DNA from: Methanospirillum sp.
Lineage (GTDB): Archaea > Halobacteriota > Methanomicrobia > Methanomicrobiales > Methanospirillaceae
Direction: 5' to 3'
Assembly (NCBI GenBank): GCA_039679395.1
Contig: JBDKUZ010000007.1
Coordinates: 1 to 55,190, forward strand
Length of the DNA stretch: 55,190 nucleotides
Shown here: positions 1 to 55,190 of the stretch, one piece after another
Numbering within the stretch: position 1 is the stretch's first letter
Layout: each line of letters begins with the position of its first letter
Notes under the pieces: model-generated
Told to the model about the DNA's origin: nothing
The model's input: only the letters and a program-made list of their open reading frames with translations
Database searches by the model: none
Translations under genes and position numbers: made by a program

Positions 1-352
1 CGACGTCGATGGGACCGTAGGTGCCGCCGCAGGGGCACGGCTGCCCCGCCCGGCTCGGCAGTTCGACCCGGCCGCAGCCGGCGCAGCGGGCGACGTGATA
101 GATGACCTGGCCCGATGTCGGCGGCTGATCGACGCCGCGCAAGAGGTGCATCAACACGGTCTTGCCCGCGCCCGAACGGCCGATGATCCCCATGATCTCG
201 CCCTCGTGAATCTCGAAGGTGATGTTCGAGAGCGCGCGCTTTCCGTCGAACTCCATGCAGACGCGATCGAGCGTGATCAGCGGGGACGCCGCCATGCCGG
301 CATCCCCTAGGGTCGCGGCCCCGGCCGTGCCACCGGCTGTTCCGTAGATCAT
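1..352 (-). CDS. atwA: ABC-type ATPase, N-terminal part only (methyl-coenzyme M reductase component A2 / AtwA-like); continues past the left edge
   Basis: Reverse translation gives MIYGTAGG..MAASPLITLDRVCMEFDGKRALSNITFEIHEGEIMGIIGRSGAGKTVLMHLLRGVDQPPTSGQVIYHVARCAGCGRVELPSRAGQPCPCGG. It shows a Walker A motif (GRSGAGKT) followed directly by a Cys4 insert, the layout I associate with AtwA-type ATPases of methanogens. The start is either 352 or 295. The ORF is absent from the track because it is truncated. Confidence 0.55.
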   Translation of the reverse strand, partial: MIYGTAGGTAGAATLGDAGMAASPLITLDRVCMEFDGKRALSNITFEIHEGEIMGIIGRSGAGKTVLMHLLRGVDQPPTSGQVIYHVARCAGCGRVELPSRAGQPCPCGGTYGPIDV

Positions 353-441
353 GCCTTCATCCTCACCCATTGTCGTATCTCCGTGCCTTTCGGGACCATC
401 TGTACTTGATATGCGATTGTTACCCATATGTGCGAAAATAC

Positions 442-885
442 TTACCGGTCGTGGTCGGGATCGCAGAGGTACGGACAGTCCCCTTCCGCAGCACGGGGGC
501 ACGCGGCCCCGGTTCTGCGGGGACAGACGCCCTCCTCCGCGCACGAGCAAACGGCCATCTCGATCAGCCGGCCGTTTACGAGCGCGTCCGCCACTTTGCG
601 CCGCGCCTCGTGGAGGTCGCGCCAGAGGGTCTTTCGCGAGATTCGGAGCACGGTCGCGGCCTCCTCCTGCTGGAGGCCCTCGAGGTCGACCAGGCGGAGG
701 ACCTCGATCTCCGCCGGGAGGAGGGAGACCGGCTCCACGTCCCCGGCCGTCTTGCACTGGGGGGCGAAACAGCGGAGCGGCCCCTCGCTCTGGATCGACC
801 GGTTCATCCGCGGCCTCCCCCGCCGGGGGCAATGTGGCTTCCCGTCGCCGGTGCCGTTCATGCACGCCTCATTGTGATCATACAC
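442..885 (-). CDS. DUF134 (UPF0251) family DNA-binding protein with Cys-rich C-terminus
   Basis: ORF 442..885. It has the N-terminal RRGRPR..FAPQ motif, then LLPAEIEVLRLVDLEGLQQEEAATVLRISRKTLWRDLHEARRKVADAL (a sigma-70 region-4-like HTH typical of DUF134). The tail is CSCAEEGVCPRR..CPR..CPYLC. The start could also be the internal MNGTG. Confidence 0.8.
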   Translation of the reverse strand: MYDHNEACMNGTGDGKPHCPRRGRPRMNRSIQSEGPLRCFAPQCKTAGDVEPVSLLPAEIEVLRLVDLEGLQQEEAATVLRISRKTLWRDLHEARRKVADALVNGRLIEMAVCSCAEEGVCPRRTGAACPRAAEGDCPYLCDPDHDR

Positions 886-918
886 CGTTCCGGATTCATA
901 CTAAGGGTTCCATTTCCA

Positions 919-1800
919 TCATTCATGCGGTTCGTTTCCGTCTCTGATCGGCTGGTCGCGCACATCCCAGTGGATGTGGGCGTCCCAGGACGACCGGTCC
1001 AGCAGGTATGCGCCGTCCCCATCGCGGGGGAGGAGGCGGTCGAGGGCGGATCGCAGCAGGGCTTTGGCGTCATTCGAGCAGTTGAGTCGGTCCCGGAGCT
1101 CTGCCACGGCGTCGTCCAGGTCCCCGAACCGGTGGACGGCGGGGGTGAACGCGGCCTCGAGGGTCGCCATGATCCCCATCTGGAAGAGAAGGTTCCAGAC
1201 ACAGTCGGCCATCGGCTCGGGCGGATACTCCGCGCCGTGGATGGCCGGCCAGAGCGCCCGCTCGACCGCGCGCCCTCCCGGCGGTGTCAGGGGATAGAAG
1301 AGGTGGATCCGGCCCCGGCAGACCGCGTGCATCTTCGCGAGCGCGGCCCGGAGGTCGGGCATCAGGAGCGAGTACGAGGCGATGACGGCATCGAAGGGCC
1401 CGCCGAGGGCGGCCGGGTCTACCTCTTCCCATGCCTGCGGGACGATAGCGACCGTCACTCCTCTGCGTTCGGCGGACGTCTGGAGCGCCTGCCGCATCGG
1501 CGCCGACGGCTCGACCGCGGTCACCCGGCCCCGCACGGCCAGGGGAACGGCGAGCGTCCCCGGACCCGCCCCGATGTCCAGGACGCTCGCACCGGCGGGG
1601 ATCGCCATCGACGCCAGCTGGCGCTCCGTAAAGTCCCGGTAATCGGTCTCGACCAACCGCTGATACCGCTCGGCATTCTCGGGCCGCGCGAAGAACTCAG
1701 TCCCGGAGAGGTAGCCCGGCGTGGCCAGCTGTCGCCGTCGCATCGCCATCCAGACCGCGTTCCAGTCGGCATTCCCGGTACCTCCCGGCATCCCGTTCAT
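919..1800 (-). CDS. class I SAM-dependent methyltransferase
   Basis: ORF 919..1800. Motif I is VLDIGAGPGTLAVPLA, followed by VTAVEPSAPM and FDAVIASYSL. The amino-acid composition looks natural, unlike the overlapping frames. Confidence 0.85.
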   Translation of the reverse strand: MNGMPGGTGNADWNAVWMAMRRRQLATPGYLSGTEFFARPENAERYQRLVETDYRDFTERQLASMAIPAGASVLDIGAGPGTLAVPLAVRGRVTAVEPSAPMRQALQTSAERRGVTVAIVPQAWEEVDPAALGGPFDAVIASYSLLMPDLRAALAKMHAVCRGRIHLFYPLTPPGGRAVERALWPAIHGAEYPPEPMADCVWNLLFQMGIMATLEAAFTPAVHRFGDLDDAVAELRDRLNCSNDAKALLRSALDRLLPRDGDGAYLLDRSSWDAHIHWDVRDQPIRDGNEPHE

Positions 1801-1822
1801 TTCCCGTTTCTCCTTGTCATCC

Positions 1823-1877
1823 CAGCGGTCTCGACCGCTGCCCTGAAGGTCACCTTTAACATATTACGCGCATATGT
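1823..1877. promoter_or_regulatory. divergent promoter region with two palindromes
   Basis: A perfect 8+2+8 palindrome, CAGCGGTC-tc-GACCGCTG, lies at 1823-1840. A second one, ACATAT-tacgcgc-ATATGT, lies at 1859-1877 inside AT-rich TATA-like sequence (tttaacatatta / gtaaatat). Both sit between the methyltransferase start (1800, minus) and the DUF5320 start (1916, plus). GGAGGA at 1902-1907 precedes the ATG at 1916. Confidence 0.3.
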
Positions 1878-1915
1878 GTAAATATCCGCCGGTCAGCCGA
1901 CGGAGGAGACAAATC

Positions 1916-2161
1916 ATGCCAGGATTCGATGGCACGGGCCCGCGCGGATGCGGACGCGCCAGAGGACGGGGCCTCGGCCCCTGCAGAACCACGGCGTACG
2001 CGTCGCGGTGGGACCCGGCGGCCGCATCGCCGGTCGAGGGGGCGTCCCCGACAGCAGAGGCGCTCCCGGATGTACAGTACGGGCTGGGTCGCGGAGGCAT
2101 TCCCTGCGGCTCCGGGCACGGGTTCGGCCGCCGCGGGCGGTCCCGGAGAGTGATTCCATGA
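1916..2161 (+). CDS. DUF5320-like small Gly/Arg-rich protein
   Basis: This is an internal start of ORF 1874..2161. It reads MPGFDGTGPRGCGRARGRGLGPC....GRGGIPCGSGHGFGRRGRSRR. The MPxxDGTGPxG...GRG opening is what I recall for DUF5320, a family that co-occurs with DUF134 and NifX-like genes. It has a GGAGGA RBS and its TGA overlaps the next ATG (2158-2161). Confidence 0.65.
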   Translation: MPGFDGTGPRGCGRARGRGLGPCRTTAYASRWDPAAASPVEGASPTAEALPDVQYGLGRGGIPCGSGHGFGRRGRSRRVIP

Positions 2162-2517
2162 AGGTCGCCATTGCGGCGGAGGGCGCCGCAGTCTCCGAAC
2201 ATTTCGGGCACTGCGAGGGATACGCCGTGTACCGCATCGAGGACGGCGGGGCCGAGCGGCTCGACGACCTCCCCAACCCGGGCCACTCGCCCGGTTTCCT
2301 TCCCGTATATCTCGCCGAGCGCGGTATCGGCACCGTGATCGCGGGCGGCATGGGCCCACGCGCGGCCGACCTGTTCTGCCAGAACGGGATCGACGTCGTG
2401 CTTGGGGTCTCCGGCCCGGTCGCGGAGATCGCGCGACAGTTCGCCGGGGGCACGCTCGTCGGGGGCACGAGTATCTGCACCCACGACCACTGCACCGGCG
2501 ACTGCGGGTCGCACTGA
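2158..2517 (+). CDS. NifX/NifB-C-type (dinitrogenase iron-molybdenum cofactor biosynthesis domain) protein
   Basis: This is the internal start MKVAIAAEG of ORF 1948..2517. It reads SEHFGHCEGYAVY...GHSPGFLPVYLAERGIGTVIAGGMGPRAADLFCQNGIDVV, the typical NifX-like ribonuclease-H-like fold signature. It ends in a Cys/His tail, CTHDHCTGDCGSH. Confidence 0.85.
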   Translation: MKVAIAAEGAAVSEHFGHCEGYAVYRIEDGGAERLDDLPNPGHSPGFLPVYLAERGIGTVIAGGMGPRAADLFCQNGIDVVLGVSGPVAEIARQFAGGTLVGGTSICTHDHCTGDCGSH

Positions 2518-2533
2518 GCCGGGAGACCCGCTC

Positions 2534-2710
2534 ATGCCATACACCGTCGATCTCGACCTCTGCACCGGCTGCGGGGCCTGCATCGCGGCCTGCCCGGCAG
2601 AGGCCATCGCGCTCGAGGGAGACTGCGCCCGGATCGATACGGCGCTCTGCGCTGAGTGCGGGTCATGCATCGAGGAGTGCCCGGCCGGCGCCATCGCGGA
2701 GTCGGCCTGA
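2534..2710 (+). CDS. 2x[4Fe-4S] ferredoxin (58 aa)
   Basis: This is the internal start MPYTVDLDLCTGCGACIAACPAEAI...CAECGSCIEECPAGAI of ORF 2402..2710. It carries two CxxCxxCxxxCP motifs. Confidence 0.8.
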   Translation: MPYTVDLDLCTGCGACIAACPAEAIALEGDCARIDTALCAECGSCIEECPAGAIAESA

Positions 2711-2724
2711 CCGGGAGAGCACCC

Positions 2725-3060
2725 ATGAAGGTTTGCATCACCGCGCAGGGGGCGGGGCTGGAGGCGCCGGTCGACCGCAGGTTCGCCCGCGCGCCGTTCT
2801 TCGTCTTCGTCGACACGGACACGGGCGAGATCCATTCCGTCGCCAACGCGCTCTGCACCGGCCACGGCGGCGTCGGGCCGCGCGTGGTCGAGTTCATCGC
2901 CGAGTACGGCGCCGAAGCGCTGGTCACGGGCCGGCTCGGAGAGAACGCGGATCGGACACTCCGAGCTGCCGGGATTCCCGCGTTCGCAGTAACCGGGGAG
3001 ACGACCGTGGGCGAGGCGCTTGAGGCGTTTCGCCTGTGCGCGCTCCGCGAGATCACCTGA
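2725..3060 (+). CDS. NifX/NifB-C-type cofactor-binding domain protein (second copy)
   Basis: This is the internal start MKVCITAQGAGLEAPVDRRFARAPFFVFVDTDTGE...GPRVVEFIAEYGAEALVTGRLGENADRTLRAAGIPAF of ORF 2656..3060. Confidence 0.85.
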   Translation: MKVCITAQGAGLEAPVDRRFARAPFFVFVDTDTGEIHSVANALCTGHGGVGPRVVEFIAEYGAEALVTGRLGENADRTLRAAGIPAFAVTGETTVGEALEAFRLCALREIT

Positions 3061-3069
3061 GGAGCAAGG

Positions 3070-3918
3070 ATGAAACTCGTCGTCGCCAGCGGCAAGGGCG
3101 GGACCGGGAAGACGACGGTCGCCGCGAACCTCGCGTTCACGCTGGCCCGGTCGCGCGAGGTCGTGGCCGTGGACTGCGACGTCGAGGGACCGAACCTTCA
3201 CCTCTACTTTCCCTCGGATTTTCAGGAGGTGCCGGCACTCGTCCCCGTGCCGGCCTTCGACGCCGACCGCTGCACCCTCTGCGGCGAGTGCGGCCGGGTC
3301 TGTCGCTTCGGCGCGATCAGCGTCCTCCCGACGGGAGTCTTCTTCCTCCCCGACCTCTGCCACAGCTGCGGGGGCTGCGGGTTTGTCTGCCCCGAGAACG
3401 CCGTCAGGAATGAGTACCGGGCGGTCGGCACCGTCCGGTCTGCACGTCCCTTTCCATCCCTCACCCTGATCGGCGGCGCCCTCGGCGAGGGCGAGGTCCA
3501 GGGGCCGGCCGTGGTGCGGCAGGCGAAGGCGCTGGCCGGGGACGCGCCGCTCGTCGTCCTCGACGCCCCGCCCGGGATCGGCTGCACGGTGATCGAGGCC
3601 CTGAAGGGGGCGGACGCCTGCCTGCTCGTGACCGAGTCGACCCCGTTCGGCGCACACGACCTCGCCCTCGCGGCCGAGGTCGTCGGCCAGCTCGGGTTCC
3701 CGGCCGGGGTCGTGATCAACCGGTCCGACGGCGATGACCGCGTGACCCGGCAGCTCTGCCGCGACCTCGGTCTTCCCGTCCTCATGACCATCCCGTTCGA
3801 CCGGTCCATCGCGGCCATCCAGAACGGCGGCGGGCTGATCGCCCGGGAGCGCGAGGGCTGGCGGTCGCGCTTTGTCACCCTCTTTGACGACGCGTGCGCC
3901 CTCAGAGGCGGGGCATGA
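3070..3918 (+). CDS. MinD/ParA-family P-loop ATPase with inserted 2x[4Fe-4S] ferredoxin module
   Basis: ORF 3070..3918. It has the deviant Walker A SGKGGTGKTT. The insert reads CTLCGECGRVCRFGAI ... CHSCGGCGFVCPENAV, and Walker B is VVLDAPPG. Confidence 0.9.
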   Translation: MKLVVASGKGGTGKTTVAANLAFTLARSREVVAVDCDVEGPNLHLYFPSDFQEVPALVPVPAFDADRCTLCGECGRVCRFGAISVLPTGVFFLPDLCHSCGGCGFVCPENAVRNEYRAVGTVRSARPFPSLTLIGGALGEGEVQGPAVVRQAKALAGDAPLVVLDAPPGIGCTVIEALKGADACLLVTESTPFGAHDLALAAEVVGQLGFPAGVVINRSDGDDRVTRQLCRDLGLPVLMTIPFDRSIAAIQNGGGLIAREREGWRSRFVTLFDDACALRGGA

Positions 3919-4865
3919 TCCGCCTGGCCGTGGTCAGTGGCAAGGGCGGGACCGGCAAGACCGTGGTGACGGCGGGGTTCGCCGCCCTCGCGGGCGGTCC
4001 CATGCTCCTCGCCGACTGCGACGTCGAGGCCGCGAACCTGGAGCTCCTGCTCTCGGCCCGGTGGGCCCGGGCCAGTCCGTTCGAGGGGGCGGAGACGGCC
4101 GTCGTCGACCCCGAGAAATGCTGGGGGTGTGGACGATGCGTCGAGCTCTGCCGGTTCGGGGCGCTCACGGTGCGGGACGACGCGCTTGCCGTCTGCGAGC
4201 CGCGGGACTGCGAGGGCTGCGGCCTCTGCGAACGGGTCTGCCCGAACGGCGCCATCACCCTCAAGCCTCGGGTCAGCGGGGCCGTCCTCCGGTCGACCGC
4301 CGACTACGGTTCCCTGAGCCACGCCCGGCTCTATCCCGGGTCGGGGAACTCCGGGCTCCTGGTCCAAACCGTGAAGCACCAGACTGAGAGGCATGCGGGC
4401 CGGGCCGACCTGCTCCTGATCGACAGTCCGCCCGGGACCGGCTGTCCCCTGATCTCGACCGTCGGCGGCACGGACGCGGTCGTGGTGGTCGCCGAGCCGA
4501 GCCGCTCGGGCCTCCACGACCTGCGGCGCGTGGTCGGGGTCTGCCGGCGCTTCGGGGTCCGCATCTTTGCCGTGATCAACAGGTGGGACCTGGACCCCGC
4601 GATCGCGGGGGAGATCGAGGCCGAATGCACGGCCCGGGGCATACCGGTCCTCGGCCGGATACCGTTCGATCCGGCCGTGATCGAGGCCGTCAGGGCCGGT
4701 CGGCCGATCAGCGGGACGGACTCCCCCGCAGCGGGGGCGCTTGCCGACTGCTGGGCGGTGCTCGGGCGCGAACTCGGGCTCGCCCGGGCCGAGGACGGCG
4801 ACCGGCCGTCTCCCGAACAATCTCCGAACAGCGATGACAGCGAGACGATCACCCAGAACATCTGA
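3915..4865 (+). CDS. MinD/ParA-family P-loop ATPase with inserted 2x[4Fe-4S] ferredoxin module (paralog)
   Basis: This is the internal start MIRLAVVSGKGGTGKT of ORF 3894..4865. The insert reads CWGCGRCVELCRFGAL ... CEGCGLCERVCPNGAI. An ATGA overlap joins it to the preceding gene. Confidence 0.9.
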   Translation: MIRLAVVSGKGGTGKTVVTAGFAALAGGPMLLADCDVEAANLELLLSARWARASPFEGAETAVVDPEKCWGCGRCVELCRFGALTVRDDALAVCEPRDCEGCGLCERVCPNGAITLKPRVSGAVLRSTADYGSLSHARLYPGSGNSGLLVQTVKHQTERHAGRADLLLIDSPPGTGCPLISTVGGTDAVVVVAEPSRSGLHDLRRVVGVCRRFGVRIFAVINRWDLDPAIAGEIEAECTARGIPVLGRIPFDPAVIEAVRAGRPISGTDSPAAGALADCWAVLGRELGLARAEDGDRPSPEQSPNSDDSETITQNI

Positions 4866-4869
4866 TACC

Positions 4870-5745
4870 ATGAGTTTGCAAAACCAGGCACAGGCCGAGA
4901 TCGAAGCAGAAGTACAGCAGGCCGGTACCGCGAGCCAACCGCTCCAGCAGGCGCAGAGCACGCTTCCTCCGAAGGCCGGGATCGACGTCAAGCACGTACT
5001 CCTCGTCCTCTCGGGCAAGGGCGGCGTGGGCAAGTCCACCGTCGCGGTGAACCTCGCGACGGCGCTCGCGAGCCATGGTCTGAACGTCGGATTACTCGAC
5101 CTCGACTTTCACGGACCGAGCATCCCCAAGATGCTGGGTCTTGAAGGGCACGTACCGACAGCCTCCGCTGCCGGGATTGAACCCGTCCGGGTGACCGGGA
5201 CCCTCGCGGCCATGTCGATCGGGTTCCTCCTCCCGAGCTCGGACGCCCCTGTGATCTGGCGCGGGCCAGTGAAGATGGGGGTTATTCGGCAGTTCCTGGC
5301 GGAGGTCAACTGGGGGCCACTCGACTATCTGGTGGTCGATCTGCCGCCCGGCACCGGCGACGAGGCGCTGACCATCGCCCAGCTCGCGCCGAACCTCCGT
5401 GGCGCCGTCATTGTCACCACGCCGCAGGATGTCGCCGTGCTCGACGCGGTCAAGGCGGTGAAGTTCATCCAGCAGCTCGGGATACCGGTCCTGGGGATCA
5501 TCGAGAACATGAGCGGGCTGGTCTGCCCCCACTGCGGCGAAACGGTCGACATGTTCGGCCGGGGCGGGGGTAGGAAGGCCGCGCAGAACCACGGCGTCCC
5601 ATACCTCGGGGCGATACCCCTCGACCCTGAGATGATGCGATCGGGGGACGAGGGTCGCCCGTACATCCTTCAGAACGCCGACTCACCCACGTGGAAAGCG
5701 GTCGATGACGTGATGGAGAACCTGGTGGCCGAGGTCGAGACCTGA
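4870..5745 (+). CDS. Mrp/NBP35 (ApbC-type) Fe-S cluster carrier ATPase
   Basis: This is the internal start MSLQNQ of ORF 4741..5745. Motifs: VLSGKGGVGKSTVAVNLA, VVDLPPGTGDE and the CPHCG cluster-bridging motif. Confidence 0.9.
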   Translation: MSLQNQAQAEIEAEVQQAGTASQPLQQAQSTLPPKAGIDVKHVLLVLSGKGGVGKSTVAVNLATALASHGLNVGLLDLDFHGPSIPKMLGLEGHVPTASAAGIEPVRVTGTLAAMSIGFLLPSSDAPVIWRGPVKMGVIRQFLAEVNWGPLDYLVVDLPPGTGDEALTIAQLAPNLRGAVIVTTPQDVAVLDAVKAVKFIQQLGIPVLGIIENMSGLVCPHCGETVDMFGRGGGRKAAQNHGVPYLGAIPLDPEMMRSGDEGRPYILQNADSPTWKAVDDVMENLVAEVET

Positions 5746-6095
5746 ATCCGCGTCTTGCGGCATAGGGACCTCATTTTATTTTCTGTCCGAGGACGCGGCT
5801 GGTGCTCCCGATGCAGACCGCGCTGACCGGGGGCATCCGGGTATAGAGCAGGGAGACGCATGCTGGTCTCCTCTGTTCTTTCCTTACTATCACGACTACT
5901 TCGCCGATGTCGTGCGATATGCGTCACCGACGCATCCCATTTTCCGGTGGAAACAGACTTGGCCGCTCTCGCCATCTTCATTCTGGCCTTCACCACGATC
6001 AAGATAGTGCTGCATCGGCGGACCATGGCGAGAAGGATGTGGGTACGGTTTCACGCAACCGACTCTTTAAATACAACGTCCGATAAGGGAGTCGT

Positions 6096-6734
6096 ATGGC
6101 GAATCCAGAAAAAGTTGTAATCCCGCAGGGGGTCTGGGACTTTCACGGGCATGTCTGCCCGTTCATGCCGATCGGCTACCGGATGGGGCTCATCGCTATG
6201 CGCGAACTCGACATCGGCCATGTCGGCGACCACGGGGCCATGGGCCTCTCGGAGATGGGCGTCGGCCACCCCCAGACCTGCATGATGGACGGGTTCATGG
6301 CAGTCACGGGGTGCACGTACGGCAAACTGATGATGGAGCGGCTCAACTACGGCAAGGTCGCCTGCCTGCTCGTTGCTCCGGGGAAGGGAGCGGTCCGGGT
6401 CTACCTGAAGTCCGACTTCCAAGATACGCTCGGTAAGCAGGAGTTCTTCGCCTACCGGAAGCGGGGGATAGAGCCGTCGCAGATCCCTGCGGAAGTCACG
6501 AATGCAGTCGTCGAGGTCGTCCTCTCCGCGCCGGGCGAGGAGATGTTCGAGGTCACGCGCCTGCCGGAGCTCGCCTTCTCCCATCCGAAGGGCTCCTTCG
6601 CGAAGACAAAGTGCAGCAACTGCGGTGAATACGTCTTCGAACGCTACGTCCGGATGGTCGACGGCAAACCGCGCTGCATCCCATGCTCGGGGTACGACCA
6701 GACCTGGGTGAACGTCCTCAAGGGGATCCAGTAA
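6096..6734 (+). CDS. FmdE-family protein with C-terminal zinc ribbon
   Basis: ORF 6096..6734. It contains HGHVCPFMPIGYRMG (FmdE-type motif) and the C-terminal KCSNCGEYV....KPRCIPC. Confidence 0.85.
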   Translation: MANPEKVVIPQGVWDFHGHVCPFMPIGYRMGLIAMRELDIGHVGDHGAMGLSEMGVGHPQTCMMDGFMAVTGCTYGKLMMERLNYGKVACLLVAPGKGAVRVYLKSDFQDTLGKQEFFAYRKRGIEPSQIPAEVTNAVVEVVLSAPGEEMFEVTRLPELAFSHPKGSFAKTKCSNCGEYVFERYVRMVDGKPRCIPCSGYDQTWVNVLKGIQ

Positions 6735-6743
6735 GCGTCCCCC

Positions 6744-7514
6744 ATGGACCCCCTCTGGATCGCGATCGGCGCGGTCTTCCTCGTCTCGATCGTCTTCTCC
6801 ATGTTCGGGCAGGGCGGCGGGTCGCTCTATACCCCGATCCTCTTTCTGCTCGGCTTCTCCGCCCTGACCTCGATCTCGACCTCGCTCGCGCTCAACCTCT
6901 TCACGGCGCTCACGGCCTCGATCGTGTACTACCGCTCCGGTCTGGTCGACGTCCGCTTCGCGCTCTGGTTCGTCCCGGGCATCTGCATCGGGGCGTTTCT
7001 GGGTGGGGTTCTGACCGCGTATATCGACCCCGCGCTCCTGATGTGGCTCTTCGTCATCTTCCTTGTGGGTGCCGGGGCACGGATGATCTCCACGTACTGG
7101 GAGAAGGGGGCGACCGAGGGAACATGCCCGGCCCAGTACCCGAACTGGATGTACGCCCTGATCATGATCTTCAGCTTCGTGGTCGGCATTATCTCCGGCC
7201 TGCTCGGGGTCGGCGGCGGGATCCTGATCGTGCCTTTCCTGATCTTCCTCTGCCGTTATCCGACGAAGAACTCCGCCGGGGTGGTCAGTTTTATCGTGAT
7301 CTTCTCGTCCCTCTTCGGCGTGGCCGGCCACCTGACGACAGGGGGGCTTGACATCCCCTTGATAGTTGGCGCTGGGATCGCCGTCGTGATCGGTGCAACG
7401 ATTGGAGCGCGAAGCATGGTGAAGCTCCCGGGGGGGTATATCAAGGTGGGGTTCGGCGTGATCCTCTGGATCTTTGCGATCCAGCTGATACTTCGGCTGA
7501 CCCATCTCCTGTAA
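6744..7514 (+). CDS. TauE/SafE (DUF81) family anion exporter, membrane protein
   Basis: ORF 6744..7514. It is hydrophobic throughout, with duplicated GxGGG(S/I)L motifs (FGQGGGSLYTP; LLGVGGGILIVP). Confidence 0.9.
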   Translation: MDPLWIAIGAVFLVSIVFSMFGQGGGSLYTPILFLLGFSALTSISTSLALNLFTALTASIVYYRSGLVDVRFALWFVPGICIGAFLGGVLTAYIDPALLMWLFVIFLVGAGARMISTYWEKGATEGTCPAQYPNWMYALIMIFSFVVGIISGLLGVGGGILIVPFLIFLCRYPTKNSAGVVSFIVIFSSLFGVAGHLTTGGLDIPLIVGAGIAVVIGATIGARSMVKLPGGYIKVGFGVILWIFAIQLILRLTHLL

Positions 7515-7670
7515 ATATTTTTTCTGTCGGCGGCGGCGTTTTTCCGCGCCTGAAAGGTCCCGTGACACGATCACTCTCATCAAAACGGCAGGAACATCCA
7601 GGTTCTGGCCAGCCACGGGGCCAAGCCGCACCTCACGCTGGCCCCACGGGTTGCAGAGCCCGCCGGTACC

Positions 7671-7805
7671 TCATGCAGCCGGCAGGGTGAAGAAGAATGT
7701 CGAGCCCTCGCCCGGTGTCGATGTTCCCCGCGCACGCCTGATATGAGTGATTGATTCAAGGCTACAGATTGAGTGCTGGATAACACCGGTATGAATGTTA
7801 TTCAC
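7671..7805 (-). pseudogene. 3' remnant of a sensor histidine kinase (HATPase_c end only)
   Basis: The minus frame ending at TGA 7671-7673 reads ...THIRRARGTSTPGEGSTFFFTLPAA*. The STPGEGSTFFFTLP tail is the canonical end of an HATPase_c domain. The frame is closed about 45 codons upstream, where AT-rich DNA begins. No kinase body is present. Confidence 0.35.
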
Positions 7806-7866
7806 TCATTTAACGCTTCTACTTGGGTTTTTGTTTCACCCGACGGCTATAGGAGAGTATTTTTGA

Positions 7867-7957
7867 CATTGAGTATCATTTCAAGCCGTAAACATACCAT
7901 TGGAGGTTGAAACATGGAAAATCCTGAGGACTTTCCAGAATTCAACCTCAGAACGGA
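7867..7957 (+). repeat. copy A of a ~92-nt duplicated leader element (promoter-like AT tract, GGAGGT RBS, ATG, first ~14 codons)
   Basis: cattgagtatcatttcaagccgtaaacataccattggaggttgaaacATGgaaaatcctgaggactttccagaattcaacctcagaacgga aligns at roughly 80 percent identity with 8318-8410. Confidence 0.75.
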
Positions 7958-7991
7958 GTTCTCCATAGCAGTATCTTTTTCTGTGGCATGA
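7914..7991 (+). CDS. 25-aa acidic mini-ORF behind leader copy A (MENPEDFPEFNLRTEFSIAVSFSVA)
   Basis: GGAGGT lies 6 nt upstream of ATG 7914. Its TGA overlaps the ATG of the next mini-ORF (ATGA at 7988-7991). There is no homology evidence. Confidence 0.3.
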   Translation: MENPEDFPEFNLRTEFSIAVSFSVA

Positions 7992-8056
7992 ATCTGTTGT
8001 GTTTTTTAGTGTTTGTTTACGCCAGAATCCACCAGGCCATTCTATTCTGCACATGA
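7988..8056 (+). CDS. 22-aa hydrophobic mini-ORF (MNLLCFLVFVYARIHQAILFCT), translationally coupled to the previous one
   Basis: It has an ATGA overlap with the upstream mini-ORF and a single predicted membrane-spanning stretch. The call rests purely on the sequence. Confidence 0.25.
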   Translation: MNLLCFLVFVYARIHQAILFCT

Positions 8057-8317
8057 CGCTCTCAAAGGATGAGACGACGATGTCTGTGCGGACACCGTGA
8101 ACAGTAGTATCCGGATCCATATCACCGACGTCGTCTGGTACTTCAACCACCTGTGAGCTGGCTCAGGTAACCGTTTTCTCTTAGCCATTCGGATCTTGAT
8201 TGCCGTGGGGCGCTCCTTTCCGGCTGGCGGAGCTAGCACAATGAACGAGATATTTGCGTTCTGGTGATCCGTAAACGCTAGAATTGTCAATAGGAAACAA
8301 CCAAAGATTTTTTATAG

Positions 8318-8410
8318 CATTGAGTGTGATTTCAAGCCGTAAACACATCAATGGAGGTTGGAGAAATGGATAAACTGAACTCCTTTTCAGAATCCAACCT
8401 CAGAAACGGA
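8318..8410 (+). repeat. copy B of the duplicated leader element (solo; downstream part replaced by GC-rich host DNA)
   Basis: cattgagtgtgatttcaagccgtaaacacatcaatggaggttggagaaATGgataaactgaactccttttcagaatccaacctcagaaacgga. The reading frame then runs antisense into the GNAT gene (track ORF 8351..8599), which I regard as non-coding. Confidence 0.75.
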
Positions 8411-8508
8411 CGCCCTTCCCCCGCATACGCACCATCAGAGGCGGGAGTCGCGCGCCATTCGGGCTGGGCTCGCCGCCACCGATCGTGGCCGGTGGTGTCG
8501 CGTGCCCG

Positions 8509-9009
8509 TCATCGGGGACAGCGCTCGAGACCACAGGCCGGAAAGTCGATATGGCAGTTGACCCACTCGGCGTCGTACCGGGGTCCGAACCGGTCGTAGA
8601 ACCCGCGCGCCGCCTCGTTCCATTCGAGCATCTGCCAGGTCATCCCGACATATCCTCGACGTTGGGCTTCTGCCAGCGCGGCCTCGAAGAGCCGACGCCC
8701 GATCCCCTCGCCACGCCGCGACGCGGTTACAACGATGTCCTCGAGGTAAAGCCGGCAGCCCGTCCACGTCGAGAACCGGATGTACCAGAGTGCGAAGCCG
8801 ACGATGATGCCGCTGTCCTCGGCCACGACCGCCTGCCAGACCGGAGACGGGCCGAACCCGGCATCCTCGAAGTGGGCGGGCGAGACGGTGACCGCGTCCG
8901 GTGCCTGTTCGAACGCGGCGAGTTCACGGACGAGCTCGAGGAGACGGGAGCAGTCCTCGCGGCGAGCCGGGCGGATCGTGGAGTCCATCGCGATCAGGTT
9001 CGCCTTCAC
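8509..9009 (-). CDS. GNAT family N-acetyltransferase
   Basis: ORF 8509..9009. It contains IVGFALWY....LEDIVVTASRRGEGIGRRLFEAALAEAQRRG (acetyl-CoA binding motif A, R-x-x-G-x-G). Confidence 0.85.
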   Translation of the reverse strand: MKANLIAMDSTIRPARREDCSRLLELVRELAAFEQAPDAVTVSPAHFEDAGFGPSPVWQAVVAEDSGIIVGFALWYIRFSTWTGCRLYLEDIVVTASRRGEGIGRRLFEAALAEAQRRGYVGMTWQMLEWNEAARGFYDRFGPRYDAEWVNCHIDFPACGLERCPR

Positions 9010-9051
9010 GGAGGTTAAGGGAACGCCGATAGCCCGACAGCCGCGCCGGGG

Positions 9052-9465
9052 TTACCCGAGCCTGAAGCCGTGGCCGGAGAAGAGCGCGACCAGTCGGTCG
9101 CCCTGGCGGACCTCGACGCGGTAGAGCGAGACCGACGGCGTCACGGAGACACGGCGCGCGACGGCCGTGAGCGGCCCGTCCGCGGGCGAGAGGTAGCTGA
9201 TCTCCGCTGCGAGCGCCACCTCGTGACCCGAGAGGTTTGCCGCGCAGCCAAAGGCATGATCGGCGAGTGCGAAGATCGCGCCGCCGTGCACCGCGCCGCT
9301 CCGGTTGAGAGTCCCCTCGCTGTCCATCGTGACCGTGACTGCGCCGTCCTCGACCGCGATCACCCGCAGGCCGAGGGTCCGGGCGAACTCGCAATCGTCG
9401 AACGAGGTTATGACATTCGCCATCTCAGCGTCCATCGCCGGTCCCTCCGTGCCCTCCGTCCTCAT
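9052..9465 (-). CDS. PaaI-family hotdog-fold thioesterase
   Basis: ORF 9052..9465. It contains NRSGAVHGGAIFALADHAFGCAA, the typical PaaI/4HBT motif. Confidence 0.85.
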   Translation of the reverse strand: MRTEGTEGPAMDAEMANVITSFDDCEFARTLGLRVIAVEDGAVTVTMDSEGTLNRSGAVHGGAIFALADHAFGCAANLSGHEVALAAEISYLSPADGPLTAVARRVSVTPSVSLYRVEVRQGDRLVALFSGHGFRLG

Positions 9466-9470
9466 GCCCG

Positions 9471-10904
9471 TCAGGCGATCGACACCTCCCAGGTTCCCGT
9501 CGAGACCACGTTCAGAAGGTAGGACCCGGCCGCCGGAACCACGACTCCTTTCGACGATCGGGGGACGGGTCCCTCGGTCGTGGAGACCACGACCGTCTCC
9601 CCGGAACCGACCAAGGTGACGGAGAACGGCCCCGTGCCCGAACTCTCGTAGGTGAAGACGGCCAGCCCCTCATTCAGGTGGAAGGTCGGTGTCGCCACGG
9701 TTCCATTGCTGCTGAAGGATCGTGACTCCTGCGTCGGCGTCGGTGTCGGAGCCTGGGTCGGGATGGTCGTCGTCGGCTCCGTTGTTGCCGTCGTCAGATT
9801 CTCGGTCGTGGTCGGCGCGGGCGACATCGTGCCCGTCGTCGGGACGTCCGACGTGATATTCGCGGTCGGGACCGCCGTCGTGACCGTCACGGGCGCAAGA
9901 GTCGGGACCGCTGTCGGGCTGGCTGCGTACGAGATCGCAACGGCCCAGGACCCGGAGCCGAACGGCCAGACCTCGAGCCGGTACGTTCCTGCGGCCGGAA
10001 CCCGCACCGTGGTGTTCGAGGGCCGCGGGCCCGCCGTGGCGATCCCGATCGCCGTGCCGGCCGCGTCCCGGAGCTGGGCCATCGTAAGCACCCCGGCATT
10101 GACCTGGACATAGACCGTCCCGGCCTCCAGACCGAACGGGTCCGTCACGTAGGTGCCCTCGCCGGACCAGGAGAGCGGGCCGAGCGGTCCGGAGGCGTTC
10201 GTCGGGACCGGCGACGGAGGCGCCGGGGTCGTCGGAAGGCCCGGTGTCGTGAGCTGGCTCGGGTCCCCGCCGGCGTTCTGGATATAGCGGGAGAGGGTCT
10301 TGATCACCGCCACGGTCTCGTTCACATGCGGAGTCACGTTCACCGACGCATTCACGGCCGCCGGGCCGGCGCTCCGGTTCCCTACCGCGGGGGTCGGGGA
10401 CGACGCGTTCCGGATCACGACCGCCGTTACGGTCGGGGACGGGATCGGCCCCGCACCGACGGCCTGTGCCGAGGCTCCGCCGACACCTCCCTGCCCCTGG
10501 CCGGCAAGCAGGATGCCTGCGATGAGGAGGACGAAGACGACAGCCAGCGCTCCCACGAGGTATCGATTCGAGAGGAGTCGCCGTATGCGGGCCGTCGCCG
10601 ACGTCTCCGCGATCGGATCCCCGCACTGCGGGCAGTACTGGGCGTTCGGTGACGGCAGACCCGCGCCGCAGTGCGGGCATACACCCGTTGCAGGCTCCGC
10701 GGGAGCCGGAGCGGGCGACACGGAGACCGCGGAAGCGGGTGCAGGCCGAGCCTGGGGGGCCTGCGCCGGGGGAGCCTGGATCGGCGCCTGCGGCTGCACA
10801 AAGCCCCCGGGCGGTCCCGAATAGCTCCGCATATTGACCTTGCAGTGGGGACAGAGCGACCACTCGGGACGAACCTCGGTACCGCAATTAGGACAATCGG
10901 CCAC
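9471..10904 (-). CDS. double zinc-ribbon membrane protein with Pro/Thr-rich extracellular region and two related beta-rich domains
   Basis: ORF 9471..10904. It has CPNCG..CPHC and CPHCG..CPQCG ribbons and one TM segment (YLVGALAVVFVLLIAGILLAG). Two domains end in similar motifs, VPAAGTYRLEVWPFGSGSWAVAISYA and VPAAGSYLLNVVSTGTWEVSIA. Confidence 0.8.
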   Translation of the reverse strand: MADCPNCGTEVRPEWSLCPHCKVNMRSYSGPPGGFVQPQAPIQAPPAQAPQARPAPASAVSVSPAPAPAEPATGVCPHCGAGLPSPNAQYCPQCGDPIAETSATARIRRLLSNRYLVGALAVVFVLLIAGILLAGQGQGGVGGASAQAVGAGPIPSPTVTAVVIRNASSPTPAVGNRSAGPAAVNASVNVTPHVNETVAVIKTLSRYIQNAGGDPSQLTTPGLPTTPAPPSPVPTNASGPLGPLSWSGEGTYVTDPFGLEAGTVYVQVNAGVLTMAQLRDAAGTAIGIATAGPRPSNTTVRVPAAGTYRLEVWPFGSGSWAVAISYAASPTAVPTLAPVTVTTAVPTANITSDVPTTGTMSPAPTTTENLTTATTEPTTTIPTQAPTPTPTQESRSFSSNGTVATPTFHLNEGLAVFTYESSGTGPFSVTLVGSGETVVVSTTEGPVPRSSKGVVVPAAGSYLLNVVSTGTWEVSIA

Positions 10905-11114
10905 GGCTGGACCTCGTTATGAACACTATCGCATGTACGAAGAATAAAAGCTCTTATTTGTTATCGACAAACCCGAAGCGAACGGCGCCGGGATCATCGC
11001 GGCCGCTCGACACCGTCGGTGACAGGAAGTCAGTTCGACGACCGGCCGCATCCGCAGCGCGACCTGAGAAATGTGAACCGGAGCGGTTCGCGCTCCAGGG
11101 CGTAGCGGTCTGTT

Positions 11115-11534
11115 CTACTCGAGAGCCTTTGCCACAGGCTCGGGCATCGCCTGCTTGACCTCGGACGGAATGTGCTGGGCGATCCAGGATTTATTCATCA
11201 TGAGTTCGTAGATGAGCACTGCAAAGACGATCAGACCGATCATTGCGAGGATGAGCCCCACCATTCCCATGGGGGAGTCGTGCTTGTGATGATACATCAT
11301 TCCCATAGGCGTTCCTAGAGAGCTTTCGGTATAAAATAGTTTCCATATCCTCAGCGAATGGGTGGGCGCAGCCCACGGGCCATTCTCGGGACGGTGCCTG
11401 GACGGGTGCGACGAGAGGGGCAGGTGCCGGCCGAGCCAGGCCCGTCGAGTCACTACGAGGTAGAGCGCAGCCGCAAAGAGGACGGCGCCGATCGCCGCGG
11501 CGATCAGATTCTTCTGGTTCTCCTTGGAGCGCAT
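11115..11534 (-). CDS. small membrane protein made of two related TM modules (possibly two genes: 11115..11306 has its own TATA-like box)
   Basis: These are internal starts of ORF 11115..11639, MRSKENQ at 11534 and MGMMYHH at 11306. Both halves show a TM helix plus [RK]x[AS]W[LI][GA][RQ]H[LI]P (LYLVVTRRAWLGRHLP / IYELMMNKSWIAQHIP). TATTTTATA lies on the minus strand at about 11330-11338. Confidence 0.5.
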   Translation of the reverse strand: MRSKENQKNLIAAAIGAVLFAAALYLVVTRRAWLGRHLPLSSHPSRHRPENGPWAAPTHSLRIWKLFYTESSLGTPMGMMYHHKHDSPMGMVGLILAMIGLIVFAVLIYELMMNKSWIAQHIPSEVKQAMPEPVAKALE

Positions 11535-11626
11535 GCCCGCCCGATGGCTCGCCGGAGGGATATACGTGCCTCGCCATGTCCGGTATCGGAACGGTTTTGG
11601 CTGTTCAGACCAATCTTCTGACCGCG

Positions 11627-12703
11627 ATGAGATCCCCATTGCTCCCGGCCATTCTCGCCGGTCTGGTTCTGCTCGCCCTGCTCCCGGCAGCAGCGAGTGC
11701 GGACACCGCTGCGGAACCCCAGCTCGACCACGTGACCGACCTGATGCGTGTGGGCCTGATGGACGATGCCCTGGCGAACCTCACGGCCATGCAGCAGGCG
11801 AACCCCGATCATCTCCGAGCTTGGATGATTAAGGGCCTGATCCTCGGGTACGTGGGCATGGCCGCAGAGGGGCACGCCGAGGCGGCCGAACGGCTCGCGG
11901 CGGATCCGGCCGACGGCGGTGGCCTCGCCCTCGATATCGGCATCGCTGTCGCCGAAGGCGACGATACGACCGCGAGTGCGGACTCCGCCAAGCTCGTGGC
12001 TGCATTCCCCGAGTCCGCCGACGCCTGGGATATTCGTGGGGGTGTACTCTCCATGCAGAGCGGGGAGACCGCGGCGCGCGAATCGCAGACGGCGTTCGAC
12101 CGGGCGCTCGCAATCGACCCCCGGCATGTCGACGCCCTGATCAACCGCGGCGAGCTGGCGGAGCCGACCGATCCCGACGCGGCAGAGCGGTTCCTTCGCC
12201 GCGCGGTCGACGCCAGGCCCGCATCCACCGACGCGAACGATGCCTGGACCACCTTCCTTATCGGCCAGAACCGGACGGCCGATGCGCTCGCGGCCTACGA
12301 TACCTGGCTCGGAAAGCAGCCCGCGAACACGATCGCGCTGATGGGCAAGGCGAGTGTCCTGGCCGATCAGGGCCGGTTTGAGGAGGCTCTCTGGCTTGTC
12401 CAGAACGTGGTCCGCGACGACCCTGGCTACCGGGACGGGCTCTTCTTCGAGGGCCAGCTCCTCCTCTCGCTTGGCCGATCCGCCGAGGCCGTGGATGCGA
12501 TGAACGACCTGCTCGCGCAGTATCCCGGCGACGAGGACGCCGAGGGACTGCGAAGCGAGGCCGCCGCCGCAGTCCAGGCCGCCACGCCGAGCGGGAATGC
12601 GACGCGCGCTCCGACTACGGCAGCAACCCGCTCCCCGGCGCCCGTGTTCGCCGCACTCCTTGCCGTCGCCGTTCTCGGAGCAGCCGCTCTCCGGCGCCGA
12701 TAA
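11627..12703 (+). CDS. secreted TPR-repeat protein with archaeosortase-type (PGF-CTERM-like) C-terminal anchor
   Basis: This is the internal start MRSPLLPAILAGLVLLALLPAAASA (signal peptide) of ORF 11576..12703. TPR-like A/L/D-rich repeats follow. The tail is a Thr-rich linker with an NAT sequon, then PAPVFAALLAVAVLGAAALRRR. Confidence 0.8.
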   Translation: MRSPLLPAILAGLVLLALLPAAASADTAAEPQLDHVTDLMRVGLMDDALANLTAMQQANPDHLRAWMIKGLILGYVGMAAEGHAEAAERLAADPADGGGLALDIGIAVAEGDDTTASADSAKLVAAFPESADAWDIRGGVLSMQSGETAARESQTAFDRALAIDPRHVDALINRGELAEPTDPDAAERFLRRAVDARPASTDANDAWTTFLIGQNRTADALAAYDTWLGKQPANTIALMGKASVLADQGRFEEALWLVQNVVRDDPGYRDGLFFEGQLLLSLGRSAEAVDAMNDLLAQYPGDEDAEGLRSEAAAAVQAATPSGNATRAPTTAATRSPAPVFAALLAVAVLGAAALRRR

Positions 12704-12745
12704 GCGGCCACATCGTTTTTTATCGCGCCCGCCGAGATCATCGCC

Positions 12746-13438
12746 ATGACGATCGTACTGGAGAGACCGTACGTGATCAGCTACGTCGCGGTCAGCCTGG
12801 ACGGGCGGCTCGACGGGTTCGAGCCGGACCTCGAGCGATACTACGGGATCGCGGCGCGGTTCGAGGTCGATGCAATCCTCTCGGGCTCGGAGACCTCGGT
12901 CGTCGCGATCGAGCGATACAGTGGTCTCGAGAACGTGTACGACGACGGCCCAGCGCCCGCGCGTGCACCTCCCGGCGACCCTCGCCCGCTCCTCGCGATC
13001 GTGGACGGGCGCGGACGTGTCCGCCGCTGGTCGATCTTCCAGGAGGCTCCGTACTGGGGGCGGTGGGTCGCTCTCGTCACGACGGGGGTGCCTGTCGGGC
13101 ACCGGGAGTACCTGGCCTCGCGGAACGTGGACGTCCTGGAGTGCGGAGGCGAGCATGTCGACCTCGCATGCTCGCTCGAACTGCTCGCCAGGGAGTACGG
13201 CGTGCGTCGTATCCGTGTCGATGCGGGCGGGCGGCTGAACGGCGCGCTCCTTCGCGCCGGGCTCGTGGACGAGGTCCACCTCCTCGTCTGCCCCTGGCTC
13301 TCGGGCGGCACGAGCCCGCGGTCATCGTTCGTGGCGGACGACCTGGCGCCCGGCGCTCCGGGGACGAGGCTCGAGCGCACGGCGGTCGAGCCATTCGAGG
13401 ATGGGGCCGTGCTCCTCTCCTACCGGATCGGCCGGTGA
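12746..13438 (+). CDS. RibD C-terminal domain / dihydrofolate-reductase-like reductase
   Basis: ORF 12746..13438. It reads YVISYVAVSLDGRL....VDAILSGSET....IRVDAGGRLNGALLRAGLVDEVHLLVCPWLSGG. Confidence 0.8.
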   Translation: MTIVLERPYVISYVAVSLDGRLDGFEPDLERYYGIAARFEVDAILSGSETSVVAIERYSGLENVYDDGPAPARAPPGDPRPLLAIVDGRGRVRRWSIFQEAPYWGRWVALVTTGVPVGHREYLASRNVDVLECGGEHVDLACSLELLAREYGVRRIRVDAGGRLNGALLRAGLVDEVHLLVCPWLSGGTSPRSSFVADDLAPGAPGTRLERTAVEPFEDGAVLLSYRIGR

Positions 13439-13512
13439 TGCCCTCGCACTGACTTTGGTTGCCGCGAGGACCGCGCCGCGGTTCCAACGGACGAATCGGA
13501 ATGGCCGAGCCG

Positions 13513-14226
13513 TCAGGGCTGCACTCCGGGCGAGGCCTGGAGCCCGACAAGGGCGCGGCCCCGAGAAAAGCAGTACTTCGCCTCGTTGTCCTGCCCGAGC
13601 CGGGCAAGGGCGAGCCCCTTGTTGTGCCAGGCGCTCGCGTCCCGGGGGTCGATGTCGAGCGCCCTGGTGAACGCCTCGACGGCTTCGGGGAGCCGCTCGA
13701 GACGGGCGAGGCAGGTCCCGCGGTTCAGGAGCACGGCCGGGACGGACTCGTTGATGGCGATCACGCGGTCGTAGTACTGAAGTGCCTCAGCAAAGCGTCC
13801 CTGGTCGGCGAGCGCGACCCCGATGTTGTACAGCGCCTTCGCATAGCGGGGCTCCAGCGCGACGATCGCCTCGAAGCAGGCGAACGCCGTGTCGAGCCGG
13901 CCCTGTGCGTACCGAACGTTGCCGAGGATGAACCGCGCCTCCGCGTGCTCGGGCGCGAGCCGGAGGGCCTGCTCGAGCGACTGTACCGCCTGCTCGAACT
14001 CGCTGAACCGGTAGAGGACGAGCCCCTGGACAAACCAGGCGTCGGGGTCGAGCGGGGCCTTTGCGATCGCGGCCGAACAGCAGTCGAGGGCCTCGGGAAA
14101 ACGACCCTCCCGGTCGAGGGCGACGGCGCGGACCACGAGGAGCGCCGGGTCCGCCGTCCCCTCGGTCAGGGCAAGCGCTTCCCCGTACCGGCCGACTGCA
14201 GCAGCCCGCGCGGCATCGCCGGTCAT
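13513..14226 (-). CDS. TPR-repeat protein
   Basis: This is the internal start MTGDAARAAAVGRY of track ORF 13513..14916. It has repeated 34-aa units (AWFVQGLVLYRFSEFEQAVQSLEQALRLAPEH, ALYNIGVALADQGRFAEALQYYDRVIAIN, etc.). The start overlaps the stop of the upstream gene (ATGA). Confidence 0.85.
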   Translation of the reverse strand: MTGDAARAAAVGRYGEALALTEGTADPALLVVRAVALDREGRFPEALDCCSAAIAKAPLDPDAWFVQGLVLYRFSEFEQAVQSLEQALRLAPEHAEARFILGNVRYAQGRLDTAFACFEAIVALEPRYAKALYNIGVALADQGRFAEALQYYDRVIAINESVPAVLLNRGTCLARLERLPEAVEAFTRALDIDPRDASAWHNKGLALARLGQDNEAKYCFSRGRALVGLQASPGVQP

Positions 14227-14723
14227 CGGAGCACCAGGCACTCGACCGCGCCCGTGGCCGTGTCCAGGATCGCGGCCGTCGGATCCGGCGCGAGGATGCC
14301 TGCGGCCGTGCCCGGGTTGACCACGAGGGTCCGGCCGTGCCGCTCGCTCCCGGCCCGGTGGGAATGGCCGCGGACCACGTAGTCGAAGCCCTGCGAGGCC
14401 ACGAGCGCGTCGAGAAGCTCGCGCTGGTGCCCGTGGAGGAGGGCGATCACGGTCCCGTCGGCCTCGATCCGCGCGAAGTCGCCGCGCAGCTCGCAGCGGT
14501 CCTGCTCCGCGAAGCGCTCGGCGAGAAGCGCATGGTCGCCGTCGTTGTTCCCGAGAACCCCGACCAGCGGGGCATGGAGGCCTCCGAGCCAGGCGACGGT
14601 GAACGGCGAGACGTAGTCGCCGGCGTGGAGGACGAGGTCGAGGTCCGCGCGGTTGAACCGGGCGACGGCGGCCTCGATCTGCCGCTGCTGGTCGTGGGTG
14701 TCCGAGATGATCCCGATCCGCAT
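14223..14723 (-). CDS. MJ0936/YfcE-family metallophosphoesterase
   Basis: This is the internal start MRIGIISDTHD of ORF 14223..14873. Motifs in order: DTHD, HAGDY, GNNDG, LHGH, GHSH. Confidence 0.85.
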   Translation of the reverse strand: MRIGIISDTHDQQRQIEAAVARFNRADLDLVLHAGDYVSPFTVAWLGGLHAPLVGVLGNNDGDHALLAERFAEQDRCELRGDFARIEADGTVIALLHGHQRELLDALVASQGFDYVVRGHSHRAGSERHGRTLVVNPGTAAGILAPDPTAAILDTATGAVECLVLR

Positions 14724-14988
14724 ATTGGATTCGGATATGCAGAGGTTCGTCATATGGGTTTTCCTCAAGGCCGTGGAGGCGCGGTCGCGTTCGGCGGTCT
14801 CTCGATCGCCGGGACGCAAGGGGTTCTCGATTTGGCGCACCGACTGAGTTCCACCACCCAATCCTGCGCCCAAGGAGAGGAGAGGTTTGCGGCCCCCACT
14901 CCTGTGGTCGTATCATACGGAAAAAGGGGCGTGGCCGGGCGCTCTATATTGACCGCACGCCCATTTCATTCTCTCGTTAATTGAGACT

Positions 14989-15013
14989 GAAATAGATGTT
15001 TTATCTCTATTTC
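14989..15013. promoter_or_regulatory. perfect 8-bp inverted repeat in a ~400-bp AT-rich divergent promoter region
   Basis: GAAATAGA-tgttttatc-TCTATTTC. It is surrounded by TATA-like tracts (ttttatattctataataggtatataga) between the phosphoesterase operon (minus) and the RCC1 gene (plus). Confidence 0.3.
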
Positions 15014-15330
15014 AATCATTTTATATTCTATAATAGGTATATAGAAAATAGCCATCAATTGCAAAAAGAACTTTATTTTGCCCTTTGCCGTGCACAGTTG
15101 CCGGGCAATAATTTATATCGACATCGGTGAATTTCCTCCGCGTCTGCCCTGATTATTGCAGTCTTCCGGCGTACCCCGGCATGTCATCGGATCAGCGTTC
15201 AGCAGGACAGTAAAGAGAGGCTTGGGACGGGTCTCAGGCCATCATGGATGAAGACTATGTGTCGGTCCATGGCGCGATTGAAATGGAAAGCAGACGGTGG
15301 AGGCGGAGCCTCATGCCGAGGAGAAGAGAT

Positions 15331-17070
15331 ATGGTTCAGCGTAGGTTCAAACAAACAGGCATCGTGTTTGCGCTGTTGATACTCTGCGGCGCCGCGCTCG
15401 TGAACCCCGCCCTGGGTGGGGCGATAGTCAATTGGGGAGACACAGGCTCATCGGTGCCGTCGGGCACCGATTTCACTGCCATTGCGGCCGATGGTTGGGA
15501 TGGCCTCGCGCTGCGTGCCGACGGGTCGCTCGTCCACTGGGGGGGTGATTACCCCGGAGGATCAGGTACGCCATCGGGCACCGATTTTACTGCCGTTGCG
15601 ATAGGAAGCGGTTATAGCCTCGCGCTGCGTGCCGATGGCTCAATCGTCGCATGGGGTGTGGATGACTACACTCACATAATATCGGATGCGCCGTCGGGCA
15701 CCGGGTTCACTGCGATTGCGGCCGGTTACCAGCATGCTCTCGCGCTGCGCGCCGACGGCTCGATCATCAGCTGGGGTGCCGATGGTTGGGGCCAGGTATC
15801 GCAGACACCGACTGATTCCGGATATATTGCCATAGATGGCGGATGCCATCAAAGCCTCGCGCTGCGTGCCGATGGCTCGATCGTCAGCTGGGGCGAGGAT
15901 TACTACGGCCAAGTGTCGGACACACCGACGGGCACCGGGTTCACTGCCATTGCATCCGGTTACGCTCATAATGTCGCGCTGCGTGCCGATGGCTCGATCG
16001 TCAGCTGGGGGTTCGATGTTGCGGGCCAAGTATCGCAGACGCCGACGGACGCTGGGTATATTGCCGTTTCGGCCGGCGGCCTCGGTATGCATAGCCTCGC
16101 GCTGCGTGCCGACGGCTCGATCGTCAGCTGGGGATCTGATAGGTTTGGCCAGGTATCGCAGACGCCGACAAACGTCGGGTTCACGGCCATCGCTGCTGGT
16201 GACGATGGCAACCTCGCGCTGCAATCCGATACCACGTCGCCCACGCTCACCGCCACGGTCCCCGCGAACGGTGCCACGAACGTCCCGGTGAGCACGGGGA
16301 TCACGGGCACGTGGAGCGAGCCCGTCACGGTCTATCCGCCGCGCATCGCGGTGACAACAGCGGGTGGAACGGAGATCGCCTACCTCGGCACGTGGGATGC
16401 GACCGGTTTCGCCGTCACGCCGAACGATCCGTTGCCGAAGGAAACGGTCATCACCGTCAGCGTGAAGGGAGTAACCGACCTCGCAGGGCACCTGCAGGAC
16501 CCCAATCCATCCACCTGGTCGTTCACGACAGCGGCCAACCAGCGGCCGGTGGCGAGCCTGACGGCCGTTCCGTCCAAGGACCTGGCGCCGCTGGCGGTCA
16601 CGTTCTCGACCGCCGGAACGGGAGATAGCGACGGCGGCATCAGCACCTGGGCGCTGGCCATCACCCAGCTGGGGGTCTCCGCGACCGGGTCGGGCACTCC
16701 GCCGGGCACCTTCGACTACACCTTCACCGAGCCGGGCACGTACACTGCCACTCTGACCGTGACGGACACGGACGGCGCGACGGCGACCGCAACCGTGGAC
16801 GTCGTCGCTCAGACGCTCATGGAACACGTCGCCGACCTGAAACCGGTGATCCGTCAGATCCCCATGCTGTCGCTTGACATTCAGACGGGGCTGTTCGACA
16901 AGCTGGACCAGGCAGAACTCAGCCTGAACAGTGGCAGCGACAAAGCGGCCGTTAGCCAACTGACCGCATTCGTCAACCAGGTGAAGGGGCTGCAGAAAGC
17001 GAAAAAGCTGACTGCCGCTCAGGCCACGGCGCTTATCACCGAGGCACAGGAGATCATCGCGGCGATCTAA
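15331..17070 (+). CDS. secreted RCC1-repeat beta-propeller protein with Big_5/SbsA-type Ig domain, PKD domain and helical tail
   Basis: This is the internal start MVQRRFKQTGIVFALLILCGAALV of ORF 15244..17070. It has seven ALRADGS(I/L)V(S/H/A)WG blades, then TSPTLTATVPANGATNVP.. (Ig-like), then LAVTFSTAGTGDSDG..YTATLTVTDTDGATATATVDV (PKD). The C-terminal helical AAVSQLTAFVNQVKGLQKAKKLTAAQA segment is tentatively FIMAH-like. Confidence 0.85.
   Translation: MVQRRFKQTGIVFALLILCGAALVNPALGGAIVNWGDTGSSVPSGTDFTAIAADGWDGLALRADGSLVHWGGDYPGGSGTPSGTDFTAVAIGSGYSLALRADGSIVAWGVDDYTHIISDAPSGTGFTAIAAGYQHALALRADGSIISWGADGWGQVSQTPTDSGYIAIDGGCHQSLALRADGSIVSWGEDYYGQVSDTPTGTGFTAIASGYAHNVALRADGSIVSWGFDVAGQVSQTPTDAGYIAVSAGGLGMHSLALRADGSIVSWGSDRFGQVSQTPTNVGFTAIAAGDDGNLALQSDTTSPTLTATVPANGATNVPVSTGITGTWSEPVTVYPPRIAVTTAGGTEIAYLGTWDATGFAVTPNDPLPKETVITVSVKGVTDLAGHLQDPNPSTWSFTTAANQRPVASLTAVPSKDLAPLAVTFSTAGTGDSDGGISTWALAITQLGVSATGSGTPPGTFDYTFTEPGTYTATLTVTDTDGATATATVDVVAQTLMEHVADLKPVIRQIPMLSLDIQTGLFDKLDQAELSLNSGSDKAAVSQLTAFVNQVKGLQKAKKLTAAQATALITEAQEIIAAI
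15418..16234 (+). repeat. seven tandem ~150-nt coding repeats (RCC1 blades) with near-identical DNA cores
   Basis: ctcgcgctgcgtgccgatggctcgatcgtcagctgggg recurs almost unchanged. This explains the long in-phase antisense ORFs 15640..17160 and 15966..16328. Confidence 0.8.
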
Positions 17071-17168
17071 CCCTTTTTTTAAGACAGGAGCGCGGGGACT
17101 GGCATGGTGGCTCTTGTTGTCAGCCACGAATTGTCTCTGACGGTGTAGGTAATAATTCACGGCCTTGA

Positions 17169-17240
17169 GCCTTTAAGGCATTCAACAGGAACGGCCAGGT
17201 CGACTTCGTCGACATCGTCGGTCTCTTCAACGCCCCATAA
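17169..17240 (+). pseudogene. isolated dockerin/EF-hand-like C-terminal fragment
   Basis: It reads AFKAFNRNGQVDFVDIVGLFNAP* directly after an in-frame TGA. It matches the DxNxNGxxDFxD(I/V)VxLF motif found at the C-termini of methanogen surface proteins. No upstream body is present. Confidence 0.3.
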
Positions 17241-17519
17241 CCTCTTTTATCCGCTCTCAGGCCGTTCTCCTGCGACTCTCAGACCGTTCCTTGGCGAGAT
17301 GATTTGTTAATAACATCGAGTCGGAGCGAACGAACTCGCGCGCCGCCCTCGCTCTACGTGCTCTGGATCAAATAGATGCCATGCAGGTCGCGACGAAAAC
17401 GTTCTGTGGCTGAATCTCAACGTAGGTGAGGGCCCCCTTGAGTGTTCTTGGATCTACAGGTGAACTTGCGAATCCGCATAGCGGATCGGGATTGGCACGG
17501 GTGCGTGATATGGGTTGTC

Positions 17520-17927
17520 CTAGGAGTGGGGCGCAGTAGCATTCGGCGGGCCCCGGATCGCCGAGAGGTCGACGTGCCCGATCCGCTCGAGCCGGTAGGC
17601 CTCGAAGGTGGTCCGGTCGCGTCCCATGCGCGTGACGAAGTCGCCCGACGGATAGACGTACTGCCAGCCCTCCGCCGGGGGCTGGACGAGGGTGTAGATG
17701 TACTGGTCGGCCTTCGGCTGGTACTCGAGGACCACGATCGCGGCGCCGGCGGGCGTGGCGTTCGGCTCGTCGAAGCCCGCGCCCACGAGGTCGCCCCGGA
17801 GGAGGTCTCCTGGCGAGTACCGCGCCAGGGACGGTGTCGGTGTCGGTGTCGCGGACGGCGACGCGTCGATACACCCGGCTACGAGCACGGCGAGGAGCAG
17901 GGCAAGGACGATGAGCGTGAGGCGCAT
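17520..17927 (-). CDS. small lipoprotein-like secreted protein
   Basis: This is the internal start MRLTLIVLALLLAVLVAGCIDA (lipobox-like LVAGC) of ORF 17520..18002, followed by a Pro/Thr linker. Confidence 0.65.
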   Translation of the reverse strand: MRLTLIVLALLLAVLVAGCIDASPSATPTPTPSLARYSPGDLLRGDLVGAGFDEPNATPAGAAIVVLEYQPKADQYIYTLVQPPAEGWQYVYPSGDFVTRMGRDRTTFEAYRLERIGHVDLSAIRGPPNATAPHS

Positions 17928-17936
17928 ACAATCACT

Positions 17937-17956
17937 ATACGGGAGCCATCCCGTAT
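17937..17956. promoter_or_regulatory. perfect palindrome between lipoprotein gene and merR-like gene (candidate operator)
   Basis: ATACGGGA-gcca-TCCCGTAT, located 79 nt upstream of the MerR-family start at 18035. Confidence 0.3.
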
Positions 17957-18034
17957 GAACCGTTTCCCGTACCCTGACGCGGGTGAGATTGCGCGCCCTC
18001 ATCCGTCTCCGGCGCCCACGAGAGAGGTGCTGCC

Positions 18035-18871
18035 ATGACCGCCGAACGCATCCCGATCGGGACCTTCTCCCGCGTGACCCGGCTCTCGCAGCGGGCCCTG
18101 CGCCTCTACGACGAGCGCGGCCTGCTCGCGCCGTCGGGAAAGGACCTCTGCACCGGGTACCGATCGTACACCTTCGACCAGATCGGCCGCGGCGTCGTCA
18201 TCGGCCACCTCGTCTCGCTCGGCTTCGGCCTCGCCGAGGTCGGAGCTCTGCTCGACGCCCGGGATGCCGGGGACGCAGCGACGATCCGGCGGCTCTTTGC
18301 CGCACGGCGCGAGGCCGTGGGTGGGGAGCGGCGGCGGCTGGCGGCGATCGATGCGGCCCTCGCCCGCGGCGGGGCCGAACCGGAGATATTTGCCATGTCC
18401 ATTTCGGAACCGATAGTCAAGGAGATCCCCGCCCTGCGCGTCATCTCGCGCAGAGACAGGGGCACGTACAGCGAGACGATCTCGCGCATGATCGGCGAGG
18501 TCTGCGGTGCGCTCGCGCCCAGGAACGGCCGCGAGCCCGCTTTCAGGGTCACCGGCCCGATCATGACGATCTACCACGACAACGAGTACCGCGAGCAGGA
18601 CGCGGACATCGAGGTCGCGCTCCCCGTCACGGGGCGGGTCGAGCTCGAGAACCCGGTCCTCGAGCTCCGGACGCTTCCCGCGACCCGCGTGATCTCGGTC
18701 ATCTACACCGGGCCGTACCAGGGGGTCTCGTCGGCCCACCAGGCGGCCTTCGAGGCGGCCAGCGCCCTCGGGCTCAAATGGAACAGGCCAGCGCGCGAGC
18801 TCTACCTGAACGACCCGCATACCGTTGGAGAACAGGAGCTGATGACCGAGGTCCAGTACCCGGTCGCCTAG
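18035..18871 (+). CDS. MerR-family regulator fused to a GyrI-like effector-binding domain (BmrR-type)
   Basis: ORF 18035..18871. The MerR HTH is IGTFSRVTRLSQRALRLYDERGLLAP. The C-terminal ~150 aa are GyrI-like (ISRRDRGTYSE....MTIYHDNEY.....ELYLNDP). Confidence 0.9.
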   Translation: MTAERIPIGTFSRVTRLSQRALRLYDERGLLAPSGKDLCTGYRSYTFDQIGRGVVIGHLVSLGFGLAEVGALLDARDAGDAATIRRLFAARREAVGGERRRLAAIDAALARGGAEPEIFAMSISEPIVKEIPALRVISRRDRGTYSETISRMIGEVCGALAPRNGREPAFRVTGPIMTIYHDNEYREQDADIEVALPVTGRVELENPVLELRTLPATRVISVIYTGPYQGVSSAHQAAFEAASALGLKWNRPARELYLNDPHTVGEQELMTEVQYPVA

Positions 18872-19536
18872 ACTTCGCGGATCCCGGCCTCGATGATCTC
18901 GTACTCGAACCGGGCTCCCTCTGGCCGCGAGCGGTGCTTGGCCAGCACGGCGCGCCGCCGCCCGTTGAGTTTCTCGAGCCGGACGATCGCCTTCGAGATG
19001 TGCTCGAGCGCGGTCCCGCCTAGTCCGACCACCCGGTTCTTGCCCGGGTCCATGTAGACCTGGTTCGTGACCAGCACGGGAAGGTCGTGCCGCCGGGCGA
19101 GCCCGAGCAGGTGGAGCATCTGGCGCGTCAAGAGGCGCAGGGCTTCGTTGTCCTCCAGATCCTCCTGGCGGTAGAGCGCGGTCGCCGAGTCGACCACCAC
19201 GAGGGCTGCCGGCCGCGTCCGGAGGATCGCCTCGGCGTTCGCGATCATGACCCCCTGCTCGGCGAGATCCAGCGGCTCGTACAGGAAGAGGCGCTCGACG
19301 AGGGTCGGAGCCTCGCCGCCGGCGATCTGCCTGAACCGTTCCGCGGAGAAGCCCTCGGTGTCGATGTAGACGACCGATTTTCCGGTCCGGAGAGCCTCGG
19401 CCGTCGCGAGCACGGCGAGGGTGGACTTGCCGGTCGCCGCCTCGCCGTAGAGCTGGGTGATCACCTTGCGCTCGTACCCGCCGCCGAGCAGCCGATCGAG
19501 GGCCTCGCTCCCGCTCGAGAGCCGTTCAGCGCTCAT
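18868..19536 (-). CDS. radB: DNA repair and recombination protein RadB
   Basis: ORF 18868..19536. It reads GSEALDRLLGGGYERKVITQLYGEAATGKSTLA, YIDTEG, ALVVVDS. It is a short (222 aa) RecA-core-only protein, as expected for RadB. Confidence 0.9.
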   Translation of the reverse strand: MSAERLSSGSEALDRLLGGGYERKVITQLYGEAATGKSTLAVLATAEALRTGKSVVYIDTEGFSAERFRQIAGGEAPTLVERLFLYEPLDLAEQGVMIANAEAILRTRPAALVVVDSATALYRQEDLEDNEALRLLTRQMLHLLGLARRHDLPVLVTNQVYMDPGKNRVVGLGGTALEHISKAIVRLEKLNGRRRAVLAKHRSRPEGARFEYEIIEAGIREV

Positions 19537-20722
19537 CGGACCTCTCGTTCTCGACCGTCCGGCCGACGGCGTCCTCCACCGCTCGGGCGACCTCCCGCAC
19601 GGGGAGGCCGAGCTCGCGCGCCCACGTCTGCACCTGCTCGAATTCGGGTTTGGAGGTATATACCTTGCCGTCGAGCCGGCCTCGCTTCACGTCGATGGTC
19701 CGCGTCTCGGACCCGATTGTGACCGTCACCGGCTCGATCGTTCGATCGGCCACGAGCCGGTGGACGTACGGCGCGGAGCGAACGCCGAGGGTCCCGAGTT
19801 CGGCGGCGAGGACGCGGGCGAGAGCCGGGCCGTCCCCGGGCCGGCAGACGACGCGAACCAGGTAGCCCATGCGCCCCTTCTTCATGAGGGCCGGGATGGC
19901 CTGGGCGTCCCGGGCGCCCTCCTCCATCAATCGCCCGAGCGCGGAGGAGAGCACCTCGCCGGTCGTATCGTCCACGTTCGTCTCGAGCACCTCGACGTAG
20001 TCCTGTTGCGGGAGCTCGGTCTCGACCACGAGCACGCGGAGCACGTTCGGCCTGTCCGCCGGGTTCCGGGAGCCCGCGCCGTACCCGGCAGCCGCGATCC
20101 GGAACGGCCCGAGCCCCTTCCAGGAGAGGGTCCGGATCTCTGCGAGCAGGGCCGCGCCCGTCGGCGTCACGAGCTCGTTGTCGACCCCGGGCTCGAGCCG
20201 CACATCAACCCCGGCCCCTGCGAGGAGGGCGACCGTCGCGGGCGAGGGGAGCGGATAGATTCCGTGGGCCCCCTCGATCGCGCCCGGTCCGAGCGGGACG
20301 GGCATTACCGCGACCCCGTCGACCTCGAGCGAGAGCAGGGCCGTCGCGGCGCCCAGCACGTCCGCGATCGCGTCGTCGGCGCCGACCTCGTGGAAGTGGA
20401 CGCGGTCGTCGCCGTGGACCGAGGCCTCGGCTGTATGGAGACGGCGAAAGACCCGCTCGGCGAGAGCGATCGCGGGAGCGGAGGCGTCGGCCGTAGCCAC
20501 GCGGGCGAGCACCTCCTCGAGGCTCCGCGCCGCGTGGCCCGCATGCGTCCTGACGCGGACGGCGCGGATGCCGGCGCGGTCCGCGAACGCGAACTCCGGT
20601 TCGGCCACGACCGAGGCCATCGCCCGCCGGACCGCGTCCCGATCGGCGCCGGCCGCAAGCATCCCTCCGACGAGCATGTCGCCCGCCGCGCCCGCAATCG
20701 GGTCGATCACAAGGATGCGCAT
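19526..20722 (-). CDS. larC: LarC-family (DUF111) nickel insertion protein
   Basis: ORF 19526..20722. It reads MRILVIDPIAGAAGDMLVGGML..., HFHEVGADDAIADVLG, PTGAALLA. It overlaps radB by 11 nt. Confidence 0.9.
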   Translation of the reverse strand: MRILVIDPIAGAAGDMLVGGMLAAGADRDAVRRAMASVVAEPEFAFADRAGIRAVRVRTHAGHAARSLEEVLARVATADASAPAIALAERVFRRLHTAEASVHGDDRVHFHEVGADDAIADVLGAATALLSLEVDGVAVMPVPLGPGAIEGAHGIYPLPSPATVALLAGAGVDVRLEPGVDNELVTPTGAALLAEIRTLSWKGLGPFRIAAAGYGAGSRNPADRPNVLRVLVVETELPQQDYVEVLETNVDDTTGEVLSSALGRLMEEGARDAQAIPALMKKGRMGYLVRVVCRPGDGPALARVLAAELGTLGVRSAPYVHRLVADRTIEPVTVTIGSETRTIDVKRGRLDGKVYTSKPEFEQVQTWARELGLPVREVARAVEDAVGRTVENERSDER

Positions 20723-20732
20723 TCACCAGTAC

Positions 20733-20740
20733 TTATAAAT
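20733..20740 (+). promoter_or_regulatory. TATA-box-like element upstream of cdc48
   Basis: TTATAAAT lies 27-34 nt upstream of ATG 20767, in the only AT-rich patch of the 45-nt larC/cdc48 divergent spacer. Confidence 0.4.
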
Positions 20741-20766
20741 GAACACATAAAAGATCTAAGGTGCAT

Positions 20767-23184
20767 ATGCCGGAAATCTATCTCAAGGTGGACAGCGCCT
20801 ACCCCGAGGACCAGGGCGGGGGCAAGGCCCGGCTCGACCCCGAGACGATGCTCCAGCTCCGGGTCGCGCCCGGCGACATCGTCCTGATCGAGGGCCGGCG
20901 CCGTACCGTGGCCAAGGTCTGGCGGGCGCTGGTCACGGACTGGAACCAGGGGAAGATCCGGATCGACAACATCACGCGTGCGAACGCGGGGGTCTCGATC
21001 GGGGACCGGATCCGCGTCGCTAAGCTCACCGAGGAGATCGAGGCCAAGCGCGTCGTGCTCGCTCCTCCCGTGGATCTCCCCTCAAACATGCCGATCAACC
21101 TGGAGCACGCGACGAACTCGCTGATCGACTTTCCCGTCGTCGAGGGCGACTCGGTCCCGATCCGGCAGGGGTTCCCGTTCATGCAGCCGCAGATCGTCGC
21201 TTTCAAGGCGGTCGTGGTCGAGCCCGTCGAGGCCGTGATCATCTCCAAGAACACCGAGATCGAGTTCTCGGACAAGCCGGCGGCCGGGTTCGAGGGCGCC
21301 CGGCAGATCTCGTACGAGGACATCGGCGGCCTCAACTACGAGCTCCAGCGCGTCCGCGAGACGATCGAGCTCCCGATCCGGCACCCGGAGCTCTTCCGCC
21401 GGCTCGGGATCGAACCGCCGAAGGGGGTGCTCCTCTACGGCCCGCCCGGCACGGGCAAGACCCTGATCGCCAAGGCAGTCGCGAACGAGTCGGGAGCGCA
21501 CTTCATCGCGATCGCCGGGCCCGAGGTGATCTCGAAGTACTACGGCGAGTCCGAGCAGCGCCTCCGCGAGGTCTTCGAGGAGGCCCGGGAGAACGCGCCT
21601 GCGATCATCTTCATCGACGAGCTCGACTCGATCGCGCCCAAGCGCGAGGACGTGACCGGCGAGGTCGAGCGGCGCGTGGTCGCGCAGCTCCTGACCATGA
21701 TGGACGGGCTCGAGGAGCGGGGCGAGGTCGTGGTGATCGGCGCCACCAACCGCGTCGACGCGATCGACCCGGCGCTCCGCCGGCCCGGCCGGTTCGACCG
21801 CGAGATCGAGATCGGCGTACCGGCCGAGAAGGACCGGGTCGAGATCATGAAGATCCACACCCGGGCCATGCCGCTCGGCGACGACGTCGACCTCGAGAAG
21901 ATCGCGCAGCAGACCTACGGGTTCGTCGGCGCCGACCTGGCAGCGCTGGCGCGCGAGGCGGGCATCCGGGCCCTGCGGCGGAAACTGCCCGACTTCGACC
22001 TCGAGAAGGACGAACTCTCGGAGGAGGAACTCGAGCAGCTCCTGGTCGAGCCCCGCGACTTTCGCGACGCCCTCCGCGACGTCGGGCCGTCCGCGATGCG
22101 CGAGGTGATGCTCGAGGTCTCGCATGTCACCTGGACCGACGTCGGGGGCCTCGACGAGGCGAAGGAGGAGGTCCGCGAGGCCGTCGAGTACCCGCTGACC
22201 GACCACGAGCGTTTCGACGCGATCGGCATCCGCCCGCCGCGCGGCGTGCTCCTGTACGGTCCGCCCGGCACGGGCAAGACCCTGATCGCTAAGGCGGCCG
22301 CGTCGGAGTCGGGCGCGAACTTCATCCCGATCCGCGGGCCGCAGCTCCTCTCGAAGTGGGTCGGCGAGTCCGAGCGGGCCGTGCGGGAGGTCTTCCGCCG
22401 CGCACGCCAGGTCGCGCCGTCGATCATCTTCTTCGACGAGCTCGACGCCCTCGCGCCCTCGCGAGGCACGGAGACGGGGACGCACGTGATCGAGTCCGTG
22501 CTCAACCAGATCCTGACCGAGATGGACGGGCTCGAGGACCTCAAGGACGTGGTCGTGATGGGTGCGACCAACCGGCCGGACATCGTCGACCCGGCCCTAC
22601 TTCGCGCGGGCCGCTTCGACCGGCTCGTCTACATCGGCGAACCCGGACGCGACGACCGCCGGCGGATCCTCGAGATCCACACCCGCGGCAAGCCGATCGA
22701 GGGGTCGGCCATGGGGGAGGTGCTCGCCTTCACCGATGGCTACGGCACGGCCGAACTCGAACGGTTCGTCGAGGCGCTCGGCACGCAGCGGACCTTCACC
22801 GTCGAGGACGCCCGCGAAGCCGCAGGCCGGATCGGCGCTCCCGCCGAGGGCGGCCTTCCTGCGTACGAGCGGCGGCAGGAACTCGGCAAGGCCCTCGCCG
22901 AGGCCAGGCTCATCCTCGACGACCCGAGGCGCGCCGAGATCCTCGACGATCTCGCGATCCGCACCGAGGGCTACGTCGGCTCGGATATCGAGGCCCTCGC
23001 GCGCGAGGCTGGGATGTACGCACTCCGGGCACGCGCCCCCATGATCACGAAGAAGGACTTCGATGAGGCGCTCGCCAAGGTCCATCCGACCATGAACGAG
23101 AACCTCCGCACCTACTACGGAAAGATCCAGCAGCACTTCAAGGGCGGCCTGCCGAAAGAGGCGCAACCGCCCGAATACCAGTAA
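20767..23184 (+). CDS. cdc48: CDC48/VCP-type tandem AAA+ ATPase
   Basis: ORF 20761..23184 (ATG at 20767). It has two Walker A motifs ([13 protein letters not shown], twice), two Walker B motifs (IIFIDELD / IIFFDELD) and an N-terminal double-psi barrel region. Confidence 0.95.
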
Positions 23185-23185
23185 C

Positions 23186-24478
23186 CTATTTTTCCCGCCA
23201 GCCCGGCAGGCGCAGGCGGGGGTCCATCCGGCGGACGTCGCGAAGCAGGAGCAGGGCCAGGAAGTCCGAGCCGAGCAGGAAGAGGGTGTACAGACCGATC
23301 AGCCGGACCGGGTCCACGCGGTACAGCCGCACCTCCGCGAGCAGGGAGGTCGCACGGTCGATCCGCCGGAGCCGGTGACGGGGCTCGCTCGTCCGTACAA
23401 GGAACCGGAGGGCGCGCTGCTCCCGCTCGAGGGCCCGCGCGCTCAGGGCGAGGACGGGCCGCGCGATGAGACGGCTCAGCCACCGGTGGAAGACCTGCAT
23501 GATCACGAGCTGCGAGGCGAGCAGGATCAGGACATAGACGTCGAAGCGGACGGCCTGGAGCTCGGTGAGCGGCACGATGCGGTCGACGGTCCAGCCCGGG
23601 AGCAGGAGCGCGATCACCAGCAGGACCACGACCAGGAAGACGATCGCCCCGAGGGCGACACCTCGGGTCAAAAGCGGGAGACCTCGCCGTCGTCCGCGCA
23701 ACCGCTCCACCAGCATGGCCGCGAACTCCGCCGAGTACGGCCGGAGGAGGTAGACCTGCAGGTAGTAGAGGATGATCCCGAGCGACTGCACGACCACGAG
23801 GAGCGCCGTGAGATCCGCGAGGCGATTGAGGACGAAGCCCGCGAGGACGGCAAAGAGGATGTCGACCGAGAAGATCGCAAGAAACCCGGCGGTCATCGAG
23901 ACGGCGCCGAGGAAGAAGACGTTCCACGCCACCGCGACGAGCCGTTTCTTGAACCGGAGGAGCCGGGCCTCCCGCACCGAGCGGACGAGGTTGCGGGGCG
24001 CCTGCGGCGCGGCGTCCGTCGTCGATCCGCGGTGCAGCAGCACCAAGGCGACGGCGCGGACGAGCGGCAGAAGGGGATAGAACATGTAGAAGTAGAGGCT
24101 CGCAACGATCCAGAGCAGCATGTAGCCCTCGCCGAACCGGACCAGGGCGTACAGGTTCACGCCAACGGCCAGGGCAAGGACGAGGTATCCGGCCGCGCCG
24201 ATCCGATCGCGTTCGACACGGAGGGCGGTGGCTCGGACCTGCGCCAGCTCCGCGTCCACGTCCCGGCGGAGACGGGCGATGACGGAACCCGTCCCCAGTC
24301 GTTCTCCGTCCTCCTGTGATCGGACCGTGACTGCACCACTCCATCCGTCGTCCGGCGGTGCCGCCGTGCAATCGGTAATCGCAGATGGGGCGCGCAGGAA
24401 TAAGAAACCACTTGAAACACCGAAGGTTCCAAAAGCACGAACGCCCTGATCCCCGGAGGGGTGATTTGACGGACCCAC
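23186..24478 (-). CDS. multi-pass membrane protein, unknown function (true start probably internal)
   Basis: ORF 23186..24478. At least 7 hydrophobic segments are separated by Arg-rich loops. The first ~90 codons overlap the divergent TauE gene and look non-coding. Confidence 0.6.
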   Translation of the reverse strand: MGPSNHPSGDQGVRAFGTFGVSSGFLFLRAPSAITDCTAAPPDDGWSGAVTVRSQEDGERLGTGSVIARLRRDVDAELAQVRATALRVERDRIGAAGYLVLALAVGVNLYALVRFGEGYMLLWIVASLYFYMFYPLLPLVRAVALVLLHRGSTTDAAPQAPRNLVRSVREARLLRFKKRLVAVAWNVFFLGAVSMTAGFLAIFSVDILFAVLAGFVLNRLADLTALLVVVQSLGIILYYLQVYLLRPYSAEFAAMLVERLRGRRRGLPLLTRGVALGAIVFLVVVLLVIALLLPGWTVDRIVPLTELQAVRFDVYVLILLASQLVIMQVFHRWLSRLIARPVLALSARALEREQRALRFLVRTSEPRHRLRRIDRATSLLAEVRLYRVDPVRLIGLYTLFLLGSDFLALLLLRDVRRMDPRLRLPGWREK

Positions 24479-25305
24479 TGCTCGTGTACATCGCCGCGCT
24501 CCTGCTGGTCGGCGCCGTCGTGGGCGTCATGGCTGGGCTCTTCGGGGTCGGCGGCGGGTTCCTGATGGTCCCGGCCCAGTTCTGGGCGCTCGGACTCCTC
24601 GGTGTCGATTCGGAGACGGCGCTCCGGATGGCGTTCGGCACCAGCCTCGCGGTCGTGATCCCGACGGCCGCCTCGGGCGCATGGGCCCACCACTGCCGAC
24701 AATGCGTCCGGTGGGACGCGGTGCGGTGGATGGGGCTCTCGGCCGCGCTCGCCTCGCTCGCCGGGGCCCTTCTCTCAACCCGGGCCCCCGGCCGACCGCT
24801 CGAGATCCTCCTCGCTCTCGTCCTCCTCGGAGCGGCTGCCCAGATCGTACTGCAGCGGGCGTCGGCATCGTGCGACCTCGGCGGCGAGGAGCGCTCCCTC
24901 GGGCGTGGGGGATACCTCGCCCTCGGCCTTCCGGGGGGGCTGCTCTCGGGGCTGCTCGGGATCGGGGGCGGGATCGTGCTCGTCCCGCTGCTGACCCTCG
25001 TCCTCCGGTACCCCATCAGGACGGCCGTCGGCACCTCCACGCCCGTGATCCTCTGCGCGGCCATCGGCGGTGTCGCGGGGTACGCGCTCACCGCGCCGGC
25101 CGCGCTCGGCACCCTGGCCTTCTCCGTCGGCTACGTCCACCTCCCGAGCGCCGCGGCCCTCGCCCTCGGCTCTGTGCCGATGGCGCAGCTCGGCGCCCGG
25201 CTCGCGCACGCCTGCCCGCCGCACATACTCAGGGTCTCCCTCGCCGTCGTGATGGTCCTCGTCGCGCTCCTCATGCTCGACGTGCCCCGGCTCCTCGGGC
25301 TCTAG
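24465..25305 (+). CDS. TauE/SafE (DUF81) family anion exporter, second copy
   Basis: ORF 24385..25305. I prefer TTG 24465 (GGAGGGG RBS 4 nt upstream, then LTDPLLVYIAALLLVGA). It has duplicated LFGVGGGFLMVP / LLGIGGGIVLVP motifs. Confidence 0.8.
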
Positions 25306-26723
25306 GGCATCCGGACCACGAGCAGCCGCTGCTCGGTCATCTCGTCGATCGCATACCGGGGGCCTTCGCGCCCGGTACCCGAAGCGCGGGTGCCGCCGTA
25401 GGGCATATGGTCCGTCCGGAACGCCAGATCGTTCACGATCAGCGAACCGGTGCGGCAATGCTCGAAGGCGCGGCCGATCACCCCGAGATCGCGGGTGAAG
25501 AGCGACTGCTGGATTCCATATTCCGAGTCGTTCGCGTGCGCGAGCGCCTCCTCGAGGCTGTCGTACGGGGTGACCGTGATGATCGGGGCAAAGATCTCGG
25601 TCGCGTTCACCCGCATCTCGGGCGTTGTCCCGGTCATCACGGTCGGCGCGAAGAGCGACCCCTCCCGCGTACCGCCGCACTCGCAGCGCGCGCCGCCCTC
25701 GAGCGCCTCGCCGACCGTCGCTTCGGCTGCCGACGCCGCGGCGTCCGAGATCATCGGTCCGACCACGGTCGACGGATCGCGCGGATCGCCAGGAGAGAGA
25801 GACCGCGCTCCCTCGACGATCCGGGCGAGCACGTCGTCATAGATCGAGGCGTGGAGAAAGACCCGCTGGACCGAGAGGCAGGTCTGTCCTGCATTCGCAA
25901 CGCCGCCCTGCACGCATCGGAGCGCCGCTCGCTCGAGGTCCGCGTCGGGCTCGACGATCACGGCCGCATTCCCGCCGAGCTCCAGCGCGACTCGCTTTCT
26001 GCCGGCGACCCCCTTCAGGTGCCAGCCGACCTCCGTGCTTCCCGTGAAGGAGAAAAAGTCCACTCTCGGGTCCGCGACAAGGCGCTCGGCATCGGAGACG
26101 CGGCACGGGACGACCGCGATCGCGTCGGGCGGGCACCCGGCCTCGAGCGCGATCGCCCCGAGCGCGAGGGCCGAGAGCGGCGTCTTGGTCGCCGGCCGGA
26201 CGATCGCGGCGTTGCCCGCGGCGAGCGCCGGGCCGAGTTTGTGGCAGACGATGGCGAGGGGGAAGTTGAACGCCGTGATCGCGAGAACGACCCCGACCGG
26301 GAACCGCCGGTGGATGCCCGTGCAGCCCTCGCCGGCCGGGGTCCAGTCGAGGTCGATGACCTCGCCGCCGATCCGGCGTCCCTCCTCCGCCGAGACGCGG
26401 AGCGTGATCGCGGCCCGCTCCACCTCGGCGCGTGCCAGCGTGATCGTCTTGCCGGCCTCGAGGACGATCGTCTCCGCGAGCGCGTCCGCGCGGGCCTCGA
26501 CGAGCGCGGCCATGCGCGCGAGGACCGCGGAACGGGCCCGGGACGGGAGCGAAGCCATCTCCACCGCGCCGTCGCGGGCGGTGCGGACCGCGTCCTCGAG
26601 GGCCTGAGTGTCGGCGAGCGCGACCCTGGCAACGGTCGAGCCGTCGTAGGGGAAGGCGACGTCGGCCGAGCGGGGCGACGTTCGCCACTCCCCGCCGATC
26701 AGGAAGGGGCGGGGGGGATCCAT
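25302..26723 (-). CDS. NAD(P)-dependent aldehyde dehydrogenase
   Basis: ORF 25302..26723. Motifs: FTGSTEVG, ELGGNA, catalytic NAGQTCLSVQR, PYGG. Confidence 0.9.
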   Translation of the reverse strand: MDPPRPFLIGGEWRTSPRSADVAFPYDGSTVARVALADTQALEDAVRTARDGAVEMASLPSRARSAVLARMAALVEARADALAETIVLEAGKTITLARAEVERAAITLRVSAEEGRRIGGEVIDLDWTPAGEGCTGIHRRFPVGVVLAITAFNFPLAIVCHKLGPALAAGNAAIVRPATKTPLSALALGAIALEAGCPPDAIAVVPCRVSDAERLVADPRVDFFSFTGSTEVGWHLKGVAGRKRVALELGGNAAVIVEPDADLERAALRCVQGGVANAGQTCLSVQRVFLHASIYDDVLARIVEGARSLSPGDPRDPSTVVGPMISDAAASAAEATVGEALEGGARCECGGTREGSLFAPTVMTGTTPEMRVNATEIFAPIITVTPYDSLEEALAHANDSEYGIQQSLFTRDLGVIGRAFEHCRTGSLIVNDLAFRTDHMPYGGTRASGTGREGPRYAIDEMTEQRLLVVRMP

Positions 26724-26806
26724 ACCATCAGCTGGCGCTGTGAATATTATTCCCTTTCCCCGTCGCCACGCCTATATAGCCCGCTCCCCAGATCTCTCTG
26801 GAGTCC

Positions 26807-28336
26807 ATGCCGAACGTCACCGTCCTCCTCGACGCCCGTACGGTCCCCGAGGCCCGGGTCGCCCTAGTCCACCCGGCCCGTGGGGTCGAGCATACCTATG
26901 CCTCGCTACGAAACGAGGCGAACCGCGTCGGGGCGGGTCTCGCCGGGCTCGGCGTGACGAAGGGCGACCGGGTCTGCATCTACCTGGACTCCTCCGCCGA
27001 GTACCTGATCGCCTACCTCGCCTGCTGGCGGATCGGCGCAGTCGCCGTCCCGACCAATATCGTCTACCGCGAGCGCGAGCTCCTCCACGCGGTCGAGGAC
27101 GCGGGGGCCGTGGCCGTGATCGCCGACGCGAGCGTGGTCGAGGTCGTCCGCGCCGTCCGGCACGCGGTCCCGGCGCTTCTCCACGTGATCGTGGTCGGAG
27201 GGGCCGGGCCGGAGGAGACGGCCTGGGAGGAGTTCGAGGAGCCTCCTGCCGGCATGCGCCCGGCCCACTGCGGCTTCGACGACCTCTGCCAGATCCAGTA
27301 CACGGCCGGGACGACGGGAAAGCCGAAGGGCGCGATGCTCACTCACGGCAACTGGACGGCCGCGCTCGACGCCGAGGGCGAGGCACTCGCGCTCGGTCCC
27401 GTGGATATCTACCTGGGGATCTATCCCATGGGCCACGTCGGCGTCTCCTGGGGCCTCGCCGTCCTCAGGGCCGGTGGCACCTGGATCGTGATGGACCGGT
27501 ACGATCTCGACGGGTACCTCGCCCTGGCGCGGACCTACCGCCCGACCATCCTCGCGGGCATGCCGCCCGTGATCCACGCGCTGGTCACCGCGGGGCCGGA
27601 GGCCGACGGCGCTCTCGCATCGGCGCGCGCGATCATCTCGGGCGGCGGTTCCCTGTTGCCCACGATCTGGGAGGCTTTCGACGCCCGGTATAGGATCCCT
27701 GTCGCGAACGCGTACGGCCTCTCGGAGACGATCGTCTGCGGCTCGGGGACCGTGACCCTGCCGGCCCACCCCGAGCTCCACCGGGGATACCGCTCGGTCG
27801 GTGTCCCGGTCGGGTACACCGAGGTCCGTGTTGTCGACGCGGACGACCCCGACCGCGAGCTCGCGCCCGGCGAGGACGGCGAGATCGCGCTCCGCGGACC
27901 GTCCGTCGCGCGCGGCTACTGGAACCAGCCGGCCGCGACGGCCGAGGTCTTCCGCGAGGACGGCTGGTTCCTCTCCGGCGACATCGGCCATCTCGACCCG
28001 GACGGCGTCCTCTTTGTCACGGACCGGAAGAAGGACATGATCATCATGTCGGGCTGGAAGATCTACCCGACCGAGGTCGAGGACGTCCTGATCGGCCACG
28101 ACGCGATCGGGGACGTCGCGGTCTACGGCATCCCGGACGAGCGGCGGGGCGAGATCCCGGTCGCGGCCGTCGTTCCGGCCCCGGGCCGGACAATCACGCT
28201 CGACGAACTCCGGGCCTACTGTTCCTCCCGGCTCGCGCCGTACAAGTGCCCGCGCCGGCTCGAGCTCGTCGAGTCCCTCCCCCGGGTCCACGGCTGGAAG
28301 CTCCTCCGCCGCAGCCTCCGCGAGCGAACGGAATAG
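26807..28336 (+). CDS. AMP-forming acyl-CoA synthetase / ligase (ANL superfamily)
   Basis: ORF 26807..28336. Motifs: IQYTAGTTGKPKGAMLTHGN, YGLSET, SGDIG..DGVLFVTDRKKDMI, GWKIYP. Confidence 0.9.
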   Translation: MPNVTVLLDARTVPEARVALVHPARGVEHTYASLRNEANRVGAGLAGLGVTKGDRVCIYLDSSAEYLIAYLACWRIGAVAVPTNIVYRERELLHAVEDAGAVAVIADASVVEVVRAVRHAVPALLHVIVVGGAGPEETAWEEFEEPPAGMRPAHCGFDDLCQIQYTAGTTGKPKGAMLTHGNWTAALDAEGEALALGPVDIYLGIYPMGHVGVSWGLAVLRAGGTWIVMDRYDLDGYLALARTYRPTILAGMPPVIHALVTAGPEADGALASARAIISGGGSLLPTIWEAFDARYRIPVANAYGLSETIVCGSGTVTLPAHPELHRGYRSVGVPVGYTEVRVVDADDPDRELAPGEDGEIALRGPSVARGYWNQPAATAEVFREDGWFLSGDIGHLDPDGVLFVTDRKKDMIIMSGWKIYPTEVEDVLIGHDAIGDVAVYGIPDERRGEIPVAAVVPAPGRTITLDELRAYCSSRLAPYKCPRRLELVESLPRVHGWKLLRRSLRERTE

Positions 28337-28373
28337 CTGCCCGGCGGACGCCGGAGTGGACGCCCGGGGTTCG

Positions 28374-31300
28374 TCAGCCGAGCTCGACCTCGACCTCGTG
28401 CGGCCGCTGGTCGTTGACCAGGTGGACCGCGTGGTCCTGCTGCTCGACCCCGTCGACCACGACCGACCGGACGCCGCACGCGAGCGTGCTTGAGCGGATC
28501 GTGCAGCGATACACCGTCTCCTTGAACCGGTACCGGAGCACGAACCGGTCCCACCCCGGCGGCAGGCAGGGGGCGAAGCGGAGGGTGTCCACGTCGAACC
28601 GCAACCCGATCAGCGATTCGAGCAGCAGCTGGTACGACCAACCGGCCGCGCCCGTCATCCATGTCCAGCCGCCGCGTCCGACGTGCGGCTCGACCCCGTA
28701 GACGTCGGCCGCGATTACGTACGGCTCGACGCGGTAGGTCGCGATCGCATCTCGGCTCTGCCCGTGATGGATGGGGTTGATGAGGTCGAAGAGCCGCCAG
28801 GCCAGGTCACGGTCGCCCAACGCCGCGTGGGCCATGATCGTCCAGATCGCCGCATGGGTGTACTGGCCCCCGTTCTCGCGGACGCCGGGAACGTAGCCCT
28901 GGATGTACCCCGGCGACGGAACCGCGTGGTCGAACGGCGGGGTGAGCAGTTTGATCAGGCCCTCGTCGTACCGGACCAGTTGCCGGTCGACCGCGTCCAT
29001 GGCCGATCGGGCACGCGCTGTTCCGGCCGCGCCGGAGAGTACGGACCACGACTGGGCGATCGCGTCGATCCGGCACTCCTCGTTCTCGGCCGAACCGAGC
29101 GGCGTCCCGTCGTCGAAGTAGGCGCGGCGATACCACTCGCCGTCCCACCCGGCCTTCTCCAGGTTCGCCGCGAGGCGCGAGGCCTCGGCCACGCAGCGCT
29201 CGGCAAAGGCCTCGTCCCCACGCGCCCTCGCCACGCCCGAGAACTGGAGCAGGACCGTGTAGAGGAAGAACCCGAGCCAGACCGACTCGCCCCGGCCCTG
29301 GATCCCGACCATGTTCATCCCGTCATTCCAGTCGCCCGAGCCCATCAGCGGCAGGCCGTGGGCGCCGAAGCGGAGGCCGTACTCGATCGCCCGGACGCAG
29401 TGCTCGTAGAGTGTCCCCTGCTGCTCCGAGATGGTCGGCAGGTCGTAGTAGGACTCCTCGTCCGGCTTGAGCTGCCGCCCCTCGAGGTAGCGAACGCGTT
29501 CGGAGAGGACCCCCGTGTCCCGGGTCGAGAGGACGTACCGGCAGAGCGTGTAGGGCAGCCAGAGGTAGTCGTCGGAGCAGCGCGTCCGCACCCCACGGTC
29601 GGACGGCGGGTGCCACCAGTGCTGGACGTCGCCCTCGACGAACTGGTGGCCGGCCGAGAGCAGGAGGTGCTGCCGGATCAGCCGGGGCTCGGCGTGGAGC
29701 AGGGCCAGCACGTCCTGGAGCTGGTCGCGGAAGCCGAACGCCCCGCCCGACTGGTAGTACCCCGAACGCCCCCAGAGGCGCGAGGAGATCACCTGGTAGA
29801 GGAGCCAGCCGTTGACCAGGAGGTCCACGGATCGGTCGGGGGTCTCGATCGCGACCGAGGAGAGGGTCCAGTCCCAGTACCGCCGGACGGACTCGAGCGA
29901 GGCGCGGGCCGGAGCCACGCCCCGGTGCCGCTGGACCAAGGCCTTCGCCTCGTCCGCGTCCCGGCCGACGCCGAGCATGAAGACGACGTCGAGATCCTGG
30001 CCGTCCGCGAGCTCGAGGGGGACCTGGAGCGCGGCGCACGGGTCGAGCGCAGCGCCCACCCGGCCGGAGAGCCGGACCCGCTCCATGGCCGCGGGCCGTG
30101 CGAGCGTCCCGTTGCGTCCCACGAACTCGTGCCGGTCGCCCGTCGCCGTCCGGTTCAGTTCATTCACGTCGAAGAAGGCCACACGGTCGGGAAACTCGGT
30201 GTTGTACGAGTTGCGGGCAAGGATGGCCCCGGTCAGCGGGTCCATCTCCGTCACCACCTGCATCGCCGTCGCGGCGCGGAGCTGCCCGAGCACCCACTCG
30301 ACGTACCCGGTCACGGTGACCGACCGCGTCCGGCCTGAGCGGTTCCGGACCCGGACCTGCCAGAACTTGACAGGGGCGTCGACCGCGACATGGACGGTCA
30401 TGGTGGCAAAGAGACCGTCCTGGGCGTGCTCGAAGACCGAGTAGCCGAACCCGTGCCGGGTCAGGTACGTCCCCGGCCCGCGCGCCGGCAGGGGAGCGAG
30501 GGACCAGAACGCGCCCGTCTCCTCGTCCCGCAGGTAGAAGGCCTCCCCAGCCCGGTCCGTCACCGGGTCGTTCCACCAGGGGGTGAGCCGGAACTCGTGC
30601 GCGTTCTCGGACCAGGAGTATCCGCCGCCGCTCTCGGAGACGATCGAGCCGAAGGACGGGTTCGCGAGAACGTTGACCCACGGCGCAGGCGTGAACTGGC
30701 CGGGCCGGTTCTCGATCACGTACTCGCGCCCGTCCTTGGAGAAACCGCCGATCCCGTTGTAGTAATCGAGCGCCTCGCCGCCGGACGGGGTCTCGGTCGA
30801 GGTCGACGGGCGCGGACGCGTCGGCACGAGCCTCGGTATCTGCGGGTCGATCCACCGCACCCGCTCGACCTGCTCGGCGAGGGGGCCGTCGCGATCGGCC
30901 AGGATCACCCGGGCCAGGGCCTGCATCAGGACCCGGTCCTCCTCCGGGATCTGGTCGAGCCGCCGGACGAAGACCCCGCCGGGCCTATCGATCAGCTGGG
31001 GGTCGGGACCGAGGCTGGTCTGGCGGATCAGCTCGTCCGTCAGATCTTGCCGGTATCCCGAGATGTCCTCGTTCCAGAAAAGCAGGTCCGTGATCAGCCC
31101 CTTCCGGCGCCAGTACGCGTGTGCCTGGATCATCTGCCGGACCAGCCCGACCCGGGCCTTCTCGGAGACCCGGACCAGCACGAGCGGGTAGTCGCCCGAG
31201 ATCCCGTAGCCCCAGAGCCCGCTCTGGCCGCGCCGGTTCCGCGCGATGACGTCGGGCGGCGCGCGGCGGGCCGGGTTCGGGTAGATGATGGCCGATGCGA

Positions 31301-34300
31301 GCCGGGCGAAGATCTGCGCGTCCGCCTCGGTCGCGTTGAGCTGGCGGAGCATCACCTGCGTGTGCGTCCAGGCGAGTTCGGTCACGCGGTCGCCCATGTA
31401 TCGGTCCTGGTACTTCTCGACGAGCCCGAGTGCGTGGTCGCGGTTCTCGCCGACGCCGAGGTAGACGTGGACGGTCACCGTCTCCTGTGGCTGTATCAGG
31501 ACCGTGCGCCGCACGGCCACGATCGGGTCGAGGACCGAGCCCGCCGTGTCCGAGAGGGAGGACGAGTCGACCATCGCCACCGGGTTCGCGAGCGACCGCC
31601 CCCGGCCGATGAACCGCGACCGGTCGGTCTCGAACGAGGTCTCCCGGACAGGGACGCCATCCACGACCATGGTATGGATGAGCCAGGGGGGGTGCTCGCC
31701 CGAGGAGCGCGGGCGGCGTGTCGCGAGGATCGCGTTCCGGTCGGGGAGGAGCTCGGTCGTTACGAAGAGGTTCGAGAAGGCCGGGTGGGCCGCGTCGTGC
31801 CCGAGGGGGGCGATCACGACCTCGGCGTAGCTCGTCAGCTCGATCGTGCGCGGGCGCCAGGAGCGGTTCGTGATCCGGACGCGCCTGAGCTCGACGTCGT
31901 CCTCGGGCGAGACCATGCACTCGGTGTGGATGTCGAGCTCGTCGTCGCGCCGCCGGAACTCGGCCCGGGCCTGCTGGAAGATCGCCTCGTACTTTTCGGC
32001 CGGCTGGAGCGTGGGCTGGTAGCAGGTCGACCAGAAGCGCCCGCTCTCGACATCGCGGATATAGCAGAAGACGCCGTAGCCGTCGGAGACGGGGTCCTCG
32101 CGCCAGCGCGTCACCTCGAGGTCGCGCCAGCGCGAGTACCCGGCCCCGGCATTGTTGACCATCACGTGGTACCGGCCGTTCGAGAGGAGGTGGACCTCGG
32201 GCCGGGCCAGATCCGGCGTCGAGAAGATCCGCATCATGGACTCGCCCTCGGCGCCGCGCCGGACCTGGCCGTCCATGCGGATCGCGTGGGGATAGAACGG
32301 GGTCACCTTCGGCACCCGCTCCTGGAGCAGCAGGTCGGTGGCGCGGATCTCGGGCACGCCCAGGAACCGCCGCTGCATGGGCCGATCGGCGAGCACAGCG
32401 AGGAGCGAGAGAAACGACATCCCCAGGTGGTGGGACATGAACGACCGGACGACGGCGACCTCCTGGCCGCGCGCCAGCCGCGACGGCGTGTAGTCGGCGG
32501 CCTCGAAGAAGCCGTACCGCCCCGCGAAGCCGACGGTCTCCATGGTCTGCAGGTTGCTGGTCGCCTCGGACGGAAGGACCAGCAGGGCGAGCGCGGTCGC
32601 GTACGGCGCGACCACCAGGTCCTCGCCGAGGCCCCGCTTGTACCCGAGCCCGGGGACACCGAAGGCCCGGTACTGGTAGTTCAGGTTGGCGTCGGTCAGG
32701 TTGTACACCGACTCGGAGATCCCCCAAGGCACGCCACGCTGCTTGCCGTACTCAATCTGCCGCCGCACGGCCGCGCGGCAGGTCTGGTCGAGGAGAGTCT
32801 CGGGGTAGCTCGGCATCACCAGCAGGGGCATCAGGTACTCGAACATCGAGCCCGACCACGAGAGGAGGAGCGGGCCGGCTCCGCTCGAGGTGAGCTGGCG
32901 GCCGAGCGCGAACCAGTGGGCCTGCGGGAGCACGCCGTCGGCGATCCCGACGAACGAGGCGAGGCGCGCCTCGGAGGCGAGCAGGTCGTAGAACGAGGTG
33001 TCCCGCCGGAGCTCGGAGACGTTGTACCCGATCGCGAGCAGATCCCTCGCGGGGTCGAAGAGGAAGTCCGTGTCGACATCGATGAAGCCCGTCGCGTGGG
33101 CGCCGACCCGCTCGTACAGGTCGAGCAGGCGCCCGGCGCCGGCGGCCGCGCTCCGCAGCCGCTCCCTCAGTCCCATCAGGGCCGCGCCCTCGTCGTTTCC
33201 GGACGCCATCATCCGCGTGAGGAGGCGGTCGATAGCGGGCAGGAGATCAGCGTGGAGCTCCCGGACCCCGATCGGGCTGGGGGCTTCGCCGTCGCAGGCC
33301 GCGAGCGCAGCCTGGACCACGGCCGCATCCTCGGGTCCGGCCGCCGCGACGCGGTCCCAGAACGCGCGGTCGCGCGGGATCTCGGCCCACCAGCCGATGA
33401 GCTCGCGGACGTACTCGTCGAGGTTGTGGACCTCGACCTCGAGCGCCTGCGCCCACCATCGGACCTCGTCGTCGGCGTTCGACCGGAGGTCCCCCGCGAT
33501 CTGCGCGATTGCAGTTGCCGCGTCGGCCAGGACTGCATGCCGCTCCGCGAATGTCGGGGCCGGGACGGCCAGCAGCGCTTGGAGAGACGCGATCCGCGCC
33601 GCGATACCGGGGGAGACGTACGAGCTCTCGTCCCGGTCGACGTCGGTCCGCGCCGCGGCGAGCGCCAGCTCGCGGGCCGTGTCCGCGAGGCCGTTGAGCG
33701 CGGCGGGTGGAAGAACGGGCGCGTACCCGAGCTCGGCCATGCCGGCCCTGAGCGGGAGGAGGAGACCGATCAGGTTGCCCGAGTCCACGGTCGAGACATA
33801 GTGCGGCGCGAGCGGGGCGAGGGTGACCGTGTCGTACCAGTTGTAGAGGTGCCCGCGGAATCGCTCGAGCCGCTCCAAGGTCTCGAAGGACTGTTCGAGC
33901 CGCTCGGCGCAGCGCCGCGGGGTGATGTACCCGAGGTCCGCGGCGGCGAGCGTGGAGAGGAGGGCGAGGCCGATATCGGTCGGCGAGGTGCGGTGCGCGA
34001 TCCGCTCGACCGGGGCCTCCTGGTAATTGTCGGGCGGCAGCCAGTTCTCCTCCGGCCCGACGAAGACCTCGAAGAAGCGCCACGTCCGCCGCGCGACCGA
34101 GCGGAGGAACCGGAGCTCGCTCGGGTCCAGGACCGGGACGGGCTCGGCCAGGGGTCGGCTCAGGTACCATGCCACCGCGGGCGAGGCGACCCAGAGGCCG
34201 ATGATCGGGAGGGCCGCCGCCAGCGCCTCGGGCCGGGCGAGGCCGATCGCGAGGCCGGAGACCGCCCCCGCCGCCAGCGCCGGCCACATTCGCCGGTAGT

Positions 34301-37160
34301 GGCCCGCGAGGTCCGGCGCGGTCCGGCCGGCGTCGCGCGACGTGGTCCACTCGAGGAGGCGGCGGCCCCGGACAAGGCGCGAGAGCGTCCGACCGACCGC
34401 GTCAATCGCGACGGCCGCCTCGTACGGGAGGAGGATGAAGAGGAAGACCGGCTGCGCGAACGAACGCGGCAGCGACCGAGCCGCGTCGAGTAGGTGGAGG
34501 CGGAGGCCCTGGTCCCGCGGCTTCTGGACGAGCCGGTAGAGGAAGCCGATGATCGGCGGAGCGAAGACGAGGGCCGCGACGGCCGCCGTCCACCCGATCG
34601 GGTTCGGGAGGAGGAGCCACGCGATCAGGAGCAGGGCCAGCTCGGCCGGTGCTACCAGGCTGCGCCGGAGGTTGTCCAGGACCTTCCAGCGCGAGAGGAG
34701 TGAGAGCGTGTTCCGCCGTCGTTCGTTGCCGGGGGCCGGGACCGTCGGCAGGGCCCAGGCCCCGACCTGCCAGTCGCCGCGGATCCAGCGGTGGCGGCGC
34801 GCGACGTCGGCGAGGTACCGCAGGGGGTAGTCCTCGAAGAGCGTGACGTCGGTCACGAGCGCCACCCGGGCGTACGAGCCCTCGATCAGGTCGTGGGAGA
34901 GGACGCGGTTCTCGGGGAGCTGCTCCCCCAGGGTCGCGCCGAACGCCTCGAGGTCGTACAGCCCCTTGCCGATGAACGAGGCCTCCTTGAAGGTGTCCTG
35001 GTAGACATCCGAGACCGCGCGTGTGTACGGATCGATGCCGGGCTCGCCGCCGAAGACCCGGACGTACCACGACCGGGCAGAGTCGGTCAGGGTCAGGCCG
35101 ATCCGCGGCTGGAGCACGCCGTAACCGGCCACCACGCGCCCGAGGACCGGGTCCACCACGGGCCGGTTGAGCGGGTGCGCGGCTGTCCCGACGAGCTTCT
35201 TCGCCTCGTCGCGGGGCAGCTCGGTGTCGGCGTCGAGGGTGATGACGTACCGCGTCCCTTCGAGGGTCGCGAGATCGCCGACGATCACGGCGAAGGGGTC
35301 GGTCTCTCCGTGGATCAGCAGCCGGTTCAGGGCCTCGATCGCGCCGCGCTTCCGCTCATATCCCATGAACCGCCCCTCGCGCGGGTTCCACTGCCGGGGC
35401 CGGTGCAGGAGCAGGAACGGACTCCGCCCCCCCTCGGCCACGTACCGGGAGTTCAGCTCCTCCGTGCCCGCCACGGCCCGGGCGATCGTCTCCGCGTCCT
35501 GCGGCGCGACCTCGCTCTCGGCGGCCGGCAGGTCCGAGAGGAGGGCGAACGAGAGCTGGGGGTCGCGGTTGCCGAGGTACCGCACCTCCAGCATCTCGAG
35601 CAGCCGGTCCACGTCGTCGGGCGTCGAGATCACGGTCGGGACCACCACAAGGGTCCGGCACTCGAGCGGGATCCCGTCGTCGAAGTCGAGCCGCGGCAGG
35701 ATCTTCGGCTTGGCGATCAGCATCGCGACCCAGTTGACGAGTGAGACTGCGGTCTGGCTCGCGGCCAGGAGAAGGACCGGGACGAAGAGCGCGAGCACCG
35801 CCAGCCCGACGCCCGCCATGGCGGCCGAGACGCCCCCGGCGAGCGTGATCAGGCCGGCGATCGCCGCGATCCCGCCGAGGTAGAACGGCAGGGGGGCCTG
35901 CCGCCCTATCCGCCTGAACCGCTCCGCGTTCGGCGGTTCGAAACGGACCGTGTGCTGGAGCTCGGGAAGCCCCCGGTCGATCAGGAAGTACCCGACGTGA
36001 GCCGAACGGTCGGCGCCGCCGAGCCGCATGCGCCTATCCACCGCGAGCTCCATGGCCCGCCGCGCCACTTCCTCCTCCGAGAGAGGGGCGTGCCGGGCCA
36101 GGCGCTCGACTACGTGCCTGTACCGGTCGCGGGTCGCGAAGTCCATGGCCGCGTACGGGTCCTGCGGGTTCGACCGCAGCACACTCTCCACGACCGAGAG
36201 TCGCTCGACGAAGACGCGCCAGTCGATCCCGTCGAGGGTCCTAAGCGAGGTGATCGAGTTGCCGATCGAGACCTGGTCCGCTGCCTGCGCCCGGGTCTCC
36301 ATCTGGACCATCTGCTCGATGGTCAGGCTCATCTCGGAGAGCCGCTGCTCGATCCAGGTCAGGGCCAGGGTCAGGACCGGCGAGCGACCTCGGAGCTGCC
36401 GCGCCAGCTCGGCCACGAAGGCGCTGGTCATGGGCGGGTCCGAGCGGGCCATCTCGGCCACGACCAGGATCATACTCTTCGGGTCCTGCTCGGCCACCTC
36501 GATCATCCGGTCGGCCCAGACCGAGGCGTTGTCCGAGTCGACCCTGTTTGCGCCGATCCGGGTCGAGACCCGGCGCAGGTTCTCGATCAGGGCCAGCCGG
36601 AGCATGATCGGGACGGCCCAGAGCTCGCCGAGCTGGAGCGGCGCGACCGTCTGGTATGCTTCGACGAACGCGGAGAGGACGTCGAGGTCGATCCGCCCGT
36701 CGTTGTGCGCGATCAGCTCGCGGGCGATGAAGTAGACGCGGGGGTACCCGGCGAGCGGGCCGTTCTCGAGGCGCGGGAGCTTCCGGCTGTACCCGAGCGG
36801 GAGGTGGCGGCGGGCCGTCCGGACATGCTCCTCGACCAGGTAAAAGTTGTCGAGGAGCCACTCGCCCGCGGGCGCGATCCGGCGATTCTTCTCGAGCGCG
36901 GCCGTGATGAGCGTGAAGGTCTCGACCAGGATGGTCTCATTCTCGGCGAGACGCGGGAGAAGACGGTCCTCGCCGCCACTCATATCCACACCGTACCAGT
37001 CGGCCATCTCCACGGCATGGGCCGAGAGCTGGTCCGCCGAGAGGAGCTCGCTCCGGAGGGGCTGGACGTCCTTCGGTCTGGCCCCTGCGGTACTCACATC
37101 CGTCACGCGCTCACGAAGGCGGGTCACGTCCCGCCGCAGCGACTCGATGCCGTCCTTCAC
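28374..37160 (-). CDS. cyclic beta-1,2-glucan synthase-like giant enzyme (membrane GT84 glycosyltransferase + central glucan-processing region + C-terminal GH94 phosphorylase), 2928 aa
   Basis: ORF 28374..37160. The N-terminal region reads [35 protein letters not shown] helices precede a GT-A domain (VVVPTVI...[21 protein letters not shown]...[10 protein letters not shown]). The mid region reads WGISESVYN...[17 protein letters not shown]. The C-terminus reads [12 protein letters not shown]...[20 protein letters not shown]...SGDWNDGMN, as in GH94 cellobiose/glucan phosphorylases. Confidence 0.9.
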
Positions 37161-37304
37161 CCGACCGTCCTCCCGGGCTCCCGGGCGCTGCAGAAGTGTC
37201 TGCTTTCCGCCCTATTCGCTCTACCGACGCTTCTAGCCTTCGCTGCACGGATGCGGGGTGGCACCCTTAAATAGTATCCGATTCATCGAGAACGGGATAG
37301 CGTT

Positions 37305-38207
<903 letters not shown>

Positions 38208-38254
38208 TTCGCCCCCTCTCTTTTCTTTCGTCTGGCCGCTGCGCCACGCGCATA

Positions 38255-38279
38255 CCTTCATATATATAGCGAATGAAGG
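38255..38279. other. 7-bp stem hairpin enclosing a TATA-like loop
   Basis: CCTTCAT-atatatagcga-ATGAAGG, located 48 nt after the Mrp-paralog stop. It could be a terminator structure or a promoter element for the downstream gene. Confidence 0.3.
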
Positions 38280-38498
38280 AAACGCTGTTCCTCGCTTGCA
38301 TTCTATAAGATTTAATCGCCCCGATCGGGATTCAAGGGCCGTATCTGCGCCCGATAGACCAGTCGTTTTAATATACGGCTACATCGAACTTCCATCAGCG
38401 GAGTCCTGCACGGAAGAGGGCTCGGGCCGCACGACGACCCTGTCGGTCGCCCGACCCTGCATCCGCGCGCTCCGTCCAGATTTGAGAACAGGTGACAC

Positions 38499-40088
38499 AT
38501 GAATCTACGAACACCGAACACCAACGAGGCCGTCGGGACCTCGAACCGGTCCCGCGACGTCTCGCCCACCTCGGGCATCTGCACGCGCTGCGTGGACGGA
38601 TGCCGCGGGGCCTGCGAGATCTGGCTCTCGTCCTTCCGCGGCCGCGAGGTTCTCTACCCCGGCCCCTTCGGCGAGATCACGGCCGGCTCGGACAAGCAGT
38701 TTCCCGTCGACTACTCGCACGTAAACATCCAGGGCTACGCGGTCGGCGCCCGGGGTCTGCCCGCGGGCGTCGAGCCGTCGCCCGACACCGCGGTCTTCTC
38801 CGAAGTCGATACCGGGACCGAGTACGGTTGGGACATCAAGGTCCCCATGCGCCTCCCGATCTTCACGGGCGCGCTCGGCTCGACCGAGATCGCGAGGGCG
38901 AACTGGGAGCACTTCGCCATCGGCGCGGCCATCTCGGGGATCACCCTGGTCTGCGGTGAGAACGTCGGCGGGATCGACCCCGGTCTCGTCCGCGACAGCA
39001 ACGGCAAGGTCACGAAGTCGCCGGAGATCGACCGGCGGATCGAGACCTACAGGAAGTTCTACGAGGGCTACGGCGAGATCCTCGTCCAGATGAACGTGGA
39101 GGACACCCGGCTTGGAACCGCGGAATATGTCGCCTCGAAACACAATCTGGACACAATCGAACTGAAATGGGGCCAGGGCGCCAAGTGCATCGGCGGCGAG
39201 ATCAAGGTCCGCGATATCGAGCGCGCCCGCGAGCTGAAGCGGCGCGGCTACATCGTCCTGCCCGACCCCACGGCCAGCGAGAACGAGAAGGCGTTCGCGG
39301 CCGGCAGCATCAAGGAGTTCGAGCGCCACTCGCGCCTCGGCTTCGTCTCGAAGGAGGGCTTCCTCGAGGAGATCGACCGGCTCCGGGACATCGGGTTCAA
39401 GCGGGTCACGCTCAAGACGGGCGCGTACTCCGCGCAGGAGCTCGCGATGGCCATCCGGTTCGGCTCGGAGGCGAAGATCGACCTCCTTACGATCGACGGC
39501 GCCTCGGGCGGCACGGGCATGAGCCCGTGGCCGATGATGAACGAGTGGGGCATCCCGACGTTCTACCTCCAGGCGCTCGCGATGCAGTACAGCGAACTGC
39601 TGACCAAGAAGGGCATGCGCGTACCCGACCTCGCGATCGGCGGCGGCTTCGGCGACGAAGCGAACGTCTTCAAGTCGCTCGCGATGGGCGCGCCGTACGT
39701 CAAGGCCGTCTGCATGGGCCGCGGGCTGATGATCCCCGGGTTCGTCGGGAAGAACATTGGCAAGTGGCTCGAAGCCGGCGATCTGCCCAAGGGCGTGGCG
39801 AAGTACGGCTCGACGGTGGAGGAGATCTTCGTCAGCTACGAAGCCCTCAAGGAGAAGTTCGGCGACCGTATGAACGAGATCCCGCTCGGCGCGGTCGGCA
39901 TCTACACCTACGCCCAGCGGTTCAAGACCGGGCTGCAGCAGCTGATGGCGGGCAGCCGGAACTTCTCGCTCAAGACAGTCTCGCGAAAGGACGTCTTCGC
40001 GCTCTCGGAAGAGGCCGCGAAGGTCTCGGGCCTGCCGTACGTGATGGACGCGTACAAGGACGAGGCGCTCGGCATTCTGCTGGACTGA
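38499..40088 (+). CDS. FMN-binding glutamate synthase family protein (GltB FMN-domain homolog) with N-terminal Cys cluster
   Basis: ORF 38499..40088. It reads CTRCVDGCRGAC, ELKWGQGAK, TIDGASGGTGMSPW, GGGF...LAMGA. This is the standalone GltS_FMN domain architecture common in archaea. Confidence 0.9.
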   Translation: MNLRTPNTNEAVGTSNRSRDVSPTSGICTRCVDGCRGACEIWLSSFRGREVLYPGPFGEITAGSDKQFPVDYSHVNIQGYAVGARGLPAGVEPSPDTAVFSEVDTGTEYGWDIKVPMRLPIFTGALGSTEIARANWEHFAIGAAISGITLVCGENVGGIDPGLVRDSNGKVTKSPEIDRRIETYRKFYEGYGEILVQMNVEDTRLGTAEYVASKHNLDTIELKWGQGAKCIGGEIKVRDIERARELKRRGYIVLPDPTASENEKAFAAGSIKEFERHSRLGFVSKEGFLEEIDRLRDIGFKRVTLKTGAYSAQELAMAIRFGSEAKIDLLTIDGASGGTGMSPWPMMNEWGIPTFYLQALAMQYSELLTKKGMRVPDLAIGGGFGDEANVFKSLAMGAPYVKAVCMGRGLMIPGFVGKNIGKWLEAGDLPKGVAKYGSTVEEIFVSYEALKEKFGDRMNEIPLGAVGIYTYAQRFKTGLQQLMAGSRNFSLKTVSRKDVFALSEEAAKVSGLPYVMDAYKDEALGILLD

Positions 40089-40102
40089 ACAATCCGAACC
40101 AC

Positions 40103-40108
40103 TTTTTT
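40103..40108 (+). terminator. oligo-T terminator for the glutamate-synthase-like gene
   Basis: A T6 run lies 15 nt after the stop at 40088. Archaeal termination commonly uses oligo-T tracts. Confidence 0.5.
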
Positions 40109-40139
40109 GCCGCAGGTTCGTCCCGAGCGGCGGCGCCGG

Positions 40140-40147
40140 AAAAAAAA
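40140..40147 (-). terminator. oligo-T terminator (T8 on minus strand) for the multicopper oxidase gene
   Basis: An A8 run on the plus strand lies 5 nt downstream (in the minus sense) of the TAA at 40153-40155. The arrangement with the neighbouring gene is convergent. Confidence 0.5.
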
Positions 40148-40152
40148 GAGGG

Positions 40153-42729
40153 TTACGCGGTCACTCTGTACGGCCGCATCATCTCGTTGTCCTCGTGGTC
40201 GAGGATGTGGCAGTGCCAGACGTACCCGGGCCCCTGCGTCGCATCGAAGAGGTACGACCCCGAGCCGTCGGTCGGGGCGAACCGGGCCCGGATGCGCGTG
40301 ACCTCGCCGGGGTTCATCTGGATCGTGTCCTTCCAGCCCGCCTCGTTCGCGTCGGGCGGCATCGGGTCGCCGGTCAAGAACGGCGTCGGGTCGAGGGTCC
40401 GCGGCTCCGACGTCCAGGGCGGCTGGCCGTCGCCCATCATCGCGAGGTCCGCGTTCAGCTTCGTCCAGTTGGACGCGTACGACTCCGTGTCCAGCGCCTG
40501 CCGGCTCACGAGCTGGAACTGGACCAGGTGCAGGTGGATCGGGTGCACGTCCATTGTCGGGTTGACGATCGCCCACTCCTCGGTCGAGCCGACCTTCGGG
40601 TCCTCGGTGATCGGCGCGGACCATTTCTGGCCGTTGAGCAAAAGCTCGAGCGGGCCGTTCGCGCCCGTGGACTCCCAGAGCACGAGCGTCCGGGTCAGAT
40701 CGGGCGTGAGCGTCGGGATCGCGTTGAGCGTCGCCGGCAGTGCCGCCGCAACGGCCCCCTTCGTCGCTGTCACGGTGAACTGCATGACCTGGCCGGTCGT
40801 CTCCTGGTTCGCCGGGTCGCCGGACGGGAACGGGGTCGGCGCCGAGTTGGTCAGCCGGACCTTCGTGCCCGCGGGCAGGCCCGAGAAGTCGACCAGGAAC
40901 ACCATGCGCTCGCCCGGCGCGATGGTCGTCTCGTTCATGGTGACTGCCTCCGGGAGGTAGCCGCCGTCGCTCATGACCTGGGTGAAGGGCAGGGCGGTCC
41001 CGTTCGTGCCCTGGACCTCGAGCCGCATGGTGTAGAACCGGGCGTTCGAGCCGTCGTAGACCTCGAAGCGGTACTGGCCGCGGTCCACGTCCAGGTTCGG
41101 CCAGACCTGGCCGTTGACCATGATCGTGTTGCCGAAGTTCTCGGGGTTCCAGTACGGGTGGATGTCGGGGTTGATCCCGTCGGCCGGGAACCAGAAGGAC
41201 CCGTTCGCCATGAACGTCCTGTCCTGGATGATCAGCGGCACCTCGTACTTGCCCGAGGGGAGGAGCTTCTCGATCGGATCGGCCGGGTCCTTGATCAGGT
41301 ACCCGCCGGCCAGGCCCGAGGCCACATTCAGCCGGGTAATCCCGAGCGCGTGGTCGTGGTACCAGAGCGGCGCGGCCTGCTGCTCGTTCGGGTACCGGTA
41401 GACCGCGCTGTTGTTGCCGGCATCCGAAAGCGAGTCGTACGCCTTTCCGCGCAGGCCGTTCCAGGTCCACCAGGCCTCGGGGTTGCCATCGAACTGCGAC
41501 GGCACCTCGCCGCCGTGGAGGTGCGGGACGAGCGGGACCGGGTACTGGGCCTCGGGGTAGCCGGGCGGGAAGGGCTCGAAGGTCCGATTCATCGCCATCT
41601 CGCCCGAGTGGGGCATGCCGCCCATGCCGAGGCCGTTCGGGTCGGCCCAGTGGATGGTCGGGTCGACCGGGAGGCGGTTCGGCCTGGTGATGTTGTTCGT
41701 CCAGGTCACGACGCTCGGGATCCCGCGGGTCACGACGAAGGCCGCGCTCGGGCTGTAGTAGAAGTTCGCGGTCTTCTCCCCGGTGACGAGGTCGGTCACG
41801 TTGCCGCCGTAGCCCCACATCGTGGTCTTCGGCATGCCCGGCGGGAGCACCTGCTGCTCGAACTCGGCCATGGTGATGTGGTAGGCGTGGGCCGTGCCGT
41901 TGCCCGAGGGATCGTCGATGACCGTCGGGACGTAGATCTTCTGCGTCTCGAGCTGGTTGACATACTTCGGGATCGTCATCGGGTCGAGCAGCTCGGGGGC
42001 GGTGCCGTTCGAGGTCGGCGTCGGGGTGACGTTCCCCGTGGGCGTGGGGGTCGGGGAGGCGGCGAGAGCGAAGGTCACGAGGTCGAGGTTCTGGGCGTCG
42101 CGGTAGAACTCGAGCCGGAGGGTGTGCCGGCCGGCGGGCAGGGCGACCGAGGCCGTCGCGTTTTCGTATATGTCGAAGGAGCCCGTGCTCGGGACCTTCG
42201 CCTGCGCCTTAAGGACGCCGTCGACCCAGACCCAGATCTCGCGATCGTCCCAGGGGCTCGACGCGCGGAAGGTCGCGGCGTACGTCCCGGACTCGGCGAC
42301 ATCGATCGCGTAGTCGAGCCACTCGGAGGACTTGACGTACGCGACGGCGAAGCCGCTCGCGCCGGTCTCGATGTCGACGTCGTCGTGGCGATACGCGCCG
42401 CCCTCGTTGCCGGGGGTGCGGTCGTACCAGCCGAAGCCCTGGCCGCCCACGTTATAGTCCTCGGCCTGGATGGTGCCGGGGACGGCAGCGGCCGCACCGG
42501 GGGTCGCCGTGGTCGGGGCCGGGGACGCGACGGAGCTCTCCCCCATCCCGCCGGACGAGGGGGGCATGGTCATGGTCGCGGCGGCGTGCAGCGCGGCCCC
42601 GATGGGGTCGGCTGCGGCCGCCTGCGCCTCGGCGAGCGTGGTCCTGGCGAGGGTCGGCGCCGCGAGGACCGAGATCAGGATGACGACCAAGACGAGGGCC
42701 GCCACCAGCTTTTGGCATCCGGGTTGCAT
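40153..42729 (-). CDS. secreted CBM6-like carbohydrate-binding module fused to a three-domain multicopper oxidase (CotA/bilirubin-oxidase type)
   Basis: ORF 40153..42729. It has a signal peptide (LVAALVLVVILISVLAAPTLA). The CBM6-like module reads IQAEDYNVGGQGFGWYD...RLEFYRDAQNLDLVTF. All four copper motifs are present: HLHGG, WYHDHA, HPIHLHLVQFQ, HCHILDHEDNEMM. Confidence 0.9.
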   Translation of the reverse strand: MQPGCQKLVAALVLVVILISVLAAPTLARTTLAEAQAAAADPIGAALHAAATMTMPPSSGGMGESSVASPAPTTATPGAAAAVPGTIQAEDYNVGGQGFGWYDRTPGNEGGAYRHDDVDIETGASGFAVAYVKSSEWLDYAIDVAESGTYAATFRASSPWDDREIWVWVDGVLKAQAKVPSTGSFDIYENATASVALPAGRHTLRLEFYRDAQNLDLVTFALAASPTPTPTGNVTPTPTSNGTAPELLDPMTIPKYVNQLETQKIYVPTVIDDPSGNGTAHAYHITMAEFEQQVLPPGMPKTTMWGYGGNVTDLVTGEKTANFYYSPSAAFVVTRGIPSVVTWTNNITRPNRLPVDPTIHWADPNGLGMGGMPHSGEMAMNRTFEPFPPGYPEAQYPVPLVPHLHGGEVPSQFDGNPEAWWTWNGLRGKAYDSLSDAGNNSAVYRYPNEQQAAPLWYHDHALGITRLNVASGLAGGYLIKDPADPIEKLLPSGKYEVPLIIQDRTFMANGSFWFPADGINPDIHPYWNPENFGNTIMVNGQVWPNLDVDRGQYRFEVYDGSNARFYTMRLEVQGTNGTALPFTQVMSDGGYLPEAVTMNETTIAPGERMVFLVDFSGLPAGTKVRLTNSAPTPFPSGDPANQETTGQVMQFTVTATKGAVAAALPATLNAIPTLTPDLTRTLVLWESTGANGPLELLLNGQKWSAPITEDPKVGSTEEWAIVNPTMDVHPIHLHLVQFQLVSRQALDTESYASNWTKLNADLAMMGDGQPPWTSEPRTLDPTPFLTGDPMPPDANEAGWKDTIQMNPGEVTRIRARFAPTDGSGSYLFDATQGPGYVWHCHILDHEDNEMMRPYRVTA

Positions 42730-42928
42730 ACGATCGCTCCGTCATCCGGCTCCGGCCGCTCCCCGGCAGGGGCCATGAAGGCATCTGCCTCTGTAGCAGG
42801 ATTCGTATTTAATGGTTATTGCAGACGGTCGCAACAGTGGTGCCGCGGCACAGGGAAACGGGGTCGGCGCGCGGAAACCCGACGGCTGGAATGGGAAAAA
42901 TCGGGCGGGGCGGGGCCCCGTGACGGTC

Positions 42929-43393
42929 TTACGAGCCCGCGATCAGTTCCTCGACGATCCCGCGGCCGGCCGGGTCGTCGGCGAAGGCAGCCTCGACCTG
43001 GCCACGCCCCTCGGACCCGCCGATGGCGGCGAGGGCCGCGCCGGCCATCCAGCGGCAGCACTCGTTCCGGCCGATCAGGTTCTCGGTCAGGGCTGGGACG
43101 GCCCGCTGGTCGCCGACGTGCTCGAGGGCCCAGATGGCCGGGACGCGGACCAGGTAATCGGCGTCGCGGGCGCCGATGACCAGGGCGTCGACGGCCGGCA
43201 CGCCGATCCGCTCGAGGGCGACGGCGGCCCGCCAGCGCGTCTCCCGGTTCGCGGCCCGCAGCAGGGGCGCGACGGCGAGCACGGCGCCCTCGCCGTGCGC
43301 GGCGATGGCCTCGGCCGCGTCGAGCATCTCGTACGTCGTTCCGTTCACGAGCCTGGAAACGAGCTCGCTGACAGTCTGGTTCTTCTCCTCCAT
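42929..43393 (-). CDS. HEAT-repeat (PBS-lyase-type) protein
   Basis: This is the internal start MEEKNQTVSELV of track ORF 42929..43807. It has repeated RWRAAVALERIG / VRVPAIWALEHVGD / CCRWMAGAALAAIGG helix pairs. Confidence 0.8.
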   Translation of the reverse strand: MEEKNQTVSELVSRLVNGTTYEMLDAAEAIAAHGEGAVLAVAPLLRAANRETRWRAAVALERIGVPAVDALVIGARDADYLVRVPAIWALEHVGDQRAVPALTENLIGRNECCRWMAGAALAAIGGSEGRGQVEAAFADDPAGRGIVEELIAGS

Positions 43394-43544
43394 TGCTCTC
43401 CTCTCCTCTGCCGAATCTCTCGACACCTCCACCTCTCCCGGTGAATATAATAGAAATTTGCACCACGACGTTGCACGGCAATAACGACGGGCAACCGGGC
43501 GGGTTGTTCTGAGGAGAGCGGTGAAAGGCGGGACGCGGTCCCGG

Positions 43545-44282
43545 TCACGCCCTCCGATAGCGGAGGATGGTGCACCCGGTCTCCTCGCACGCCTCGGGGC
43601 AGGCGGGGAGCTCGATCGACTCGCCGGGCGCCCGTTCGGCCAGCCGCCGCCCCATCTCGTTCGTCCAGGGGCACCCCGTCGAGCAGTCGGCGGGCGTGGC
43701 GGCCGGCTCGAGCAGGATCTCCCCCATCTCCAGCCATCGCTTTCGGATCTCCGCGGGCTCAATCCCCGCGAGCGAGAGGCACTGGAAGCCGAAGAAGAGG
43801 GATACAAGGGAGAACGCGAGCGTGTACGGATCGGCGTCGCCCCGGACGAGCCCCTGCCGCTGCTGGGCCGCGATCCCGTGCGCGGCCATCTCGTACCCGA
43901 TCCGGATGTTCTCCGACAGGTACGCTCCCACCGCGGGATGACGGCCGATCATGGCCACGATCTCGAGAATCAGCGAGTCCTGGCTCTCGTCCATCGCGAG
44001 CTGCAGGTCGAGCATGGACGTCCAGCCCTCGAGCGGCGTCGCGTTCGGGAAACTCCGCTCGGCCTGACGGCGGACCAGCGCCGGGATCATCTTCACGATC
44101 TCGGCGACAAGGTCGTCCTTGTTTTTGAAGTAGAGGTAGAGCGCGCTCTTGGTCACCCCGACCTCGCCCGCGATCTCGTCCATGGTCGTGGCGCAGTATC
44201 CCTTTCTGCGCATGACGTCCCAGCCGGCGGCGATGATCTTCTTCCGGGCCTCCTCCTTGTATTCCGGTACGACTTTGGGCAT
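43545..44282 (-). CDS. TetR/AcrR-family regulator with an extra ~45-aa Cys-rich C-terminal tail
   Basis: This is the internal start MPKVVPEYKEEARKKII of track ORF 43545..44939. The HTH is TTMDEIAGEVGVTKSALYLYFKNKDDL. The tail is ADCSTGCPW....LPACPEACEETGC (6 Cys). Confidence 0.85.
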   Translation of the reverse strand: MPKVVPEYKEEARKKIIAAGWDVMRRKGYCATTMDEIAGEVGVTKSALYLYFKNKDDLVAEIVKMIPALVRRQAERSFPNATPLEGWTSMLDLQLAMDESQDSLILEIVAMIGRHPAVGAYLSENIRIGYEMAAHGIAAQQRQGLVRGDADPYTLAFSLVSLFFGFQCLSLAGIEPAEIRKRWLEMGEILLEPAATPADCSTGCPWTNEMGRRLAERAPGESIELPACPEACEETGCTILRYRRA

Positions 44283-44396
44283 CCTGCCGGGAGGGTAGGG
44301 CGCCCGTCGTAATAAAGGAGACCATTGGGTAAAATAAATGAACGATCGGTAAGTTTTTTTAATCTCGACGACGAAGAATGATCGGAGAACGATTCC

Positions 44397-44795
44397 ATGG
44401 TCGAACTGACTCAGGAGATCGCAACATCGCTCGCGGAGGCGAAGACCGCGTTCCTCGCCACCTCGTCGAAGGACGGCAATCCGAACGTAGTCCCGATCGC
44501 GGCGTACACGGTGCTGGAGGACGGGAGCCTGCTCATCTCGGACCAGTACTTCAACAAGACGCTCGCGAACATGCAGGAGAACCCGCGAATCGCCCTGTCC
44601 TGGTGGGGGGCCAAGGGTGGGTTCCAGATCAAGGGCACGGTCACGCTCCACGCGGACGACGAGGTCTTCGCGCGAAACGTAGCCTGGATGAAGGAGCGCT
44701 GGCCGAAGTTCGTGCCCAAATCCGCGGTGCTCGTGACAGTCACCGACGTCTACATCGTCAAGCCGGACCCCGAGCCCGGGAAGAAGATCCTGTGA
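44397..44795 (+). CDS. pyridoxamine 5'-phosphate oxidase-like FMN-binding split-barrel protein
   Basis: ORF 44397..44795. It reads AFLATSSKDGNPNVVPIA....LISDQYFNKTLANMQENPRIALS...GFQIKGT. Confidence 0.85.
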   Translation: MVELTQEIATSLAEAKTAFLATSSKDGNPNVVPIAAYTVLEDGSLLISDQYFNKTLANMQENPRIALSWWGAKGGFQIKGTVTLHADDEVFARNVAWMKERWPKFVPKSAVLVTVTDVYIVKPDPEPGKKIL

Positions 44796-44835
44796 CCGCC
44801 GGCAGTCGTCGAACAGAGACCAGAGGCAAAGAACC

Positions 44836-45438
44836 ATGAGAGACCTGAACGTCGTCGCGATCAACGGCAGCCCCCGGAAGGACGGCAACACGGCGGTGCT
44901 GCTCCGGCGGATCCTCGACGCACTCGAGAGCGAGGACATCGCGACGGAGCTCGTCCAGATCGGCGGGCGGACCGTTCGCGGGTGCCGGGACTGCCGGCGC
45001 TGCTTCGAGAACCGGGATCGGCGGTGCGCTCATGGCGACGACATCGTCAACGACTGCATCGAGAAGATGATCGGGGCCGACGGGATCGTCCTCGGCTCGC
45101 CGGTCTACTTCCTCGACGTGACCGCCGAGATGAAGGCGCTAATCGACCGGGCGGGGCTCGTCTCACGCGCGAACGGCGGGCTCTTCGGGCGCAAGGCGGC
45201 GACGGCCGTGGCGGCCGTGCGGCGCTCCGGCGCGAACCACGCGATCGATACCATGCTCCACTTCCTGCTCTACAGCGGCATGACCGTCTCCGGCGCCCCC
45301 GCGATCGGGGTGGGCAAGGAGGTCGGCGACGTCCTCGCGGACGAGGAGGGCCTGGCGCGGGCGAGCGCGGCGAGACGGGAGCTGGCCTGGCTGCTGCGGG
45401 CGACCGCGTCCGCGGACCGCGCGGAGGAGAGCACATGA
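44836..45438 (+). CDS. iron-sulfur flavoprotein (Isf-type NADPH-dependent FMN reductase fold)
   Basis: ORF 44836..45438. It reads INGSPRKDGNT, the compact cluster motif CRDCRRCFENRDRRC (CxxCxxCx7C), and IVLGSPVYF. Confidence 0.85.
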   Translation: MRDLNVVAINGSPRKDGNTAVLLRRILDALESEDIATELVQIGGRTVRGCRDCRRCFENRDRRCAHGDDIVNDCIEKMIGADGIVLGSPVYFLDVTAEMKALIDRAGLVSRANGGLFGRKAATAVAAVRRSGANHAIDTMLHFLLYSGMTVSGAPAIGVGKEVGDVLADEEGLARASAARRELAWLLRATASADRAEEST

Positions 45439-46235
45439 AGATACACACTGTGAAACTGGTCTGCTTCTCGCCCACCGGGACCTCGAAGGCTGTGGTCCGG
45501 GCGATCGCGGAGGGGATCGGCCACGACCGCACGGACCTCCTCGATATCACCGCGCCGGAGGCGCGGGAGCGGCCGCTACGGGCCGCGGCGGACGAACTGC
45601 TCGTGGTTGCCGTGCCGGTCTACATGGGCCGGGTGCCGGCGGTCCTCGACGACTGGCTGGCGGCGGTCGAGGCGGCGGGCACGCCGACGGTCTGTGTCGC
45701 GGTCTACGGGAACCGCGTGTACGAGGACGCGCTCCTGGAGCTGCGGGACCGCCTGGCCGCGGCCGGCTGCCGGCCGATCGCGGGCGCGGCGTATATCGGG
45801 GAGCATTCGTTCTCCCGCGCCGGGACGCCGACGGCCGCAGGCCGGCCCGACGCGGGCGACCTTGCCCACGCGGAGTCGTTCGGGCGGGCGATCCGGGAGA
45901 AGCTGCTGGCGGCACCGTCGGCGGACGCGATCCCGGAGGCCGCGCTCCCGGGCTGCCGCCCGTACCGCGGCGACCCGACGCTCTGGCTGGTCGACTTCAT
46001 CGAGGTCGGCGACGGCTGCACGCACTGCGGCGTCTGCGCGGCGGTCTGCCCGGTCGGGGCGATCGACCCCGACGACAGCGCCCGGGTCGAGACGGCGCGG
46101 TGCATCACCTGCTGTGCCTGCATCAAGCGCTGCCCCGCGGGGGCCCGGACGATGAAGCCCGGCCTCGTCATGGACGCGTCGGTCCGGCTCCACACGCTGT
46201 ACGGCGAACGGAAGGAGCCGGAGATCTTCCTCTGA
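45435..46235 (+). CDS. flavodoxin-like domain fused to a 2x[4Fe-4S] ferredoxin domain
   Basis: This is the internal start MKIHTVKLVCFSPTGTSK of track ORF 44982..46235. It has an ATGA overlap with the Isf gene. The C-terminus reads CTHCGVCAAVCPVGAI ... CITCCACIKRCP. Confidence 0.8.
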   Translation: MKIHTVKLVCFSPTGTSKAVVRAIAEGIGHDRTDLLDITAPEARERPLRAAADELLVVAVPVYMGRVPAVLDDWLAAVEAAGTPTVCVAVYGNRVYEDALLELRDRLAAAGCRPIAGAAYIGEHSFSRAGTPTAAGRPDAGDLAHAESFGRAIREKLLAAPSADAIPEAALPGCRPYRGDPTLWLVDFIEVGDGCTHCGVCAAVCPVGAIDPDDSARVETARCITCCACIKRCPAGARTMKPGLVMDASVRLHTLYGERKEPEIFL

Positions 46236-46748
46236 CCGGGCCGGCCCCGGCCATTCTCTTCTTTCGTCCCGGCGGCGGGCCGTCATCGCGCCGTTCCGAC
46301 GGGACCGTCGGCGGGCGATTCGCTGCCGGCGACACGATCCCGTTCAGAGAGATGTGCGAAAAGACCGAGCCCGCGATGGAGCGATCTCGAACGCGGCCGG
46401 CGCCTTCAGGACCGGCGGCGGATTTCCGTTCGGATACAGGAGACGCGGGCGGCGAGCCCCGCCCGTCTCCCCGCCCGGCACGCACCGGGCCTCCCCAGAA
46501 ATTGTTCTCTCACCGGACGTCCGCGCCGGGCCGGGCCGCCCTCACGCCCCGGTACGGCCGGACCCCGAGCCGTCGCAGGATTCCGACGATGAGGAACCCC
46601 ACGACGGAGCCGATCCCGAGCAGGGGATCCATTCACGCGAGCGCCGGGACGGCGTCCGCCCATCGCTCTCGATCCGGTGCTCGAAGGTCGCGCCGGCCCC
46701 CCGGGAGCTCTGCCCGGCCGAACGCCCGGAAGAGGCGGGTGCGGAGGG

Positions 46749-47711
46749 CTATCTCAGTCCGGCGGCCCACCGCGCGGCGGGATACCACCGGATGAACGAG
46801 CCGCTCGACGGCGGTGCGATCCCGAACGAGATACGGCCGGGCCTGAGGACCGTGCCGTTGACCATGACCGTCTGCGATCCCGGCCCGGCGGTCACGTTCC
46901 CCGCCCCGAACCGGCCGGCCAGGAACGTCCCGGGCTTCCCGATCGCGTACCGCTTCCCTCCCGGCGTCGGCTTCACACCCGGGGCGATCGTCCACGAGGT
47001 CCCGATCGGGCTCACGGGAGCGACGAGGGGCAGCAGCAACGGGCGCGGGGTCCCCGTGGGAAGGGGGGCGATCAGCGGCGGCCGGGGGATGGGCAGCGTC
47101 GTCGGCACCGTCGTCGGCAGTGTCGTCTGCCCCGGCGCGAGCGTCCGGATCGTCGTCGGGTACGGCGCGATCGGGCCATACGGGCCGTAGGGCGCGCCGC
47201 CCGCCGGCGGCGTGGTGATGTAGGGCGTCGGGAGGGTCGAGCCGGGCGCGTATCCCGGCAGTGTGACCATCGTGACCAGCGGCCTCGTCGTCACGGGCGT
47301 CGGGGGAGGGGTCGGCGCGCCCAGGACGAAACCCCGGGAGTCGGCGATCCTGGTGCCCGTGGCGTTCCGGAGCGTCACGACGTCGTCGCTGCTCGAAGTC
47401 ACCGCGTGATCGGGGCCGCCGCTCCAGTACAGGTCGGTCGCCGAGTTCGTGCCGCGGCCGGAACGGACCGCGACGTACTTCCCGGAACCGAGCGTGAAGC
47501 CCGGGAAGGTGTACGTGGCCGTGGTCCGTTCGTCCGTGAGCGTCCAGCCCGTCATGTCGACGGGGTCCAGGCCGATGTTCACGATGGTGACGATCTCGTT
47601 CGGGACGCTGATGTGCGCTATCCCGACGAGGCCGGCGGCCGGGGCGGCCAGCAGGAGGAGGGCGACGCCGATCAGGGGGATCGCGAGCGGTCTCATGCAG
47701 TGGATCATCAT
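46749..47711 (-). CDS. secreted lamin-tail-domain (LTD) protein with long Pro/Thr-rich C-terminal region
   Basis: This is the internal start MMIHCMRPLAIPLIGVALLLLAAPAAG of ORF 46749..47927 (47696 is also possible). The LTD signature reads NEIVTIVNIGLDPVDMTGWTLTD...YTFPGFTLGSGKYVAV...DDVVTLRNATGTRIAD. Confidence 0.75.
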   Translation of the reverse strand: MMIHCMRPLAIPLIGVALLLLAAPAAGLVGIAHISVPNEIVTIVNIGLDPVDMTGWTLTDERTTATYTFPGFTLGSGKYVAVRSGRGTNSATDLYWSGGPDHAVTSSSDDVVTLRNATGTRIADSRGFVLGAPTPPPTPVTTRPLVTMVTLPGYAPGSTLPTPYITTPPAGGAPYGPYGPIAPYPTTIRTLAPGQTTLPTTVPTTLPIPRPPLIAPLPTGTPRPLLLPLVAPVSPIGTSWTIAPGVKPTPGGKRYAIGKPGTFLAGRFGAGNVTAGPGSQTVMVNGTVLRPGRISFGIAPPSSGSFIRWYPAARWAAGLR

Positions 47712-48333
47712 GGGCCGGGTATTTACGGGTGCCGATATTGTTGTACCATCGATAATCGAGAAGGGAACGACGGCGTTTGCAGTCGCCCGGGCGGGAGCGG
47801 GGGCGTGGCGATGAGAGCGATGTGCCGGCGATGACGGGCTCCTTAAGGGTATACCTCCTTGAGAAGAAGGTGCGGGAGGAATATTGGTGCATTTATTGAA
47901 GTTCATCGGCGTATGGAAGAGATTCAATGAAAGCGGCTAATCGAGCGGGCGGAGAACGACTGAGCGCGCTACCCCTTACACCACGGCCGTCTCTTCAGCC
48001 TCCACCACCCTTCTCGACCCCCACCGGCCGCACATCTCGCAGAGCCGGACCCCCAGCCCGACCACGCGGCCCGTTCGAGCCCGCAAAGCCCGCACCGCGA
48101 ACCGCCTCCGTCGCCGTGTCCGTGTCGAAGAAGGACCGTGGCGGGAGTCGGCCCGATCGTCCGCCAAATCGTCGACCCCCGATCGTCCGCACGTTCGCCG
48201 CTCTCCGGATACAATCGGCTACACTACCTCGATACGACAAAATCGAAATACATAAACCGGGCCCGGGCCGAGGAACTCTGCGGAACGGGACCGGTCCGGC
48301 GCCGGGGACCATCGGCCGAGACGGGAGTGCTGG

Positions 48334-49260
48334 ATGAGAGCGATCGTGTACGAGAGATACGGGCCGCCGGAGGTCCTCCAGCTGAGAGAGGTGGAGAAAC
48401 CCGTTCCCGAAGACAACGAACTGCTGATAAAGATCCACGCGACCACCGCGGCCGCGGGGGACTGGCGTATGCGAAAGGCGGACCCGGTCACCGCGCGGCT
48501 GTACAACGGTCTCCTGCGGCCGAAACGAGTGACCGTACTGGGGTTCGAGCTGGCCGGCGAGGTCGAGGCGGTCGGCGGCCGGGTACGGCGGTTTAAGGCC
48601 GGCGACCGGGTCTACGCATTTGCCGGTCTCGGTTTCGGCGCGTATGCCGAGTATATCTGCATCGCGGAAGAAGGAACCCTGAAAAGCGGGCTCGTCGCGA
48701 TACAACCGGCCAACCTGTCGTACGAACAGGCCGCCGCCGTCCCTGTCGGCGGGCTCACGGCGCTGCGGTTCCTGAAGAAAGGCGGCATCCGGGGCGGGCA
48801 GAAGGTCCTCATCTACGGTGCCTCAGGGAGTGTCGGCACATATGCGGTCCAGCTCGCCCGGCATTTCGGGGCGGACGTCACCGGGGTGTGCAGCACCGCG
48901 AACCTGGCGCTGGTGCGATCGCTGGGGGCCGGGACGGTCATCGATTACACCCGGGAAGACTTCACGAAGACGGGCCGGACATACGACCTCGTCTTCGACG
49001 CCGTCGGCAGGACGTCGCGCTGGCAGTGCAGGCACCTGCTCGGGAAAGGCGGGACCTTTCTCTCCACGAAAGGGTCGGCGACCGAAGATGTCGGGGACCT
49101 GGACTACCTCAGGGACCTGATCGAGGCCGGCGAGATACGGCCGGTCATCGACAGGTGCTATCCGCTGGAGCAGATCGTCGAGGCCCACCGGCACGTCGAA
49201 GCGGGGCACAAGCGAGGAAATGTCGTGATCACCGTGGCACGGGACGAGAAGGAGAGGTGA
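48334..49260 (+). CDS. medium-chain dehydrogenase/reductase (quinone oxidoreductase / zinc-ADH-like), NAD(P)-dependent
   Basis: ORF 48334..49260. It reads [41 protein letters not shown], and the C-terminal HKRGNVVI. Confidence 0.9.
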
Positions 49261-49265
49261 AAAGA

Positions 49266-49787
49266 ATGGAAAAGGACGAGATCGAAACCGGAAGATCGGC
49301 GGCGTTGCGATCGCTCGTGGTCGTCTGCTCGTACCATCACGGGAATACGGAGAAGATCGCCCGCGCCATCGCGGAGGTGCTCGGCGCGCCGGTAACGACC
49401 CCGCAGCAGGCGACGCCCGAGAAGATCGCGGAGTGCGACCTGGTCGGTTTCGGCTCGGGGATCTACAGCGCGACAGTCCATCCATCCCTCCTCGACCTCG
49501 CCGACCGGCTTTCGCGGGCCGAGAACAAAAAAGCCTTCCTCTTCTCGACCTACGGGGCCCCCGCCGTCGCTGCGGGCGGGGATTTTGTTGCAAAGAACCA
49601 CTCGCGGATCCGGGAGAAGCTCCAGGCGAAGGGGTACGCGGTCATCGGCGAGTTCGGGTGCGCGGGGTGGAACACGAACAGTTTTCTGAAGTATTTCGGG
49701 GGGCTGAACAAAGGCCGGCCCGGCGCCGAAGACCTCGGACACGCGGAAGCGTTTGCCAGGGATATGATGGAGAAAGCCCGAGGATAG
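49266..49787 (+). CDS. flavodoxin-family protein
   Basis: This is the internal start MEKDEIETGRSAALRSLVVVCSYHHGNTEKIA of track ORF 48888..49787. It also reads LVGFGSGIY and FLFSTYG. Confidence 0.85.
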   Translation: MEKDEIETGRSAALRSLVVVCSYHHGNTEKIARAIAEVLGAPVTTPQQATPEKIAECDLVGFGSGIYSATVHPSLLDLADRLSRAENKKAFLFSTYGAPAVAAGGDFVAKNHSRIREKLQAKGYAVIGEFGCAGWNTNSFLKYFGGLNKGRPGAEDLGHAEAFARDMMEKARG

Positions 49788-50278
49788 GACGCGGAGCATG
49801 GGCGGACAAAGATACCGGGACCCGGCAATATCGGAGGTGAAATGACCGGCAAAACTGCAGGCGGATCGTTCGGCAAGCCGGTGACAGAACTCCGGAATGC
49901 ACTGCACTTTATCGTACCCATTATTTTTTCCTGGATAGGGTTTTCGAAAAAAATGCAAACCGCGATCAATTCATAAAACAGAAACGTTCCGGAATTGAAA
50001 TCGCCATTCGACGTACGTACGAATAGAATTTTCATCAGAAATAACCATTCCGAGATCCGGTCATCCCGATGTCCAACGACAGGATCTGAGGGTTAAAATC
50101 CCTCCCTCCAGACACCCACTCGAATAGCACCCACCTCGTCCGGTCCTCTAATATCCGCGACTCGATTCTGTTCTTTGTCATTCGTGGTGGTTCATACATC
50201 CGGGGTAGAGGATCGAGAGAGACCTAGAGGCTCGATTGAACAGAAAACAGATCGACCTTTATAAGATCGACTTTCACG

Positions 50279-50485
50279 ATGTCAGTTTACACCACAGTTA
50301 CCATCCCGGTTGCGGTAAGCGTTTTCCCCGATGAGATCTATGCGGCCCCGCGGAGCTGGACCGAGAAAGCCTACCCCAAGCTGATCCACTATAACCGACT
50401 CCCGAAAGGCGGACACTTCGCGGCGTGGGAACAGCCGGAACTGTTCGCCGCCGAGATCCGGGCGGCGTTCAGATCACTGCGCTAA
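50279..50485 (+). pseudogene. C-terminal ~65-aa fragment of an epoxide hydrolase (alpha/beta hydrolase)
   Basis: ORF 50279..50485. IPVAVSVFPDEIYAAPRSWTEKAYPKLIHYNRLPKGGHFAAWEQPELFAAEIRAAFRSLR matches the conserved tail (catalytic His in GGHFAA) of microbial epoxide hydrolases. The ~320 upstream residues are missing and there are stops just upstream. Confidence 0.6.
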
Positions 50486-50587
50486 TGTATCGGGTCCATC
50501 ATTTTTCGAGTCCCACGACGCAGCATCAAATTCATTTTAGGGTTGGTGTCATCGTAACCACCGGCTCCTACCATTCGGGAGGGGTTC

Positions 50588-50770
50588 ATGTCCCGACTTT
50601 TCTGCCAACGATGCCGCTGCACGAAGCTGTACCGACCGGGCACCGGGAAACGTCGCTGTTCACAATGTCGCTATGACTTCACTCCTCACCCACCCCCCTG
50701 TACCTGACGCGCGATCGATGGAAAGAGCTCATCACCTGGTTCCCCCCTGAACGGCGTGGCCGGACGACAT
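50588..50770 (+). mobile_element. frameshifted N-terminal zinc-ribbon fragment of an IS-type transposase (IS1595/IS1-like, tentative)
   Basis: ATG 50588 opens MSRLFCQRCRCTKLYRPGTGKRRCSQCRYDFTPHPPP and stops at 50705. After a C6 run, the +1 frame continues LYLTRDRWKELITWF. The CxxC..x16..CxxC head plus a following helical segment is typical of transposase N-termini. No DDE body is present. Confidence 0.4.
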
Positions 50771-51053
50771 CGCCGATGTCGATCCGGATCGCCCCGGTGC
50801 AGTCGAGGACAGAGAGCGACTCGTCCGCGGCGATCCGACCCCTCGGGCCGAAGTACATGACGACACCGGCGAAGTCGCGGCGCCGTTGCCATCGATCTCG
50901 TCGTACAGCCCGTCGGCGTTCGTCTCCGCCGGCAGGCAGGAACCCGCCGGGCAGGGCGCGCCGTCGGGATCGCGCCGAGGATCCCGGTCGTCCCGGACGC
51001 TCGTTCGATACCATTCCGAATTGCTGTCGGCCATTGTAGTCGCCGGCATACAT
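50679..51053 (-). pseudogene. frameshifted dockerin/EF-hand-like surface-protein tail
   Basis: Two minus frames (50732..51049 and 50679..51053) join as ...PAETNADGLYDEIDGNG / RRDFAGVVMYF....IAADESLSVLDCTGAIRIDIGDVV. This is a doubled DxNGNGxxDFxDVV motif. It has no N-terminal body and abuts the transposase fragment. Confidence 0.4.
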
Positions 51054-51257
51054 TTATTTTTAAATAAACCGATGGCAGAACGCCTCTACTCTGTGGGTCC
51101 TGACCATATCCGAAGCCGGAGGTGCTTCGTCTTCTACCGCGGATCGGGGGCGGGTGCGGATGCCCGAGCGGCAGCGAGATCGCCCCCTGTCGGCACCGCA
51201 TTCTGCGTGACGACCGCCGCCGAGGCCCGGGACGGGTGCTCGGCCAGGGAGAGATCC

Positions 51258-52928
51258 ATGACACGGAAGTACCTGTTCTATCTGGCGTTTGCCATGATCG
51301 TGATCAGCCTCACAGGCGTCCTGCCGGTGGCCGCCGCCGGCATCTCGGACGTGAGCCCCCGGGAGGGGACCGTGGGCTCCGCGGTGACCATCTCCGGTTC
51401 AGGCTTCGGCGCGAAGACGGGGGAGGTCCTGCTGGGGAGCGAGAAATGCAGAGTGCAGGACTGGAGCGACACCCGGATCGTGTGCACCGTATCGAAACCG
51501 CAGTCCCCCGGGGACTACACCGTCACGGTCCTGGCCCAGGGAAGCAAGAAGCCCGCGGAGCCGATGACGTTCTCCTCGTTCGCCATCCGGGAGCCGGAGA
51601 TCGCGCCGGGGACCCTGACCAGGGACGGCGACACGGTCACGATCGCGGGGGCGTTCTTCGGCGACAAAAAGGGGGACATCCGGCTGGCGTACTATGACGG
51701 CGGGCTCGTGACGGACACTCCCGGGATCCTGGACTGGAGCATGAACGCCGTCCGCTTCAGGCTCCCCCAGGGGCTGACCGGGAGGTTCGCCCTGAAGGTC
51801 GAGAACGATGTCGGGGCGGACTACGCGCTCTTCGATCTCGCCAACAACCCGCCGGTGGTGGGATCGATCCCCGATCCCACGGGATACGGCGGGTACCATT
51901 CCAGTGCGAACGCCAGGGGGATCGCCTACAACGGCCGGATGTACGTCTTCTCCCTCTGGTTCAAGGACAACCCCTCGTTCAGCGAGCGCGACAACCAGTA
52001 TCTCATCCAGGTCCGGACGTTCAAGGACCACCAGCTCTCGGGCGCCCAGACCCTGTGGGGAGGGAAGTCCGAGGCCGAACCCGTGCCGCTGATCGTCCAG
52101 TACCCCGACGGCGGGCCGCAGAAGATGTTCGTCTTCGTGACGGGCCGGAACGGGAACATCTACTTCACGCGGCTGAACGGCGACGTCTGGGAGGACGCCG
52201 ACTGGATAAAGATCGTCGATGTCGCGACGGGCGGGGTCCCCACGACCAGCGAGAACACCTACGAGGTGGCGCCGGTGTACGACCCGGCGAACCACCGGCT
52301 CTACGTCTACTACGCGAAGGACTACAACGATTACCTCCACTGGGCGTACAGCGACGACTTCGGGAACACCTGGCACGCCATGGGGACAGTCCAGAATGCG
52401 CCCGTGGTGCGGTCCGCGCCGAGTGCCGTGCTCTTCAACGACGGGTCCGGCAGTGTCGCGCTCCTGGCGGCCAAGGATTCCAACCAGAAGATCAGGCTCT
52501 TCCACATGGGCCAGGGCTGGGCCATCAGGACAGAGGTCCTGGCGACTACGGACGACGTGGGTGGCCAGGGGAGGCCGTTCCTGGCGGACCTCGGCCCCGA
52601 CGGCATCGCGGTGATCTACGGGGAGCACCAGAAGGCGTCGGGCAGCATCTACGAGCAGTATTATGTGCCCCACATCAGGAAGCTGGACCCGTCGACGGGC
52701 GTATGGGGTGCGGAGTACCAGCCGATGTCGCTGCCTGACGTCTTCGGGGTCGGCCGGGAGTACCAGTTCGAATGGCAGCCCAACGGGGCGATCAACTACG
52801 AGCCGAACGACAGCGGCGGGTACGACCGCGTCTTCTACCTCTTCTTCGGATACCGCCTGATCCTCTGGTCCGACGGCGAGGACGGCCCATGGTGGGAGTT
52901 TGCCGCCGTCGAGAACCTGGGCCCCTGA
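51258..52928 (+). CDS. secreted protein with two IPT/TIG domains and a BNR/sialidase-like beta-propeller
   Basis: This is the internal start MTRKYLFYLAFAMIVISLTGVLPVAAA of ORF 50886..52928. The IPT domain reads ISDVSPREGTVGSAVTISGSGFGAKTGEVLLG...RIVCTV. A second IPT-like unit follows. The Asp-box is YSDDFGNTW. Confidence 0.85.
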   Translation: MTRKYLFYLAFAMIVISLTGVLPVAAAGISDVSPREGTVGSAVTISGSGFGAKTGEVLLGSEKCRVQDWSDTRIVCTVSKPQSPGDYTVTVLAQGSKKPAEPMTFSSFAIREPEIAPGTLTRDGDTVTIAGAFFGDKKGDIRLAYYDGGLVTDTPGILDWSMNAVRFRLPQGLTGRFALKVENDVGADYALFDLANNPPVVGSIPDPTGYGGYHSSANARGIAYNGRMYVFSLWFKDNPSFSERDNQYLIQVRTFKDHQLSGAQTLWGGKSEAEPVPLIVQYPDGGPQKMFVFVTGRNGNIYFTRLNGDVWEDADWIKIVDVATGGVPTTSENTYEVAPVYDPANHRLYVYYAKDYNDYLHWAYSDDFGNTWHAMGTVQNAPVVRSAPSAVLFNDGSGSVALLAAKDSNQKIRLFHMGQGWAIRTEVLATTDDVGGQGRPFLADLGPDGIAVIYGEHQKASGSIYEQYYVPHIRKLDPSTGVWGAEYQPMSLPDVFGVGREYQFEWQPNGAINYEPNDSGGYDRVFYLFFGYRLILWSDGEDGPWWEFAAVENLGP

Positions 52929-52966
52929 TGGGGTGGGCCCCTGACGGGGCGGGGTCCTGACGGGGG
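52919..52966 (+). repeat. three tandem 16-bp repeats spanning the stop codon of the IPT/BNR gene
   Basis: The units are gggcccctgatggggt / gggcccctgacggggc / ggggtcctgacggggg. Each carries a TGA (52926, 52942, 52958), and because the period is 16 nt the three TGAs fall in all three plus-strand frames. Confidence 0.6.
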
Positions 52967-52991
52967 CGGCCCCCCTCAGGGCCATCTTTTT
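52956..52991 (+). terminator. GC hairpin plus T5 tract downstream of the IPT/BNR gene
   Basis: CCTGA-c-GGGGG cgg CCCCC-c-TCAGG (5+5 bp with one mismatch, 52956-52980), followed by T5 at 52987-52991. Confidence 0.45.
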
Positions 52992-53049
52992 CCGATCCTC
53001 GACAGTGAGGGCCGGCGCCACGGGGCGCGGGTCGCCGGCAGGGCGAGCC

Positions 53050-54170
53050 TGATGAGATCGCGATCGTCGCGGCGGCCCGGCCCGCTGCTCGCGCCGCACG
53101 GCCGCGCCGTAGCAGCGTCGGCAGAGCCGGCCTTCGCCGCCGCGCTTCTCCCGGTAGGACGACGGCTTCCCGCCGCAGGCCGAGCATCGCTCGAAGGCCG
53201 GGCCGTCGAGCGCGATGAAGGAATGCGGGTCGAGCGAGTGACAACGTTGCAACTTTGAAAGGGCAGTTGTCACCGTGGTTGTCACATCGGTTGTCACTTC
53301 ATTCGCGGCCGCATCGGCGTCAGATACGCCGTTCCGATTATTTGGTACGAGATCGTACATCTCAGTGACAACTTTTCCGGAGACAGTCCGCACGTCCGGC
53401 ATCGCCTCTCCCACCGTCGCCGTCTCTCTGTTCTCCGAAAAGTTGTCACTTGTTTTTTCGCCGGCGGCGGAACGGGCATCTTTCTCCGTTTCGTGGCCTG
53501 ATTGCCCCGGATTCTGAGTTACAACCGGTGTGACAACCATGTGACAACCATCGTCATCATTGCAACTATCATCGTCGCGGCTCCGGCGATCGTCCGCGAG
53601 CCAGGCGAGACCGGAGGCGCAGGACTCCCGGTGCCGCTCCTCGTCGAAGAGGAAGACGAACTGCCGCTGCTTGACGCTGTGCCCGTTCTCGTCGTCCTCC
53701 GTTGTCGTGGTATCGAGAACGGAGAGCGCCGGGGATTTGTCGAGCAAGCCCGGGTACTGCATCCCCCGCGCGAACCGGCCGACGAGCAGCCGGCGGACCT
53801 TCTGATACGACCACCCGGTCCACTGCTGCACATGGCGGAGGGTGAACTGCTCCACCCCGTTCCGCGCCGCGAGCGAGAGGACGAACTCCTCGTTCCGGTC
53901 CACCTTCTCCCCCAGCGATCCGCCGCCGCCGTGAAGCTCGGAAAAGAGCCGCGCCGCGTACCGGAAATCGTCCTCCGTCGCCGTCACCAGCAGCCCGTCG
54001 TCCCCGAGCCGCTCGCACGCGCGCTGGAAGCGGCGGACGAGCGCGTGGCCGGCGACGAGGTCGAGGAGGACCTCGGGGGTGCGGCGGTTGCGGACCGAGG
54101 CCATGCGGATGCGGCCGGCGAACGGGATGTCGACGTGGACCAGGCCGTCGGCCCGGAGCAGGCGCCACAT
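53050..54170 (-). pseudogene. orphan winged-helix + zinc-ribbon ORF, apparently 5'-truncated and lacking its own stop codon (mobile-element replication/regulatory gene remnant?)
   Basis: This is the upstream third of track ORF 51399..54170. It reads MWRLLRADGLVHVDIPFAGR...FTLRHVQQWTGWSYQKVRRLLVGRF (wHTH-like), then an acidic/Thr-rich linker, then CHSLDPH...CSACGG...CRRCYG. An in-frame stop lies 29 codons upstream of the ATG. Downstream, the frame runs antisense through the whole IPT/BNR gene, so the 3' limit is arbitrary. Confidence 0.4.
53238..53548. repeat. iteron-like array: 8 perfect + 1 variant copies of GTTGTCAC / GTGACAAC in near-dyad arrangement
   Basis: Plus-orientation GTTGTCAC copies lie at 53266, 53278, 53290 and 53442. 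Reverse-orientation GTGACAAC copies lie at 53238, 53365, 53530 and 53541, with a GTTACAAC variant at 53518. The two triplets have 11-12-nt periods and face each other. The inner gaps are 67, 69 and 68 nt. Confidence 0.8.
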
Positions 54171-54303
54171 CTCGCGGCAGATGGCGAGGTCGATGCCATC
54201 GGTCGCGCCGCCGCGTCCGTCGATCCCGGATAGCCCGGCCCTGTCGGTGACCGCTCCGAATCAAATCGAACAGGTTATCGTCGCAGCCGTTCCGATCAGG
54301 GGT

Positions 54304-54786
54304 ATGCGGACCATCATCGTCTATCACTCCCACTCCGGGCACACGCGCGCCCTTGCCGAACGGATTCGCGACGGCGTCGGCGGCGACCTCGTCGAGGTGA
54401 AGCCGCGGACACCCTACGGGCTACTCTCGGTGTACACGACCGGGGGCCGCCGCGCCGGCAAGGGGGAGGCCGACGCGATCGAGCCTGCCGCGATCGACGT
54501 CTCGGCGTACGACCGGATCGTGATCGGCACCCCCGTCTGGGGGGGCCGCCCGACTCCCGTGATCAACGGCGCCGTGGCCGCCCTCCAGGGCGCCGAGGGA
54601 AAGAGCGCCGTCCTCTTCGCCACGTGCGGGGCCAGGCCCGGCGAGACGCTTCCCGCGCTCCGCGCGGCGCTCGCTGCACGGGGCGTCGAGGTGGTCGGGG
54701 AGTTCTCGTTCACGAAAAAAGAGCTCGGCGATACAGCCAGGGTCACCGCCCTGGTCGAGGCCGTGCGCGGGACGAAGACCGGGTGA
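54304..54786 (+). CDS. flavodoxin-family protein
   Basis: This is the internal start MRTIIVYHSHSGHTRALAERI of ORF 54079..54786. It also reads IVIGTPVWGGRP and VLFATCG. Confidence 0.85.
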   Translation: MRTIIVYHSHSGHTRALAERIRDGVGGDLVEVKPRTPYGLLSVYTTGGRRAGKGEADAIEPAAIDVSAYDRIVIGTPVWGGRPTPVINGAVAALQGAEGKSAVLFATCGARPGETLPALRAALAARGVEVVGEFSFTKKELGDTARVTALVEAVRGTKTG

Positions 54787-54831
54787 GGGGCCGGCGATCC
54801 GGTCCGGCGGGTGGGGCGTGTCGCCGGCCGC

Positions 54832-55190
54832 TCACGGCGATCGGCTCCGGGCCGCGTCGCCGGGGTCGGACGTCGCGGGGGCTTCCCCCGACGACTCGCG
54901 CGATCTTTTGAGAGAGTACCCCGCGAGGAGGAGCAACACCCCGACGATCGGCATGATCAGGAGCACGTACAGGAGCAGTACGGGGTCGTCTGAAGACCGT
55001 ACCGGGATTCTGTGCAGCGCGTCTCCCATCTTCGCCAGGTTCTGAACGATGGACGGGAGCGCGAGAGCGCCGAGCAGCCCGGCTATGATCGCAAGCGGTC
55101 CCGCGTGCTCCACGTCGGACAGGAGCAACCCGACCAGCAGCACGGCGACGGCGAGGGGGAGGGAGAGGTAGAGCGCGTTCGCGAGATACG
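54832..55190 (-). CDS. membrane protein, C-terminal part (continues past the right edge)
   Basis: ORF 54832..55143 stays open to the window end (..YLANALYLSLPLAVAVLLVGLLLSD..). It has three hydrophobic helices and a charged tail. Confidence 0.55.
   Translation of the reverse strand, partial: YLANALYLSLPLAVAVLLVGLLLSDVEHAGPLAIIAGLLGALALPSIVQNLAKMGDALHRIPVRSSDDPVLLLYVLLIMPIVGVLLLLAGYSLKRSRESSGEAPATSDPGDAARSRSP

What the first reader, a model, noticed from the sequence alone, without database searches (positions are those of the whole stretch)
28374..37160. 8.8-kb gene for a cyclic beta-1,2-glucan synthase-like enzyme in a methanogen
This single 2928-aa ORF takes up 16 percent of the window. 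It shows the full bacterial Cgs/NdvB/ChvB layout. The N-terminal region is conserved. A membrane-embedded GT-A (GT84-type) domain has a DAD motif ([11 protein letters not shown]). A central glucan-processing region follows, then a C-terminal GH94 phosphorylase domain ([25 protein letters not shown]). In proteobacteria this enzyme makes periplasmic cyclic glucans for osmoadaptation and host interaction. I know of no characterised archaeal counterpart, and the cell-envelope context is completely different. No Cgt-type exporter or Cgm-type modifying gene is adjacent. The composition matches the host, so any transfer is not recent.
Basis: partly seen in the sequence, partly recalled or inferred. 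Interest (0 to 1): 0.65.

Follow-up and report, generated by a model that had tools for sequence, protein, structure and literature searches.

The report

Summary
Window 28374..37160 (minus strand) is one uninterrupted 2928-aa ORF with a GTG start and a GGAGG ribosome-binding site 8 nt upstream. It aligns end to end with the cryo-EM structure of Agrobacterium tumefaciens Cgs (8RF0, E=0, 2012 bits). All 18 residues shown by mutation or structure to matter are present. They cover the GT84 glycosyltransferase, the primer tyrosine, the GH189 cyclase and the GH94 phosphorylase. Six hydrophobic segments flank the GT domain, as in Cgs.

The host is a high-GC Methanomicrobiales archaeon. The flanking genes are archaeal, and the adjacent Mrp ATPase is 75% identical to the one next to the orthologous gene in cultured Methanosphaerula palustris.

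The gene is not a one-off. About 57 full-length sequence clusters form a clade with 100% bootstrap support. Every named member is Methanomicrobiales: Methanosphaerula, Methanospirillum, Methanoplanus. Local gene order is conserved, and dN/dS against a 91% relative is 0.15. This points to an old, probably bacterial, acquisition followed by retention.

[quoted passage not shown] I found no paper on them. Where the glucan ends up and what it does in archaea remain unknown. No exporter lies nearby. This is a new member of a known kind, of moderate interest.

The parts
28374..37160 (-). [quoted passage not shown]
   Evidence: ORF list and translation. Full-length phmmer match to A. tumefaciens Cgs 8RF0/8RF9, E=0, 2012 bits. 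Colinear BLASTP alignments over aa ~1-2928 with 80 bacterial Cgs at 41-56% identity.
37169..37173 (-). Shine-Dalgarno-like GGAGG, 8 nt upstream of the GTG start
   Evidence: Read directly from the sequence. The same start is used in 90%-identical homologues.
35901..37160 (-). N-terminal scaffold domain (NTD), aa ~1-420
   Evidence: Aligns to residues 58 onwards of 8RF0. Domain definition from PMC10901819.
35715..35897 (-). Transmembrane helices 1-2 (hydrophobic stretch, aa 422-482)
   Evidence: Kyte-Doolittle scan. Aligned to the corresponding hydrophobic stretch of 8RF0.
34761..35678 (-). GT84 glycosyltransferase domain, aa ~495-800. Key residues: D543, R603, D643-x-D645, primer Tyr Y712, catalytic base D757, R791-W792 and R794.
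   Evidence: Residue-by-residue alignment to 8RF9/8RF0. Positions. All are invariant in the 57 archaeal-type and 131 comparison (bacterial or unlabelled) sequences, apart from one R-to-L exception at R794. Residue roles from PMC10901819.
34167..34664 (-). Transmembrane helices 3-6 (hydrophobic stretches aa 833-879, 901-923 and 978-998)
   Evidence: Kyte-Doolittle scan. A six-helix TM domain is described for Cgs in PMC10901819.
32265..34163 (-). Cyclase / beta-1,2-glucanotransferase domain (CY, GH189, GH144-like), aa ~1000-1632. Key residues: S1123, D1126, acid/base E1397, E1441, nucleophile E1483, H1577/H1578. Includes a variable helical insert at about aa 1180-1324.
   Evidence: Match to 8WY1 (T. 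italicus cyclization domain), E=7e-113 for this segment, and to 8RF0. Pfam PF10091. Residue roles from PMC10834661 and PMC10901819. Invariance and archaeal-specific indels.
28377..32264 (-). GH94-type phosphorylase half (GP, length control plus glucan-binding scaffold), aa ~1633-2928. Key residues: D2479 and catalytic acid D2613.
   Evidence: Pfam GH94 supersandwich (two stretches, 1e-171) and GH94 catalytic domain (4e-119). Alignment to 8RF9. Matches to cellobiose and chitobiose phosphorylases at about 1e-90. Invariance.

Best explanation

By homology to the A. tumefaciens enzyme, I infer the following. The protein is anchored by six membrane helices, with all catalytic domains in the cytoplasm. 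The GT84 domain glucosylates its own Tyr712 and extends a beta-1,2-glucan from UDP-glucose. The GH94 domain trims the chain length by phosphorolysis and acts as a glucan-binding scaffold. The GH189 domain releases the chain as a ring by intramolecular transglycosylation, using Glu1483 as nucleophile and Glu1397 as acid/base.

The gene was acquired once, most probably from bacteria, by an ancestor of part of the Methanomicrobiales. It has since been kept at a conserved chromosomal site under purifying selection.

Shown here: homology, intact catalytic residues, archaeal host, a deep archaeal clade, conserved gene order, and purifying selection. Inferred only: the product, the direction of transfer, and the physiological role. 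My best guess for the role is adaptation to low-osmolarity freshwater or peat habitats and/or partner interaction, after export by an unlinked transporter.
For: The match to the solved Cgs structure is full-length (8RF0, E=0), and the cyclization domain matches 8WY1 at 2.5e-126.

All 18 functionally defined residues are conserved in the window protein. All 18 are invariant in the 57 archaeal-type sequences. In the 131 comparison sequences they are also invariant, apart from one R-to-L exception at R794 (residue roles).

Six hydrophobic segments flank the GT domain. Pfam finds the GH94 and glucoamylase-like domains.

The archaeal setting is supported by the neighbours: CDC48, RadB, LarC, MinD-ferredoxin proteins, FmdE-like and Mrp. 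A 91%-identical, syntenic copy lies in the MAG 'Methanomicrobiales archaeon Chersky_702'.

The order Glu-synthase-like / Mrp / cgs / acyl-CoA ligase / aldehyde dehydrogenase / TauE / CDC48 recurs in independent assemblies L081 and L087. An Mrp gene also lies next to cgs in the complete genome of Methanosphaerula palustris (CP001338), and it is 75% identical to the window's Mrp.

In a full-length NJ tree of 188 sequences, the window and 56 other clusters form a clade with 200/200 bootstrap support. Every named member is Methanomicrobiales.

dN/dS against L004 is 0.15 over 2233 codons. GC3 is 0.93, like the neighbouring genes.
Against: No biochemical data exist for any archaeal homologue. I found none in the literature searches.

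No Cgt/ChvA-type ABC exporter or Cgm/OpgC-type modifying gene was seen. This holds for the window and for the archaeal loci inspected. The fate of a cytoplasmically made glucan is therefore unexplained.

Pfam and NCBIfam do not call a GT domain.

The tree is neighbour-joining on corrected p-distances and is unrooted. Its archaeal sample was picked with an archaeal profile. Most clade members are unnamed metagenome proteins. An N-terminal-only tree gave only 60% support for archaeal monophyly.
Confidence: 0.85

Rival explanations
1. The gene is bacterial DNA that entered an archaeal contig through mis-assembly or mis-binning, or it is a very recent transfer.
For: The family is overwhelmingly bacterial: 79 of the 80 best genome loci are bacterial. 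Some archaeal hits sit on short MAG contigs of 6-10 kb with uninformative flanks.
Against: The same gene sits in the same archaeal neighbourhood in at least three independent assemblies (L004, L081, L087). It is also in the finished genome of a cultured methanogen, M. palustris CP001338. GC3 of 0.93 matches the neighbours. The closest bacterial homologue is only 55-58% identical. The archaeal clade has 100% bootstrap support and internal distances up to 0.74.
Confidence: 0.02
2. The protein is Cgs-like in sequence but works differently in archaea. It might make linear beta-1,2-glucan or a cytoplasmic storage or compatible-solute glucan that is never exported. Alternatively it might act mainly in glucan breakdown through its GH94 and GH189 domains.
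For: No exporter gene is adjacent in any archaeal locus examined. All soluble domains of Cgs are cytoplasmic, and its TM domain forms no export channel (PMC10901819). Export in bacteria needs the separate transporter Cgt. A glycogen phosphorylase and an ADP-dependent sugar kinase lie within 10 kb of cgs in one Methanospirillum-type locus.
Against: The cyclase nucleophile, the acid/base residue and their supporting residues are invariant, as is the primer tyrosine. Together these argue for the complete synthase cycle ending in cyclisation. By a crude motif scan, adjacent exporters are also rare in bacterial cgs loci: 3 of about 89 loci. Their absence next to the gene therefore says little.
Confidence: 0.1
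3. The gene is a decaying relic that no longer functions.
For: One relative (L081) shows the gene split into several ORFs.
Against: In L081 the neighbouring genes are split as well (AMP-ligase, aldehyde dehydrogenase). That points to indel errors in the assembly rather than gene decay. The window ORF is uninterrupted over 2928 codons. dN/dS is 0.15. All catalytic residues are invariant, and the 57 archaeal-type sequences range from 2780 to 2952 aa.
Confidence: 0.02

Closest known systems
Agrobacterium tumefaciens Cgs (ChvB; PDB 8RF0/8RF9; Sedzicki et al. 2024, PMC10901819), and from general knowledge the Brucella abortus and Sinorhizobium NdvB orthologues
   Same: Same length class (2928 vs about 2830 aa) and the same order of domains: NTD, TM, GT84, TM, CY, GP. 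The match is E=0. Residues equivalent to D527, R586, D624/D626, Y694, D739, R773/W774, R776, S1101, D1104, E1300, D2393 and D2528 are all identical.
   Different: The host is an archaeon with no outer membrane. No chvA/ndvA-type exporter lies next to the gene. The helical insert of the CY domain, the dimerisation motif in A. tumefaciens, does not align (query aa ~1239-1360) and carries archaeal-clade-specific insertions of 3-13 residues.
Thermoanaerobacter italicus CGS cyclization domain (GH189; PDB 8WY1; Tanaka et al. 2024, PMC10834661)
   Same: The domain matches at 2.5e-126. The acid/base E1356, E1400, the nucleophile E1442 and H1536/H1537 all have identical counterparts: E1397, E1441, E1483 and H1577/H1578.
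   Different: Only the isolated domain of the bacterial enzyme was characterised. The archaeal domain is untested.
Uncharacterised orthologues in cultured Methanomicrobiales: Methanosphaerula palustris E1-9c (P0175, CP001338), Methanospirillum stamsii (P0159) and Methanoplanus endosymbiosus (P0165)
   Same: They are full-length (2922-2948 aa) and 54-61% identical to the window protein. They fall in the same 100%-supported clade. M. palustris shares the adjacent Mrp gene.
   Different: The window belongs to a separate, high-GC sub-clade of 15 clusters at 69-90% identity, known only from metagenomes and MAGs. The Methanospirillum-type loci and M. palustris have response-regulator or sensor-kinase genes directly upstream of cgs. 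The window does not.
GH94 phosphorylases (cellobiose/chitobiose phosphorylase, 1,2-beta-oligoglucan phosphorylase)
   Same: The C-terminal ~790 aa match at 1e-72 to 1e-90, with the catalytic Asp in GDWNDG conserved.
   Different: Those are soluble, stand-alone catabolic enzymes. Here the module is the C-terminal part of a membrane synthase.

Membership tests
[quoted passage not shown] | Single polypeptide of about 2800-3000 aa, colinear over NTD, GT84, CY and GH94 | tested here: met
   phmmer against 8RF0 gives two stretches covering aa 67-1238 and 1361-2879, E=0. BLASTP shows colinear full-length alignments to 80 bacterial Cgs.
[quoted passage not shown] | GT84 (GT2-like) catalytic signature: UDP-binding Asp, DxD, catalytic base Asp, and the [QR]xxRW motif | tested here: met
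   D543, D643-A-D645, D757 and R788-R-H-R791-W792 align to D527, D624/D626, D739 and R773/W774. They are invariant in all 188 sequences. Pfam and NCBIfam list no GT family for this protein.
[quoted passage not shown] | Autoglucosylated primer tyrosine in the IF1-homology loop (Y694 in A. tumefaciens) | tested here: met
   Y712 in GIDPY aligns to Y694 and is invariant in 188 sequences. Glucosylation itself was not tested.
[quoted passage not shown] | Compact six-helix membrane anchor: two helices before the GT domain and four after it | tested here: met
   Hydropathy scan finds aa 422-482 (two helices), 833-879 (two), 901-923 and 978-998. No dedicated topology predictor or structure model was run.
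[quoted passage not shown] | GH189 cyclase domain with a nucleophile Glu, an acid/base Glu and supporting Glu/His-His | tested here: met
   E1483, E1397, E1441 and H1577/H1578 align to TiCGS E1442, E1356, E1400 and H1536/H1537. All are invariant.
[quoted passage not shown] | C-terminal GH94 phosphorylase module with a catalytic Asp | tested here: met
   Pfam PF06165 (1e-171) and PF17167 (4e-119). D2613 and D2479 align to D2528 and D2393.
[quoted passage not shown] | Product is cyclic beta-1,2-glucan made from UDP-glucose | not testable with these tools
   This needs an enzyme assay or glucan extraction. No archaeal data were found in the literature searches.
Bacterial cyclic-glucan system (Cgs + Cgt/ChvA/NdvA exporter, with or without Cgm succinyltransferase) | A dedicated ABC exporter (Cgt) and a modifying enzyme encoded in the genome, sometimes adjacent | tested here: inconclusive
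   No ABC transporter or acyltransferase was found among the window ORFs scanned. A motif scan of the window also found none. None was found in archaeal loci L004 and L081-L089. The rest of the genome could not be searched. Adjacency is rare in bacterial loci too: 3 of about 89 by a crude scan.

The most novel reading that the evidence does not exclude
Methanomicrobiales methanogens really synthesise cyclic beta-1,2-glucans. That would be the first such glucan in Archaea. They would place it outside the membrane, under the S-layer or sheath, by an as yet unidentified exporter. There it would serve as an osmoregulated-periplasmic-glucan analogue for life in dilute peat or freshwater, or as a partner-interaction factor. 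One carrier, Methanoplanus endosymbiosus, is a ciliate endosymbiont. The habitat and lifestyle statements come from general knowledge and were not tested here.
Probability: 0.35. Interest if true: 0.65.

Novelty: new member of a known kind. Interest (0 to 1): 0.45.

Why it matters
Cyclic beta-1,2-glucans are known as bacterial envelope osmoprotectants and as host-interaction factors in Brucella, Agrobacterium and rhizobia. I found no archaeal example in the literature.

The complete four-activity enzyme is conserved, intact and under purifying selection across a clade of methanogens that includes cultivable type strains. The question [quoted passage not shown] can therefore be tested directly in Methanosphaerula palustris or Methanospirillum stamsii.

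The case is also a clean example of an old transfer of a very large (8.8 kb) single-gene biosynthetic machine, probably from bacteria to archaea. It is not a new enzyme type, and the sequences are already labelled correctly in public databases.

Tried and rejected
- The homology search with the full 2928-aa query failed internally. I repeated it with the N-terminal 1200 aa and with an archaeal profile.
- NCBIfam gave no hit at all. Pfam gave no GT-family hit.
- No tRNA or Rfam RNA in the window could help place the organism.
- An exact-sequence look-up of the window protein found no record, so the source genome could not be named.
- An NJ tree on the N-terminal 1040 columns with only six archaeal sequences gave weak support (60%) for archaeal monophyly. 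It was superseded by the full-length, 188-sequence tree.
- The sister group of the archaeal clade is unresolved (19% support), so no donor phylum can be named.
- The context of the nearest non-clade sequence, P0177, consists of BREX and CRISPR genes and is taxonomically uninformative.
- Literature searches found nothing on archaeal Cgs. The terms were archaea or methanogens combined with cyclic glucan, NdvB, GT84 and GH94. The one exception is an uncommented table entry of GH94/GT84 genes in a Methanomicrobia bin (PMC3357426).
- The ABC-exporter scan used only Walker A and signature-motif regular expressions. It is crude.
- I rejected contamination or chimera, recent transfer, and pseudogene. 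The reasons are given under the rival explanations.


Full report
**Observation**

The ORF list shows one open reading frame at exactly 28374..37160 on the minus strand. It has 2928 codons and a GTG start.

It covers 15.9% of the window. Third-position GC is 0.93, within the range of the other ORFs that pass the same coding-composition filter (0.81-0.96).

A GGAGG lies 8 nt upstream of the GTG. Homologues that are 90% identical start with the same residues and are 2929-2933 aa long. The start and the coordinates are therefore sound.

**What the protein is**

- Pfam finds two GH94 supersandwich stretches (1e-171), the GH94 catalytic domain (4e-119) and the glucoamylase-like family PF10091 (2e-14). 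It finds no glycosyltransferase family.
- NCBIfam finds nothing.
- A sequence search of the PDB is decisive. The protein matches the cryo-EM structures of A. tumefaciens Cgs (8RF0, 8RF9) at E=0 and 2012 bits. The two stretches together span aa 67-2879.
- It also matches the isolated cyclization domain of Thermoanaerobacter italicus CGS (8WY1) at 2.5e-126.
- The only part that does not align to the A. tumefaciens enzyme is aa ~1239-1360. This lies in the helical insert of the cyclase domain, which that paper describes as a protruding dimerisation motif.

**Catalytic residues**

I took the functionally defined residues from Sedzicki et al. 2024 (PMC10901819) and Tanaka et al. 2024 (PMC10834661). 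I read them off residue-level alignments of three sub-segments and located them in the window protein. Every one is present.

| Domain | Residue in window protein | Equivalent residue and role |
|---|---|---|
| GT84 | D543 | D527, UDP binding |
| GT84 | R603 | R586 |
| GT84 | D643/D645 | D624/D626, DxD |
| GT84 | Y712 | Y694, autoglucosylated primer tyrosine |
| GT84 | D757 | D739, catalytic base |
| GT84 | R791-W792 and R794 | R773-W774 and R776 |
| Cyclase | S1123, D1126 | S1101, D1104 |
| Cyclase | E1397 | A. tumefaciens E1300 = T. italicus E1356, acid/base |
| Cyclase | E1441 | T. italicus E1400 |
| Cyclase | E1483 | T. italicus E1442, nucleophile |
| Cyclase | H1577/H1578 | T. italicus H1536/H1537 |
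| GH94 | D2479 | D2393 |
| GH94 | D2613 | D2528, catalytic acid |

In a 188-sequence full-length alignment, all 18 positions are invariant in the 57 archaeal-type sequences. In the 131 comparison sequences they are also invariant, apart from one R-to-L exception at R794.

A hydropathy scan finds six hydrophobic segments, two before and four after the GT domain. This matches the six-helix anchor of Cgs. By sequence, the protein is a canonical Cgs, not merely Cgs-like.

**The host**

- The genes around cgs are archaeal in character. They include a CDC48-type AAA ATPase, a RadB-size Rad51-family protein, LarC, MinD-type ATPases with inserted ferredoxin domains, an FmdE-like protein and Mrp/NBP35 ATPases.
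- A scan of species-representative genomes returned one archaeal locus, L004, from 'Methanomicrobiales archaeon isolate Chersky_702'. It is 91% identical, and ORFs of the same sizes and orientation as the window's Mrp and glutamate-synthase-like genes lie upstream (299 and 529 aa).
- The Mrp gene next to cgs is 75% identical to the Mrp gene that lies two genes from the cgs orthologue in the complete genome of cultured Methanosphaerula palustris E1-9c (CP001338). It is 85% identical to the one in metagenomic contig L087.

I therefore accept 'a methanogen of the order Methanomicrobiales'. At about 67-72% GC, the lineage stands out against a 2012 Methanomicrobia metagenome bin at 54% GC. I could not name the genus.

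**Distribution and evolution**

A profile built from six archaeal N-terminal sequences retrieved about 57 full-length clusters (mostly 2914-2952 aa; range 2780-2952) scoring 2196-2759 bits. A clear gap separates them from the next sequences, at 1982 bits or less, which where labelled are bacterial. The named ones are Methanosphaerula palustris, Methanospirillum stamsii, uncultured Methanospirillum, Methanospirillaceae and Methanoplanus endosymbiosus. [quoted passage not shown]

In a neighbour-joining tree of 188 full-length sequences (2820 columns, 200 bootstraps), these 57 form a clade with 100% support. It has three parts:

- a window sub-clade of 15 clusters (100% support, 69-90% identity to the window protein);
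- a Methanosphaerula group;
- a Methanoplanus plus Methanospirillum group.

Distances inside the archaeal clade reach 0.74, against up to 1.22 among the non-clade sequences. The closest bacterial proteins are only 55-58% identical.

Gene order around cgs is conserved across the window, L004, L081 and L087, and partly in M. palustris. dN/dS between the window and L004 is 0.15 over 2233 codons.

Together these results indicate one old acquisition, followed by vertical retention under purifying selection.

The direction, bacteria to archaea, is inferred only. It rests on the much wider bacterial diversity and on the restriction to a single archaeal order among named sequences. The tree is unrooted and the sister group is unresolved (19% support).

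Caveats:

- The method is NJ, not maximum likelihood.
- The archaeal sample was chosen with an archaeal profile.
- Most clade members are unnamed. I checked three by context.

**Mechanism**

By homology, the enzyme should work as described for A. tumefaciens Cgs:

1. The GT84 domain autoglucosylates the loop tyrosine.
2. It elongates a beta-1,2 chain from UDP-glucose on the cytoplasmic face.
3. The GH94 module controls chain length by phosphorolysis.
4. The GH189 domain cyclises the chain by transglycosylation.

In bacteria a separate ABC transporter, Cgt, exports the rings.

I found no ABC exporter or acyltransferase in the window. I found none within 10 kb of cgs, or as far as the shorter contigs extend, in any archaeal locus inspected.

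This absence is not diagnostic. A crude motif scan found an adjacent ABC protein in only 3 of about 89 cgs loci overall.

The fate and role of the product in an archaeon remain open. My preferred guess is hypo-osmotic protection in dilute peat or freshwater habitats after export by an unlinked transporter. It is inference only.

**Comparison and novelty**

The protein meets every sequence-testable defining feature of the Cgs family. I file it as a member.

It differs from the characterised bacterial enzymes in three ways: its host domain, the lack of a linked exporter, and small clade-specific insertions in the variable helical insert of the cyclase domain.

My literature searches found only an uncommented table entry of GH94/GT84 genes in a Methanomicrobia bin from 2012.

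The gene is nevertheless neither unique to this genome nor unannotated. It is in finished genomes of cultured methanogens and is labelled correctly in NCBI/UniProt.

The envelope argument is also softened. Homologues occur in records labelled Clostridia/Bacillota, Actinobacteria-type and Chloroflexi. From general knowledge these are mostly bacteria without an outer membrane.

**Verdict**

The gene is real, intact and correctly interpreted. It is a new member of a known kind. Interest is moderate (0.45): the enzyme itself holds no surprise, but an unstudied and readily testable piece of archaeal glycobiology lies behind it.

Noticed in passing
window 40153-42729 (-): An 858-aa protein combines multicopper-oxidase domains (Cu-oxidase_2/_3) with a CBM6/CBM35 carbohydrate-binding module, 3 kb from cgs. 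An oxidase-type enzyme with a sugar-binding module is unexpected in a strict anaerobe.
   Followed up: no
window ~6000-9000 and ~49000-51000: Two stretches have markedly lower GC (0.575-0.60) than the ~0.70 of the rest of the window. They may be islands or intergenic-rich regions.
   Followed up: no
window 442-5745: A cluster holds DUF134 (HTH), a NifX/NifB-like FeMo-cofactor-binding protein, two MinD-type ATPases with inserted 4Fe-4S ferredoxin domains and an Mrp/NBP35 ATPase. A second Mrp paralogue sits next to cgs at 37305-38207.
   Followed up: no
window 15244-17070 (+) and 50886-52928 (+): Two large surface-type proteins are present. One has RCC1 repeats plus Big_5, PKD and FIMAH domains. 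The other has a TIG/IPT domain.
   Followed up: no
window 23186-24478 (-): A 430-aa ORF with coding-like composition (GC3 0.83) lies between CDC48 and TauE and has no Pfam match.
   Followed up: no
L083 3522-5143; L088 6491-9357; L085 8384-9706: In Methanospirillum-type loci and in M. palustris, response-regulator or sensor-kinase genes sit directly upstream of cgs (PAS-HisKA_2 kinase, RR-GT4 fusion, RR-GAF). This hints at signal-controlled expression. The window has none.
   Followed up: partly
L082 and L084 (MAG GCA_028679455.1, Methanospirillum sp.): Two different N-terminal cgs fragments (P0004, P0074) lie on two contigs of one MAG. This suggests two paralogous copies in one Methanospirillum genome, or a mixed bin.
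   Followed up: partly
L085 26638-28118 (M. palustris CP001338): KwaA/KwaB (Kiwa anti-phage defence) genes lie 8 kb downstream of cgs in M. palustris. The nearest non-clade homologue, P0177 (L090), sits between a BREX system and CRISPR cas genes.
   Followed up: no
L081 (ENA contig_84196, 125 kb): cgs and several neighbours (AMP-ligase, aldehyde dehydrogenase) are split into fragments. This looks like indel errors of a long-read assembly rather than gene decay.
   Followed up: partly

Follow-up and report, generated by a model that had tools for sequence, protein, structure and literature searches.

The question raised by this locus is what purpose an ordered cluster of near-identical 8-bp boxes, set on both strands inside an open reading frame, might serve. 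The DNA analysed here is a single stretch of 55,190 nt (the window), read first from its sequence alone (the sequence-only reading) and followed up below by comparison with relatives and with known replicons.

An ordered array of 8-bp boxes

The array contains eight perfect copies of GTTGTCAC, counting both strands, and a ninth box at 53518 with one mismatch (GTTACAAC, which is GTTGTAAC on the minus strand; Table 1). The nine boxes in 311 bp reported by the sequence-only reading were all recovered at their positions, and the gaps between successive boxes (20, 12, 12, 67, 69, 68, 12 and 11 nt) proved correct on recount. Two flanking variants, GTTGCAAC and ATTGCAAC, lie at positions that are occupied by full boxes in close relatives, bringing the total to eight perfect boxes, one near-perfect box and two variants in 328 nt.

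General over-representation of the 8-mer, which would have undercut the array, was not seen within the 55-kb window. A single perfect copy lies outside the array, at 16351, and copies with one mismatch number 22 across the window against 25.8 expected, so that GTTGTCAC is not a generally over-represented word in the available 55 kb. Dinucleotide shuffles predict 0.84 perfect copies per window (maximum 4) and about 0.005 per 311 nt, compared with the nine copies found, eight of them within 311 nt. The lower-GC core that had been described is also present: G+C is 53.7% for 53238-53565, whereas the ORF sequence adjoining it has 70.6-76.8%. Within the array, G+C is lowest (33%) in the 30-mer that begins at 53429, and the 53365 box and the 53442 box region together form a 23-nt inverted repeat.

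Table 1. Features of the box array and of the rep remnant in the window.
Feature	Position	Strand	Remarks
Outer box, perfect GTTGTCAC; last box in gene orientation	53238..53245	-	Equivalent outer box in L003, L011, L013, L001 and L004
Palindromic variant GTTGCAAC, abutting the outer box	53246..53253	.	Main box form of the closest relative, L015
Three-box cluster, 12-nt period (53266, 53278, 53290, all perfect)	53266..53297	+	Minus strand encodes VTTDVTTTVTT
Lower-G+C patch (44-48%) beside the 53365 box, with dyad GTACGATCTCGTAC; candidate unwinding stretch	53327..53362	.	
Single box, perfect, within the 23-nt inverted repeat with the 53442 region	53365..53372	-	
Single box, perfect, with A/T runs on its flanks	53442..53449	+	
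Three-box cluster (53518 variant GTTGTAAC; 53530 and 53541 perfect), spacing 12 and 11 nt	53518..53548	-	Encodes GCHMVVTPVVT
Degenerate outer box ATTGCAAC	53558..53565	.	Counterpart is GTTGCAAC in L015, L017 and L006
Rep remnant, matching P0004 residues ~255-637	53070..54228	-	End of ATPase module, winged helix, array-bearing linker (predicted disordered), first zinc ribbon
Winged helix of rep remnant	53778-53846	-	
First zinc ribbon of rep remnant	53112-53186	-	
Displaced, frameshifted rep 3' end (second zinc ribbon)	48030..48110	-	

The array lies in a broken replication gene

The array sits inside the minus-strand remnant of a large replication (rep) gene, in linker-coding DNA. The sequence-only reading had placed it in or next to a winged-helix/zinc-ribbon ORF, which is true; the ORF covers the last third of a replication protein of the primase-polymerase/helicase type. 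The remnant matches proteins P0001-P0009 with E = 1e-137 to 1e-62, the homology extending over the ATPase end, the winged helix and the first zinc ribbon, and is 84% identical in nucleotide sequence to L015 across 1,121 nt. Relative to P0004 it is without the first ~255 codons, and its second zinc ribbon lies ~5 kb away, with an ADH gene and a TIG-domain gene in between. No primase part, ATPase part or Walker motif was found anywhere in the 55-kb window, and a search of the window for a second rep copy returned the displaced 3' fragment alone. The full domain set of the PF27228 Rep family (AEP primase, P-loop ATPase, winged helix and two zinc ribbons) is thus incomplete in the window copy, and because the primase and ATPase are absent and the 3' end is displaced, the gene is, as judged from its sequence, a rearranged pseudogene fragment of this PF27228-containing family. 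The minus-strand frame is open from ~54262 to a first stop at 51399, antisense through the TIG gene, a length that is due to the high G+C of the TIG-domain gene only.

The suggestion that this might be a decayed, possibly still functional element stands in its first part, with ~255 codons gone and the last zinc ribbon frameshifted and 5 kb off, and fails in its second, except in trans. Given the loss of primase and ATPase and the distance to the 3' end, the window array is a relic that cannot fire alone, and could act only with a matching Rep supplied in trans.

The surroundings are ordinary chromosomal DNA, with genes for a GH94 glucan synthase-like protein, CDC48, ALDH and the like; next to the array are flavodoxin, TIG-domain, ADH and LTD genes. 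A tRNA scan of the window gave none, and so no tRNA-linked integration site. Rfam at the gathering threshold gave no match over the whole window, and PHROGs, NCBIfam and a PDB sequence search none either; Pfam on the fragment gave nothing beyond a sub-threshold DUF7685 match on the zinc ribbon, and no relative was found among IMG/VR viral contigs. A chromosomal oriC of the ORB type was considered and rejected, as no orc1/cdc6 gene is among these neighbours. The likeness to ORB-flanked unwinding elements that had been proposed from the sequence was abandoned for the same reason and because the boxes are lineage-specific; boxes that vary by lineage are a poor fit to a host-wide ORB consensus.

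A fixed layout with changing boxes

DNA of relatives was taken from MAGs and metagenomes, giving ~20 array loci, mostly from Methanoregulaceae/Methanomicrobiales. The array occupies the same gene position in all close relatives and in four of five distant ones (L001-L007, L010, L011, L013-L021, L024 and L025), and no clear array was seen in L023. Read in gene orientation, the shared plan consists of an outer box, a three-box cluster with an 11-12-nt period, a single box in the orientation opposite to that cluster, a second single box, an inverted cluster of three or four boxes, and another outer box. Eight loci (the window, L015, L017, L006, L001, L003, L013 and L005) share start-to-start spacings of 76/77/75 nt; the values are 78/79/78 in L011, 75/66/77 in L010 and 76/89/75 in L021. 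This architecture is conserved despite sequence divergence: between clades the spacers are 28-54% identical (ungapped), which is near random, and the box positions coincide to the nucleotide.

What changes is the box itself, with more than 10 types over the ~20 loci that share the layout. The 8-mer is GTTGTCAC in the window, GTGGCAAC in L001, GCTGTAAC in L003 and L011, GCTGTCAC in L013, L014 and L016, TGCCAGCA/TGCCGGCA in L004 and L018, TGTTGACA in L002 and L010, TTTGGAAA in L005, GTGATGAA in L007, TGTTGCAA in L020, TTCTGCAG in L021, TGTTGTAA in L024 and AACTGATCCA in L025, and in each locus (2-22 kb) it is nearly unique to the array. In the clade of the window, whose members are 86% identical, the form of a given box changes between GTTGTCAC, GTTGCAAC and GTGACAAC, which points to half-sites being swapped while the motif is retained, each box being a quasi-palindrome of two half-sites, GTTG or GTGA. 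Perfect palindromes occur in other loci, for example TGCCGGCA. Averaged over 13 loci, G+C falls to a minimum of 39-45% over the ~35 nt that follow one of the single boxes, with 57-76% around it; the A+T-richer patch of the window is short and, at 44-48% G+C, of moderate A+T content, which weakens the case for an unwinding element.

A MITE or transposon terminal inverted repeats were also considered and rejected, the array being single-copy in the window and in each locus, in frame, and at the same codon-level position in the gene; a CRISPR-like reading was discarded on account of the single copy, the frame, the fixed gene position and 8-bp boxes in both orientations. Near the rep genes no other repeat array was found, except in L020, where a separate six-copy tandem repeat lies in non-coding DNA after the rep operon and could be the true origin of that locus. 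The literature searched for intragenic arrays in this Rep family yielded no earlier description, and the family-wide intragenic design is new. What sets it apart, on the known theme of iteron-like origins, is the intragenic site in DNA coding for a (predicted) disordered linker, together with a scaffold fixed at 76/77/75 nt and boxes that differ by lineage.

Selection acts on the DNA rather than on the peptide

Repeats within a coding region could simply reflect a repeated peptide, and here the 12-nt period does preserve the frame, such that the clusters yield four-residue peptide repeats. The boxes, however, occur on both strands and in several reading frames, being read on the minus strand as GCH, VVT and VTT, as had been noticed, and also as SDN and RCH. 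They use codons that are rare in this genome (GTT 2.9%, ACA 5.1%, TGT 3.4% and AGT 2.6% of their respective codon families), and GC3 is 0.545 in the array, compared with 0.929 for the remnant outside it and 0.919 for genes of the host. That the boxes force rare codons upon the gene supports selection on the DNA of the array. In homologs the box positions are kept to the nucleotide with a different 8-mer, and hence with different peptide repeats, and the encoded peptide falls within a predicted disordered linker. The DNA-level selection proposed in the sequence-only reading is therefore upheld, and the outcome that would have spoken against it, the same peptide repeats in other codons, is the opposite of what was found: peptide repeats differ in each homolog and the DNA layout is fixed. 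We regard a repeated peptide, chance or a genome-wide common word as next to negligible explanations. A tripeptide-recurrence test on 39 family linkers was significant (p <= 0.01) for 15, but it missed known positives and is a weak proxy.

Selection on the DNA could also be selection for a folded nucleic acid, with the boxes as the stems of a nested hairpin, formed by the rep mRNA or by single-stranded or cruciform DNA, and with the differences between loci being compensatory. The strand does fold far better than its shuffles (-77.9 kcal/mol, z = -5.8), and the inverted partners of any one locus invariably share their box. On the other hand, this would oblige all stems of a locus to share one 8-mer, and stems have no need of direct repeats within a cluster; many boxes are self-complementary palindromes (GTTGCAAC, TGCCGGCA); the complementarity of mirrored spacers is at chance in most loci; and one partner has often degenerated with no matching change in the other, as is the case for a cluster box in L013 and for the second of the two singles in L016, L004 and L018. 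The boxes alone show dyad symmetry, which favours protein sites over a long stem, and a structural explanation strikes us as very improbable.

The intact Rep family

Intact relatives of the remnant are ~1,040-1,070 aa long and consist of a primase-polymerase, an MCM-like AAA+ ATPase, a winged helix, a disordered linker and two zinc ribbons. The ORF of L015, the closest relative, exceeds 861 aa and carries the archaeo-eukaryotic primase-polymerase motifs DSGNGGH and NAARIWKCYGT..KGD, followed by a zinc motif, a P-loop ATPase, the winged helix, a variable linker and two zinc ribbons. The AEP primase motifs are also found in consensus A2, P0029 has an NrS-1 pol helix-bundle domain, and there is a weak match to LigD Prim-Pol. 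In the AlphaFold model of P0004, residues 60-470 and 580-690 have pLDDT >90, and residues 480-574, exactly the segment encoded by the array, have pLDDT ~32 and are predicted to be disordered. The ordered core (ATPase and winged helix) is closest to MCM helicases among solved structures (E = 6e-8) and resembles primase-helicases among viral models, and it shares 25-29% identity with the ATPase part of plasmid primases from bacteria.

The family comprises 1,782 representatives at E <= 1e-3, typically of ~1,000 aa, and homologs carry Pfam domain PF27228, which is named after an ORF of the pME2001/pMTBMA4 plasmids. Members of the family occur in MGE-like operons, in a tailed provirus and in an element bearing an integrase, and the distant ones have mobile-element contexts in which a faint match to an integrase and a tail tape-measure gene were seen. 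Most chromosomal rep copies are decayed, and the intact genes of L007 and L016 stand alone amid host-like genes, without an integrase. The lone intact genes and the many decayed copies count against the origin reading set out below: a mobile, replicating form has not turned up as a circular contig among the loci examined.

A probable replication origin

Since the gene that houses the array encodes a replication protein, an origin or initiator-site reading is the natural one. Facing clusters of short, element-specific repeats around a less stable stretch, the link to a helicase-primase and the parallels with SaPI/SCCmec elements and ori-lambda (see below) all lead us to lean towards an initiator-site array that acts in cis and is most likely the origin of replication for a Methanomicrobiales plasmid or provirus replicon. 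As in iteron origins, short copies are clustered within a few hundred bp, the site lies in or beside an initiator gene (here a remnant whose relatives are primase-polymerase/MCM-like helicases), and a layout with replicon-specific repeats is shared across ~20 loci. The classical tandem direct repeats of 17-22 bp are replaced, however, by 8-bp boxes in two inverted clusters and two singles.

What we infer from these features is binding by Rep, origin function and a way of loading. Rep would bind the 8-bp quasi-palindromic boxes through their GTTG or GTGA half-sites, and the two inverted clusters, in which boxes recur every 11-12 bp, would nucleate two helicase assemblies of opposite orientation. 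The two single boxes, at 76/77/75-nt intervals, may organise the ~230 bp between the clusters; melting would begin in the lower-G+C patch next to a single box, and the primase-polymerase domain of Rep would then prime. The origin site would be housed in Rep's own gene, in DNA coding for the disordered linker, and each lineage's own box sequence would behave like a specificity or incompatibility group.

The boxes might instead be Rep sites that serve control alone, through autorepression by an intragenic transcription roadblock or through copy-number 'handcuffing', with the true origin elsewhere. The array does lie within the transcribed rep gene, plasmid iterons commonly serve both initiation and control, and both the tandem repeat of L020 and the clearest box cluster of pME2001 are in non-coding DNA. 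Yet, L020 apart, none of the loci examined has a second repeat array alongside the gene, the intact L007 and L016 genes have no element-like flanks to house another origin, and facing inverted clusters around a lower-G+C patch resemble an initiation site more than an operator. We consider control alone unlikely, if the most serious of the competing explanations.

A different difficulty is that the recognition helix of the winged helix and both zinc ribbons are almost invariant across loci, and the boxes are not; L005 and L003, for instance, have near-identical recognition helices and the boxes TTTGGAAA and GCTGTAAC, respectively. To go by these sequences, the protein that reads box specificity might be one other than Rep. 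The array could then belong to a partition system (centromere-like), to recombination or resolution, or to a host protein (Orc1/Cdc6, or histone phasing), and in keeping with this there are rearrangement breakpoints near the arrays of the window, L014 and L004, and the 67-69-nt spacers have no obvious explanation. Against it, rep is the sole gene consistently linked to the array, with no conserved ParA/ParB-like or recombinase gene adjoining, and a host-factor site should stay constant within one MAG, whereas L003, L004 and L014, all of one MAG, show three box types. Sites for a factor other than Rep are, in our estimation, improbable.

Comparison with known replicons

Lambdoid phages differ from one another in iteron sequence. 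The origin of lambda and the array share the placement of initiator repeats and an adjoining A+T-richer stretch inside the initiator's own gene, between functional protein domains. They differ in that lambda has four tandem direct iterons of 18 bp, and the array 8-bp boxes in two inverted clusters and two singles at 76/77/75 nt; moreover, O recruits a separate helicase, whereas the methanogen Rep has its own helicase and primase, and O and Rep are non-homologous. Ori-lambda occupies bases 39034-39160 within gene O, its iterons accompanied by a 38-bp A+T-rich stretch (PMC3349717).

The Rep of SaPIs and the Cch/Cch2 proteins of SCCmec are self-loading helicases that initiate replication of mobile elements; they are MCM-like or D5-like and in many cases include a primase. 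They recognise multiple short, element-specific repeats, probably as two hexamers, and these repeats are physically tied to the helicase gene (PMC7581432, citing Ubeda 2007). The array is like them in its short element-specific repeats tied to the helicase gene of a mobile element, and unlike them in that they are bacterial, have non-coding origins just downstream of the gene and a different repeat layout. ORF904 of pRN1, in which a primase-polymerase at the N terminus and a winged helix at the C terminus enclose an ATPase/helicase (PMC2777425), has the same overall logic and domain order as the methanogen Rep. Its helicase is of SF3, however, whereas the Rep ATPase is closest to MCM, with extra C-terminal zinc ribbons and an intragenic candidate origin; the essential cis region of pRN1 lies downstream of orf904 (PMC4234260).

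A proven replicon of methanogens, and the one experimentally replicating plasmid to share the PF27228 module, is pME2001/pMTBMA4 of Methanothermobacter marburgensis, and it too has clustered short boxes in inverted groups; pME2001 has been used in shuttle vectors (PMC8609365). Its 804-aa protein has neither a primase nor zinc ribbons, repeats inside the gene are weak, and the clearest boxes of the plasmid (CTGCAGAA-like) are non-coding, an arrangement that sits less easily with an intragenic origin. Archaeal chromosomal origins share with the array the inverted elements facing across a region to be opened, and differ in having orc1/cdc6 adjacent, where the array has 8-bp, lineage-specific, intragenic boxes and a plasmid-type Rep. 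In ORB/mini-ORB origins inverted elements face each other across the opening region, which fits MCM-type loading in two orientations.

For archaeal plasmids and proviruses of the primase-polymerase/helicase type, most origins have yet to be mapped, and we know of no replicating vectors for Methanoregulaceae. If the array is an origin, a replicon would consist of one intact gene of ~3.2 kb, such as that of L016 or L007, with the origin built in, and the design could supply replicons for methanogens that are without genetic tools. The function of such a family member is cleanly testable because the boxes can be recoded synonymously, leaving the protein unchanged. Its members amount to a naturally occurring set of box variants on one fixed scaffold, suited to studying how an MCM-like initiator reads and opens DNA, and they exemplify a cis-element housed in the coding region of a disordered linker. 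For genome annotation, the arrays flag relics of elements even after the gene has decayed.

Do relic arrays retain a function?

Arrays that have lost their Rep may conceivably be kept by host selection, as decoys or incompatibility determinants that titrate incoming Rep, or as accessory chromosomal origins fired in trans; ectopic copies of ori-lambda are known to block lambda (PMC3349717, PMC4488673). We think such retention doubtful. The boxes of the window are perfect despite its broken gene, which recent decay or gene conversion would also explain, and a test for extra conservation of arrays in remnants gave mixed results among the pairs compared. In the orthologous remnants L013 and L014, divergence is 4.6% in the array and 11.6% in the adjacent remnant, with 0 of 72 box positions changed, and in the window's clade it is 12.8-15.2% in the array and 15.6-27.1% in flanking rep sequence. 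L003 and L011 show the opposite pattern, with 22% in the array and 12.8% in the flank.

Rearrangement around the rep remnant and decay in relatives

Two segments of the window near the rep remnant, the broken replication gene that carries the box array, have counterparts beside the rep genes of relatives. The segment at 49517-49773 is 85.6% identical to positions 5821-6077 of locus L015, which lie 3.3 kb downstream of the rep gene there. In locus L003, positions 15722-16787, again downstream of rep, match the window's LTD-domain gene (46739-47791) at 85.7% identity. Because both are linked to rep in relatives, rep-associated pieces are dispersed around the window remnant, a pattern that points to rearrangement and not to simple insertion. 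A short tandem repeat of TGGGCCCCTGACGGGG lies near the end of the remnant's homology, at about 53069 (see table).

The decayed rep copy of L004 resembles that of the window in that its 3' zinc-ribbon part is displaced, in this case by 1.3-2.9 kb downstream (12977-13060 and 14587-14691), which hints that breaks close to the array or the rep 3' end are recurrent. Between the orthologous Rep-less remnants of two related MAGs (L013 6299-6672 and L014 5979-6354), the array is the best-conserved part, at 4.6% divergence, and all 72 box positions are unchanged. About 45 nt past the array, an indel of 4 kb between the two remnants begins.

Apparently intact rep genes and additional repeats

The apparently intact rep genes of L007 and L016 are solitary and flanked by host-like surface-protein genes (PKD, NHL, CBM), and no integrase or other element genes were found within these two contigs. 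L020, a distant member of the family, has tandem copies of TGTCCGATA besides its intragenic array, and these could be a second site for Rep or a regulator, or the true origin there. The non-coding CTGCAGAA-like boxes of L022 (pME2001/pMTBMA4) have a 7-mer core, TTCTGCA, in common with the intragenic boxes of L021, another locus with a rep-family gene. The box-bearing L022 is a proven methanogen replicon.

Rep genes, repeats and other features of the window and related loci
Sequence	Feature	Position	Strand	Remarks
L007	rep, apparently intact, 1,072 aa	4102-7320
L016	rep, apparently intact, 1,039 aa	1640-4759
L020	TGTCCGATA tandem array, six copies at a 9-11-nt period	6156-6217		Non-coding, 3' of rep operon
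L022	About eight CTGCAGAA-like boxes, inverted groups	3917-4395		Non-coding region
L022	Weak intragenic set of TGGGAAACA boxes	1711-2046		After winged helix
Window	16-nt unit TGGGCCCCTGACGGGG, 3.5 copies	52918-52973		Immediately 3' of TIG-domain gene stop
Window	ORF, 2,928 aa	28374-37160	-	GH94 supersandwich and catalytic domains, glucoamylase-like domain
Window	117-nt-period repeat, 3.6 copies	15739-16169		Codes RCC1-like repeats of 608-aa surface-type protein

Other genes in the window

The product of the 2,928-aa ORF resembles a cyclic beta-1,2-glucan synthase, a kind of protein that is probably unusual in a methanogen. A gene bearing a 117-nt repeat similar to that of the window is also present in L005, one of the relatives' rep-family loci.
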